A model generated the notes under the pieces. The model saw nothing but the letters and a program-made list of their open reading frames with translations, did no database searches and had not been told where the DNA came from. A DNA stretch of 62,600 nt, counting the filler, from Hausera hauseri (Eukaryota): assembly GCA_046269625.1 (NCBI GenBank). It is 11 parts of 11 records of this genome, joined end to end, with 100 filler letters (N's around TTAATTAATTAA, not from the genome) between each part and the next. Parts side by side here need not be neighbours in the genome. Positions count along the whole stretch, not along the records: positions 41,797 to 46,800 come from JBJURY010363706.1; 10 more parts are not named here. One strand, written 5' to 3'. The translations under genes were made by a program, and so were the position numbers. Below, one piece after another: positions 1-62,600 of this stretch; position 1 is the first letter of the stretch, and the number at the start of each line of letters is the position of its first letter.

Positions 1-159
1 CTCCAACAGCATCTCTGGCGCAAGATAAGCAATATCATCTGTCGTTGAAAACAAACTGGTCACTTCATTCAGTTCTTCATAAAATTCTTCTTCTTTCAAG
101 TGTACCACAGAAGAAAGCAGTAGCATTTTCAATTTCAAGTCTTCATTTGTCTGAGACAT
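1..159 (-). CDS. 5' part of an unknown acidic ORF (MSQTNEDLKLK...), runs off the window
   Basis: ATG at 159, open for 53 codons to the window edge; TATAAATA about 28 nt upstream. Confidence 0.4.
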   Translation of the reverse strand, partial: MSQTNEDLKLKMLLLSSVVHLKEEEFYEELNEVTSLFSTTDDIAYLAPEMLLE

Positions 160-186
160 TTTTCATTAATAACATTTGAACATGGG

Positions 187-194
187 TATTTATA
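187..194 (-). promoter_or_regulatory. TATA box
   Basis: Minus-strand TATAAATA about 28 nt upstream of the ATG at 159. Confidence 0.4.
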
Positions 195-226
195 CCAGAA
201 ATTGGGAAATAGGGTTACCCTTGAGC

Positions 227-385
227 AGGGTCAATTTCTATCTCGAGGGGGTCCATTTTTAATTCGAGGGCATCAATTTTTATACTGATGGGGTCAATTT
301 TTATCATCAGGGTGTCAATTTTTAGTTCGAGGGGGTCGATTTTTATTTCATGCGGGCCTATTTGTATTGCGAGTGAGGTCGATTT
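227..385. repeat. 8 degenerate tandem copies of a 21-bp unit (consensus ~GGGGTCAATTTTTATNTCGAG)
   Basis: TC(A/C/G)ATTT-like cores start at 231, 252, 273, 294, 315, 336, 357 and 379. Confidence 0.85.
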
Positions 386-659
386 GGGGAGTGGTCTTTT
401 TTCTAGTGTCTTTGTTCCATGGTCTTTGATCTAGGGGGTGGGGCTTTGTTTTAGGGAGTAGAAATATTGATACCCAACATAGATCACAGAAGTCTTTGTT
501 CTCAGGGGGTATGCCGAATACTGCTCTCTGATTAGTCAGTTTTTCTTACCTCCCGATAAGGTGTTTTCCTCTCGGTGGTCAATTTTCCTACCCCGATGAC
601 GTGTTCAACTGTGATTGGTTACTTTCCTTCCTGGGGGGGGGTTGATCAAGTGTCCTCAT

Positions 660-3600
660 ATCTAAATACTAATGGATGATTCTGTGAGTAATTGAACGTG
701 TCCACTGATCCGTCTGCCATCATTAGCCACAGTAGTTGTTCGCGATTTACCCTTTCCAGTTCCAAGAAAAAACTTTCCGTGTTACGTGCAATTATATTTA
801 TATTTCATCCGCCTCCGCCGCCAAACATTTGCCGGCAACGTGTTAAATCACGATACTGCAGCTCATACATTCGCAGCTTATTCAGATCTAATACCACTTG
901 TTCTATATAACTTGGCCGGTCCAGTACGACGTCTTCTCTGTTTAAAGGCATGGCAACTAATTAATTGTCAATGTTCATTGACCTCTGAATCTGTGCATTA
1001 CTCGTGTACGTGACCAACCTCTTTTCGCTATTGCATAGACGTACATTGAGCCGCTTTTTTAGGTTCTCGGCTGTTTTCCGTGCAGGGACTTGTTTTTCAG
1101 GTTGTAGTAGTCCTTTTTGAACTTTGTACAGGCTGCGACTCGTTTCTCCGAATTACCATCTATGTACGCCTTGAATATGGGAGCCTGAGAAAATCGGATT
1201 GCACGATATAGCCGTGTGACGCGTACACCGAGCTGCATGTAGAACTGTAGCAGAAGCCAATGTACCACGTAATTCAGATTCGGTTCATGCATCATGAGCA
1301 GTTTCTTCACTTTTGAGCCTGGCGGATATTGGTTAAATGGTGCGATCGGTAAATCGTCAAAAACGTCATGCATCTCATCTCGTATCTCGAAATCGACCTC
1401 CATCAGTATTCGACTGAGCCTGCCATGTATGCTCGTGGTAAGTTGACCACTATATCGTTCAGATCTTGTCTGTCGACTGCGCATTCAAATGAACCGTACG
1501 GCAAGGGTTGCGAAAGTACCCAGCCGTACAGGTTATTAATATCAATATGCAGCAGTGATGTGGTATCGGTAGCACTGACCTGATGCTTGTTGACAAATGT
1601 CATACTGCTGCGAATACCAACATCAAACAGCCGGTACATTTCCGGGTCTTGCAGAAACACAATGTCTCGATCCAGTGACATTAGAGCTGACGCTCAACTC
1701 ATTCCCAGTATGGAATAAAAGTTGAGTGGTTTTAACCTATCTTCCGGCAACGCTTTGATCCGAAATGCTTGAAATACGTCGGCTAATAAATACACGTTCA
1801 GCTTAAGATACTGGAGCATATAATTTAACATGTTTCTACAGCCCAGTTCTGTCCAAGATTCTTGTGCTCTCCGATTATTCATCTTCTGCAATACATGTCC
1901 ATTGCGGTGGTAATTCCTCTGCTATTCGGAGTCGCTCATATGATGCTGCAATGTCATATAGAAATATGCCTTTGCTACGTGCAATATGTGCAGGGAACTG
2001 CGTCAGGTCTATTGGAACATCTGGCAAGGCATTTACCAGCTTTGTCACTTATTCATTGAGAAATTGCAATGAATCAAGGAAGCGTACCTGGAATTGGTTT
2101 TCGCGTGCCGACAGCGATAGGTATTTCTCCATTGTCATTAGGATTATGGACAGTCCCCAGTGCGGAAAGCCGTTAATGGCCCATTTGAAAATATGATGGC
2201 AGTCATAACCTCGGAAATTATTAACTATCACCGGCAGAAATGGTCGCACTCGCATTGCTAAATAGCATGAATTGCATGCTGCCTCCAAGTATCAACCGGT
2301 GAAATGGTCGTGATCCGGTACACGCCGTTCCTGTGCATCAAACGGTATTATTTTGTGGTACAGATAGCATTCATGGGTGACAGCGAAAAGCAGCGGTTGA
2401 TATTCATCTGCCCAAATCAATGGCTTATTGCAATTGTTGCGATACCACGGCGCGATATCCGATTCCACTATGGTTTTGAACTGCTGCAGGAAATCACGTA
2501 AACAGTTTCAAGCATGGAAAACGTAATACTTCGGTTCTCCGGTAGCTTCAATTGAAACTATCAACATATCGACCACAATTGGAACGTGCTTTTTATCGTA
2601 TACATTGTGCCGTTGTAAAATTGCTTCTATATCGGCATACACCACATATGCAGGACTGTCCGTTTTAGACCAATCACCATGATGTACATTGTTACCCCTA
2701 GTGCGTTTTTCCTGCATAGCGTGACATGTTTCTTCCACGTTGTTTCCGATCTGAATCCATTCAGACATACAGGACACCTTTTTCATCGTATTCGCTTTTT
2801 GATGATGTGGTCATGTTTCATGTTCAACAGTCCATCCAGATTTGTCACTGCCACGTAATAAAATTTTTCGGCCTGCCCAACATCAACAAATTTACCCAGC
2901 GTTTATTCAGGTTCCGACTGCGAAAAATTATGTCCACATGAGGGTTCTTATAAATTTTTTCGTCTTCCGGTATTTTATCTATTGTGTTGTACCGGAAAAC
3001 GTTGATTTACAGCGTCTGGTTACGCCGTTCAAAAGCCGGAATGATTTTCAGTTTCATCGGCATCCAGCATTTATCAAATTGTAATTCGGAAAAATGCTGC
3101 CGATACTGATTTGAACGATTTGCATGACATCTGTTCACTTCGCTGTACTTCAATACAGCCAGAATACTGTACAGAAAACGGTATTTGTCGTCAGTATGTT
3201 GTACATTCACTACCGCCAGAGACTGCTTTAGAGATGCAGGTGTCGGTATGAATGACCGTCCAGACAAATATACCACGTCACTCAACTTTGTTATGATAAA
3301 ACCGAGTGTGACAATTCGTATAATTCGCCATCCACTACTCTTTTCCGTGTAGTTGGCGATTTTCTCATACAACTTTTCGCCTACATCGGCAATAAAATCT
3401 TCGGAATACGGTACGGCTCAATGTGACAGATACCATTGTTTCCTGTCACCTTCAACGTTTTCAAATTCTGCAAGTGCATAATACTGCACTCTGCAGTTAT
3501 TGAGTTTAAATTTCTCCACCCCTAATTCAAACCGGCTGCGCATACCGGGCGAAACATGCCTCAGCTGTAGTGTTGTTGTCCCCGACATATTTACTTTCAC

Positions 3601-4196
3601 GTCCACGTACGATTTGTTTAGATCGTACTTGAGAGTAATGAAATGTCCTGTTGTCGCATCTGCTCCTGCTGCTGCTGCTGTTCCGTACTGTTTCGGATGT
3701 ATTCGTCGAGACTTGTGGATGCTTGACGTTTCCTGCTTGTTGAGAGAATACTGGTTTTTCTTGTCGCCATCACTATTTCCTTTTTGGGCCGCTAAAACTG
3801 GTTCAAGTGGTTCTTGTGAGTGTTGCAGAATTGTTCATAGTTGATTTCATCAACTACAGGACAACCGGGATAAACGTAGGCCCGTTTACCGTGCACTGTT
3901 GTGGTGCCATAGTACTGCTCCATTGTACTATTACAACCACTAACATTGTGCACTTTACTATTGCAGTAATGTGGGTATATAGAGCAATGCTCAACCATCA
4001 TCTTCTTAGACCGAGTAAACGGTCCGAGATGATGCTTGTGCACCTCATAAAAATCAGGGTATGTACAGAGTGTTGGAATATCACACATTGGACACATACG
4101 TGTCCGTGCCAATTGTGTAATACTTCGTCTCTGTTGATGGCACTGATCCTCCACATGTATGCGGGAGACGCAATATATGGAATATTGCTTACATTT
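660..4196 (-). pseudogene. Maverick/Polinton-type protein-primed family B DNA polymerase, decayed, C-terminally truncated; divergent from the other three copies
   Basis: ExoI VVYADIEA; DHDHFTG..AACNSC Zn motif; ExoII NNFRGYD; motif A DINNLYG..SQPLPYG; motif B KKDYYNLKNKSLHGK; degenerate motif C ARNTESFF; many stops and frameshifts. Confidence 0.9.
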
Positions 4197-4659
4197 CTAA
4201 ATTCAAACAAATTAACATTTAGAATAGATTTAAATTATAAATAAAATAAATTAAAATACATATACGTGTAAAATTAAACATTAAACATAACCCCGATGGT
4301 CTGTAAAATAGTCTTACTCCTATAAACATTTGTTCCCCATACTACTATTACCAATAATAATAATCAAATGGAACAGTACATTGAAAATGAGATTCAGAAA
4401 TTGACCGATGAAATAATGACGGGACATGTGTTTAATGTACAGTTTTTATGTGAACTCAGAAACGAGAATAATGAGCAGGCGAGAATATATTGAATTGATA
4501 GTCAGATCTCTCTTCGTAACATGTATCGAGGATAAAATGAGACGAAAACCGCAACAACAACGACAGATTAATTTCCTCATTAGACTTGTATTTTATGCCT
4601 CGCTTTGTATTGTAATAAAAAAGTTGATTGACCGTATTTAATCACATTTGTACATATTT

Positions 4660-4759
4660 NNNNNNNNNNNNNNNNNNNNNNNNNNNNNNNNNNNNNNNNN
4701 NNNTTAATTAATTAANNNNNNNNNNNNNNNNNNNNNNNNNNNNNNNNNNNNNNNNNNNN
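4660..4759. other. Artificial contig linker
   Basis: 44 N + TTAATTAATTAA (stops in all six frames) + 44 N. Confidence 0.97.
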
Positions 4760-5072
4760 AAAGGACGTTTGAAGTAGGGGATCAGGTGCTGGTACGGAGG
4801 GAATCCGGAACAAAGGAGAAAGACAAATACGAAGGCACCTACACAATCATTGAGAAAGTTCACGCGAGGCGATACGTACTACGACATGAAGATGGCCAAA
4901 CCTTGGAGAAACGTAAGAAGCTATGAAAATTGAAAAAAGGAGGATGTGAGGATATAATTGAAAACAGAAATTCTAAATTTAAATTTAAATTTAAAAATAT
5001 TAAAAGTCTGATTTAAATTTGGAAAATTTCTTTCCAAATAAATATTTTGGATTATAATAAAAATTTTCAACA
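4760..5072 (+). mobile_element. 3' end of a Ty3/Gypsy element: integrase C-terminus, polypurine tract, short LTR
   Basis: FEVGDQVLVR...KYEGTYTIIEKV integrase tail; purine tract GAAAAAAGGAGGA at 4932-4944 followed by TGTGAGG at 4945; LTR end approximate. Confidence 0.7.
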
Positions 5073-5268
5073 ACTGGTGTTACTTTTCAATGAGTAATTA
5101 CAAACGATCAAATTCTGATTCAGCAGACAGACCAGAGGGCGGGGATTTTCCAACCCTACCCAAGCCGGGCGACGAGGTGGACGGCGTGGTTGCGAACGCA
5201 GCCAACAATCATAACATTGAAATAAGAACTATCATTTAGCAAAAGGATAAATCCAAACGTAAACAGTA

Positions 5269-5766
5269 GCAAATGCAAAATTTTCACAACTAAAAACTCA
5301 TTTTATTAATAGCCAGTAAACCATAAAATACAAGTGTTATGCATCAAATGAAAAGTAATTCAATCCTGCAACAATTTCAAGAAGAGAAAGTCAAAATTCT
5401 CCTACTCGCAAAAAGTCCGTACTCGCCATTATGTTTTGCACAACCTTTTCATCCGTTTTATGAAAATTTTCGGGTTTCCTGCCCAATACTTTTCGATTGG
5501 TCGAAATTCTGGACAATTTGGTTGATTTGTATCTTTTCGCACCAAATTGATTTTGTATGTTTCAAACCAATCCAAAGCCATCTTGGAATAATGGGATAAG
5601 ACCAAATCCGGTTGCCCGGAAGTTGTCCAAAGCTTGCTTTGACATAAGTTTCATCATTGATTTAGAATCAGCTGATTTATATTTATCTGGTTGTATCGTT
5701 GCTTATTTCATTTTCATATAGTTTGTTCAAATAATAATAAATTCGTTGTGAAAATTTTGCATTTGC
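5269..5766 (-). mobile_element. Internally deleted DD37E (ITm/Tc1-like) transposon
   Basis: PDLVLSHYSKMALDWF...NQPNCPEFRPIEKYWA with exactly 37 residues between D and E; perfect 22-bp inverted repeats at 5269-5290 and 5745-5766. Confidence 0.8.
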
Positions 5767-6033
5767 CGCCCCAGATAAATGATGCAATTAAAATTCTAAG
5801 AGATGAAACAAATCAGGGGTACATGTACGCTGTGGAATGCAAAATTTCGTGGGACGAATAAACAATGGAAATGATGATGAGAACATGTACCGCGCGAGTT
5901 TAACCACAGCTGATGATAATTAATAAATCAAATCTCATTGTCCAATGTCCAATAAGTCAAAATAAGTCAGTTTATTTCAAACGACAAAACACACACATGT
6001 ACACAAATGTACACAAACTGAGAAAGCAATTGA

Positions 6034-8053
6034 TCACTGAGCGACATCGACCGGCATTTTATCCATGAGATCTTTCAAACTTCCAAATGCACTTGATACC
6101 GCAATTGTGTCTGATGACGACGATGATGATGACGTCATATTGTACAGCCAATCAGGAAATTGTTTCATAATCGACTGCAGACACATCTCAACCAAATCTG
6201 ATTCCATTGTGAGTTCGTTCGTCAAAATTCAAAAAACTACCTCTGGTTAACCCATTACAATTACAAATCGTATCGATCAACGTATGCCGAACAATTGGTT
6301 TGTTGTTGTGTTGCTGGAACTCCAAATAAATAGATTGAGCTATTTTGGGTAAATACGACATTTTCGTGTCGTTTATCGATTTCCCCATGTTCGTTGCTGC
6401 CTTCCGTAGACGTATCTACGATCGAAATTCAATGAATAATTTTGTTAAAATTATTCACCTTCTCGAGAAGCGACTGTGGAATACCCTTCAATTTTTCACA
6501 GGTTTCTTCCGATTTGGTAACATTCAAATCGGGAAGCGGTTTCGTGACACTGAACATATTTTTCAACGAATGATTCCGCAATTCGTCAAATTTTTTGTCT
6601 TGTGGCATATCCGGTAATTTGGCCGGTACGACAATTGGTACATGCAATTCTTTATTGAACGGAATCGGATTGTTCGGGTCATACGCAGCTCGACTGCAAT
6701 TTACCCGGTCCATGCAACGATTAAAAAAAATTTCCCGACGTTGACCCAATCGCTGAGCATCGAAATTAATTATACTTTTCAATGGTGATTGGGTCTTTGT
6801 TGTTACGTCTTTTTCAAGAGACGGCCTCAAAACGAGGTCATAATGTGATGCAGATTTTTCCCAACGAATGGAAAACGCTTCCGGATAAATAGCGACAATT
6901 TGGGCGAGACGACGTTCAGTGAAATTACTAATGATATTTTGTCAATTTCTATCAAAAGTCAAACAATTAATCCCTACTCCGATAAAGATAATTTCTTCTT
7001 ATGTTGGTTGAAATAAACGATGTTCCCACGTCTATGTAGATCTCGAACAAGTTTATCGACAGTTGTAAAACCCTCAAAAAGAACTCTAAGATGAACCGGT
7101 AGCTGTTGTGAGAGCAGTTGGTAATTTTGCGGAAGTGATTCGGTTTTACACTCGGATTCTTTTGCCGGTTTCGTTGGTGAATTTGCATCAGCATCAGCAT
7201 CATCACCACCATCCGACATAAATGCCGATTTATTCATGCAACTTTGGCTAAATGTGGATTTTTTTCGTTGGGGTGCAGTCAGTTTTATCACAGCTGGAGA
7301 ACTTTTGTTTATACTAAAAAGATTTTCGCATGGTGGTTTGACGTTATCATTCGTTGTAATGTCTAATTTGCTTGTGACCGGTTTTAAAAAGGAACGAATA
7401 TTCCGATCAAGCGGTTGTGATTCAATGTCGCATACCGATTCAACGTCGAATTTCAAATGCCATGTACGCGCATCGGTAAAAGATTTATCGGAATCTTTTA
7501 TTGTTAAGAGAAATTCATTGTGCTTTGTTTTTACTCGTTCAAGTAGTCGTTTGTAAAATTCTTCTCGTCGAATAATAATTTGACTCAGACTTAATGATTT
7601 TTCCATTTTTTGTGAGAAGTCATTTTAGACATGCCAAATTCCAAATTTGGTATAATTTCAAAATCCACTGAACTTCTCGTCGATTTCATGGGTGTTTTAC
7701 CAAAACAATAAAAATACGAATAGGGGAAAACGGTTGAAATCTGTCCAAAATCTTCTCATCAAATGATTCTTTAGACCATTGCTTAAAAATATCTGATATT
7801 GTGGATAGGAACACTTTTCCTTCCTTTCCAATAATCGTATTGACAGTATTATTTAAACAAGCAAATGAGGTTAATAAATTTTGGTAATGTTTCAGAAGCA
7901 GAGATAATTGACTGTCATAATTAGGACTTTTATTCGTTATATTGGTTTGTTTTTGGTAACATCTGTATTCGATAATTTTGTCTTTTTATTTAGATTTTGA
8001 ACATTATCCGGTCTATGATTCCTTTTAACAACTTCTTTATCAACGTTCTTCAT
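6034..8053 (-). CDS. CDT1: DNA replication licensing factor Cdt1-like, 4 exons (introns 6928-6977, 6416-6458, 6198-6240)
   Basis: Motifs RREEF..L..VK..H..FL..WH..FDV, F.E..LAQI..IYP, LKGIPQSLLEKIR, LPKIA, L..I...FPDWL; three GT-AG introns restore frame; three 1-nt frameshifts in or near A-runs in exon 1 (likely read errors). Confidence 0.85.
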
Positions 8054-9869
8054 TTACTGGGAAATATGAAATAAAAATTTAAATAGAAAGCAATTTGTGC
8101 GGCACACCAACAATTGGACGATATTCGACTGTATAGCAGTCCAACACTGTGAAACATTGTGAAGTTGATCGATGCTACAATTCGTACCGAATCGAAAATT
8201 CCAACCAGAAAAATAAGACGTATTGAGATTTCATTGGAATTACCCGTCGTCATGTTATGCTGGAAAATATATTCATGATGAGACCGTTGAATGATATGAT
8301 CATTGTCATAAAGTAGAATATTAACGAAATTTAGATTAGGTAATTTGGATTTGTTTGGAGAGATGTTGAACAATTAACAATATAATATAGAGGCATCCTT
8401 TCTATTGATTTATTTTACCAATCCATAGATAAATTGGTATTGTTTGTAGGTTCATATAAATTACTGAATTCATAACTGAAATATTATCAATTACACAGTA
8501 TGTTTCAATATTAAAATAATCATTTTTATGTAATTCTTTCACGTTTTCCTTCATAATTTTTTGTAGTGATACTTATTAATACTTTCTTGCTTTTGCCGTC
8601 AACCACTAACTGGAAGCGACATTTGCCATTAAAACCAATATTCTTCTTTTACTTTCCTTTTTTTATTTATATCTACATGCTAAAATTGCTTAAATTACCC
8701 GATTCATTTATGTAATTGAATGAATTCTACCGAATTAATTTAAAAATTCCCACTACTATCTCTGACACACACAGTGATTTAAAGTCATCGTATGATTCAT
8801 AAGCCGGCGTCTAGGTTCTTGCGCTCACACACAACTGTGCCACGTTTGAATTTCTTTGTACGCGGTCACTGCATGAATAACACATTTCGTATTGACTGTC
8901 GAAATGTGGTGTATTTGAAAGTGAATAAGAGTACACCAGTCCGAAAACAGCTGAAATTTGATGTTGAATTATGAAAGTCTATATTTAGTGTCACAATTAA
9001 TAAATCCAAATCCCAATTTAATTCTAACACAAAATAACGAAACTTACCCACACGCAACATGATTACCGGTCGGACTGAAAGCACAAGCCATAACCCACGT
9101 CGTTGCCATTGACAGTCCAAATTCCTTAATAATATTCAATACCAAAAATTACGAAAAAATCATAAACAAACTCTGTTATTTGTAAATCCATCCCATACAA
9201 TTAATTTCCCATCCTATAAATTGCAAAATCATCCATAACGAAAATGTTCATACCTGTGACGTGCTAACAATGTGCCGTTTATCTAATGACCATGCCAGAC
9301 TCAGTACTCGACCTTGATGACCTTTGAACAATCGTCTAACTTTGATATTCATGCTGGGAACTGGGTCTATTTTCTGACTCAGAGTAACCACTTAAGGCAA
9401 AACAATAAGGTAAACTAATAAAATAAGTTACAGTCGCCATCTTTAAGTCGACTTCGATCTTCAACTATTTTTTTCTTCAAACTGTCTGCTTCTTTAGCTA
9501 AATCTGCGTCATTTGTGTTTGCAGTATCAACCGACATGAAAAATAAATATTTAATCAAACTTTTACTCTAATAAATTGAACAATTTACTTCAATAAAACA
9601 AAAGGATAGCAGAATCCAGGCAATCTTACAATCTGAGTAAGACTCCCTTACCATTTCTTCACCCATCTTCATAGCTTCCTCCAGGTCCTTTTTATTAAAC
9701 TTGCGTCCCAGGGTGCTATAAATTTTTGTCATGACTGGAGTACTGTCCTAGAATATAAACAGGACAAAATGTCTACATTATATAAAGGTATCTGAAAGTT
9801 AAACATGTAATTACAAGACAAAAGTTACTGAACTTGCTGTACTACCATTGTGAATTCATTAATAAAGTT

Positions 9870-10197
9870 GCTATGCCCACAGGCATGAGTAAGTATCTCC
9901 ATCTCTGGTGTATCCAATTAGTTATATTGCCTTCCTCCTCTTGTGCCACTTTGTCAACCCATTAAAGAACTTTACCTTCCTTTTTTTGCTTCAAACTTTC
10001 CTGTAACTGCTAACTTCTCCAGCTGACCTCTTATTATACGCCCAAAGAACTTGATCTTTTTCCTTCTTGTGCTACTAATACTGGAAGGTTTGCGATTGTC
10101 TCCTATGTCATCCAGGACTTCTTGTCTTTGCTCTCCATGGGATACATTACATTTGTCTCCAAAATTACATTTCTGTAGCTTCTAGTGGTAAATCATG
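9870..10197 (-). mobile_element. 3' fragment of an RTE-clade LINE
   Basis: LEATEM*FWRQM*CIPW...EVL...RRKKIKFFGRIIRGQLEKLAVTGKFEAKKGR, typical RTE post-RT region. Confidence 0.75.
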
Positions 10198-10297
10198 NNN
10201 NNNNNNNNNNNNNNNNNNNNNNNNNNNNNNNNNNNNNNNNNTTAATTAATTAANNNNNNNNNNNNNNNNNNNNNNNNNNNNNNNNNNNNNNNNNNNN
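10198..10297. other. Artificial contig linker
   Basis: 44 N + TTAATTAATTAA + 44 N. Confidence 0.97.
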
Positions 10298-10616
10298 TTT
10301 AAATGAATTCAGTGTAATTTTCCTTTTTGTCCCAATTCAATATCCCACCGAGAGAGTGCTAAACGTTTGACCAAAGCATATCAAAACATAAGATCGATCT
10401 ATTGAGTGTTATTATGTAAGCCTTCAAGTTTTGCTTATTGTTATGATCTTCAACAAAGTGACAGTGATATAAGCATAGCTTAGCAACGAGCTCATATTAG
10501 CACCAACACAGACAATATGGGCGTTTTATGACCCAGCAGCCTATGTGCATCTGTCTCATTCTCTAACCCCCACGATTACCAACACGATTTAAAAATTGTG
10601 TCATTCTTACTGCACG

Positions 10617-12115
10617 ATGGATACCAAGCGCAAGTCACTGACGACTGATGTAAGGTTGAAAATGCATGAAGTTGTCGACGATAACAGTAAGAAAGCAGCA
10701 GGACTCAAAAAGGAACTGGAATACATTACTGAAGAGTTTGGAATAAAGCAATGCACCCTTTCTGCCATCGTGAAAGGGCGAGAAGCGATTGAATCCACAG
10801 CTTTTTCTGGCTGTTTTTCCTCTACGGCAAAAAAATTCCGCGCAACAGACAAGTTCATTGAAGTTCACAACGCTCTCCTCCAATGGTTTAAGACGTGCCG
10901 CACTTCCAAAATAGCCATTAATGACGAGTGGCTCAAGACCGAAGCCCAGTCGTTTCTATCTCATCTTCGAAGTGGCGAGACATCAGAGGGAGATTCGGCA
11001 ATCTCCATGTCGTGGATCCAAATATAGAAACACAGCTATAACATCACATTGAAATGGATGTGTGGTGAAAGTTGCATGGATGAATTCTACTATTTTTGAA
11101 GAGCACATTCGAAGGATTGATCGCCAACAGAAAGATCCTTCTCATTGTTTTCAACTGCTCTGCCCATCCCAAACTCGATTCGCTTCGATCTGTTATCCTT
11201 ATGTTTCTTCCTTCTAACACCACTTCCAAGACGCAACCAATAGATCGTGGAATTATCTGGTCACTGAAGATGCATTATTACAAGCAGTTGATGACTAAGC
11301 TGCGCATTGCTTATGATGCCAGACAGCCCTTCCAGCCAGACCTTACGAGAGCATTACATTGGCTGAAAACATCATGAAATCACGTTCAAATCGAAACAAT
11401 CGTCAATTGTTCCCGTTCTGCGGGCTTTTGTGATGACTCCGTTTCTCTTCCTCCGATGTAATGGTTTCTTATACGATTCTGCCAGCGTGGGAAACATTTT
11501 TTAGCAGCTGTGTGCTGCGTTCTCATTGCCAGATACAGTGAGCACAGGGCTGTTCACATCGATCGACGATGAAATTTTCACCGTGGAAACTCCGAGTGAA
11601 GCTGCCATCATCGATTCTCTGATGCCACTAACTGGTGAGACCATCGTAAGTGATCATTCTGATGATAACAGTACCTGTGATGATGATGATAAATATATTC
11701 CGTCACACGCTGAGACTCTTCAAATGCCACATCAAATTCGCCTCTATCTTTTGAAGCTTTTTTCTTCTGCGGATGACTTTTGTCATTTAGACAATTTTCA
11801 ATTTTCTGTTACTAATGCAGCATTTAGTAGCAAAACACAAACGATTCTTGATAAATTTTTACCACGCGACTGATGACCTTTCTGTACTTAATGTTGTATT
11901 GTGTCTGTTGTCCTCTAAACTCTACAAAGAAAATGTGTTGATTGTCACTTCAGTTACTGTTAAGCTTGAATTGTATGAATCGATTATAACGATGGGAACA
12001 AGTCAGTACAGCTGTATAAAGTGTGCAATTTTCAAAAAATAGGTAATAATAAAATCCGTTTATAATAAAATTTTTTCTCGGGAAAAAGGCAATTTATTAT
12101 ATATGGACGTTAGTG
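10617..12115 (+). mobile_element. Tigger/pogo (CENP-B-like) DNA transposon, transposase pseudogene with internal deletion
   Basis: psq/CENP-B HTH (KRKSLT..; EEFGIKQCTLSAIVK; LLQWF), AWMNS, KILLIVFNCSAHP, FLPSNTTSKTQPIDRGII; candidate 3' TIR ending ...TTAGTG followed by TA. Confidence 0.85.
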
Positions 12116-15039
12116 TATTATTAAAATGTTCGAATAATGGTGTTTCAGTACGGCAATTTTGTTAATTCGACTGGAATTTTAAGAAAACTTGTTGTATGGC
12201 CTATTATTTGCCAAACACTTTCTGCTGTTTTGACCATACGTAGAATTTAGTTCATTGCTGACTATTGGCTTTGGATTTTGATATGATTTACAGGAATTTT
12301 AACTCATTGTTGTAAATCATGCAATTATAAAACAATGATTCTGAGAATACCTGCTGACGGCAAAATCTTCCGAGGGAGGACAACCGGCCCCAGCTAACAG
12401 CATAAACGGGGCAAATCGCTGTGCCCAACCAAATTGGGCCAGGGGACACAATGCACGGTAGGCACCACAAATAGCAGATACATTTTCGACTCCAGTAGAT
12501 ATTTGGGAATTAGTAAAAGTTGGACCTTTTAACCAAATGAACGTCTATCAACAGTTGTAGTTAATTGAACGGAAAATACCATCTAAAGCTATAAATGATA
12601 CGCTAGAAAGGCGATTATTGGAGTTGGTCCAGGAAAGCATGGGAATTTATTCTACTAAAAGTGGGTTTCGTGATTTCAATACTAATTTCAATGGGAAGAG
12701 TAAAGATCGTTCATTATATAATCTTTTCATGTACGATAAAGTGCCGTCTAATTTAAGACCGAATTTAAGAAGTGCGCAATTTACGATTAATAGTCGATAT
12801 GCAGAGACAAATGTTATAGGAATGGGCAACTAACGAGTGGTTTTAAATAGAGATGTTTTTCTGCAGACGTAAGTAGATATAATCGACGAGGAAATGTATA
12901 TAGATCGCATGTTATCACTGAAATATACATAACACTGGAACTCATGGACAATATATTTCGAAAATTTAATTTAAATAGAACTGTACAACGTTTTTCCTTC
13001 AATAAAAGTCATAAATCTGAGAAATTATAATCCGATTAAAATCGATGTCAATTGTAATTGCGGTTAACACACACGCACAGGATTTAAATTAAAATTCTAA
13101 AATCCGAAGGCCATTTATTTTTTTACGAACAAAAATCTGACTTTATTGTAATAACGACTATGCAATATTTAAACAAAAAATTTTTGCATAATTTTTCTTC
13201 ATTTAGGGTCGGCCAATGTGGGCACCACATACAGTGTTTTAAAAATTTGGTAATTCTGCACTGATTCAAAGATTTGGCCAATTTAGAAGTGTCGAATTCT
13301 TAATTATGCTACCTAACATTTAAAACAGTAAGCAAAATGTATTCTGAAGTCTAGAGTTCGTTGGTGGTTCAGTGGCTGAAATCACTTGCACCTATTTTTC
13401 CTCCATGCTCACGTTACAATCAAAATTTCCTTGTTCCGTTAATTAGATTTCTGTCCTTGTATGATAATTAAGTTCTCACAATGATCGTCATGAACAAAAG
13501 TACTCTCGAATTTAATTTTTTTCTTTCTTGAATATTGCTAGAATTATCAGCAAGGTTCATACCTCCAGATTTTAAAAATTAGTTTTAAAATCAATTCTAA
13601 TATCAATTTTATTTTTGTTCGTAATCTTAATTTTTAATTTTGTATAATTTATCCTTTTCACTATTAAAATTATCCTTGCACGTATATTCCCCTATCTATA
13701 TATTTTTAAGAGATTGTTTTCGACGTTTAATATTAAACTAGGAAATTTTTATTATACACTAGCTATTTCAGATTTCAATTATCGTTGAAATTAATGACAA
13801 TTTTGAAGAAATAAAGAATATCAAAATTAAACTCTAACTTCATTCGTTTAATAAAACCTTTCCTACAAATTATTGAAATTGTTTCGTAATATTGTTTGAT
13901 AACCGAAAAAATTCATATGCAAGGAATATTCAAACCCTGTTAATATTGTTATATCATATTGCCGGGTAATGTCAATGTCAATATGATTCTGTATGGAGCA
14001 TCACAAACAATTATCGGATCTATTCACAGAAATCGAACAGAAATCTCAAATACATGCACACCTGTTGTTTTCCATTACGCAGTAATTGCGTCTTGACTAA
14101 TTATTGTAATTAATTATGAAAGTAGTATCAATAGTGTATATTTGTTTTTTACACCATCTTTGTTTTAACTCTCGGTCGTTTGTATATTCTACTCATGAGA
14201 ACGGTCTGCTGTTGTAATTGTTTTGTTGTTCAGCAGAGTATATAATCTGCGAATAGTGGCAAAATATAAAATATATCCTACGAGTTGCTGTTCTTCTTTC
14301 AAGACATTATATTGCGAGTTGCTGTCTTGCACGTTCTTGGATAACGCAGGATCTGGTCATAACGAAAATAATTTCAAGTGGGTATATGTTTGTTTTTGTG
14401 TTCCTTTTTGAACTTTAATTGTCAAACATTTTGTTTTTTTTAAAGAAAGGAAAAAAGTAAAAGGAGAAAACAGATTAAGGAACTAAAATAATCTGTCTGA
14501 TAAAATTATTGTATGTTATCAAGAGACTGTGGACTATTGATAAAATTGCCATAGTTTCTTGATTGTGAGTGATAAATTCATAATAGTGTGTGATAAAATA
14601 TTATATCAATCGATTTTCTGTAAGTGGGCCTATAATACAAAATTGTCTATTGTCCTTTTTTGTCGGGTTCGTGTAGTTCAATAAGGGAAGATTTTAAAAT
14701 TGCTTGATTTGTTGCAAGCCTTCACGAGAGAATGCGATCCTTGTTAATTTTTGAGGTGTCATTGAACTGAGTTAAATGACATATCTGGCCATCGGAGTGC
14801 TCCACTTTACAAGATCCATTAAAACGTAACTGGGGAGTTCTCGTTTAGCCGATTTAGTCGCTGATCAGTAGTTTAATTCAGTAAGATTTGTGAATTACGT
14901 AATTGAACTAGTGATTAAAGAATTATCTTTTCTGAGAATAATAAAATAGTTAAATAAAATCTAGACTAAAATTAAAATAATTATAACAAATTACTCATAT
15001 AATTGAGGGGCAACCTATAAACGTAAGACAAACAAAATT

Positions 15040-15057
15040 TGGCGACCACGCCAGGAC
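15040..15057 (+). promoter_or_regulatory. LTR-retrotransposon primer-binding site (tRNA-Arg-like); probable LTR upstream, gag start at 15213
   Basis: TGGCGACCACGCCAGGAC a few nt after ...AACA; downstream ATG opens MSTFANVNLGRYSGETAEFDD (gag-like) up to the gap. Confidence 0.65.
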
Positions 15058-15276
15058 ACAATTTTCGAATTTAAAATTTTTTTGGTCTGGCTAGTAAGTT
15101 CAAAAGGTCATTAGACGAAAAGGTAGTTGTAAGTGAAAATACTATAAAAAAAGTCATTGAGCATAGTGCTATTGCACCTACAGAAGAGTTTAAATATTCG
15201 CAAGTACAGAGAATGTCCACATTTGCAAACGTAAATTTAGGACGTTACTCCGGGGAAACCGCGGAATTTGATGATT

Positions 15277-15376
15277 NNNNNNNNNNNNNNNNNNNNNNNN
15301 NNNNNNNNNNNNNNNNNNNNTTAATTAATTAANNNNNNNNNNNNNNNNNNNNNNNNNNNNNNNNNNNNNNNNNNNN
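15277..15376. other. Artificial contig linker
   Basis: 44 N + TTAATTAATTAA + 44 N. Confidence 0.97.
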
Positions 15377-17322
15377 TCTGAAGGCGTGTCTATCCAGTGT
15401 ATGACCTTGGCCTATACATCTTCAGATTCCAGAAAATTCACTTCTTATTATTTTCTCTTAAGGTATACTCTATTCGAAGGTGTGTCCATATTATCCATGT
15501 TTTTAGTCTAAATATTTCTATTTTGGGATCCTCTTCTTATTATTCTTTTTAATGTACAAATTTTATTTTCTTGAGGTAAGTATATTTTCTCTTAAAATTA
15601 GAACAAGCCATCCTTTCAAAAGGTCATTATAGTCAACCTTGGCGAGATCTCTTCATAACATCTAGTTCATAAGTCATAAACATTCTCATTTATTCGGGAC
15701 GTCAATCGGCAACTTTGACTCATACAGATTCTTATTATATTAATCTATTTGTGTCTATAATTAGTGATTATTTGTTTAGACATCCTGTTGATTTTTTACC
15801 TAACAAACAAGACTATCCAATATCTTCTAAACAACAACTTTATTTTACTTCTAAATAAAGAATAAAATGGAGACACAATAATATACCTAAAAAAATCATT
15901 AAGGAAAAATGTAACATACAAGTTAAAATATTAATCATAATTATCACAACCACGATTAACAAATTTGATTGATGTATTTTATTAATGCGTTATTAGTTAA
16001 TAAATCTAAATTTGTAAAGGACCGAACTTTTCTTCAGACTGTAAATTCCGGACATTAAACCCAAATAAATCTATTATTCCTTAACCAATATATATATGTT
16101 ATATCGTCTTTATTTAGCTGATAAATAATTACATGGTTGTTTTTCCTTTGGGAAATCTACCTCATTTATGTTCTCTTTGTTTTGGTTATATCTATATATT
16201 AATAGCCACCTGGTAGACTCACGATGTTTATCCTCTATTATATTTCTTTACATCCGTTAACACAACGCAAATTCCAATTATGACAACCATAAGAATATTA
16301 TTCTATTATTACTACATACGATATCTGTATAACGGTCTTCATTCTTCAACTTAGTCCTCTTTCTTGTTTCACAATAAGTATTAACATACTTTACAGCAAT
16401 CTATTAGTCTTGGCTAACTTGACTCGAAGATATGCTTCCAAACTATGAAACTATTATTATTAGTCATAGGAGATACTATAGCAGTAAAAATGAGTTATTC
16501 CAAATATATATTATCAAATAAAATTATACTCTACTTCTTTGCATGTTGATAGTTCTTTAATCAGGATAATCAAATACCCAAACTCTTCCTTTATCGTTAT
16601 CACAAAATTTATCATTAGTCAGTTATACCAACATTTTTATCGTTTATCTAATATAACAATCCAAAATCACCTCGCGATATTACTTATACACAACTCCCCG
16701 TTTTCTTCACAGTGCGTCCGAACGTTGAATTGGATGATATCACTTTTTACTTTCGTCATATTTTGAAAATCGTCTAGTTGTTATACGATTCCGTAATTGT
16801 TCTCATTCTTTCATCATTCGCCTTTAACCATGGACAGGTGATAACCATATACGATTTACCAACATCTTTCAAAAATCATAATAATAACGCTACTATTAAC
16901 CGAGGATAAATCACTGATAGAATTCCAGACGTACATACTCAAATAATCAAATAATAATTTATACACAAGGGACAATTGAAACACAGAAGTGATTCTCCAG
17001 TATCAAATATATTTCAATCTAAATTCATAACCTTGTATTAACCATTGACTCATTAAGTCTCCATCATAGGTAGTGTTTAAATTAAATAATTATACCCAAC
17101 AACACGTCCATATTCGTAGTGTGTTGCCAGATATAATCGTAATTATTTGACAAAATTTATTAAATAAAATGGACATGCTAAACAACGAAAATAACGGCTA
17201 AAACACTGATAATTTACTCAGATAGATCGAATATACATAGACATAAATTTACCATTTATTTCTTCTTGTTGCTGATGATTATTGATCGAATTTGCCATTT
17301 TTTAAAGAGAATAATTTACTTC

Positions 17323-17436
17323 TAATTTTTGGTATTTATCCACAATCTTTCAGATTCGAGTAATAATATCAATTAGTGTAATTGTTGGTATTGATTCACA
17401 ATCCTTCAGATTCGAGTAATAATATCAATTAGAGTA
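17323..17436. repeat. Two tandem copies of a 56-bp unit
   Basis: TTCAGATTCGAGTAATAATATCAATTAG repeated at a period of 56. Confidence 0.9.
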
Positions 17437-18289
17437 GCTAGGAACTTCTACATCAAATGTTAAAGATGTAGGAATAAAAATCTTTACTCGATAACTATCA
17501 GATCCGATATTCACTATAACTTTTACTAATAGAATGTGATAAGAAAATTTTTTTATGAATGTAGTGTAATGTAATAATTGTGTTGTTGTTTCGAATTCTC
17601 AGTTAGTTTATATACTGATTTTCACTTGTAAATCATTTCTGAAATCAATTTCATTATTCTGTCTAATGGATTTCTTATAATTCAGTATATCCATTAAACG
17701 TACATTGACTGCAATTCATTAATTGATTTTGTAAAATCGTCCATATATCATTAATTGATTTTGTGAAATCCAGCCATATGTTAGTCCATTACATATATTG
17801 AAGCCATATGTCAATAATGGACTTTGTAACCAAATTACTTAGTGAATGTGTAATAATGTTAATCTTCAATTGATTTCAACGAATTGTCTATATTTTGAAA
17901 AAATCATTAATGGCTTCACAATTAATTTCTCTAATAATTCATTAATTTCTCTAATAATTACCATAATTTTGTTAAATTCTTTGTTTTTTACAGATTTTAA
18001 TTATTTAAAATAGCAGTGAAATAGCCGTTCTTTGTCATTTCGATATCTGGTTAAAAATCATTGTACAAAAACAGTTATTCTTAAAGACACCCATCAAAAG
18101 GGGTTTAACAAAAGAAATAAAGGAACAAAAGAAAACAAAATAATTTATTTACTGTTATTTCGAATTAAAGTTAATGTCACAATTGTTTCAAATCAAAGTT
18201 AATGTCAAAAAGTTATCAAATCGAATCGAAGACCATGTCGGCAATTTTGTATGTTAGTTTATCCTTAGTCGTTAGTCGATCCTAACAAT

Positions 18290-20400
18290 ATGTTCGTATA
18301 CCTGGATGATGTCATAATAGCATCACAAAATTTCGAACAACACCTAAAGGACTTACAAGAACTGTTTGACAGATGCACAGTTATGGGATTGAAAATAAAT
18401 ATAAAGAAATGTCATTTTGCACTAAAACAAGTAAACTTCCTCGGATTCAAAGTAAATGACCAAGGAATAACACCACAAACAGTCATTTTGGATAAAATCA
18501 AAGACTTCCCTATACCAAAATCTCTTAAAGGATTAAGACAATTCCTAGGCATTTGTAACTATTACCGAAAATTTATTAGAAACTTTTCCATGATTGCACT
18601 TCCATTATATAAGCTATTAGAAAAAGATATAAAAATGATTTGGACTGATGAATGTCAAAAATCGTTTGAAGAACTTAAAACAAAACTCCTAAACACTCCA
18701 ATTCTTAGTTATCCAGACATGAGTAAACCCTTTTTCTTAGCTACAGATGCATCAAATACAGGCATAGGAGCAGTGCTATCTCAAACAGGACAAGATGGCA
18801 AAGAACATCCAATTAGTTATGCCAGTCGTAAATTACGGAAAAACGAAAGAAACTATGCAACGATTGAAAAAGAATTGCTAGCAATTGTATATGCTATGAG
18901 CATTTATCACCCTTATTTAAGCGAGACGAAAACTATCAAAATTTACACTGACCATCGACCTCTACAGTGGTTGAAAAATCACAAAAATCCTAATTCACGC
19001 CTTTTGAAGTGGGCTTTATTATTACAACCATATAGCTTAGATTTCCAATATAAACCTGGAACAAGAAATGCAAATGCCGACTACCTGTCACGATTATATG
19101 AAGATGAAGAAGAAACAGGAATAGTCGCAGCAATATGGAGCCAAGAAACTCAGACCAATAGAATACAAGAAACACAAAAATATGATCCAGAGATTCAAGC
19201 CATCATAGAATATGATTTAACACAAATATTGCCTACTGATCCAATGTTAGCAAAACACATTGTAAAATTTTCTGACGCATGAAATAATAAATGGAATTCT
19301 ATGGTATCATTATAGAGATCGAATATTATTAATTTTACCAAAAGTAAACAGAGCGACAGTCCTACGACAATACCATGATGGCGTATTAGGGGGACATGCT
19401 TCAGCCAAGAAAACATGTGGGAAAATAATGAGAAAGTACTTTTGGTCGACTATTAAGAGAGACGTAGAAAATTGGTGCCAAAGCTGTACAATGTGTGCTA
19501 CGAGGAAAAATACAGGGTCAAAAACGAAAGTTTTAATGAAACTAATACGCAGTGATCCTCCAGCGCCAATGGAATTCACTGCAATGGACTTATTAGGAAA
19601 ATTTCCTATTTCAGCAAAAGGAAATAAATATATCCTAGTTTTTGTAGACTATTTTACGAGGTGGCCCATTGCGATACCAATTCCCAACAAAAAGGCTACC
19701 ACTATAGCCAAAGTATTCGTAGAAGAAATCGTATTTGTATATGGAGTGCCTTCGAAACTTTTAACCGATTTAGAACCGAATTTTACTGGTGAAGTCGTAC
19801 AATCTATATGTGAAATTTTCGACATTAAAAATACAAACTACTCCATATAGGCCTCAAACCGATGGAGTTGTCGAAAGATTTAATGGTAATTTAGCAAACA
19901 TGCAATCAACCGTCGTTAATACTAGACAAGATGATTGGGATGAATTCATAAAGCCATGCTTATTTGCTGCCCGAAAAACTATACACCCAGCAACAATGGA
20001 AACACCATTTTAAATTTGCCAGTTGATTTGGAATTTGATACTAAACCAACATCCCAATTATTACACACAGACTTATTTAAACAACAAATAATAGAAAGAT
20101 TAACGGAAGTATGGAAATCAACAGCCAAACAGACACGAAATTACCAAGATGAGTATAAAGAAAGATATGATAAAAAGTTAACCACATAACTTTAAAAATG
20201 GTGATATGGTAATGCTATACACACCATTCGCTAAGAAAGGTAAGTCGCCCAAGTTGGATCGATCTAATAAAGGACCATTCCTAATAGAAAATCTGATGAG
20301 GCAAATCTTTATCTACGAAGGAGAAAAGGAAAATCATAAGAAATATTTAAAGTACATGCCAATCTATGTAAGACTGCTGCAACAACGTCTCATCTAAGAA
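18290..20400 (+). mobile_element. Ty3/Gypsy pol (5'-truncated RT, RNase H, integrase), decayed
   Basis: YLDD; TDAS..GIGAVL, ELLAIV, TDHRPL, NANADYLSR; HHCC finger; DLLG..VDYFTRW, TD..NFT, QTDGVVERFN; KGPF. Confidence 0.95.
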
Positions 20401-20454
20401 ATAATAATGAATATGACATCGGTAAAACAAATTTCGTATATCATTCTTTTTTTA

Positions 20455-21430
20455 AATGGTTAAAATACTTCGTTACCTTATTTATAATGGTATGCTTAAC
20501 CCAAGTAATGAAAGCAAAAACTATATCTAAAATGGATGGACAGGACACACAAGATATATATAATACTAAAAATAAACTCCATAGAGTTTTTTGAAAACAT
20601 TCACAAACAACATATGGACAGAAGATACCTCTATCACTATATACAAATATTGGATTTTGATCAAACCAATAGCTGCTGGAAATTCAAAATAAAAAAGTGG
20701 ACAAAGGGAGAGAAATAGTAATAAAACGGATAAATTCAAAAGGACAAGATGATGACCCCTATCAATATTGTGAATTTAGTCACTATATACACCACAGATT
20801 AGATGTTGTAAAGTGAAAAATGGTGAAAATAAAATTTTAGTCTATATCGCAAAAAAGGAAACGAATGGAAATATAACTTCAAATGGAGAATATAAAATAT
20901 AAGTTCCACCTAGAAATTTAACTACTACGGCAACCACGATAATCATAACGGCTAGTACTGCCCGTACCACAATTAAAACAACCATATTTAAGACTACGAC
21001 AGAGAAAATCCCAGAATTATAGAATAATTTGAACATAAAATCTTTTGATACTTCTATTGTATTCGGTCTGAAAAAAATCGATACTTTTATAAAGTAACAT
21101 TCGACTGCTTTCAAGCAGAAAATCGAATTGACAAAGGATATCTAACATTCGAATATCCAATTGCCCCATGTGTGTCATTGAATCCAAACGAAGATTACCT
21201 AGTAATATTAAAAGAAATAAATGAAAGCGAGCGAATAATCTACCGGCGAGTGATGCGAGTGCGAACTGCGAAATCAAAATTGCATAGTAAAATTAAAACA
21301 TCATTAAAAAGAACAATAAACAAATCCCCATCATAACCCCTAAACCTTCGAGGTTAACCATTTTGGTTTCGTCACTAGTGGCAATGGCTGTAGGTGTTCT
21401 GGTAGCAATAATTATATTATGTTGCTGTAA
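20455..21430 (+). pseudogene. Extra retroelement ORF: signal peptide - Thr-rich stalk - FN3-like domain - transmembrane helix, in frame with the integrase C-terminus
   Basis: ..KVHANLCK..WLKYFVTLFIMVCLTQVMKA in one frame; TTTATTIITASTARTTIKTT; SLNPNEDYLVILKEIN (FN3 LxPxxxY); LTILVSSLVAMAVGVLVAIILLCC. Confidence 0.6.
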
Positions 21431-21530
21431 NNNNNNNNNNNNNNNNNNNNNNNNNNNNNNNNNNNNNNNNNNNNTTAATTAATTAANNNNNNNNNNNNNN
21501 NNNNNNNNNNNNNNNNNNNNNNNNNNNNNN
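21431..21530. other. Artificial contig linker
   Basis: 44 N + TTAATTAATTAA + 44 N. Confidence 0.97.
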
Positions 21531-23690
21531 CGAAACCAATGATAGATAACCAACTCAAAGAATGGATTGAACTGTTAGACAGATTAGTGAGTCTAACGAA
21601 ATATCGTTTATGGAAGTATTCAAAATGTGAGCCAATATTAAAACAACAGTTAAAAAAAATACTCCGTAACCTAGATGCTTATAAAATAGAAGCAAACCTT
21701 CGAGTTGAATTTAACGCGTTATTGAAACTAAGATTTATGAGCAAAGATCAGGAAATAAAACTCAGAGGAATTGTATACCACGATCGAAGAAATGGAATTA
21801 TTGGCGAAACAGGAAAAGATCTCCTTATCGATGAGGCTAAAAGGTGTCCGCCTAGAAGGAGTAGGACACTTGACAACAAGGCCCATAGATAAAATATCCA
21901 TATGTGATCTATCGACGTTGGATATTTGCCCAAATCATCGCCTCACACCCGACGAAGCTAGATTCGTAAAGAGACTAATCGAAGAAATAGATCCAGATTC
22001 AAAAACTCTGAAAGAAATGCGCGAAATAATATCACTACTATCGACAATGGCAGAAATAGATGACGATAAGACGCGACAATTGACAATTCAAGTTAAAGAT
22101 ATAAAAAAATTTCGACTTCGTACCAAGCAAAGAGCTATGAAACTAGACTAATTAGGCAAAGAATTGGAGGTTTATAAGGATAAATAATATCACGCAATCA
22201 GATTTAGCGAATAAAAGAGAATTTGTACAAAGATGGTTAACGGATGTAACGACCGAATTAACAAATTATGAAAGAAAAGGACTGTTTCCTGCAGACAAAC
22301 TAGGTCCGACATTAAAAACAATACAATTGGCATGTGGAAGCGGATCAGAATTTAGGACAAACTTAATGAGGTACAGTCAAGATTAAACGAGATCCGCGAA
22401 AATGTACAAAGTACGTCCACGATATTACTAGATTATGGATTACCAAACGTCACAGACGACTCAGGATGGGATGCTTATTTGGACGATGTGTACAACCAAA
22501 ACCCAAAAACACCCATCCAACTTCAACAAAAGGATATTTTTCCAACAGACCGGCGATTTGATAGAGATGCTCTTGGATCCCGCACGGGCCGAAAGAGAAT
22601 TAATTGAGCAGATTAACGTCAACATAACAGAGAGCAAATTGAGACAATTGATCCCTACATTAACCAAACTATCGAGCGAAAACACCGTTTATAGCTTGGT
22701 ACCCAGATTATTAATAAAGAAATACGCTGATTTCTTGAAAGCTAAACCAAGAAACGACGATTAAGGTAAAAAATATCAACTGAATGGATGGAAGAGAGAG
22801 AAATTGAATGTACAACGATAACATTGGTTAGAGAAGTAAAACAATGGATAGTACAAAGCAGTGGGAAAGATGAAGTAAATTATTGGTTATACTTCCGAGG
22901 TAGGATACTGGATATACCTGAGTTACTAGTAGATGTAGGAATTATTCCGAAGGAATCAAATCGAATAGTGGCTATAATTACAGACGAACAGATAAAAGAC
23001 GAGGCTGTAAGGAAAGTGAGAGACGAACATTGCGTAGGACGTATTATGGGAATCCGAGACCCTGTCATGTATTTTGAATACCTCCAAAGTGAGGAAGATA
23101 AGAAACAATACAATAACAATCTAGTACCGAGTAGCGAAGCAATACCAACTGCGCCAAAACAGAAACGACCAGTTGAAAGGCCGAGAAAAATAAGAGATGA
23201 TATTGACCAAAGTGCAGCCCTGATACGAGAACTAAGGCAACTATCCATGCCCGCGATTAACTCCGATAGTAAAGAATTGAACGAGTTGCTGAGAAACATC
23301 AAAATAGTGAACTATTCGGGACCAAGAAACAAGATGTTGGACGAAAAAGAAAAAGCAATATATAATGTTGCAAGAATAATGAGAACATTTCGGTTTAAAA
23401 TGAACAAAAGCAACTTACCTGACAAAGTTTTAATCGATAAAATTATGGTAGAGAATACTAAGGAAGAATTAAGGAAAGTAATATTGCACTTGACAATCAA
23501 GACAAATCCACTAAAACAGAATGAATTCAATAGAACCATTGAATTGATCAGAAAAGCTGCTAGAAAGATACCTGGAGATAAATTGGTCCAAGTTATTTGA
23601 CGACGAAGATAGAAACAGGCCTACCACTAGAATTGAAGGTGTGGTAAGAAATTTAATACCAACTAACTCAGAGCGAGATAGTGAATCAAG
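21531..23690 (+). pseudogene. Long frameshifted charged/helical ORF containing an internal ubiquitin-like domain (~22765-22980); N-terminal part of a retroelement polyprotein
   Basis: Overlapping + frames with no intergenic gap; VKQWIVQSSG-x7-LYFRGRIL-x5-LVDVGI..KES aligns without gaps to the ubiquitin core VKAKIQDKEG-x7-LIFAGKQL-x5-LSDYNI. Confidence 0.65.
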
Positions 23691-25906
23691 TTGGATGATT
23701 AAACTAGTAAAACTTATGATATTAATAAGACAACTCGGTGAAATCACAGTATATGACTGCGACAAGTTTAAGGTCGGACAAAGATATTCCTTGATGGATC
23801 TGGAGTATTGTGAGGATGCCAGACCCCCCAAATTAGTAACCATTGAGAAAGTATTTCTTGTATCAGCAACGCGAACTAATCGCAATAGACGGAATAGAGT
23901 GCATGTTACGACGATCACGAAGCATTTTCTACTGTGGAAATATGCACGGGCATTAGTCAATCGTAAAACCAGCAACAACACTAATACCTATGGATTTAGA
24001 CAGAAAACAATGCAAACAAACCAAGGAAACAGGAAGATTGAGATGGGATGGGATGGAGTTAAAAGCCCAACCAGGAAAGATAATTCGAGTGTATAAAATA
24101 GCAATTGGGAAACTAGACATGCACACCGGATACTGTAAAGGTGAGTACGATACAGGAAAAGAGAAGCAGAAATATTAGTAGTTGATTTCTGAGACAGATG
24201 AGGAACCAAAAGGTGATGCTCCATTGTGTTACAAAGACACAGAAAATCAGAAGTGCCATACCCAGGATGGTGCCTGAACTTTCCGGAATTCGATAGTTAT
24301 TTGGACTCCACCACCTATAAATGATTGTAACTTTATCAAAATAAAAGAAAAACTTTAACGAAACTACGGGAAAAAGATATGTAGACACAACCGACAATAA
24401 TGCCAGATCAAGGAAGAACGTCGCTGAACAGTCGACACCCACGACACTGATCTCCGAAGATCACGGATTAAAGTTCATTAAGAATCAAATGCTTTCTCGA
24501 TGCAATGTAGTAATGTACGCCACTAATTACGAAGCATTCTTCGTAGCATAAACTGAAATAACTACTTTTGCTCTTGAAACACAAAATGTAAGAATAGAAG
24601 ATTATTTGAAGAATAGAAATGATTACTTTTATTTCAAAGGACAGATGATCGCAAACGACTGTAAATTGGATGTGGAAGTCATGAGGACCAAACAAGCCTT
24701 AATATACTCAAATCCAGAACTAGCATCACCCGTAATTCCAATGAAAGAAGGCATTTTCGGAAGAGTTACCGGAGAAGTCATGTTGACCTACGAATGCGAA
24801 AAACGAGATGTATCCCTAAACGTGGAAGAAAAACGTTGTATTCAAGAATGGCCAGTCATATATCACAACGTACCTCGATTGGTTATGTCACTTACTAGAG
24901 TCTTGCTAGAAAACGCAACACAACCAACTGTTTTGAAAGAATGCAAAGCAGGTTTTGGCGAACCCATGTTTAAAAGAAGTGAGACAGATTAGATAATTCT
25001 GCCTAATGGAGGAATAATACCCACACTGGGTAAATTAACTGCAACAAATTTGTTAAAAGGCATAACGGATAAGTTCGCTGACACCGCAAGTAAAGGGATT
25101 TACAGATCAAAGGAGATTGAAGCTTTATACAATTTTTAGCCTTCCCTCGACAGCATACACATGAGCTAAATAGAGCCATGTCATCGGTGATGGACGACAC
25201 TCGCTATCAAGCAAAATGGGAATCCCTACTTGGCGTCAATCATTATCAAATAGTCACTACAGAAATACTATATAAAATCTGAGAAAGATTTCTAATTTTC
25301 GGACAAGCTGCATCAGGATTCTTAGCCATCTATTTCTTGGTACAACTCGTAAAGGCTATAATTCAATCTATCATAAATAGCTATGAAATATTTACTCTAA
25401 CCGGATTTTCATGCAAAATTCTGACCGCAATCATAACACCGTTTGGAAAACTTTTGAAGGCCTACGAAGAAAACATGGAAAAGCGACGTGGAGAGACACG
25501 TTGGTTATTATAATCGGCAACGAAAGAGAAAACCTATATTTTTATAGGACAAAGAAATACAAAATTTCGAAAAAACGATTCGGATGATGATGAGCCTAAG
25601 GGAAGAGACGCAGTCTCCAAGATAAGCAATCGTAAGACGATTAGGCCGCCCTTGCCAATGTTGCCTCCTTCGGCACCGTAACAATACGGCGTGTTACGGA
25701 ACATGTACCGAATTAAGGAAAAATCTAATTTATGCCGCCACTCGGTGGATGACCACAGAGTAATATACTTTCCAAGGATTTCACGGAATATAGAAACTAA
25801 ATCATTAATTTGGGATAATCCGCGAACGCAGACCTTCCATAACCAAAACAACCGAGAACCGCTAATCAATACGCCGGACCGAGACAACAAAAACAGTATG
25901 AAGTAG
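23690..25906 (+). pseudogene. Chuvirus-like (class III) envelope glycoprotein with cytoplasmic tail, decayed
   Basis: Hydrophobic leader then VYDC..YSLMDLEYC; C.LRRSRSIFYCG; QCKQTKETG; GYCKGEY; GEVMLTYEC..V..CIQEWPV..TRVL..C..PMF; GIY..FLAFP; TM FLIFGQAASGFLAIYFLVQLVK..GFSCKILTA. Confidence 0.8.
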
Positions 25907-26853
25907 ACAAACGTATACAAATGTATTTGACAGTATATAGACAAATTAACAAATGTTCAGTATCCTACCTTATTTTTCCCACCGTGTAAATAAAATAAAT
26001 CGATAATTGTATAGTATCATCCTAACTTTCTAACACAAATATTTTCATTTCTGATCCCTATTGAATCACACTTCTGAGAATCACTGAAGCGAGGAAACGA
26101 TTCCGTGTGAGGGCAGTTAATTAATTCGCCCCATTCGAGATCACACGACAAGAAGGTAATCAATAGCCACAAGGATAGCCCCTCCACCAACACCGGGGCA
26201 AGGGGTGACGCATTGCGCGTTAATGTGCGTTACATTTCCGAATTACATGATCAATGATTTTAGTTTATTTCCCCCGACCGTCCTCTCACGGCCGTAACTG
26301 AAATTCCCATCACGTTTCTGTTATGATTTTGTTTCTATAAGGGCAGTCTGGCTCAGAAAATGAAGCTGTGTACTGTATGTTGTTCTCAAACACTTTGGTT
26401 GTAGCTCCCTGTCAGTAAATCTGAAACATATTTTTATAGTCACACTTCTCTCATAAGTAAGTGTGGATTTAAAATAAAAAACCTCCCAACATAACCTGTT
26501 ACTCCTCAAATGAGATATATTAATTATACTTGCCCCTTCAACTATCAAAGGCAAGGAGGATGGGCCGGAGAAATGGCCTCTAATAACCTACACTTGCATA
26601 TTTATCTACTTCATTAACTCGGATACGGCAGACAGCAAAGCTCTGAATAATCTGAGAAGCTGTGAGGTGCATCAGTTTCTCCTTATATGATTCATGCAAT
26701 ATTGAGTAAAAAAAGACATTATTTTTGACATATCCTAATATTATCCAGAAGATTCAGTTTCCAATACCAGTGTGAGAGAATTTAATATAAATGGATCTGA
26801 AACGGATTATTTAGACTTAAATGATACTTTACTATGTGTAAAAATCAAAGTGA

Positions 26854-26953
26854 NNNNNNNNNNNNNNNNNNNNNNNNNNNNNNNNNNNNNNNNNNNNTTA
26901 ATTAATTAANNNNNNNNNNNNNNNNNNNNNNNNNNNNNNNNNNNNNNNNNNNN
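26854..26953. other. Artificial contig linker
   Basis: 44 N + TTAATTAATTAA + 44 N. Confidence 0.97.
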
Positions 26954-29900
26954 TGTGCAGGACACGGTACGAGGAATTTTACAATTTCCATAAACAGCAC
27001 TTGATTTCCTTCGTTAAGTCGAAAAAACAAATATTCAGTAACAGTATGCCAATATCGTCTTTTGTGTCAAAGGAAAACCAAATGTGCAGTTCATATATGT
27101 ATTGCACATGTAAAATACATAACCCCGAGAATTGCCACAATAACATGAGGGGCTATTATGGTCACAAATTTAATAGGATCTTCTATTATATTTTCCCAGG
27201 ATGTGAGACTGTATGTGATGGAGAATACATACAGTTCTATGAAGATCACAAGCATCATTTGAGTAACGTCTCATCAAAGTCCAAGAAGATCATATTTAAT
27301 GAGCATAGGCCAGTTGCACTGTCCGCAGTACAGCCTGCATACGTCGAAATTCAGAATTAAAACGCCAATCAGGCCCATCAGGTCCATCAGATGCCTCAGG
27401 CGTAGGGGCTCCGTCAAAAAGCCATAGGCAGCAGACAGTTGATGCTGCTGCATTAAAGAAAAAAGTCCGCTAATCTGTCATTGATGCAGCTGGGCAAACA
27501 TCCATCAAGGATTTTCTGAAATATGCAAAGTAAGAAAAAGAGCGGATCCTCTAGGACAATATGACTAAGCTCAAGGCCCTTAAAGTTAATATGAAAGTCG
27601 AGGCCACATACGCCAATGTCGATGCTGAAGAATCAAATAGGGCCTTCAAGACCAAAAATAAGCCCATATTGGAGAACACAAATATAGCTGAATGGCTACA
27701 TGAAGAGCATACGAAGCTGATCCGTAAAGCCGATGAGAGCCAGGATAAGAAGAGTGGATGGGCTCTGACAACCATCAAGAGACTGATTATATATGTACAC
27801 AGATAATCCCCCATGCTAGGTAGTTCATTTGTACAGCTTTCGGAATGGAATCGGCAGAAAAGTGCTTGCATTAATGTCCATAATAATGACAACAAGTGCT
27901 TTATGTATGCCATTATATGTAGAGTCGTACGGGATCAAAAACATGCAGCAGATGGAATTTGGCTACATAATGATCTTCAACATAACTACGACTTTCAGTG
28001 TATCACATTCCCTCCATCCCTAGATGAAATCAAGAAGTTCAGCCGCATCAACAACATGTCCATCAATATCTTTGGATTCGATGAGGAGGACAAATTCTAT
28101 CCCTTGCAAATATGTGATGCTGAAATGGAAGATCATAGGGATCTGCTCCTACTATATGATGGTGATAAGAAACATTATGTTTGGATCAGGAATTTTAAGC
28201 GTCTAGTCAGATCCCAAATAAAAAAGCATGAACACGAAATCTAAATATGAAAATATGTTTATTGCATTTCAGCGGTAAGTTAGCTGTGGAGAAGCTGAAT
28301 AAGAATAATATGTACTGTAACAGCCATTATTTCGTAAGGCCTGAATTTCCCAAAGAGGACTATATTGAATTTAAGGAATTCGAGAAGAAGATCAAGGTCC
28401 CAATTATCGTTTATTGCAACTTCGAGGACATTCTCAGGCCAGTTCACGCATGCAGTCCCAGTCCTCAATATAGCAGTACAACGGCATACTAATATCATGG
28501 ATTTTCATCGTATTTTATGTATGCCAAAGGATTGGGCAGTAAACCATATTTATTCAGGGGTCCAGATGCAGCAGCACATTTCATGAAGAGACTTGAAGAC
28601 ATGCCTCATAAGCACGAAAAGATGCTACAACATCATAAGGACGACATGAACATGTCTTGGATACAATAAGAAGAATGGTGCAAGGCAACATCATGCTACT
28701 CTGCGACAAGTCCTTCACCAAGGAAAATTGGAAAGTCAAGGATCACTGCCATTTTACAGGTGCGTATCGGGGTGCAGCATGTAACAACTGCAATCTTCGC
28801 TGCAAAACATGCAATTATGTGCCTGTAGTATTCCATTATCTCAGCGGCTATGACAGCCACTTCATACTCCAAGAATTAGGCAACATTGATGGCAATATAA
28901 ATGTGATCCCCAATAGTGAGGAGAAATATATCAATTTCACTAAGCATGTTGGTAAAATCCAACTTTGCTTCATCGATAGTTTCAGATTCATGTCGTCTTC
29001 ATTGGACAGTTTAGTGAAGAACCTGCCTGCAGAGAAATTCAGGGAAACGAAGAGATTCTTTCCGGATACCTTTGACCTGGTTTAAAGGAAAGCAGTGTTT
29101 CCCTATGACTATATAACATCATGGGAAACACTGAATGAGTCCTCTTACCGCCCAAGGATGGATTTTACAGCCAGTTGTCGGACAGAAATATCAATGATGA
29201 GGACTACCAACATGCTCAGAACGTCTGGCATGCATTCCAATACAGAACGTTAGGAGAATATAGCGATATATGTATATCTTCCAAACCGATCTGATGCTGC
29301 TGACAAATGTATTTGAAAGTTTCAGGGATGTCACAGTAAACAGTCATACTTTGGATCGGGTTCATTTCTTCACGGCTCCACGGATTAACTGGGCAACAAT
29401 GCTGCACTATACCGGTATCAGGCTTCAAGTCATTTAGGATTACAACCTGATCCTTATGATCGAAAGAGGCATTAGAAGGGGAACATGCCAAGCAATTCAC
29501 CGGTATAGCGAGACCAACAACAAGTATATGGCTCAATACGACTCAACAAAGGTGTCATCATATATATCCTACCTGGATGCTAACAGTTTGCATGGATGGG
29601 CAATGAGCGGCCCATTGCCATATGATAATTTCGAGTGGGTTGAGCACCCTGATGACATCCCTATCATGGACATGGACCCAGCTGGAGATACGGGCTACAT
29701 ACTGGAGGTGGATATGGAATATCCGGCTTCCATCCACACAAGGCATCAACAGCTGCCTTTCCTCCCTGAAAACAGGCCACCGCCCAATGGAAAGCAGTGA
29801 AAGCTGCTCTGTAATTTGGGTAATAGGGAGAGGTATGTAGTCCACTACATCAATCTCCAGCAGGCAGTTAAACTTGGACTCCGCATTACTAAGGTCCATA

Positions 29901-30766
29901 GAGCCCTACAGTTCAGCCAGTCCATATGGCTGCAGTCCTACATTGATTTAAATACCAAGCTGCGGACAAATGCCAAGAACGATTTCGAGAAAGATTAATT
30001 TAAGATGTATAATTACAGCGTTTTTGGCAAGACGATGGAGAATATCCGCAATAAGATCAACATCGAGATAGTATGTGACTCGAAGCGGGCAAAGAAGCTT
30101 ATTACCAAGCCTAACTTCCACAGCAGCACCATATATGAGGAGAACTTGGTAGGCATCCATGTGATGAAAACGGCATTTGTATTCAACAAACCGATATATG
30201 TGGGTATGGCAATACTGGACCTATCAAAAACCCTAATGTACCACTTCCATTAAGATTCAATGGTACCAACATTCAAATTCATATAGCAGATGTATATGGA
30301 TACTGATAGTTTTATCTATCATATCCATACTGAGGACATGTATAAAGATTTTGCCTAATTGGCTCAGCACATAGATACCTTAGATTATTCTAAGGATCAT
30401 CCAAATTATTCAACCACCAACAAGAAAGTCCTCGGGAAATTCAAAGACGAGGTGAATGGGAAGATCGTCACCCGTTTCGTGCCATTGCGATCAAAAATGT
30501 ATGCTCTGGACGTATGTGGCCAAATCAAAAAGAGAGCAAAGGGCATTTAAAGAATTACACTGGCCAGCAAGATCCGTTTTGCGGACTAAGTGAGAGTTCT
30601 GCAGGAACAGACTCACATAATATCGAAAATGCGAAGGATCCAATCTAGAGACTATAACATCCACACAGCAGAACTGCACAAGAAGAACCTAGATTGGATG
30701 GACTACAAACTGCAGATCCTGAGCGATGGAGTCCACACACTACCTCATGGACTTGTGGCACTGTAA
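26954..30766 (+). pseudogene. Maverick/Polinton pPolB, near full length, decayed
   Basis: N-terminal Cys/His repeat; KVKDHCHFTGAYRGAACNNCN; HYLSGYDSH; YLDANSLHGWAM; KMYNYSVFGKTMEN; YMDTDS; KKVLGKFKDE; terminal TLPHG. Confidence 0.95.
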
Positions 30767-30999
30767 ATATGTACATATTGTTAGTCTTTGTTATTTTTGC
30801 TTGTAATAAATCTTGTATAAAAATATCGTGTTGTCTTATTGATCAAGTAACGTGGATATAGGATAAGGCCAAGTAAATCTAAGTAACTACTATATAGGTT
30901 AAGACCAAGTAAAGATCAATAAAATCAATAAAATTGAAATTTGAATAAAAAGTCAATACAGTGCGACATTTACTTGCATTAATCTTTCATTATTTCAAA

Positions 31000-31275
31000 A
31001 TGCTAAAAACTTGCCCGATTTGTTGGAAGCAAATGCCGGGTAAAACAATGCGAATGGCGACATGTGATGCACATACCTTCTGTATAAGATGTATGCAGAA
31101 ATGGTTAAGCAGCAAAATGTCATGCCAGCTATGCAGAACAAAGTGCGAGTATGTGGTAGTCCAGGATGCTAAAGACCACTGCCTGTATGTAAAATGGGTA
31201 GGGCTCCTGATAAAACCCATACATGAATTCTTACCTGACAGTGACAGTGACAGTGATAGTACGATTATTATGTGA
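31000..31275 (+). CDS. Small C3HC4 RING-finger protein (putative E3 ubiquitin ligase) with acidic DS tail
   Basis: CPIC...CDAHTFCIRC..W...CQLCR; intact 91-aa ORF from the ATG at 31000. Confidence 0.8.
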   Translation: MLKTCPICWKQMPGKTMRMATCDAHTFCIRCMQKWLSSKMSCQLCRTKCEYVVVQDAKDHCLYVKWVGLLIKPIHEFLPDSDSDSDSTIIM

Positions 31276-31347
31276 ATGTTATTCAATACATGTTTTTTCA
31301 TTATATGCCTTATGCATTATAAAAACCAACTAGTTTTCATAACACAT

Positions 31348-31670
31348 TTATTTCATAACAATATAATTTTGACATAACGCTAAACACTTTTCATAAGCGC
31401 AGTGTGAACCATGTTCACGATAAATACATGTAATGTTCTTTTGTATAGCCTACAATTTACCACATTCATATGTACGTATTCGCAATTCTGGAATTATGAT
31501 ATTAAATATTATCTTCTTTCGTCCATCAGCATGATTTTTGACATTGAACATGGATTAATTTATATCACATATATTCCCAATATCTCGCATAAGGCAGTCT
31601 CTGCAAAACTAGGTACTATATTCCTCCCAAGTCAGTTTCCGATGATGTTTTGTCAAATAAGCATTTGTTG
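31348..31670 (-). pseudogene. C-terminal part of a Maverick DEDD-like nuclease/Zn protein
   Basis: TNAYLTKHHRKLTW...CIYREHGSHCAYEKC; homologous to 37651-38168. Confidence 0.65.
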
Positions 31671-31770
31671 NNNNNNNNNNNNNNNNNNNNNNNNNNNNNN
31701 NNNNNNNNNNNNNNTTAATTAATTAANNNNNNNNNNNNNNNNNNNNNNNNNNNNNNNNNNNNNNNNNNNN
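31671..31770. other. Artificial contig linker
   Basis: 44 N + TTAATTAATTAA + 44 N. Confidence 0.97.
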
Positions 31771-31822
31771 GTTAGGTTATTTTATCATACGGATCAATGG
31801 ATGTTTCCAATTCCCTTAGTTC

Positions 31823-33130
31823 TCAATCTGTAGTTTTATGGCACTTAGAATAACAATGTTTAGCAACTAATTGAATAATCGCAATTAACATAATGAGAAC
31901 AAACGTTGATAGTTTGACTATCGATACTATCGGTATAGTGGTTAATCCCATTGGGGCTTGTGTGATGATTGGAGTTGTGACTTCGTCGTCTGTGTTTTCG
32001 TATACATGCGATTCTTCACGAATTTCGTTTAAAGTACGCAATGTAAGTGTTTGGTTTTGTCTATCTTCTGCATATACTTGTATTATATAATCGGATTGGG
32101 GTTTTAACAATTAGCCTTCCGTCTGATAAGTGTTTTTAAGTAATATTACAATTTGGTTATTATACGTTGTTCGGCAGCTTATATGTATGTCGTATTTGAG
32201 CTTTTCTTCTACGAAGAACACAATTTAAATCGATGCGCCCAATATTTAATAGGTGCACTTTCTTATTCTCTTTTAGGCACACTGCTTGATGTAATTGGTT
32301 TGGTAATGGTACTGACTCGGGTAGTCGGCTTTTTGGTTGTTGTTTCTATTGAAATCTTCCATGTTATATTCTTTGGGTAATAAGTTAGCAAATGTTTGTT
32401 TGGATTATTCGGTCGCACTTCATATAAATCAAATTTTATTTTGAATTCTTGGTTTATTTTCGGAGTTTTCCGTTTATTTCTTCAAAAACAATACTGATTT
32501 CTTGATTAAAAGTTAATTCCGTTCGAGCATCTACTTGGATACATCGTCCATCTTTGTTTATTGAGATTCCTTTAAAATTCTCTTCTAATCACCTTACGTT
32601 TTGGTCGGTGGATTGAATTATTTCGTTGGGCTTTACTTCAAATCGTTTGATCCAAGCAGGAATATCCAACTGAAGTGGTGGATTTACTTCAATATAGACT
32701 TCTGCTGAGTCTGGTAAGTACAGGCGATAAGTAAGGTTGTGAGTATATCCAAAGTCTATATCGCAGCACTGGGTATAATCTCCGGGTTCAAAAACACACT
32801 TTTTTGCATTCTTCACTGCTGTGTCGTATAGGACAATTTGAAATCACTCGAAATCGTGATGTGGTCTCCGAGTCTTAAGTGCGACGCACATGGCGTCTGG
32901 CGAAAAGTAATGAACTGTCATTAACTGTAACAATCTAGTGTCTTGTTGTTTTGGATCTCTTTGTCTGTTGTTTCCCCTCCGCTATGGTATTTTTCGCCTT
33001 TAATCCTCTTTTCAGTATTCCGTATATGTCTCCTAGTGTAGATTCATCGTCCCACAATTGAGCTTGTATTCTCAGAATAGGAGAATCCATTAATGTTAGT
33101 GCTAAAACTATACGAACGTATGATATCGGT
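31823..33130 (-). pseudogene. Extra retroelement ORF: signal peptide - Cys-containing ectodomain - Thr-rich - FN3-like - transmembrane, in frame with integrase
   Basis: ORF 32935-33303 runs from the integrase tail (..RYNLR) directly into YVRIVLALTLMDSPILRIQA; LKPQSDYIIQVYAE; TM LSTFVLIMLIAIIQLVA. Confidence 0.65.
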
Positions 33131-33149
33131 CTAGTAATTATTGAAGAAG

Positions 33150-36100
33150 TTTTTATCTCGCGTTGGCGTAAATTATAACGTTTATTGGGCCGTATCTTCG
33201 TCTTAACAACTCTTTGTACAGACACGACTTCTTCCTTTCCATTCTTGTTAATATACACCGTAGTTGGCGTAAATCTGTTAACTCCGTACGGTTTTCTGCC
33301 CATACCGGTTAGTTTTAACGACTTACCTTTCTTGGCTACCGGATAATGTACATAAACCCAATCTCTGGTTCCAAATCGTGTGGCCTTGCCTTTTTATCGT
33401 ATTGCTTTTTAAACTGTTCTTAATATTCTTTTGATAACTCTATAGCGATTTCCCAACACTTTTGTAGTCGCGTCTGTAATACTTCTGCGAAGTTTTGTTC
33501 CAAATCTTAGGGATTACCGTGTATGGCGTCATACCTAAATTTGTGGGTAATACAGCTTTTCGTCCATACATTATGAAGAAAAGCTTAAATCGTGTTGCCG
33601 GATATGGTGTGGTATTGATTGCAAACTGGGTTCCTTCTAAAAATTTGTCCCAATCTTTTTGGTCCTTAGCTACTACTGTTGATAGTATGCGTATTACAGT
33701 TGCATTCATTTGTTCAACCATTCCATTACATTGGGTATGGTATGCGGTGGTAGTTAACCGCTCAATCTCAAACATTTTAGTAATCTTCCCAAACATTTCG
33801 GTAGTAAAATTTCTTTCTCGGTTTGTCAATATTTGATCTGGAGGTCCATATCTACAAATGATTCTTCTTACTACAGCCTCTGCTAGGGTTTTTGCCTTTT
33901 GGTCAGTCAAAGCTACTAATTCGATAAAATGAGTTAGCCGATCTATACAAGTCAAGATATACGTATTATTTCTGAGACGTAGGTAACGGTCCCACAATGT
34001 CCATTGACATGGCTTGCATAGCCTATCTGGTACGGCAATTGGTTTTAGCTCTACCATGTAGTTCTTGTTCTTTTATGTTTAGTTGCGCATACGTCACAAG
34101 CATTTACCCAATTGTTTACATTAATGTAAATACTGGGCCAAAATTATTTATTCAGTATTCTTTCCAGCGTCTTCTTCTACGACATGTGAACTGCTAAATC
34201 GGGATCGTGTTCTGCCATTAGAACCTCGGTGCGTAACCCTTTTGGGATGATTATCAGTTTTATTCCGTTTCGTTCGTAATACAAAATATCTTTACTGCTT
34301 TTGTCATACAGGACGCAGTATTTGTGTCCGTGCCTGTCTAAATGTTTCCTTAGTTGTCGTCCTCTTGGTACGACGTTCTTTTTTGTAAATTCTATAATCT
34401 GCTGAATAATTTTATCCTTTCTTTGTTCGGTTGAAATTTTAATCGCTTTATCCATCGTTAAGACGCGTTGACGATCTTTTATTTCTTCAAGCTGACTTTT
34501 TTTTAGTACAGTAATTGCACTTGTTTTGGTGTTTAATCTTGATATTGCATCGACATCTTCATGTTTGTTTCCTAGTTTATACTGAAATTCAATATTATAC
34601 CTGGAAATTTCTTCAATCCATCTGTTAAGTATACATGTCGGATTGTTTGCTCATCCTTTTAGGGTCGTGACGGCTTTGCGATCAGTAACAATTATGATTT
34701 CCTGTCCTTACACGTAAAAATTAAAATGTCGCAGCGCTTCTTTAACGGCTATAGTTTCTAATTCGGTGACGGAATAATTTTTTTCGGCCTTCAAGGAACG
34801 TCCTCCATAAGGAATTAGGTGTTATAATATTTCATTTTCTCTTTCTTGTGCTAATTCATACCCAATGCCTTCTTTAATGGCATCTGTCTTGATTATAAAG
34901 AGTAAGTTAAAGTCCGGGTATCGTAAAACGGGTTCGCTTGTTAGTATCTTCTTTATTTCGTCGTAATCTTTCTGTTCAACATCGGTCCATTTCCATTTAA
35001 TTCCTTTTTTAAGTAGACGATTTAAGGGTGCATTTATTTTCGAGTTGTCGGGCACATAAGTGGCATAATATCCCAAGAGACCTAGCCAATGTCTTAACTC
35101 TTTTTGATTTTGTGGCTCCATGCAATCTGATATTTTGTTCAACAATGATTTATCTTGTTTTGATCCTCCTTCTCCAACTATATGGCCAAGGTAGGACACT
35201 GCGTTTTGAACCCATTTACATTTCTTCGGATTTAATTTCAATCCGGCCTGTTGCAGTCGCATCAACGTGTGTTCAATATCTTTTAAGTGTTCATCTTCTA
35301 TCCTTGACGCTATCATTACGTCATCTAAGTATGCAAAAGCATAGTCTTCTCCTATTAACATTTTATTCATCATCCTTGTAAAGCTGGCTGATCCGGTAGT
35401 AATACCCAATGGCGTTACATTAAATTCATAGACGCCATCATGTGTCTTGAACGCTGTTTTATGTCGATCTTCGTCCTCGATTTCTATTTTCCAATATCCG
35501 GATTGTAAATCCAGAGTGGTAAACCATTTTGCTCCTGAGTTTGTCTAGAGTCTCTTTTACTGATGGCAATAGAAAAGAATCTTTTATCATAAGTTTATTT
35601 AATACTCTGTAGTCAATACATAATCGGTGTTTTGTAGTACCTTTCTTTTTGACCATAAGGATTGGTGAATACAAAGATCTATAGCTGGGCCTGATTATGT
35701 CGGCCTCAAGCATCCGTTCGACCTCGTTTGTTATCTCGAGTCTCAGTGAATTAGGTGGGGGATACCATTTCGGCATCTTCTGGTCTTCAAGATCTATTTC
35801 TTCATTTGAACAAGGCTTTTTCTTAAGCGTGATAGTCAGTTTTAATGCTTTTGCTCTGCCGATATCTTCGTCGTCTTTAGCAATAATTGATTTATAGCGA
35901 CATAATAATTCATAGAATCGGCAGTAAGATTCGGGGGGAAACTTAGTTTCGACATGAGGTGGGAATTCGGCATACTTGTAAGACTTTTCAATAGTTATAA
36001 ACGACACTAAGTATTTCCTAAAGTAGTATAAGCATAAAGCTTGATGGGAGGAGGTGCATTATTTGCTATTCTAATTGGTACACGACCGGAGTGTACTCGT

Positions 36101-36600
36101 GTTAATATGTTACTAAGTATTATATTTGGATTTAATATCTCCTTTAGTTTGAAATATACCAGTTGATCGTCATCTTGTTGAATTTGCGCGTAAATTATTA
36201 TCTCTCTTCTCGGCGGAATATTTTCATCTACTGGTGTCCACACTTCTCCAAATTTCCTATCTTTAGTGTTTCTAATGCCTTTATTTTTCCGATTTGCATT
36301 AATTTTCCTGTCTGCAAGTCAATTGCTATATTTAGTAGTCTTTTCAGTAGATCGCACCCTAAAACTACGTCGTCAGTTAATTGCTACATAACTACAAATT
36401 CATGACGGAAAAACTGTCCAACTATTTGAATTTCTGGGTTCCATTTCAACATCGGTTTCGACATTTGGCCAAAAGCTCCTGTACTTCCTGGATCCTTTGT
36501 AGATGGTGGGTATAATTGTCTTCTCAGCGTTTGAAGTATTGAATCATTTTTAATGTAAGACATCTCAGAATTTGTATCGACTAATGCATAAACTTCCCAG
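33150..36600 (-). mobile_element. Ty3/Gypsy pol: protease, RT, RNase H, integrase (decayed)
   Basis: VYALVDTNS...VVLGCDLL; RLCIDYRVLN; YEFNVTPLG; AYLDD; KTDA..GIG; IDRLTHF, QCNGMVEQMN. Confidence 0.95.
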
Positions 36601-36799
36601 ACTTAAGGATGATTTTGGCAAAGGGTTCTCCTTTTATTAGTGTTCAAAACAGTTTGATGCAACTTTTGTGCGTTTAGTCGTCGATATTTATGTCCGTTGA
36701 TTGGAATTTCCGGGCAGGATACTATATTTTCCGATAACAGTCTCAGCTCTCAGTTTGGATATAATTCAGTCTTTTCGATGGTCAATTCTTCTGTTTTAC

Positions 36800-37411
36800 G
36801 ATTACTAATTAATGGTTCTCAACTGTTAGTATGTGATTCTATATTCCGGAAGAATTTTACCTTAGATTTTCCCAGACAGGCGATCTATTCTCTAAATTCG
36901 GAGGTTCTTTCTGGGAATACAATATTCTGGGGTCATACATGGGCTGTCGATAACACATTTTACGTAGGATTCCATAACGTTTAGTTTCTTCGTAGGAGTA
37001 TTCTAAAATATTTGGTCATTTATAGATTTCTATTTGATATGAGCACATTGATCTTTTGTCACAGTCTTCAAAGACTGAGGCCGTAGGGGGTAGTATAGAC
37101 AGTGGTGCTTTAATGACCGAATACGTATTATGTCTGTCTGTTCTTGGAAAAACTTCACCTCTATTAAACTCGTCATCATCTGAATTATTTCTTCGCGTAT
37201 TCGGTTTTGTGAATTTCCGCTTGTACAGAAACATGTTTTCTTTTTCGTTTACGATTATAGTAACCGACATGACGTTCTACATCTGATTTCCATTTGTTCT
37301 CTTCGTATGTTTTCAAAAACTTTCCAAAAAGCGTTATAATTGCAGTTAATATTTTGCACGAAAATCCGGTCAATGTAAGTATTTTATAGCGACTTATTAC
37401 TGCTTGAATGA
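36800..37411 (-). pseudogene. C-terminal part of a chuvirus-like glycoprotein, homologous to ~25360-25870
   Basis: TLTGFSCKILTAIITLFGKFLKTYEENKWKSDVERHVGYYNRKRKRK matches TLTGFSCKILTAIITPFGKLLKAYEEN..KSDVERHVGYYNRQRKRK. Confidence 0.85.
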
Positions 37412-37511
37412 NNNNNNNNNNNNNNNNNNNNNNNNNNNNNNNNNNNNNNNNNNNNTTAATTAATTAANNNNNNNNNNNNNNNNNNNNNNNNNNNNNNNNN
37501 NNNNNNNNNNN
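37412..37511. other. Artificial contig linker
   Basis: 44 N + TTAATTAATTAA + 44 N. Confidence 0.97.
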
Positions 37512-37601
37512 GTCACATACAATGATATTATGCATCAGAATCCATTGACATTTCTATGTGGGAATTATTGTGTGGACTGGCTTAGACGTCAATGTACATA
37601 A
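37512..37601 (+). CDS. C-terminus of a Maverick adenain-like cysteine protease (partial)
   Basis: VTYNDIMHQNPLTFLCGNYCVDWL matches YN....Q......CG.YC around the catalytic Cys. Confidence 0.65.
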   Translation, partial: VTYNDIMHQNPLTFLCGNYCVDWLRRQCT

Positions 37602-37650
37602 AATTGTTATAAACGTTGTTATTGTTGTGTTAATAAATGTTATTATTGAA

Positions 37651-38168
37651 ATAATATCTGTCTTCTTTATTGACTTGGAGGGATTTGTGGATAATAATAG
37701 CGGATACATCATAAAGAAGCTATGTATAATGTCAGTGGATAATATGTTTCATCCACCACACTATGTATTTGTGTAAGTGAATTTTAGTACATGCAATATA
37801 TGTGCTATTTTTATGCCTTCAATACATTGTTGTACAAACAAGGCTCAAGCAACAAATGCTTATTTGATACACCATCATCACAAACTGACTTTGGAGGAAT
37901 ATAATACCCTGTTTTGTAAAGATTGCCTTGTGCGAGATATTGGAAATATATGTTATATAAATGAATCCATATTCTATGTCAGAGATCACGCTGATGGACG
38001 GAAGAAGAAGTTATTTAATAGCACATTTTCAGAATTGCGAATATGTGCATATGAATGTAACAAAGTGGTAACCATTCCAAAGAAATATGTATTTATCGTG
38101 AACGTGGTTCACACTGTGCTTATAAAAAGTTTTTAGCGTTATGTCAAAGTTATACTGTGACTAAATAA
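37651..38168 (+). pseudogene. Maverick DEDD-like nuclease/Zn protein
   Basis: FIDLEGF..YIIKKLCI; TNAYLIHHHHKL; CIYRERGSHCAYKK; stop and frameshift. Confidence 0.7.
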
Positions 38169-38319
38169 ATGTGTTATAAAATTAGTTGTTGTTATTCTAT
38201 ATAGTAGTTACTTAGTTTTTCTTGGCCTTATCCTATATCCTACATTACTTTATCAAGAAGGCAACACGATATTTCTATACAACATTTATTAAACAGTGAA
38301 GAACGCTGAGTAACAATAT

Positions 38320-41300
38320 TTACAATGCCACATGTCCGTGAAGCAGTGTGTGTATCCCATCTCCGAGGATCTGCCTCTTGTTGTCCATCCAATCTAGGCC
38401 TTTCTTCTATAAGGCTACAGTTTAAATGTTATGCTCCCTAGATTGGATCCGTCTAATCTCTGATATGATGTGAGTTTACTCATGCAGAACTGTCATATGA
38501 TCTTCAAAACTGATCTCCTTGGTCAATGTAGCCCTTTGAACCTTTTTTGCCCACTTCTTTACTTGGCCACATCCGTCTAGAGCATAAATTTTAGATTTGA
38601 GAGCTACAAATCTCGATATTATTGCCCCATTCACCTTGTCTTTGAGTTTCCCAAGGAACTTTTTATTGGCAATTAAATAGTTGGGATGATCCTTCAGATA
38701 GTCCAAGGTATTCATGTGTTGGGCCAATTCGGCAAAGTACTTATAAATATCCTCAGTATGGATCTGATAGATGAAACTATCAGTATCAATATACATAAGC
38801 TGCATGGACTTGAACTTGGGGCCCATGATGTCGTAGTGGAAATGATACATCAGGGTCTTTCACAGGTAGAGGATTGCCATACCCACATATATGGGCTTGT
38901 TAAATACCAAGGATGTTTTCAGCATATGGATGCTGACCAAGTTCTCAGTATATGTAATGCTGCTGTGGAAGTTAGGCTTGGCAATAAGCTTTTTTGCTCG
39001 CTTCCAGTCACATACCAGTTCGATGTTGATCCTGTTGCGGATATTCTCCATGGTCTGGCCAAAGACCGAGTTGTTGTAAAGCTTGAACTGGTTCTTCTCC
39101 AAATCGTTCTTGGCATTAGTCCGCAGCTTGGTATTGAGATATATGTTGGGCTGCAGCCACATGGACTGGCTGAACTGCAGTGCTCTATGGATATTAGTAA
39201 TACGAAGTCCATGTCTAACAGCCTGGTGGATATTGATGCAGTGAACTATATACCTCTCCCTATTATCCAGATCACAGAGCAGCTTTCTATGCTTTCCGTG
39301 GTGCGCAGGCCTGCTCTCAGAGAGGAAAGGCAGATGTTGATGCCTTGCGTGGATGGAAGCAGGATATTCCATATCCACCTTCAGTATGTATATCGTATCT
39401 CCAGCGGGATCCAGGTCTAATATAGGGATGTTTTCAGGGTTCTCGACACACTTGAAATTATCATACGGCAATGGGGTGCTTATTGCATATCCATATAAGT
39501 TGTTGGCATCCAGGTGTGATATATATATGAGGATTCCTTGGATGAGTCATACTGCGCCATATACTTGTTCTTGGCCTCCCTATACCGGTGAAAGGCGTGG
39601 CATATTCCGTCTCTAATGCTGCTCTCGATCATAAGGATCATATCATAATCCTTAATGATCTGCAGCCTAATACCAGTATATCTCGGTATTGCTGCCGAAC
39701 TCACCCCTGCAGCCGTAAAGAAATGAGCAGGATCCAAAGCATGACTCTTCATTGTAACATCCCTGTAACTCTCAAAGACATCTGTCAGAAGCAACACGTC
39801 CGTCTTGAGGTATATGTCGCTGTATTCCCCTAATGTTCGACATTGGAATGCATGTCAGACATTCTGGGCATGGTGGTAGTCAGCATCACTGATATCGCAA
39901 TCAGAGAGAATACTGTAAAAGTCCTTGTTGTCCAGCAATGAGGTCTCATCCAGTGTTTCCCATGAGGTTATGTTGTCATAAGGAAACACGCCTTTACTCT
40001 TGATGAGGTCAAATGCAGTGGGGAAGAACCTCTTCGTCTCTTTGAGTTCTTCTGCAGGGAGGTTCTTCACTAAACTATCCAGTGACGAGCTCATGAAGCT
40101 GAAACTGTCTATGAAGCGAAGTCTGATGCAGCCCACAAGCTTGGTGAAAGTGATATATTTTTCCTCACTGTTTGGGATCACATCTATATTACCATCAATG
40201 TTACCTAATTCTCGGACAATGAAATGGGAATCATAGCCACTAAGATTATGGAACACTACAGGCACATATGTACATGTTTTGCAGCGAATATTGCAGTTGT
40301 TGCATGCTGCACCCCGATATGCACCTGTAAAATGGCAATGATCCTTGACTTTATGATTAGCCTTGGTGAAGGACTTGTCGCACAAGTAACATGTTGTTGC
40401 CCTGCGCCATTCTTCAGCTTGTTTCCACGACATGCTCATATTATCCTTATGCTGCTGAAGCATGTTTCCAAGCTTGTGAGCCATATCATCAAGTTGTTTC
40501 ATGAAATGTGCTGCTGCGACTGGACCCCTGAATGGAAATGGTTCACTGTCCAGTCATCTGGCATACATGCAATACGATGAGAGTTTATGATATTGGTATG
40601 CTGTTGTGCTGCTATGTTGAGGACTGGGAATGTAGCTGTGAATTTGCCGGAGAATAGCTTCAAAGTTGAATTAGATAACTATTGGTACCCTTATTTTCTT
40701 CTCGAACTTCTTGAATTCAATATAGTCCTCCTTAGGAAATTCTGGCCTGATACAATAATTGTTATTGCAGTACATTTTGTGCTCTTCAAGCGCGTCCACA
40801 ACTGAATCACCACTAAAATAGAAAAAGCATCGTTTACACATTTCTATTCTTTCCTTATGTTTCGTAATTTGGGATCTGACTAGACGCTCAAAGTTTTTAA
40901 TCCAAACAAAATCTTTCTTTTCTCCATTGTCTAGTAGGAGCAGATCCCTATGACATTCCAATTCAGTATCATATATCTGCAGGGGATAAAATTTGTCCTC
41001 CTTATCTAATCCAATGATGTTGATGGATATGTTGTTGATTCGGCTGAACTTCTTAATTTCGTCTAAGGATGGAGGGAGATTAATACATTGGAAGTCATAA
41101 TTGTGCTGCAAATTATTATATAGCCAAACTCTATCTGCTGCATGTTTTTGATTCGGTAAGAGTTTACATAAAATGGCATACATAAAACACATGTTGTCAT
41201 TATTATGGACATTGACACATGCTTTTTTATTAGCGATCTATTTCGGAAGCTGAATATAAGAACTGTCCCTCATTGGAAAGTACTTGTGAACATAAACAAA

Positions 41301-41696
41301 CAATCTCTTGATGGTTTTTAGAGTCCATCCGCTTTTCTTATCCTGACTCTCACCGGCTTCACGGATCAGCTTTGCATGCTCTTCATGCAGTCATTCTACT
41401 ATATTAGTGGATTTAAAAATGGGTCTTTTGTTGGTCTTGAAGGCCCCTTTGGACCATTCACCATCAATATTGACGTATGTGGCATACAGTTTCATATTGA
41501 CTTTAAGGGCTTTGAGTTCAGTCATATTGTCCTGGACAATTCCCTTTGTTTCTTCCTTTGTGTACTCCAGGAACTCCTTGATGGTTGTTTGACCAGTTGC
41601 ATCAATGACATATTTGCAACATTTCCTCTTTAATGCTGCAGCATCAACTGGCCGCTGTCTTTGACTCTTTGATGGAGCCGGTACGCCTGATGCGCC
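38320..41696 (-). pseudogene. Maverick/Polinton pPolB, decayed; close relative of 26954-30766
   Basis: KVKDHCHFTGAYRGAACNNCN; HNLSGYDSH; KGVFPYD; KLYNNSVFGQTMEN; YIDTDS; terminal TLLHGH. Confidence 0.95.
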
Positions 41697-41796
41697 NNNN
41701 NNNNNNNNNNNNNNNNNNNNNNNNNNNNNNNNNNNNNNNNTTAATTAATTAANNNNNNNNNNNNNNNNNNNNNNNNNNNNNNNNNNNNNNNNNNNN
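41697..41796. other. Artificial contig linker
   Basis: 44 N + TTAATTAATTAA + 44 N. Confidence 0.97.
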
Positions 41797-42005
41797 TCTC
41801 TATTTATATCAAACGTTTGCTTTCATTGCAAACAATAGATATTTACTTTATGAGTATTGTCTCATCGCAATGATACCAATTACCTCCATAATACTGAAGT
41901 CATTCGTAGTAAATGTATACAATTTCCATTATAGTCCATGATTATTATTATAACCTATGTGTATTAATAGTTTTGAACAGAGAAATAACAGCGAAATACA
42001 ATTAT

Positions 42006-42487
42006 TTATTTGCATAAAATATAGTCAATACAAAGCCGTAGACAATTTTTGTAAGCACAATGCGGTCCACGATCACAATACGGACATCGGATATTGTCAG
42101 ATACCATTGCCAGCAAGCAGTTCAAATACATCCTCATTCGCAAGTCGGGAAATTGTAAATGGAGTTGTGTAAATTTTTGTCCCTCAATTTGATCTTTAAT
42201 TTAAAATATTGTATTTTCAATGTTAAAACGATCACAAATATCTCGCATGATACATGATACGCAAAACGTTGAACTGCCTTGGTTCCAATAAAGTCCATGA
42301 CAACATCGTATAAGATATCTTTTGGTAATTTCCGCCTTTCTGTCAACTGATTCCACATAATGCGAGGCTTGAATACGTACACAAGCGGTTCGGAAATGTT
42401 ACTGACGTCCCTAATACATAATTCCTTTATTATGTACCGGGCATTATCATCTTGGAATGCTTCAATATCTATAAATCCTGTCGTCAT
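42006..42487 (-). pseudogene. Maverick DEDD-like nuclease/Zn protein
   Basis: GFIDIEAFQ..YIIKELCI..YVFKP; frameshifted C-terminus CPYCDRGPHCAYKNC. Confidence 0.7.
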
Positions 42488-42568
42488 TACTTATCATGTA
42501 CAATATCACTTTTTTGTTTATTACACAAACAAAACTACTAACTATTATTATTATTATTATCACAGTCA

Positions 42569-43042
42569 TTAAACATAGGTGGTTTTGTCCATATCACCAA
42601 AGCCAAATTCTTTGCGTTCATTTCGTGTTGTGAATTCATTGACACAAAACAGTCCCCATTGTTCCGGTGACATTACACTGAATTCCGCTTCTTCACAGCG
42701 AAGAAAAATGATTTGTGCCATTGCACTGCCTTTCACAAAAGCAAACGGTTCTCCGGATTGGTTTTCTAGCAACACCTTAATTTCACCACGAAAGTCTGAA
42801 TCAATGACGTTGCCTACAACCGTCAGTCCGAGCTTTGCCAATCCGCTTTTCGATAAAAGTTGGCCGTAGTAACCGAATGGAATCGCCAATCGAATCCAAG
42901 TCGTTATGCATTTGATTGTGCTGTCCGAAATTGTCGTATTGACATTGGAAAACACATCGTAGCCTGCACTGTTTGCTGTAACACGTCTCGGTACAAAGGC
43001 ATTTTCGTCTGTTAAGATAATCTTTACATCATTTATTATCAT
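42569..43042 (-). CDS. dut: Trimeric dUTPase
   Basis: All five motifs: SAGYD, SKSGL, VIDSDFRGEI, AQII, R..GFG; uninterrupted ORF. Confidence 0.92.
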   Translation of the reverse strand: MIINDVKIILTDENAFVPRRVTANSAGYDVFSNVNTTISDSTIKCITTWIRLAIPFGYYGQLLSKSGLAKLGLTVVGNVIDSDFRGEIKVLLENQSGEPFAFVKGSAMAQIIFLRCEEAEFSVMSPEQWGLFCVNEFTTRNERKEFGFGDMDKTTYV

Positions 43043-43409
43043 TATTCTTATGCCAATTTTTAAAATTACACGTATATTTATAGTCGTTATTTGGGTTGAT
43101 GAAAGAAGAACAAGAACGGTAAAACAACAACAAAATTTATTGATAATTAAAATGTGCTTCAGCTACAAGCCAAATCGGGCTTCTGATACCGGCTTTTTCC
43201 TTGTATCTTTGCTATTCAATGTTAAGTCGACACTTTAAACCACCACCATCATCATCGGGTTTATGAGACATTTTGCGACCGATAAAATCAAACAAATTCG
43301 TTTTCTGCGCCGGTATATCGATAGATTGCTGTTGCACAGTCGTTTTGTTCAACTTTAAATCCATGTTTAATTGATTTAGAGCATCAGAAAGTTTATCCAT
43401 ATTTTCACC

Positions 43410-44318
43410 CTAAAGCCGTTTTACACGATAGCTGTACTTCGGTGCACATAAAGACACTGGATCATTCAATGAAATCAGTATGGGCGTTTGCAGAAAATGC
43501 ATTTCGTACCTGCGAAAAATTCGTTTCCATAAATATATCTGTGTTTGGCGCGACGACGACGGTTTTGATTTTCGCTTACGTATTCCAATCATTGCATTTC
43601 GCCTTTTTAACGTTGGTTTTGCAGCTGCTGCTTTCTGTGCAAGTTCCTGTTTCGTTTTAAGACAATTGACTTGCAGACAATCACACGGTTTTTCTAATTG
43701 TTGGACAGGTGGTTCCTGCAGTTTGTCATTGGAATTATCATTTTTGTAGCCAAACAACCACGACCAGTCTAAACTTTCATCACTCGCACAAGCATCATGA
43801 TCGTTGAGTAGAATCGTTTTATCATCGTCTTCTTCCATGGCAGTAATGTCTGATTGAGCATGGGAATGGTTTATGTAGTTTGTTGTGCAGAATGCATTAC
43901 TTTGGTTCATTAAAACTGTCTGAATACCGAGTACAACAATTTTTCCAGTGCTAAACACATTGACACAAATCGGGCGAAACGATGTTAGCCTCAGTGCAGG
44001 TAACAGTTCGGATTCATGTGTACATTCAGCAGCGGCCATTGCAAATTTATACAGATTGATTGTTTGGTGGTAGTCTAACTGAGTCATTACCGTTATTGAT
44101 TGGATTTGGTCAATGACAATCCCTAATTGTAGTAGTTTATCAGCTGTGATTGGTTTGCGAGAACCTATAATACGACATTTTTCCGATTGAAATACGATGA
44201 ATGTAAAATCCGGTTGACACTTAAGTACATACGGCCTCGGCTTCTATTGATTAAAAGGTAGTATGTTAATGTCACACCACTCGGCAACATGTCCGCGATA
44301 ATTGATATTAGCTATCAT
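43410..44318 (-). pseudogene. TATA-binding-protein-like gene with a charged C-terminal extension; one in-frame TAG at 44244-44246
   Basis: Two TBP repeats: IANIN...IVFQSEKCRIIGSRK and IQSITV..L...INL...HESELLPAL....P..VNVFSTGKIVVLG. Confidence 0.75.
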
Positions 44319-44344
44319 TATGGAAACAGTGTTTATACTGTAGC

Positions 44345-44352
44345 TATTTATA
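44345..44352 (-). promoter_or_regulatory. TATA box of the TBP-like gene
   Basis: Minus-strand TATAAATA about 27 nt upstream of the ATG at 44318. Confidence 0.45.
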
Positions 44353-44420
44353 TGCGCGTATGTAAAACGATTATGAACAAATCATGTGGTGAGGAAATGT
44401 TGTATTATTATTATTATTAA

Positions 44421-45053
44421 ATGAAGCTGCAGAATGATGCCATTTTCCAGATCGTAGGCCCCAGTGGAAGTGGCAAAACACACTTTGAGTGTAAACTATT
44501 GCAGAAAAACCGTGACATGTTCCATTCACCGCGGTATAATCATATATACTGGCATCAGGGTGTTGGTGATGATGGTGAGTCCGGTTTGACACAACGGGAA
44601 TTTTGTAAACTGAAATAGACAACGGTAATTGATGGGTTTGATGAAAACTGGTCAGAGAGATTACGCAACGGTGATGTTATTGTCATTGACGATTTATTTC
44701 AAGAGGCAACGAAACAATCGTACTTCAAAAACCTGTTCACGAAGATGGCACGGCACCGCGGTGTGACAGTTATTTTTATTACGCAAAACATGTTCCATCA
44801 GAGCGGACAACATCGAACAAGAAATCTAAACGTACACGACTTAGTGTTGTTCAAAAATCCCCGTGATCAGACTAGCATTGATCATGTTGCACGACAAGCA
44901 TTTCCTCACAATCGAGCCTACTTGATAGATGCATATCATGATGCTACGACCGACCCACATGGATACTTGTTCATCGACTTTACACAAGAGTGTCCCGACG
45001 ACATGCGTGTACGAACAGACATTTTCAATCCGAAAGGTGGTGTATGTGTCTAA
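44421..45053 (+). pseudogene. Maverick packaging ATPase (A32/FtsK-HerA), one premature stop
   Basis: Walker A GPSGSGKT, Walker B VIVIDD, ARHRG..FITQN, LFKNPRD, YLFID; the two track ORFs share one frame. Confidence 0.92.
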
Positions 45054-45075
45054 AGCAAATTCGATAAAAAACAAA

Positions 45076-45253
45076 ATGAAGAATTTCCGAAAAACAGTTG
45101 TTAAACGTAAACAATCTACTACCAAGCGGGTGTCCGGTGGCAAGAAACGTGTATCAAAACGAACCGCTACATTCAAGCGATTAATCAATTCTGTGCTTTG
45201 AACAACAAAAGCAGCAGCTAGACGCAAATTACCGTCACAGTGGCAACGGTTAT
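45076..45253 (+). pseudogene. Small Lys/Arg-rich putative core/DNA-condensing protein
   Basis: MKNFRKTVVKRKQSTTKRVSGGKKRVSKR directly after the ATPase. Confidence 0.4.
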
Positions 45254-45280
45254 AAACTACTACGTCTCATCAGCATCAAT

Positions 45281-45614
45281 ATGTCCAAAAAATGAGATTC
45301 AAATATAGTCAGATGTACTTTATGGCTTTGTTCAAGTACTTACGAGACATAAGCGAATCATGCTGCGATCATTCCCGCAATGTGTAGTAGTCGATTTGAT
45401 GGAAATTTTGGACAATATTGTTGTGAGTCACGTTGACATTGGTAGTGGAAAGCGGAATTTACTAAAGTATCGAAAACCACTCATTGGCCTTGACAACACT
45501 CGTAGTAAACCACAGAAACGCGAGATCATGCACCATTAAGACGGAGGATTGCTTGGTGCAATTCTACCACTTGTCACATCATTACTGGGTGGACTCATTC
45601 GTGGAACAGTTTAG
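45281..45614 (+). pseudogene. Conserved small Maverick virion protein (pX-like, GG followed by an amphipathic helix)
   Basis: LMEILDNIV...LLKYRKPL...KR...*DGGLLGAILPLVTSLLGGL. Confidence 0.65.
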
Positions 45615-45758
45615 TATAAACAATGCTGGTAAGTATATGATGATTCGGCGACATGCGTGGATGGTTTTCGTCTTTCTGTCCCAGTTTACCGAATCTTTCA
45701 TTTACGTTTCTTTCAAATTGTTGCAATGCAACCAAAGCCGACACCATCGACGGCAACG

Positions 45759-46512
45759 ATGGGCGATGTGTGGTTCGACTCGCGTCATCCCGTCATCTAT
45801 ACTAGCGTCAATAAACTGGCAGACTGTCAAACAGACTCGGCGACAAACCAAACGTTGGCTGGAGAAACAGTTAGCATACAGCCTAAACAAACCGATAAAA
45901 AGGCGGTTTCGAACTCGTGCATACCGTGCTACCGGTGTAATTAAGGTATGGCAAATGGATTTGATGGAAATGATTCCGTACGCCAGCATCAACGATGGGT
46001 ATCGGTAATTGCACATATGTATTTATGTGTTTAGTCGTTTTGCACGTACTGCCGGATATTATTCATACACACAATCATTAGACATATCGTGGCATCATGG
46101 ATTACGGACGGTTGATGTAATCGATGATTTGGACATATGGCTTTATCAAAATCTACGACAACCAACTAAATGTCGTCCCAAGTATAAAATCGGTGATTAT
46201 GTACGTTTTTCAAAAATAAGTGCGACGCCATTCATTAAGAATTTCAATCAAAACTGGAGCTACGAGATTTTCCGCATTTCGGCAATCAACACAAAACAAA
46301 CACCTGTCATGTACATTTTAGAAGATGAAAATGGTGAGGAAATATGCAGTAAATTCTACGAACAGGAACTGCAGGTACTGCCAGAGAAACCCGATGTATA
46401 TCGTATTCAGGCAATTCTAAGTTCATGTGGCAAAGGTTGGAATAAACAATATCTCGTCAGGTGGCAAGGATACACTGTACCGAGTTGGATTCTTGCATCA
46501 CAGATTCAATGA
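45759..46512 (+). pseudogene. Maverick retroviral-like integrase with C-terminal chromodomain; catalytic core partly deleted
   Basis: WL..Q.AYSL.KP..RRF; WQMDL; CIYVFSRFA; KYKIGDYVR..F.K..NWS.EIF; FYEQELQ; YLVRWQGY..SWI. Confidence 0.9.
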
Positions 46513-46800
46513 GTAGGAGCAGCCTTTAATCCAATGCGGAATCCGATATTATGGTAAAGTGGATTAAGTCAAAATCAGTTTTCCGCTCATATACTATACC
46601 ACACGAATTATTAATGGAAATGAAACTGGAATTGTGTGAGTACGTCAAGAAAACGGCTCACAATATTGTGCACAGTATTTGCGTGTATATGCTTGATGAA
46701 GTTTGGGAATCCATTAAATTTCTGTTTGGGTCAACGACACGTGACGTTACATTTTCGACGTCGTCGATAATAGACAAACTGCATAATCATCATCATCATC

Positions 46801-46900
46801 NNNNNNNNNNNNNNNNNNNNNNNNNNNNNNNNNNNNNNNNNNNNTTAATTAATTAANNNNNNNNNNNNNNNNNNNNNNNNNNNNNNNNNNNNNNNNNNNN
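46801..46900. other. Artificial contig linker
   Basis: 44 N + TTAATTAATTAA + 44 N. Confidence 0.97.
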
Positions 46901-47642
46901 GTGTAGAATACGCTTACAGGCATTGACTGGCGACGCATTTAACACGCTATGACGCGAGCCTTGGAGGAAAAACTGCGTTGGGAGGAAGATAAAGAATGGG
47001 GAGATAATAGCTATGTAAGAAGAATTGCGGAGTCACGCGTAGTGAAGGGTGAAGGCAGAAACAGCTTTCTTTCTGGAAAGACAAGAAGGACTTACAATGA
47101 ACGAGTTACAGGAACAGGAACCATTTTCTTTGGCTGTTGTGTAATGTTATAGAACAGGGAGCGGAGCAGACACGGGATTGTCCTGAATGCAGTGATGCTG
47201 ATTCTAGTAGTACATAGCACATTTAACACACTAACACTAAAATGTTTGTTAAACCGTCGAAATTAAAACAGTGCTATAAAAAAAAAGTTGTCGCATCTGC
47301 TTTAGTTATTTACAATAACATGACAATATTTGTCCTCTTCCAAACCGACGCCCATTCTGCTGGATTCAGATTACCTCCCCTGGAAGGCAAGCGACCCCAG
47401 AGCTCGTCCGCCAATTGGATACTTTTGTCAGACTAATGACGGATGTTTCCCGATACAATAAACTCTTTCCAACTACGTCCGCTCCTGGGCTTTTATAGTG
47501 GTGGAGTGAACATGTGACACGTGGTTCTGAAAAGGCCGCGTGTAGCTTCTTTAATGCAACATCAGCATCTTTTGTTACTCTTTATTGTTCACAAACAATT
47601 TTTTATATATCATACAATTTTGTTCAATGTGTGGTTTTCAGG

Positions 47643-50600
47643 TTATAGTACAGAGGTGAGGAATAAAGTTGATGTTTCGGTTAATGATGTATCGTCAACG
47701 TAAAAGGCGGGTTTTAAATTAGTAATATGCACTACAACTTCTTTTCCGTCTTTTAGGATAACGGCGTTGTACGAATGCAGCTGCACCAATTTATATGGTC
47801 CTAGGTACTGTGGCTGGAAACAGCACGGTGTCTGGTTTTTTAGCCATACAAACTTTGCCGAGTATAAATCTTTGGGTATGTAAGATTTGTCATTGTGTAA
47901 GAGCCTGCAAAACGAATATTTGCTGATTGTAACGAAATGATCCTGTACTGCTCGTATTCTATCGTCTGTAGGAGTCTCCTCGAGAGCTGTTAGTTCAAAC
48001 AATGACCGTACAGGGGTTCCGAATAAAGCTTCCGTTGGTGAACATCCTGTGGAAGTGGACGGAGTGTTCCGCCAGCCCAGCAGGACGAACGGTAGAAGTG
48101 TAGTCCAATTGGTGTTGGACTGTGCAAGGATTCTAAGTGATGTTTTCAAGGTTCGGTGGAAACATTCAAAAAGGCCATTTGATTGGGCATGATAAGTTGT
48201 TGTATGAATGTGACCTATTCCAAATCGGTTGACTAGGGATTTCAACAAATTTGATTTAATTTGAGGACCTTGATCCGAGATTATATATCGAGGGGATCAA
48301 ACCTACTAATCCACGTACAAATGAAAGTATCAGATATTGTGTCAGTGTTTGTACTACGCAGTGGGATGGCTTCCGGCCATTGTGACGAACGGTCCATCAT
48401 GGTCAAAATAAATTGGTGGCCGTTGTCTATTGAAAGAAAACAAACGATATCAATATGGACTGTTTCAAAACGTGAAGTACAGGGGAAGTGGTATAATGGT
48501 GGTTTTAAATGTTTTATGGTTTTATATTTCCGACAAGGGACGCACTTTTTAACCCATGCTTGCACATCAGATTGCATCGACGGCCAAACTACTTGATGTT
48601 GCAGTAAACGAAAGGTTGCTTTGGCACCAGAATGATGTAACGAATGTAAATTATTAAATGCTTGTTTGTGTAAAGATGGGGCAATGTCAACGATGTAGTG
48701 TGACTTGAATGATTTGAGAATATCTTGAGATGGCTGATTTTCTTGGAGTTTTGCCTCAGTAAAGATTGGCGAAAATTCGATTGAACCGACTGATCTAGAT
48801 AGGAAATCGGCAACTAGATTGTCAACACCGTCAATGTGTTTAATGTCAAAGTTAAATGTAGCAGATATGAAATTTGTCGTTCTTGTCGAGTTCAAGGGTG
48901 TTTCATTGCCATTATATTAATCAATGGTTTGTGATCAGTCTGCATAACAAAATGACTAGCTGTAAGTGAGAAAAATGTCTTAAAGCAAAACTATTGCCGG
49001 CAGTTACCAATCGAAAGTTGAATATCTGGCTTCTGGTGGCGTTAAATTTCGGGAAAAGAATTCTAGAGGCTGATTTTCGCCTTTATACAACTGGTGTGGT
49101 ACGGCGCCTACTGCGATGTTTGATGCATCTGTGGTTAAAATTAACTCGGCGTCAGGCTTAGGAAATGCTAGTATTTCAACAGTCTTTAGTCTTTCTCGTA
49201 GTCCAACGAACTTATTAACTAGTCATGGTGTCCACACGATTTTCTGGTGTTTTGTACCTCCGCTTAAATGTGCAAAAGGTGCCGTGAGTTCCGACCAATA
49301 TGGAATATATATGTGGAAAAAATGCAAGGTACCAAGAAAACTACGCATTTCTGTGGTTTTCTTAGGTAGTTGTACATTTTAAGAGTCTCAACTCGACCAG
49401 ACTGAGGTGAATGGCCGTTTGATGAGATAATATGTCCCAGAATAGTAGCGCGTTTTTGGAAGAAGTTACATTTTGCTAAATTGATCTGTAGGTTGAACTG
49501 GTTAAGTAATTTGAAAATAGACCGTAGGTGTTCCTCGTGTTGTTTAACAGAAGAAAAAGCAACCAAGATATCGTCAGTATATGGATGCACGGAAGTAAAG
49601 TCTGAAAGAATTGAATCAACGTGTCGCTGAAAAATTTGCGCAGCATTCCGTAGACCGAAAGGCATATAAAAGTACTCATAAAGACCAAAAGGTGTGGTTA
49701 CAGCAGGTTTCTAGATGTCTTCCGGTGCGACAGGAATATGGTGGTACTTTTTGGCTAAATCGATTGTTGAATAAACTGTGGTAGAATTAAGCCAATGTAA
49801 TATATCTTTGATTAAGGGTAGTGGATACGAATCCATCATGGTCAAAGTATTAACTGACGATAATCGCCGCATGGTCGGAAAAATCCATCTTTCTTTTGGA
49901 CAACGTGGATAGGCGAGGACCATGGGGATTTAGATCTACGAACAATACATGATTTTTCGAGTTCGAAAAATTCCGCCTCTACTGCCTGTCTGCGACGAGG
50001 TCAGAATGGACGAACCTTTTGTCGAATTGCTTTTTGGTGTCGTGTAATTATATTATATAAATGCCATTTACAGGAATGAAATTCCGATCTTTTTGAAGTA
50101 TACGAGGAAAAGAAGTATTAATGAATTGTTTTAAATTTACGGGTAGTTGCTGGAATATTGTGAGTGACGATGAACCATGGCTGCTGGAAGTACTTAATGT
50201 ATGCTGATTGATTGTTGGAGAGGAATTGAGCGGAGTTTGAAGTAGAATGGTGGCGTCCGGGACCTTACTTGAGTCAGTGTATTTTTTCAATGATTTTACT
50301 AAAGATACCACATCGTGAATGTCGGCATTGAGATGTGGCTGACTATCGACGTTGTCCTTTGGAAGCTTACGACGTAAAACGTGACAATTAGGATAATTAG
50401 TATGAGATATAGATCGATTTAAAATTGATTGCCTAGTTACAGTTGGCGGTGTTGTCGTAGGAGTGCTGTCTATCCTGTGTTACAGTCTTCAGGTGTATTT
50501 CATTTCAGGCATCGTTGGTTACAATCGACTAGCAAGTTATAGTGTGGCAGGAAATAGTAGCCAAATATTGCCGTATGGACGTTAGAGACTGTGAACGTCC

Positions 50601-52079
50601 AATGAAATTGTGAGGAAAATTTTGGCAGTGAAAGATAATTTGCAAGTTCCAGCAATATGAAGAGGTTGACCGGAGGCGGTGTATAAAGGTTTTGTTTTAA
50701 GTGAAGAATGCTGGACCGGAAAAGAAAGTGGCAGTATTGAGATTGCTGCACCGGTATCAATGAGAAAGTCAATCGAAGTGGAAATAACAGCTTTTAGTGT
50801 AAAAGCTGCAAAGCAAGTGTGTCGGCAAGAGGAATTAGGTATGTTGCCTTTGCCAAAATCTGCCGAGAATACTGGCGGCGAAATCAGTTTATTTGGATTG
50901 GTGAGTTAGGACGGTTACGGTTAGAGGAACTGGGACGTCTGTCAGTGGTGTAGTTATTGTAAGTTTTATAGTTACAGCCTGAAATACAATTCAGAGCATT
51001 AGATCCAAATTTTGCATGATAGATGCAAACTATGTTATATGAGTGTAGATTTGGCGAATAATATCTATACCCTAAACAGCATTTATTTGCTTTGTTATTA
51101 AATTTTTTGTAGTAATAACATAAAATGAACGCGTTAGTGACGGTGTTCGTTTTCTGGAACGAAAACGCGTTCGATGAGGGGAGGAAGCATTCCGTCGATG
51201 TAAGGAAAGATCATTCAGCTTATCATTGATGGTGTTAATTGTACGTTGTAGTGCCGCATTTTCGGCGCGTAATTGATTCAATTGGTGCTCTATAGATGTA
51301 TGTCGTTGATTGTCATCGGTCGTAATTGCGGCTGATATGATGGGTTGTGATTGTATTTGTAAGACTCCGTGTGCTTTATCGGCCAATTCAGCTAGTTTAT
51401 CTAAAGCTGTAGAATCCTTAACAACAGTAAGTAAAGCCCTAATTTGAATAGGCAAAGCATTAAGGAAATATCGGCGAAGTAGATCCGGGTTGTATTCCTT
51501 GGTGACAACCAAGGTACGTAAGTGTGCCAACGAGGTGCGTAAGAAATCACTAGGTTTTTGTGTACCCATTGCGTTTTCATGAAAGAAGCGTTGTATTATC
51601 GAGTCAAGTAATGGTTCGGTGAGTTTTAATACAGCATTGAACAATTGCGTATAAGGGTCATGGTGTTGAAAGATGTCCAGTAAGTTATGAATTGAGGCCT
51701 TTATGAAATTTGGTAGAAGGTAGAGTAGATTGTGGGCTTTGGATAACGAGTCTGTAATACCGTTGGATTGTAACCAAAGTTGATGGAAGTGGAGCCAAGT
51801 GTTACTAGAATTTTCATTGTCTGTAAAATATTCAGAGCAATGTAAGGGTGTAATTATAGGGTTTTTGTAAGGAAAGCTAGTGTCGGTTGTAGGTGGTGGA
51901 TGGTTTGATTTTGGATAGTAGAGAAGGGATTTGGGTTTTGTTGTCATCTTATCTGTGATGTCACTGGTTGGTGAAGAAATCATACCGCTGCGGATTCTAG
52001 GATGAATGTGGACACAGAGGTAATATTGTGAGGACATAATGTGTGGAAAATCAGTTAAAATGAAACCATTGTGAGTCAA
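47643..52079 (-). mobile_element. Ty3/Gypsy element copy A: gag, protease, RT, RNase H, integrase; decayed, 3'-truncated
   Basis: gag KPSDFL..FLNALP..LAELADK and CIYHAKFG..A..C..GC; FLIDTGA; MPFGLRNAAQ, YTDD; TDAS; NLVADFLSR; HIDIV..DRSSQWPEA; SNGLFECFH. Confidence 0.93.
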
Positions 52080-52171
52080 ATAGAAGTCATTGAAGGCGGT
52101 GGCTTTATGAATGAGGTCATATAATTGTAATGCGCCAATACGTTGTGTAATGTGTGGTATGTGTTAATTTA

Positions 52172-55100
52172 TTATTTATAAAGGGGTGGATGAAAAATGA
52201 CGTTGGTAAACAAACTGGTTAGTGTGGCATCTGCACACGTTTTATCAGGTGGATTCTGAGTAAGTGATAACTTTGTGTCTTTGAATGGAATAACAGTCGA
52301 TTTCTTTTTAACAAGGAAGAATTCACTACTGTACAGTGACTCGCGTAATATATTCCAGGAATTTGTACCTGGTTTGTAGATCGGTGGGAAATATGCACCT
52401 ATGGAATTAAATACTTTTGTCAATGTCTGCAAATGGTATCTGTTTCCAAAATAGGTTGGAGGGAATAATGGGAAAAAAGCTAAAAGAAGTGCACAGGATT
52501 TTTGCGAATTACATAAAGATAGTTTTCCGCCGTCTATTAATAAAAGCCCAGTGGACATAGAATACATAGAGACATGTCATAGAGACATCGTAATAAAGCG
52601 TATCTTTAGCTCAAATTATTGATCGAAGGCTTCGAGATATAAGTAACGGCGTTAAATTACCAGTGTCGGATGCAATCATGTATGCCAATAGATAAAAAGT
52701 GGATAAAGCCCAATCATAAAAGTATTGGCCAATATTCTCCAATAATTCACAATCGTTTTTGATGGATAATAATTTCTCAATGTGCGAAAGAATAGTAGCA
52801 AGACCATCCTGATTATCCGTGCCAGCATATCGCATGGCCATTACATAACGTGACCCCATTAGAAACGGAAGGTAACTCTCATTGGCCGTCAGAATATACT
52901 TTTTAGCAAAATCCGTCGGTCGAACCTGTCGAAAGGAGTCCAGATGCCCTTCAGACAGTTCGGGAAAGTTGTCTTTAGACGTGTATTCCAATCTTTCCTC
53001 AAGTTTCAAGAGAGAAAGATGTAAGCGTATATAACATAAAACGCTTGTAATTAGTAGGGCAAATTGTACAATATCGTTATGAAAACCTGTCTTAAAGAAC
53101 CCCTTGAAACTGATTTTAACGGTAAATGCATAGCGTTGGATTCCGTTCATTTCAAAATTTTCAAGCAATTTAGCAAGAGTTTTGAGTTCGAAGTATCGTC
53201 ATTGGTAACAACGGATCGATTCAAAATGAGGTATTGGAGTTTGAGAAGATTTCTCTTATTTCGCATATTTCGAATTTTTAAACGACGTTCCGTAAAAGAG
53301 GCTCTCTTAGTGTCGTAAACCAGTCGAACGCTTATGTTTCCATAAGGCGTTTCTTTAGTAGACCAATATTCTTCGCACTTACAACGACCTCATTCATAGA
53401 AATTCGATATCATCACGATGATTTCACAATTCTGCTCCAACAAATTTGCCAGAAATCCGGAATCGTATCTTTCAACGGTCCCTGAGTGGCAGTGTATGAA
53501 TTTGTACGGTTATAACCGTCAATGAAAGTGACATTTATATAATCGGGCTTCCCGCAGAAGGAATTTTGCAAAATAACTCTACTATGATCATAAGGGAAAA
53601 TATTTGTGTAGCGATTTTTCAATTGATTTTCCTTTAGTTTTGCATGTGTACTTAACCTTTTGTTGGGATCAGAATTTTCGACAGCCTCAAATTCTACTTG
53701 AAATCCCGCTCCTTCGTCAACACGACAACTAAGAATATGTTCAACAAGATTCGAAACGTGAATTGGTGGATGAGGCATCTTTTCCAATGGCAATATTTTT
53801 GGCATTGACAGTTTTCTCGTTACAATTTCTGGGTAATCTGGTGTTGGTCTGTAAATTGTTGCTGTTGACAGACTAAATGGTTTTGAAGAGTTTTTGTAAA
53901 ACAAGAAAAATATTAATGGTACCAAAATAATTATCAGAGTTAAGCTAATCACCAATTCAATGATCAGAATTGGATGGAATGGCATTGGCGGATCATAGTA
54001 TGTAAAATTAAGCAAAAGTTTCGAAGAAGACGATTCCCACCGCGGACAATTTGGAGAATTATTACATAAATCACTGGGGACAGATAGTGTAATCCATACT
54101 TAAACCTACGGAACGTTCCAGTTGTTTTTACTTAATTCCACCCAATGAAATTTAGCATCAAATCGCAAGTGACACTGACAATTTTTAAATACGGCAAAGT
54201 AAATTGAGCAATCCTCGTTGACAACACATGTGACATGTGTACCCAGCAGTATTATTGTCGACAAATGGATTTTCCCAAGTCAATCGAACTGATTCTCCGT
54301 TGATGTAGTTATTGACAATTTTCGGTGCTCTCGGTTCTTCTCTGTCTGTTCTGACTGTAGTTGGAATAGGTGTACTCTTACCAATTGAATTTATCGATGC
54401 CAAATTAACGATGTAAGAAGTGCGAGCAATTATATTTTTGGTGGGATATCGACGTTCAAGTGCACGAACATGATATATCGTCGGCTGGGAAGTAGAGTTA
54501 ACTTCACTGACTTTCAAAACGTATCTTGTAGTAGGACCAAAGTCATCCGATGCCGATGTCCACGAAACTTCAAACGTTGATGCTGTAATTTTATCTGCAT
54601 GAATATACGTTGGAGCATTCAGATTATCCTGTGCAGTAGTACAGGATTACGAATCTTTGGGCCCTTCTTTGATCCCGTTAGACACCGATATATTGAATGT
54701 GTATTGTCGGTACGTTGCTAATTTTGAAATGGTTTTGTTAAAAGAAGCAACATTGGTTTTCTCAGTGGTAATGACAGGTTGGAATCTATCACTGTAACGA
54801 ATAACGTATTATTTCAGAATTCCTTGATTTTTTCCAATTTCCACAATTTGCGCATTGAATCAGCAACGCAGCACTTCTTTGTCCATAAACGCCCTTTGCC
54901 ACAAATCGACGAGCAGTCGGTGCATCACCTTCGGTTTCTGCTTCGGTATAAGCACGCTTATTTTAACCCACTTTATTACCAGCGATAATTGATGCACGAT
55001 ACGGTGTAAAAGAATCTAGTGCCTTGAATTCGTAAGAAAAAACGGGATAATCGAGTTTTACTTTCGTGTAATTACTTATCATACTTCTGACGCATAATGT

Positions 55101-55691
55101 CAAATTGAAAAATTTTACCATGTTTGATTCAACAACAGGAATTTCGCATGAAAATTTTAATGACAATTGAGATATATTGGATACGTTAAATAATTGGAAT
55201 TCTTTTCTGCAGCATAACCTCATCTTCCACACAAATTCCCGTTCATGACATGACAATGGCAATACAGCATCAATAAATGTGCCACAGTAAAATACAGTTA
55301 CATCTTGGAAAATAAATTTTAGTACATAAAATTTTAAATTATTAGTTAGATTGTGATATAAACAACCGCGGGGTGCCCCAAAAACAACAACCGGACTTAT
55401 GAGTATAATTCTGGATTCGCGAGTCCGACGGATCCATCCATTTAGTACGACAAAATCTGTGCCGGAAGTTTTCTGACACCAATTGTAGTACGTTGGTAGC
55501 ACATTTGTGTGGGCCGTTGGACCTTGTAAATAAATAATAACGTCAGAAGACACAAAATGGATAACCAAATTTTGTTGGTGCATAGAAATGTTACTTGCTA
55601 GATTACTTTGCACCAACAACATATCATCCTTTTTCAGTACTTTTGGTATTTTGTAACGCATCATAACTAATAATATATGTTTTTCTTCCAC
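52172..55691 (-). pseudogene. Receptor-type protein tyrosine phosphatase (FN3 repeats - TM - PTP), degenerate
   Basis: About 4 FN3 repeats (LDSFTPYRASIIAGN; LATYRQYTFNISVSN; FEVSW; VRLTW); TM; KNRYTNIFPYDHSRV, DYIN, ATQGP..TIPDFWQ, IVM, KCEEYW; no HCxxGxGR seen; probable ~60-nt intron at 55304-55363. Confidence 0.8.
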
Positions 55692-55978
55692 GGTTTCAGT
55701 TCAATTATCAAAATCAAAATTCATGTTAGGCTTATTAATATTTATTCGGATCATTCAAATTGTGCATCAAAAAATTTAATCTGAGATATCGTTCTTTTAA
55801 AACAAATTCGTTGGCGTTGTAAAATTGTAATATCAAATGAATCCGGTTGTTATCTAGGAACCCCCCAGCAGTTGTTCTATAATTAATTTACATGTTACTA
55901 AACAGCATTATTAAGTATAAGCGAAAATTACATAAGTCTATACACATGTATAAGGTAAGAAATCTTTGTGACCAAAAG

Positions 55979-56126
55979 TGAATTCCTAACACAGAATAAC
56001 GACGTAAAAAATGTTACAAACTACACAAAAACAAACAATTTATAACACTTTATCTCATAAAATTATCTACATGAACTGTACAATGCAAAACACACATAAA
56101 AGGTGATAGGCACTACAATACCCCCC
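55979..56126 (-). repeat. Polypurine tract and probable short LTR of Gypsy copy B
   Basis: GGGGGG-TAT followed by TGTAGTG at 56117; candidate CA end at 55979. Confidence 0.5.
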
Positions 56127-56129
56127 GTA

Positions 56130-57734
56130 GCTGAGTTAAAAACTTTAAAGAAAAGATTGAAAGAAAATCCCGAGGACAAAAAAATAAATTGCCTAATAAG
56201 TTTTGTGCGTACAAGACGTTGTACTCCTTCGTTGTTTAGTTGTCTGCTATAGGTACTGAAAGTAACGGATTTGTGACGTACCTTCGCCGTGGTGTCTGAC
56301 CGCTGGTAGTGTTTGGCAAAAGAGACATTAGCTTTAGTATGATTTGGTGTTGTGTCAGGGGAAGGCACTACAAAAGGTAAAGAAGTGATTGCAGGTAAGG
56401 TATTCCAGTTTTCTGCGACAGTTTTTAAAGGCGATAAGTTGAAAGATGAAGTAAAAATAGGCGAAGGTATAGAAATAGGGTGTGGAGCAGAAATAGTAAT
56501 AAAAGTAGGAGTAGATGGAAATGCCGGGATAGAGGCAGGAATGAAATTGGTAGGTGACACTGTAGACACAGAAACGGGAGAAGCGGAATGATGTGTGGTA
56601 GACTGGAGAATTGAAGTCGGGGCATAGGTGGTTACAGGAGTGAGGAATGAGGTTGATGCTTCGGTTGGTGATGTATCGTCAACGTAAAACGCGGGTTTTA
56701 AATTAGTATTATTCACTACAACGTCTTTTCCGTCTTTTAGGATAACAGCGTTGTGCGAATGCAGCTGCACCGATTTATATGGTCCTAAGTACTGTGGCTG
56801 GAAATCGCACTGTGTTTGGTTTTCTAACCATACAAACTTTGCCGAGTATAAGTCTTCGGCTATGTAAGATTTGTCATTGTGTAAGAGCCTGCAAAACGAA
56901 TATTTGCGGATTGTAACAAAATGATCCTGTGCTGCTCGTATCCTCTCGTCTGTAGGAATATCCTCTAGAGCGGTTAGATGAAACAGTAACAGTACAGGGT
57001 TTCTGAATAAAGCTTCTGTTGGTGAACATCCTGTGGAAGTGGACGGAGTGTTCCGCCAGCCAAGCAGGACAAACGGTAGAAGTGTAGTCCAATTGGTGTT
57101 AGGCTGTGTAAGGATTCGAAGTGATGTTTCCAAGGTTCAGTGAAAACGTTCAAAAAGGCCATTAGATTGGGGATGATTGGAGATTTGAACAGATTTGATT
57201 CAAATTGAGGACCTTGATCCGAGATTATATAACGAGGGGATCCGAACCTACTAATCCACGTATGGATGAAACTATCGGCTATTGTGTCAGTGTTTGTACT
57301 ACGTAGTGGAATGGCTTCCGGCCATCGTGAGGAACGGTCCATCATGGTGAGAATAAATTGGTGGTCCTTGTCTATCGGAAGAGGACCACCGATATCAATA
57401 TATACTGTTTCAAAACATGAAGTACAGGGGAAGTGGTTTAATGGTGGTTTTAAATGTTTTATGGTTTTATATTTCTGACAATCCACGCACTCTTTAACCC
57501 ATGCTTACATATCGGAGCGCATCGACGGCCAAACTACTTGACGTTAAAGTAAACGAAAAGTTTCTTGGCACCAGGATGATGTAACGAATGTACACTATCA
57601 AATGCTTGTTTGTGTAAAGACGGGGCAAGAATTATTTTAGAATGTCCTGGTTTGAAAGTATCTAAGGACATGCCGTCAACGATGTAGTGCGACTTGAACG
57701 ATTTGATAATATCTTGAGATGACTGATTTTCTTG
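56130..57734 (-). mobile_element. Ty3/Gypsy element copy B: integrase with Pro/Ser/Thr-rich tail
   Basis: Closely similar to 47643-48750 (DRSSRWPEAIPL, SDQGPQFES, QYLGPYK). Confidence 0.93.
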
Positions 57735-57834
57735 NNNNNNNNNNNNNNNNNNNNNNNNNNNNNNNNNNNNNNNNNNNNTTAATTAATTAANNNNNNNNNN
57801 NNNNNNNNNNNNNNNNNNNNNNNNNNNNNNNNNN
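57735..57834. other. Artificial contig linker
   Basis: 44 N + TTAATTAATTAA + 44 N. Confidence 0.97.
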
Positions 57835-58894
57835 ATTTTATGTTTATGCAATTTCGTCTTATGTGTCCTTGCTGACCACACCCATAGCATATAATGGGTT
57901 TCCTTTCCGGATAATTCTTATTAATGTGTCCTACTTTCCAGCAACCAAAACATCTTGGTGCTTATTGGTAGTTGCATGTCCTGCTTGTATGTCCGTCTTT
58001 CTGACACGATGAGCACTTCATAATACTCTGCCTGTGTATTGTGCAGTTTGAAATGCCTTCTTTTATGTCTTAGTTTGTCAAATTTGTGCACTACCACATC
58101 CCTATAACTCCGTCGACTATCTTTAGTATATTCTCTGACTGTATTTATTTCCTCCGTCTTTGTTGCCACTTCTGGACTTTCTGTATTTTCTGTTTGATTT
58201 GTTCGACACTTTTTTCGTCACTGTGATAGATTTCTTTTCTCATATCTGCATTGTTACAACAGTGGATCATTCGTTCCTCTGTTAGAGCTTCCGCTATTAT
58301 TTTGTGGCTAAGGATGCCCTTCAGCAAATGTTCGATTTTGTTGAAATAGGCGTCCGATTCTGCCCCATCCATTCTGTAGTCCAGTGCTTCCCGCAGATCT
58401 CCGCACAGCGTTGCGGGATTTGCAAAGGCTTTTCTCAACCGATTTTGGTAACCTTTCACCTTCTGTCTCACCAAATGGTATTTTTTCTGTGCTTTGTCTG
58501 CCAACAGGCACAAGACCGCGGTTTTCCGATTCGACTCCGACATTTTTATGAAGCCGAAGTATTTCTCGAATTTTTCAATAAAGGTTTCCACGTTGTCACC
58601 TTTTTGGAATTCTTTTGGCATTAATTTCTTATCGAAGAAGTCTCTTGAAGTGTGGTTTGCCATGTTATTAGATCGCGTATCTACCATTCCGACCTCAACG
58701 TCATTCGATGATTGTAGGATTGAATTATGCATTAGAAATTTATTATAAAAGTTGGTACAACAATTATTTCATTCACTCATTAAATGAGTCTTATTTTCAT
58801 CCTTTTTTGAATTTCTCGACTTTATATTGGCTATTTATTGGATTGACTTTGAATTGAATTTAAACGTTAATATTCGTTTAAATTCTTCCTCACA
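57835..58894 (-). mobile_element. 5' LTR (~58713-58894) and gag of an LTR retrotransposon
   Basis: TGTGAGG...TCCTACA; gag MVDTRS..F.KGDNVETFIEKFEKYF; zinc knuckle CYGCGQQGHIRRNC. Confidence 0.8.
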
Positions 58895-59295
58895 AAGCAA
58901 AATGTGCATTTAAAGCCCAGTGAAGCGGAGATCAAAAAATCTAAGATCGGGACTGGATAGGAAGTCATGTATGTTGAATTGGAATATGATGTTAGATATT
59001 CGAATTCTTGCTTCCAAGTCGAATATTTAGCTATTCGAACTCGAATAATCGTTCAAGCGTGCATTTTTCGAAGAATCTGATGACACCATTCGAATCCGCA
59101 TGATCGAAAACCTTAAATTTGGCGCCGTCTTGTATTTAATTTAATTGATGCATTAAAAGAAAAAGCGAATTAAAACCGATCAATAAGCCAGGCAGTACAT
59201 GGTTATATGGCAATATATTTCATTATTTCCAAAATCACATCAACGAATGGTCAGTTTTTTAATTGTGCGCTTTGAAATAATTGGTTGATTTTTAG

Positions 59296-62200
59296 ATGTG
59301 CAATCTTTACAGCCAATGTTTGGCTCAAATCCACGAGCCTGATAATTGCCACAGTATTATGAAGAAGTACTTTGGCCATCTATACAACAGGGTTCAGTAT
59401 TATATATGCCCTACATGTGAGGTAGTGTGCCAAACCAAATATGAAGACTTCTACAATGTCCATAAACAACACTTGGTTTCCTTCACCAAGTCAAAAAAAC
59501 AAATATTCAGTGCAAATATGCCAATATGGACTTTCATGCCAAAGGAAAATCAAAGATGCAGTTCATATGTGTATTGCACGTGTGTAATACACAACCCTCA
59601 GAATTGTCACAATGCCATTAGGAGCTACTATGGACACATATTCAATAGGACCATCTATTATATCTGCCCAGGATATAAGGCTGTATGTGATAGAGAATAC
59701 ATACAGTTTTATGATGATCACAAATATCATTTGACTGACTTCACATAAAAGTTAAAGAATGTCATATTTAATGAGCAGCATCCTGGTTTGGCAGCACAGC
59801 CTGCTTTGGTAACACAGCCTGCTTTGGCAGCACAGTTTGCTTTAGCAGCACAGCCAGTTGTTCAGCATGCTTTGGCAGCACAGCCAGTTGTACAGCCTGC
59901 TTTGGCTGCAAGGCCCAATGCAGGACTAAAACGCATATCAGAAGTAGCAGCAGATGCTCCACCAAAAAGCCAAAGACAGCGGCCAGTTGATACGGCTGCA
60001 CTGAAGAGAAAAGTGCGGCGATAATTCATAGCAGCAGTGGGGCAGACATCGCTACATAAATTCCTGGAATATTGAAAGGAGGAGGCAGCAAGAATTCTCC
60101 AGGACAACGTGTTGGAGTTGAAGGCCCTTAAGGTGAACTTCAAATTAAGGGCCACCTTCACCAATGTCAGAAGAGAGCCGTCTAGTAGAGCCTTTAAGAC
60201 ATGGAACAGGCCACTATTGAAATCCTTTATCATTAAGGATTTTATTACAGAGGACTATGCAAGGCTCATCCACGAAGCCGAAAAAAACCAGGATAAGAAG
60301 AGCGGTTGGACGTTAGCAACAATAAAGGGGTTACTTGTGCATGTGCACAAGTATTTTCCCATGGGAGGCAGCTCCTACATACCGCTTCCTAAATGGATAG
60401 TTAAGAAAAAGGCATGCATCAATGTCTATAATGAGTACAACATGTGCTTCATATATTCTATTTTGTCAAAAATAGTCCAGGATCAACACTATGCTTCCCG
60501 AGTTTGGATATATGACAATGTGCAGCACACATACGACGTCAGCTGTATTTCATTTCCGCCGAGCTTAGATGAAGTCGTGAAATTTAAAAGCATGAACAAC
60601 ATTTCCATCAACATCGTCGGATTGGAGGAGGACAAATTTTATCCCTTACATGCGTACAAGGAGGAATTGAAGGATCATAGGGATGTGCTCCTGCTATATG
60701 ATGGAGAAACAAGGCATTTCATCTGGATCAAGAATTTTGAGCGCCTCGTAGGATCCCAAATATCTAAGCATAAGTCAAGGCGGGAAATATGCAAAAGATG
60801 CTTTACCCATTTTAATGGAGACAGACGCAGAAAAGCTGGAGGAGCACAAGACCTACTGTAATACAAACAATTGCATCCGAGCAGAATTCCCCAAGGAGGA
60901 TTACCTGGAATTCAAAGAGTTCGAGAAGATGCAGAAGGTGCCGATTGTTATATATTGTGACTGAGTCCATCCTCAGTCCAGTTCACAGCTGCAGCCCCAA
61001 TCCACAGCAAAGCAGTACTACAGCATACCAGTACCATGAGTTATCATCATACTGCATGTATGCCAAAGGACTGGACAAAGAACCCTACTTATACAAGGGT
61101 GTAAATGCAGCAGCACATTTTATGGAATAGTATGCGCACAAACTTGAAGACATGTTGCAGCAGCATAAGGGATATATGGTAATGTCGCAGAAAGAAAAAT
61201 GTTAATGGCGCAGAGCATCAATATGCTACTTATGCAGAAAGTCATTTACATGCGACTATCACAAAGTTAGGAATCATTATCATTTTACAGGCATATACCA
61301 AGGCGCATCGTGCAACAATTGCAACATACGCTGCAAAACATGTACATATGTTCCCGTGGTATTCCACAATCTTAGTGGATACGATTTCCACTTCATTGTT
61401 CAAGAATCGGGTAATACTGAGGGGAACACTGATGTGATTCCCAATAGTGAGGAGAAGTATATTGCCTTCACAATCATGTGGGCCGCATCAAACTTTGCTT
61501 CGTTGATATCTTCAGATTCATGAGCTCTTCACTGGACAGATTCATGAAGAACCTTCTAGCCGATGAGCTCAAGGAGACGAAGTGGTTCTTCCAGGACACA
61601 TTTGACCTAGTGAAGCGGAAAGGAGTGTTCCCCTATGACTATATAACGTCATGGGAAGCACTGGATGAAGATGCATTACCGGCCAATGAGGACTTCTACA
61701 GTCAGTTGTCATACAGTCATATTAGAGATGCTGACCATGAGCACTCCCAAAGAGTATGACAGGCCTTCTAGTGCAGGACAATAGGAGAATACAGCAATAT
61801 CTATTTCTTTACAGATGTGCTGTTGCTTACTTATGTCTTCGAAAGCTTCCGGGATGTGACACTTAAGAGCCACAAGTTAGATCAAGCCCATTTCTTTACA
61901 GCTCCAGGAATGAGTTGGGCAGCTATGCTGCGCTATACCGGCATAAAGCTCCAGGTCTTGAATGATTACAATACGGTCCTTATGATTGAGAGGGGCATCA
62001 GGGGCGGAATCTGTCAGGACATTCACAGGTACAGTGAGACCAACAACAAATACATGGCAGATTATGATCCATCCAAGGAATCCTCATATATATTATACCT
62101 GGATACCGACAATCTGCATGGATGGGCAATGAGCAACCCTTTGCCCTATGATAACTTTCAATATGTGGAACCGCCGCAAGTCCTGGATATTGAATATACG

Positions 62201-62430
62201 GATCCCAATGGAAATACGGGCTACATACTGGAGGTGGATGTGGAATACCCATATAGCATCCACAAAAGACACGAACAGCTGCCTTTTCGCCCGGAGAGCA
62301 AGCGGCCGCCATATGGTAATCATAAGAAGCTGCTCTGTCACCTCGAAAACAGGCAGGTATGTAGCCCATTACATAAATCTCCAACAAGCCATAAAAATGG
62401 ACTCCGAGTCATCAGAATTCATTGGGCCTG
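59296..62430 (+). pseudogene. Maverick/Polinton pPolB with a complete N-terminal tandem Cys/His repeat; decayed, truncated after motif A
   Basis: Two 86-aa Cys/His repeats; GSSYIPLPKWI; HNLSGYD; KGVFPYDY; YLDTDNLHGWAM. Confidence 0.95.
59776..59910 (+). repeat. Coding minisatellite (~18-bp GCACAGCCTGCTTTGGCA, encoding AQPALA) in the PolB N-terminal linker
   Basis: LAAQPALVTQPALAAQFALAAQPVVQHALAAQPVVQPALAA. Confidence 0.8.
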
Positions 62431-62600
62431 TGGTACGTCGTATAGTCCATTAATTTATTTAATGTAGAAGCTGCAGTAAAGAATTCCGGTTGCAATAATA
62501 ATAATGATTAGGCATTAACCATATAAGTAGATCGCGTCTCTACCATCCCGACTTCTACATCACTTGATGATTGAAAAGTTGAATTATCCATAAGATATTT

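Follow-up and report, generated by a model that had tools for sequence, protein, structure and literature searches.

What kind of element does a broken, virus-like glycoprotein gene in an animal genome belong to, and was its glycoprotein newly captured from a virus? The window (i.e., the whole 62,600-nucleotide stretch that was analyzed) joins 11 separate records with N-padded spacers between them; the glycoprotein lies on record F5 (positions 21531 to 26853), and a pol region together with a homologous glycoprotein tail lies on record F7 (31771 to 37411). The preliminary description had proposed that a chuvirus-like class III glycoprotein was captured independently by a Ty3/Gypsy element. Our analysis leads to a different account of its origin, to which we assign a probability of about 90%, namely, that F5 carries the pseudogenized, 3'-truncated env region of a GAG-ENV-POL type Ty3/Gypsy LTR retrotransposon in an animal genome.

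The F5 glycoprotein gene is real but broken

All of the motifs listed in the preliminary description were recovered in the order given, across frameshifts, on the plus strand in three frames (23752 to 25298), together with the transmembrane (TM) stretch. More specifically, YDC lies at 23752, YCG at 23930, C...TG at 24011, G.C.G.Y at 24128, GEV....C..V at 24771, C..E.PV at 24837, GIY at 25095, FP near 25136, and FG..ASG at 25298. The gene falls into four plus-strand pieces. Piece 1 (23695 to 23862), comprising a weakly hydrophobic signal-like stretch and YDC..SL.D...C, is 26 to 44% identical to relatives by tblastn and matches the relatives' profile at E 1.4e-9; this piece alone (56 aa) gave no Pfam match, and its frame breaks near 23850. 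Piece 2 (23852 to 24358; PF24664 E 6.5e-10) corresponds to the N-terminal ectodomain with YCG and G.C.G.Y, and holds four internal stops and a frame break near 24350 to 24400. Piece 3 (24351 to 25136; PF24664 E 1.3e-9) covers the long central helix and the following beta region with GEV...C, C..E.PV, and GIY, with two internal stops and a frame break near 25130. Finally, piece 4 (25130 to 25510; PF24664 E 3.8e-14; one internal stop) contains the membrane-proximal region with FG..ASG, a TM helix from ~25319, and the start of the cytosolic tail. With three frame breaks and seven stops in 604 positions (~600 codons), the gene is real but broken, and the protein can no longer be made.

Hydropathy shows a layout of signal peptide, ectodomain, and C-terminal TM (Kyte-Doolittle 2.03 for the stretch from 25319; a weak 1.37 for the signal-like stretch at 23695), and relatives have the same layout. 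What looks like a hydrophobic start near 23695 corresponds in these relatives to a signal peptide inside a longer protein, the alignment with which continues in frame as far upstream as 23605. Of the extent originally proposed (23690 to 25906), the conserved part already ends near 25460 to 25510. The remainder (25511 to 25906, plus strand) is a degenerate, poorly conserved post-TM linker, in which similarity to F7 fades by ~25820. No protease follows ENV in F5 (best score, -4.6 bits), and the F5 copy is cut short on its 3' side.

The encoded protein is a chuvirus-type class III fusogen

Three of the four frame pieces matched PF24664 (Monjiviricetes_fusion) above the 27-bit cut-off and in collinear order, i.e., 38 bits (profile positions 61 to 156), 37.1 bits (331 to 424), and 52 bits (518 to 609). 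Consistently, a profile of 11 relatives recovered all four ENV pieces, with E values between 1.4e-9 and 1.1e-50, and had no other match in the window at E ≤ 0.01. The agreement between motifs and profiles is far beyond chance. NCBIfam gave no match for five F5 pieces, among 10 proteins scanned.

At the structural level, the predicted fold of relative P0099 (pLDDT 81) matched herpesvirus gB (best E 1.1e-13, with all listed rows being gB) as well as the chuvirus-type G of Tacheng tick virus 4 (E 1.4e-42), with sequence identity amounting to 17 to 22% for the best-matching viral G models and 9 to 13% for gB. For the model of ENV piece 3 (pLDDT 81), the top matches in BFVD, a collection of viral proteins only, were chu-like G proteins (E 2.1e-8), and VIA-align yielded a weak alignment with gB (Z 4.4, rmsd 15.6, 179 aligned) and no chain at Z 5. 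A profile of alignment A1 returned only gB from PDB sequences (E 0.009), which by itself is suggestive. Together, the profile search of the frame pieces and the structure comparison, both proposed as checks beforehand, show that the F5 gene encodes a chuvirus-type, class III (gB/chuvirus-G-like) fusion glycoprotein, as had been claimed. The window glycoprotein and its relative thus have profile and fold in common with Jingchuvirales G (PF24664) and herpesvirus gB. Unlike these proteins, the ENV is embedded in a retroelement polyprotein, with no viral N or L nearby (no match among 45 pieces scanned).

Upstream of ENV, a 276-aa open reading frame (ORF; 22770 to 23600, plus strand) probably encodes the region that precedes ENV in the same polyprotein. 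Its start (22770 to 22985) may hold a ubiquitin-like domain, for which matches were weak and below cut-off (Pfam ubiquitin, E 0.053; ISG15 in 9 of 11 PDB matches, best E 0.064). The preceding broken coding-like sequence (21531 to 22769, plus strand) contains no detectable gag. A candidate BH2-like stretch within it (22368 to 22484; 6 bits and E 0.004 with a two-sequence profile in a small search) found no support in PDB or Pfam, which gave unrelated weak matches, and pairwise similarity of the F5 upstream region to the pre-ENV regions of 11 relatives (best E 0.13 to 0.15) was rejected. MATH, BIR, and ankyrin domains had no match in the F5 pieces scanned.

Env precedes a Gypsy-type pol on a second record

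F5 carries neither pol nor detectable gag in profile scans. Record F7 carries, on the minus strand, the 3' tail of a related ENV (36865 to 37411), cut by the record end. Positions 25361 to 25533 of F5 are 76% identical to 37409 to 37235 of F7 over 175 nt (E 1.6e-29); the tails are 70% identical over 294 nt, followed by a weak 87-nt match at 25736 to 25820. Mismatches by codon position (9/2/15 and 3/2/10) are mostly at the third. Judged from these alignments, the F7 tail is from a sister family of the F5 glycoprotein and not the same copy.

Directly downstream of the ENV tail, on the same strand, lies a degenerate aspartic protease (PR; 36285 to 36599), detected with the relatives' profile (E 5.6e-8), by Pfam gag-asp_proteas (E 0.0079), and by a tblastn match to P0094. 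With the tail at 37411 to 36865 and PR from 36599, env stands before pol. The minus strand continues with a PR-RT spacer (36016 to 36228) that is homologous to that of ENV-fused relatives (relatives' profile, E 2e-6), and with a Ty3/Gypsy-type reverse transcriptase (RT)-RNase H (RH)-integrase (IN) region interrupted by stops and frame breaks (33455 to 35932; PF00078, PF17919, PF17917, PF17921, and PF00665), the best PDB match of which is Ty3 Gag-Pol (E 3.8e-34). Of the 86 RT matches, 81 are annotated with PF17917 or PF17919; PF05380, PF03564, and PF18701, which we take to be Pao-type families, are listed for none of the 86. Thus, the expectation of a Gypsy-type rather than BEL/Pao partner pol was borne out in F7 and in the relatives, both of which show the PR-RT-RH-IN order with Gypsy-type domains; F5 itself does not. 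A second RT-RH-IN pol of the same clade lies on record F4 (18269 to 21430, plus strand; 5' part absent from the record). Env before pol, and the split over two records, had been missed in the preliminary description.

At no point do gag, env, and pol stand together on one record. Pfam scans found no gag in F5 or F7, both of which begin too late, and neither of these records, only ~5 kb long, has a direct-repeat (LTR) pair. The window has no tRNA genes.

Intact relatives are single Gypsy polyproteins with env before pol

When piece 3 was compared with longer proteins in a word-indexed search, 0 of 852 candidates passed; a full HMMER search then found 50 library matches to the glycoprotein, 25 of which were scanned for domains. 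PF24664 was present in all 25, a protease lay downstream in the same protein in 10 (11 with P0098, E 0.0018), RT-RNase H in 5, and integrase in 4, all with Gypsy-type profiles. Env and RT share one ORF in 5 of the 25, whereas the window copies are too broken for an in-frame fusion to be read. The nearest relatives are single polyproteins of the order (gag)-ENV-PR-RT-RH-IN with Ty3/Gypsy domains; signs of gag lie upstream of ENV in P0107, P0101, and P0113, and P0099 and P0091 have a Bcl-2-like N-terminus.

In a quick tree of 29 of the 50 matches, the window glycoprotein falls, on a long branch, inside the polyprotein-embedded clade (SH-aLRT 95), nearest P0092. Likewise, it is up to 29% identical to retroelement-embedded ENVs versus 20 to 23% to free-standing PF24664 proteins, the viral identity of which is assumed. 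Among the 26 database proteins compared, the F7 pol best matches P0092 and P0094 by BLAST. In RT-RH-IN trees of 26 rows hand-picked from 91 in the database (Gypsy-type rows only, with no BEL/Pao outgroup), the pols of F7 and F4 fall together with the five ENV-fused pols, all of them included (bootstrap 90/SH-aLRT 95; clade not starred, long branches, with the bootstrap value not settled). F7 was not resolved in an RT-RH-only FastTree of 87 rows, which included 84 of the 91 database rows (seven were dropped for coverage under 340 residues).

Since env and pol are found within a single protein in intact relatives, the link between them holds across the two records. The connection originally drawn through the tail at 36800 to 37411 is sound as homology, but the two tails lie on different records with no physical link and belong to sister families.

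Long association is favored over recent capture

The env and pol of the window fall with one and the same set of relatives, which speaks for a long history of common descent. The glycoprotein also resembles retroelement-embedded ENVs more than free-standing PF24664 proteins, so there is no sign of a recent capture from a virus. If a Gypsy element had recently and independently acquired a chuvirus glycoprotein within this host lineage, this would fit the best BFVD structural matches, which are chuvirus-type G proteins; moreover, published GAG-ENV-POL elements are not monophyletic (PMC13524379), which leaves room for several captures or swaps. However, BFVD offers viral proteins alone, and the nearest proteins by sequence are ENVs already inside Gypsy polyproteins, with env and pol sharing relatives; we consider such a capture improbable. 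As a new event, the independent capture proposed earlier is not supported, given that Gypsy elements with such a glycoprotein have been published and that the protein is nearer to retroelement ENVs.

We see even less reason to favor a solo endogenous viral element, i.e., a glycoprotein mRNA or segment of a chuvirus that was inserted alone, with Gypsy fragments nearby by chance. Many arthropod endogenous viral elements were concluded to be solo integrations, with Gypsy fragments near them in the absence of clear capture (PMC10084718), and F5 is without pol; yet the sister copy in F7 is followed, without a change of strand, by PR-RT-RH-IN, the nearest relatives are pol-fused, and viral N and L are missing from the pieces scanned. 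Least probable of all is a BEL/Pao (Anakin-like) element. The same glycoprotein family occurs in the mosquito BEL/Pao element Anakin, likewise an LTR retroelement (PMC7642597), and the PR-RT-RH-IN order is common to BEL/Pao, but the F7 pol has Ty3 as its best PDB match and Gypsy-type profiles only, and the env-like genes described for BEL/Pao elements lie downstream of pol (PMC7642597). Troyka was also considered and rejected, as no Troyka element encodes env.

Under the preferred reading of a decayed GAG-ENV-POL Gypsy element, an intact copy would be translated from one long reading frame into a polyprotein that begins with gag plus accessory domains, followed by the internal signal peptide, class III ectodomain, and TM helix and then by PR, RT, RNase H, and integrase. 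Going by this topology and the class III mode of action, the signal peptide would thread the ectodomain into the ER and the TM would bring the chain back to the cytosolic side; cleavage by signal peptidase and by the protease of the element would set the parts free; and budded particles bearing trimers of ENV would be fused by these into neighboring, probably germline, cells.

Relation to published elements

Nematode endogenous retroviruses reportedly have a continuous gag-env-pro-pol ORF. The same elements are reported to show a flipped env/pol order in a metavirus and an RNA-virus-type glycoprotein (Sacco et al., 2022). Chuvirus/gB-type env in Ty3/Gypsy, as well as the GAG-ENV-POL order, is already published (Chary and Hayashi, eLife, PMC13524379; Burro). 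PMC13524379 reports 114 Gypsy elements found with mosquito BEL/Pao glycoprotein baits and places GAG-ENV-POL elements in nematodes, bryozoans, and flatworms, with ENV_HSV in all 30 supplement rows listed for Nematoda, Bryozoa, and Platyhelminthes; its authors argue that the Gypsy/glycoprotein association is ancient. Its "errantiviruses" with HSV/gB-type ENV likewise combine a Gypsy pol with a chuvirus/gB-like ENV before pol, but are intact and often multicopy, whereas the F5 element is decayed.

In the giant planarian Gypsy element Burro/GYPSM1, env follows gag and precedes pol without a change of frame and has mononegavirus fusion protein matches; ubiquitin-like and BCL2-like accessory domains stand before env, and a dUTPase-like region between PR and RT (PMC6431247). 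The weak ubiquitin-like match in F5, the Bcl-2-like N-terminus of P0099 and P0091, and the conserved PR-RT spacer may correspond to these Burro features; the MATH, BIR, and ankyrin domains of Burro gave no match in the F5 pieces scanned.

A post-integrase membrane module

The F7 post-integrase region (31772 to 33180, minus strand) contains a weak signal-like stretch (33144; hydropathy 1.4) and a TM helix (31930; 2.7), and a possible fibronectin-III (FN3)-like piece (Pfam NDNF FN3, E 0.036, below cut-off). Records F7 and F4 both end in TM stretches (at 21360 in F4). At least two hydrophobic segments past integrase were found in 3/3 ENV-fused relatives extending there (P0092, P0094, and P0104) versus 0/66 ordinary Gypsy pols, the tails of which may simply be shorter. 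The gB-type fusogens need a receptor-binding partner, as gD/gH/gL for herpesvirus. It is conceivable, though doubtful, that this clade encodes two membrane proteins per polyprotein, i.e., a class III fusogen before PR and, after integrase, a signal peptide, FN3-like ectodomain, and TM acting as the receptor-binding partner. The post-integrase modules showed no significant mutual homology (best E 0.39 for the three relatives against F7 and F4; nothing with a two-sequence profile), FN3 had no match in P0092 or P0094, and the FN3-like reading consists of the one weak F7 match plus reading by eye.

In the literature consulted on these elements we found no description of a second, post-integrase signal-plus-TM module; in the parts of PMC13524379 consulted no such membrane module was found, and its main text does not contain the word "fibronectin." The module may be absent from many of the gB-type elements in print. 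If the two-protein reading is true, the second protein would answer the entry question left open in PMC13524379, and if the module is a conserved attachment protein, it would make the entry of gB-type retroelements into cells open to testing.

The F5 element may be seen as a decayed addition to a lineage published from 2019 to 2026, the post-integrase module of related elements being possibly the only undescribed feature. Its contribution is a divergent branch, for which the closest glycoprotein found shows 29% identity, along with two or more related pol lineages from a single animal genome; the finding would carry more weight should the host belong to none of Nematoda, Bryozoa, and Platyhelminthes. 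A receptor phosphatase gene of the host has matches of 29 to 54% identity (among the 120 of 142 matches listed) in fish, mammals, echinoderms, molluscs, a sponge, and insects, a spread over many animal groups that identifies the host as an animal and no closer.

An eroded class III glycoprotein gene

The window consists of 11 records of 4-11 kb each and is not a single locus. The records are separated by N-padded spacers of 100 nt with a 12-nt palindromic core; inference across a spacer does not amount to physical linkage. Record F5 (21531-26853) contains the glycoprotein (ENV), whereas the tail and pol that the preliminary description had taken as its link are in record F7 (31771-37411). Elsewhere in the window there are a CDT1-like gene, a receptor phosphatase, further Gypsy pols and polB elements, which identifies the DNA as animal; homologues of the phosphatase did not narrow the origin beyond that.

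The glycoprotein in F5 is real. Every motif previously listed for it is present, in the proposed order; three of its four frame pieces scored above the curated cut-off of the chuvirus-type fusion profile PF24664 at collinear profile positions, and a profile built from 11 relatives picked up all four. Structure comparison likewise returned herpesvirus gB and chuvirus-type G: the predicted fold of an intact relative, P0099 (pLDDT 81), matched gB (E 1.1e-13) and chuvirus-type G (E 1.4e-42), and that of the window's own central ENV piece (pLDDT 81) matched a chu-like G (E 2.1e-8), gB ranking first yet weak in VIA-align (Z 4.4, rmsd 15.6). With three frame breaks (near 23850, 24350-24400 and 25130) and seven stops within 604 positions, the gene is dead. 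We looked for a protease 3′ of ENV in F5 and found none, indicating that this copy is cut short; no pol was found in F5 either.

Gene order and polyprotein layout

Past the transmembrane segment (TM), F5 is similar to the beginning of F7 (76% over 175 nt; 70% over 294 nt). The mismatches fall mostly at third codon positions, as expected of sister families whose divergence took place while both still encoded protein. The ENV tail of F7 continues on the same strand into a protease (36599), then a spacer, RT, RNase H and integrase; env precedes pol. The original observation is largely upheld, with the corrections that tail and pol sit on a separate record and belong to a sister family.

The layout is read from the relatives, in which the element is a one-ORF polyprotein. 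The central ENV piece, used as query in a full HMMER search, gave 50 matches, 25 of which were domain-scanned: all 25 carried PF24664, 10 a protease downstream of ENV in the same protein, five RT-RNase H and four integrase. Signs of gag were seen 5′ of ENV in three relatives, and the ENV-fused relatives P0091, P0094, P0097, P0101 and P0107 each contained between two and four domains resembling aspartic proteases. The window glycoprotein shares 28-29% identity with its best polyprotein relatives versus 20-23% with the free-standing proteins with top PF24664 scores, and a quick tree placed it, on a long branch, inside the polyprotein clade (SH-aLRT 95).

A Gypsy partner of a published kind

As previously claimed, the partner pol is Gypsy-type: its best PDB match is Ty3, and its database matches carry Gypsy-type profiles. 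A tree built without a BEL/Pao outgroup joined it to the F4 pol and all five pols fused to ENV (bootstrap 90, SH-aLRT 95); an RT-RH-only tree did not settle its placement. The F4 pol (18269-21430, + strand), a second Gypsy pol, is 46% identical to P0092, groups with ENV-fused polyproteins and probably represents a further GAG-ENV-POL family in this genome.

Chary and Hayashi described 114 Gypsy elements with an Anakin-type glycoprotein (Anakin being defined in PMC7642597), GAG-ENV-POL elements occur in nematodes, bryozoans and flatworms, and the glycoprotein-Gypsy association is argued to be ancient (PMC13524379); in Burro, env lies in frame between gag and pol, behind ubiquitin-like and BCL2-like domains (PMC6431247). 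F5 has a weak ubiquitin-like match 5′ of ENV, and a Bcl-2-like domain immediately precedes ENV at the N-termini of P0099 and P0091. Troyka was ruled out on the available text of PMC12440569. The earlier interpretation stands for the class III glycoprotein and the Gypsy partner, but an independent new capture is not supported, as such Gypsy elements are already in print (PMC13524379). Capture may have looked open because a 2023 study, in its accessible part, found no clear Gypsy case (PMC10084718). By the tests possible, and leaving the named clade aside, the F5 element works like GAG-ENV-POL Gypsy elements and belongs with them; the window ENV is a decayed addition to an already published kind of element.

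Beyond the identity, decay and gene order observed here, and the one-ORF layout observed in relatives, a working can be proposed. An internal signal peptide would take the polyprotein across the ER membrane and the TM would make the second crossing, leaving ENV in the lumen and gag and pol in the cytosol; cleavage would release the parts, and ENV trimers on budding particles could move the element from cell to cell. The trimer and fusion steps are extrapolated from established class III biology.

A second, attachment-type envelope protein after integrase is a lead rather than a result. At least two hydrophobic segments follow integrase in all three ENV-fused relatives reaching beyond it versus 0 of 66 ordinary Gypsy pols, tail length being a confound. 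F7 and F4 both end in TM stretches, and F7 has a weak FN3 match (E 0.036). Homology among these modules in the relatives, F7 and F4 was not significant, and a limited search of partly available literature found no description of such a feature.

Other features of the window

Record F9 (41797-46800) carries a TBP-like gene (43413-44243, E 1.3e-7) and a dUTPase gene (42572-43162, E 8.3e-23); by eye, neighbouring ORFs resemble a Polinton/Maverick-type packaging ATPase (44619-45050) and integrase (45466-46509). A TBP seems out of the ordinary for an element of this type. F6 (26954-31670), F8 (37512-41696) and F11 (57835-62600) share 70-78% identity over 2.5-3.5 kb, F8 matches protein-primed polB and endonuclease VII, and F1 (1-4659) is polB-like by eye; all four appear to be Polinton-like remnants. 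In F2 (6432-7985, − strand), two adjoining ORFs contain a CDT1-like domain (E 7.2e-11 and 4.3e-15) and a third stretch resembles it by eye, making this CDT1 repeated or very divergent. F10 (46901-57734) holds an FN3-TM-phosphatase gene in pieces (53416-55700), flanked on each side by a Gypsy integrase region, the two copies sharing 83% identity over 1143 nt, and F3 holds what looks by eye like a pogo/Tigger-type DNA transposase remnant (10593-11870, + strand).

Follow-up and report, generated by a model that had tools for sequence, protein, structure and literature searches.

Trimmed TATA-Binding Proteins of Maverick Elements and a Candidate Box Upstream of Their Packaging and Structural Genes

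A contig of the Hausera hauseri genome carries a fragment of a Maverick/Polinton element in which a TATA-binding protein (TBP) homolog lies among virus-like genes, and the question it raises is whether such an element supplies its own basal transcription factor or a TBP mimic, as a preliminary description of the locus had proposed. The answer bears on how integrated Mavericks switch on capsid genes and whether a helper is needed. The value of the locus lies in the protein family to which it leads, the local copy being a fossil whose ends had been wrongly drawn.

A Single Contig Holds the Element Fragment

The window, by which we mean the whole 62,600-nucleotide stretch of DNA analyzed, consists of unrelated contigs of ~5 kb each, strung together with artificial 100-nt spacers made of 44 N, TTAATTAATTAA, and 44 N; these lie at 4660-4759, 10198-10297, and eight more sites, and adjacency across any of them is an artifact. 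The element fragment is held by one contig of 5,004 nt (41797..46800), bounded by the assembly spacers 41697-41796 and 46801-46900. Pieces of pPolB in the window sit on four other contigs, outside the real neighborhood, which is 41797-46800 only. On the minus strand of this contig are genes for an exonuclease-like protein, a dUTPase, an SSB, and the TBP, and on the plus strand genes for a packaging ATPase, a PZ-type protein, and an integrase.

The frameshifted exonuclease-like Maverick gene (42018..42487, minus strand) was recognized by tblastn in two frames to its homologs in L019 and L011 (L numbers denote the metagenome loci described below), and we take it to be of the DEDD type from a D-x-E motif. 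The dUTPase (42569..43042, minus strand) matches Pfam PF00692 with an E-value of 8e-23. The packaging ATPase (44421..45053, plus strand) has a stop at codon 66, matches Pox_A32 with an E-value of 2.2e-5, and is 68% identical to the L006 ATPase. It is followed on the plus strand by a broken Maverick gene (45240..45599; 37.5% to its L005 homolog, E 1.6e-20), presumably PZ-type from its position, and by a broken integrase with a C-terminal chromodomain (45832..46512; 53-62% to the L011 integrase, weak Chromo match). The integrase and packaging ATPase that we used to recognize a Maverick are both present and both broken, as are most Maverick genes on the contig, and Pfam rve and Pox_A32 are found on relatives of the two proteins. 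Capsid and protease genes would fall past the end of the contig.

Other contigs of the window hold further remnants. A frameshifted pPolB at 670-3528 (minus strand) is closest to that of the TBP-bearing element L006, and a small broken ORF at 4322-4500 (plus strand), with ATAAAC 46 nt upstream, resembles by eye the gene that separates TBP from ATPase in L010-L012; together they probably represent a further fragment from a related element. Three further decayed pPolB contigs (26954-31670, 37512-41696, and 57835-62600) are 71-83% alike in matched stretches, two of them also with an exonuclease-like gene and one with a RING gene. A short major-capsid fragment lies at a contig end (26742-26852; 56% to L006 over 39 aa). 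Endogenous RNA-virus-like ORFs occupy 21531-25000, including a piece of a Monjiviricetes-type fusion glycoprotein (24552-24992; Pfam E 1.4e-9), and other contigs encode CDT1, tyrosine-phosphatase/FN3, and Tc5 domains, suggestive of an animal as the host.

Two Decayed Genes in the Reported TBP Reading Frame

The preliminary description had drawn one intronless TBP gene at 43410-44318, extended through a TAG to an ATG at 44318. The ATG and a single TAG, at codon 25, are indeed in the sequence, both of the quoted TBP repeat motifs are there, and the gene is without introns. The identification as a TBP homolog also holds: the copy scores above the cut-off of Pfam TBP (PF00352; E 1.3e-7 to 1.7e-8, 31.8-34.6 bits, cut-off 22.9), all seven PDB sequence matches up to an E-value of 1 are TBPs, and all 35 PDB matches of a three-sequence profile are TBP-containing chains. 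The gene boundaries, by contrast, do not stand. Residues 161-302 match stand-alone proteins of 185-190 aa, which begin at Met161 of the 302-codon ORF and extend beyond its stop at 43410. When the whole 302-aa sequence was used as query, only this SSB half found matches, which identifies the ORF as a chimera, and we rejected the single 302-codon ORF in favor of a TBP gene and a separate SSB gene fused by decay. The TBP part alone as query retrieved intact relatives of 150-160 aa with the same start position.

So delimited, the TBP copy is a decayed mini-TBP gene at about 43872..44318 on the minus strand, with a stop at codon 25, a 16-codon in-frame gap near 43914, and its own stop lost. It is 63% identical to P0007, an intact relative, over residues 1-159 (71-74% in two other comparisons); relative to P0007, 16 codons are missing from its last helix, and its frame runs into the SSB gene with no stop between. 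The equivalent of F190 is also missing, and the copy stands on a long end branch (0.37 vs. 0.03 for P0007). In contigs from two runs, one for each of two organisms, every one of the 30 bins of this contig is covered (39,708 and 1,949 records). Inside the premature stop codon (44244..44246, minus strand), contigs from the two runs differ from the window, variants accounting for a summed depth of 187,745/189,352 in X1 and 1,330/1,330 in X2, summed contig depth not being copy number. Because almost all of these contigs differ at this codon, there are many variants of the element, and the stop is private to the window copy. The window TBP is a decayed pseudogene. Single low-depth contigs join ~42560 to ~44400, omitting the dUTPase-SSB-TBP block (window 42541-44420); they may derive from deletion and could offer a natural comparison in which TBP is absent.

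As had been described, the TBP gene is divergent from the packaging ATPase, the two lying head-to-head with the ATPase start at 44421. From the dUTPase, to which it was reported to lie close, it is separated by the SSB gene. That SSB gene (43137..43838, minus strand) is broken by stops at 43410-43412 and 43212-43214, and its 5′ part lies within the ORF first reported. The window SSB aligns by hhalign with family A4, its close relatives, at 98.97%. The predicted fold of a family member (pLDDT 93.2) matches the phage Enc34/T7 gp2.5 SSBs 4klk/5odk with a Z score of 8.5, rmsd of 2.5-2.8, and 101-103 aligned residues; a Z score near 8 is moderately above background, and the four top structural matches are all of this one type. 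The family is predicted on the basis of this model to have the T7 gp2.5/Enc34 SSB fold. ESM Atlas gave no usable match with the SSB.

A Family of Small TBPs in Maverick Elements

A phmmer search of 1.84 billion representatives gave 170 matches, counted as representatives at 50% identity and including a few canonical TBPs or artifacts; 56 of the 170 had an E-value of 1e-10 or better; with a 41-sequence profile, 325 of 1,378 candidates were accepted as family members. These are mostly 130-200 aa long. P0007 scores 59 bits against the Pfam TBP cut-off of 22.9, and ESM Atlas with P0011 returned TBP clusters only. The AF2 model of P0007 is a two-repeat TBP saddle (pLDDT 93.9, pTM 0.84), which disposes of the concern that the protein might have no TBP fold. 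Foldseek matches listed for this model, to rank 44, were all TBP-containing chains, the best being 1mp9 (TM 0.69, E 1.2e-8), with 19-28% identity among the matches listed. The model has no helix in residues 1-84, so the first-lobe helices H1 and H2 are gone. The H2 linker, 32-33 residues in canonical TBP, is at most 24 residues in 194 of 260 Maverick members and longer in the other 66, and H1 is trimmed too. In P0084, the second TBP repeat is apparently duplicated at the C terminus.

Genomic context was taken from 74 metagenome loci, four of which (L066-L069, not Maverick-like) were left out of synteny and motif counts. TBP proved to lie beside Maverick genes well beyond the window: a core gene is present in 35/70 loci, in 17 of the 18 loci of at least 4 kb, and in all 13 of at least 5 kb, and some recurrent Maverick gene is found in 61/70. 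Near-complete elements are represented by L006, L011, L035, L040, and L052. An exonuclease-like gene occurs in 29/70 TBP loci, SSB is often adjacent to TBP (24/70), and pPolB is present in seven of the 70, with DNA_pol_B_2 at an E-value of 7e-24 on L035. Peptidase_C5 was detected on L019 (E 1e-7), and the major capsid of L035 is a weak Capsid_N match (E 0.007); the genes that we take to be minor capsid and core in these relatives are so labeled by position. TBP and ATPase share a strand in 22 of 26 loci, making the head-to-head layout of the window a minority arrangement. No terminal inverted repeats were found in five long loci, all of them partial contigs. For 15 of 18 pairs, dN/dS is 0.08-0.33, the other three being saturated, which indicates that the family is under purifying selection.

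Several loci have additional features. Two SSB-type genes flank the TBP of L028 (273-1013 and 1660-2256), two minor-capsid-type genes lie at L011:5616-7684, and L038 and L040 carry tandem exonuclease-like genes. Cargo genes of TBP-bearing elements include an E2 ubiquitin-conjugating enzyme (L011:225-719), a dynamin-type GTPase (L053:6273-7037), an LRR protein (L015:1265-1804), and KilA-N (L052:6804-7889). Scans of IMG/VR found no relatives of the TBP family, Maverick ATPase, or major capsid and none of the mirusvirus-like TBP, and INPHARED gave no match to the Maverick ATPase.

Phylogenetic Position

In a quick IQ-TREE search without bootstrap, sampled without animal host TBP, a branch with SH-aLRT 99 divided 89 family rows from 10 host-like, archaeal, or NCLDV-type TBPs and four mirusvirus-like TBPs. 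The phylogenetic check called for in the preliminary description thus separates the family from the other TBPs sampled. A nested group of 39 trimmed-helix rows includes the window copy (SH-aLRT 99). The mirusvirus-like label of L066-L069 is our own reading, made with a weak Herpes_UL92 match nearby; their full-length TBP, like the Maverick family, has Asn where yeast has L205, which may hint at the donor. The eukaryote-type TBP of L083, on a contig in a gammaproteobacterial genome bin, is probably contamination.

DNA Face and Partner Surfaces

To compare residues, 260 full-length members were mapped to yeast numbering via the host-like TBP of L078, leaving out P0009 (a repeat artifact), six canonical TBPs, proteins shorter than 120 or longer than 300 aa, and 32 of 292 rows, which were partial; DNA-contact positions follow the list in Table 1 of PMC12529657. 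Three of the intercalating phenylalanines that the preliminary description had singled out for inspection are kept (F116 and F190 each in 258/260, F207 in 260/260) and the fourth, F99, is lost, a Phe near its position being found in 5/260. With F99 lost, DNA bending may differ. The stirrup glutamates E186 (238/260) and E188 (258/260) are kept, and these residues (C.L3.2 and C.L3.4) contact TFIIB (PMC7221094).

The symmetric N69/N159 and T124/T215 minor-groove contacts of canonical TBP are not found in the family: N69 is kept in 246/260, N159 is S or T in 258/260, T124 is M in 259/260, and T215 is T in 33/260. Near-fixed polar changes are V122R (255/260), L205N (260/260), and V71N (221/260), conservation at L205 and F207 being inflated by TBP-motif pattern matches among the members; I194R and V203C each occur in 215/260, and V161 is changed to T or S. 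In yeast TBPm3, an altered-specificity mutant that acquires binding to TGTA, the three mutated sites are I194, V203, and L205 (PMC1636458). The trimmed H2 is the helix that carries the basic patch for TFIIA, TAF1, Brf1, and Mot1 (PMC7221094). This pattern would fit a protein selected to bind DNA of a different sequence with the TFIIB contact kept.

Boxes Upstream of Maverick Genes

Two classes of motif lie upstream of the genes of TBP-bearing Mavericks. Before the packaging and structural genes, comprising the ATPase, PZ, integrase, minor and major capsid, core, protease, exonuclease-like, and PLA2 genes, a (T/C)ATAAAC box recurs: ATAAAC is present in 82 of 110 nonredundant 100-nt upstream regions against 8.5 expected from dinucleotide shuffles, in a count made on related elements, with the window contig left out, of a motif spotted by eye in the same data. 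Most boxes lie 30-57 nt before the ATG; antisense ATAAAC is absent from the 110 upstream regions, and its density inside coding regions is 0.05 per 100 nt. The box was found with all three TBP groups, and non-Maverick controls had ATAAAC in 2/34, 1/35, 0/8, and 1/23. The TBP genes themselves have ATAAAC in 4 of 48 upstream regions (3.6 expected) and TATAWAW in 23 of the 48 (7.1 expected), and for SSB genes the counts are 5/19 and 14/19, respectively. Since the counts cover TBP-bearing Mavericks, all Mavericks may share the box, with host TBP as its reader.

TATAAAC is one base off a canonical TATA box, and ATAAAC resembles a Forkhead site. The base before ATAAAC is T or C in 74/82 (C in 19/82) and A in 5/82. 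Some of the boxes could be taken for a poly(A) or termination signal of the preceding gene: 16/82 overlap the upstream TAA, and 18 of 101 TAA stops with no labeled gene after them also read ATAAAC. With T or C before the box in 74/82, the motif is, however, not AATAAA, 36/82 boxes lie within the coding region of the upstream gene, and the box also precedes the divergently placed ATPase of L058. From the preceding base and the position inside coding regions we argue that it is not a poly(A) signal.

Over the whole window, most of which is not Maverick, ATAAAC is not enriched (61 seen, 64 expected). On the element contig, a canonical TATA box stands 34 nt before the TBP start (44346..44352, minus strand), with ATAAAC also at 44331-44336. 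ATAAAC boxes lie 33 nt before a PZ start codon (45252..45257, plus strand), before the integrase region (45616..45621, plus strand), 34 nt before the exonuclease-like gene (42516..42521, minus strand), and 36 nt before the SSB start (43869..43874, minus strand); no exact ATAAAC precedes the ATPase, the dUTPase, or two small ORFs of this contig.

Proposed Function and Alternatives

The proposal that the element supplies its own basal factor or a TBP mimic is supported at the level of the family by fold, gene context, and selection; at the window locus, where the copy is a decayed pseudogene, the element supplies nothing. We modestly favor the reading that the TBP of intact elements, ~150 residues long, is the element's own late-promoter factor, "late" being our own label. 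Ordinary TATA boxes would let host machinery transcribe the genes for TBP and SSB. The viral TBP, its DNA face re-lined, would then bind (T/C)ATAAAC before the ATPase, integrase, capsid, and core genes; its conserved E-P-E stirrup would recruit host TFIIB and Pol II, and, having lost the helices of its first lobe, it would escape host regulators of the TFIIA/TAF1/Mot1 type. No Pfam match to an element-encoded TFIIB was found in 50 and 70 ORFs, in overlapping sets from partial loci and with a model that may miss a diverged TFIIB. Between a working factor and a mimic, the sequence evidence leans to an altered-specificity late-promoter factor. Extended to a large animal Maverick clade, the scheme of a minimal altered-specificity TBP, host TFIIB, and a private YATAAAC box constituting a late-gene program has, in our estimate, about an even chance of being right.

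A possible but rather unlikely alternative is that the protein is a general booster, a regulation-proof substitute for host TBP on any TATA-like box, ATAAAC being an ordinary variant TATA read by host or viral TBP or by a host Forkhead-type factor. This reading accommodates the retained stirrup glutamates and three phenylalanines, the single base that separates the box from TATAAAA, the crystallization of wild-type TBP on a C(-25) TATA variant (1qn3), and the report that viral TBPs generally are without the N-lobe regulator patch (PMC7221094). It leaves unexplained why polar residues are almost invariably substituted on the DNA face, why the C of the box is strict, and why packaging genes are preceded by ATAAAC but TBP genes by TATAWAW, and the 19 boxes that start with C break the TATA pattern.

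Improbable in our view is a decoy or repressor that sequesters host TFIIB through its stirrup, or blocks promoters, against host or antiviral transcription, with no part in viral initiation. Few motifs are kept as well as the E-P-E-L-F-P stirrup, and F99 and two helices are lost, which speaks for such a protein; a pure decoy, however, should have no need of residues fixed over the whole concave face that meets DNA, and the upstream box is left unexplained. Quite improbable, too, is a DNA-binding role in replication or packaging, such as bending terminal or origin DNA, with ATAAAC as an unrelated poly(A) or termination signal. The frequent proximity of TBP to SSB and to the exonuclease-like gene and the boxes that overlap an upstream stop codon would suit this role, but the TFIIB-contact glutamates are kept, and the poly(A) reading meets the objections given above. 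Finally, the suggestion that the gene is a recent host TBP retrocopy taken up by one element and now decaying, to which the broken window copy and its long end branch might point, is very improbable and already refuted for the family, which has 19-28% identity to solved cellular TBPs among the matches listed, many 50%-identity clusters, purifying selection, a recurrent place beside Maverick core genes, and variant contigs in two organisms.

If the favored reading of a late-promoter factor is true, the elements would have a natural orthogonal TBP-promoter pair, and virion-gene expression without a helper virus would be explained. The family would also show the natural limits of TBP trimming and respecification, all three TBPm3 sites being changed in most members. 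One small protein and a 7-nt box make a directly testable pair.

Comparison with Known Systems

Elements of this kind with a TBP have some precedent in print. The abbreviation "TBP" appears on a genome map of a MELD/adintovirus-like element in the legend of Fig. 5 of Starrett et al. 2021 (PMC8502044), where a TBP-like gene lies in a midsize element with an adintovirus-like PolB; the legend gives a label, without family, structure, or promoter analysis, for what may be a member of the Maverick family, and the annotated genomes in the supplement may name the Maverick TBP gene. This legend was the one relevant result of searches, mostly of non-subscription literature, for Maverick, Polinton, or polintovirus with TBP, TATA, or promoter, and a term search found no mention of TBP in PMC11161782, PMC11131425, PMC12220804, or 10.64898/2026.10.13.758929. 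A precedent for a transcription-factor gene in Polinton-type elements is provided by the VLTF3-like factors of polintoviruses (PMC11131425), which have an unrelated poxvirus/NCLDV-type fold.

With cellular and archaeal TBPs (PF00352; 1mp9, 1ytb, and 1c9b), the Maverick protein shares the two-repeat saddle, the equivalents of F116, F190, F207, and N69, and the glutamates E186 and E188, and it differs in its low identity (19-28% among the matches listed), the loss of F99, and the fixed polar changes of the DNA face. It fails several defining features of a canonical TBP yet belongs to the Pfam family. The top BFVD matches are nucleocytovirus TBPs, led by that of Heterosigma akashiwo virus (E 2.3e-7), but identity to nucleocytovirus and mirusvirus TBPs is 7-19% and they fall outside the Maverick family branch. 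Nucleocytoviruses nearly always encode TFIIB and keep the stirrup Glu poorly, at ~40% (PMC7221094), whereas in the Maverick family no TFIIB was detected and E186 and E188 are kept in 238 and 258 of 260 members.

The closest functional parallel may be the herpesvirus TBP mimics KSHV ORF24, EBV BcRF1, and HCMV UL87, viral proteins of TBP fold whose DNA face is polar and which are paired with a noncanonical TATA-like box before late genes (PMC12529657); the Maverick elements also have a candidate box. BcRF1 is a weak structural match to the Maverick TBP (E 5e-3), and the KSHV mimic is likewise polar at V122, T124, V161, and L205 (PMC12529657, Table 1). ORF24 is a 752-aa multidomain protein that works in a viral complex, binds Pol II, is without the TFIIB glutamates, and reads TATT (PMC12529657), whereas the Maverick protein has ~150 aa, keeps the glutamates, and has YATAAAC as its candidate box. 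By this analogy we consider it somewhat probable that the Maverick TBP works like the herpesvirus late-gene mimics without being one of them. If so, it would be a further invention of the herpesvirus-type strategy of a viral TBP plus a private TATA box, in its smallest form so far.
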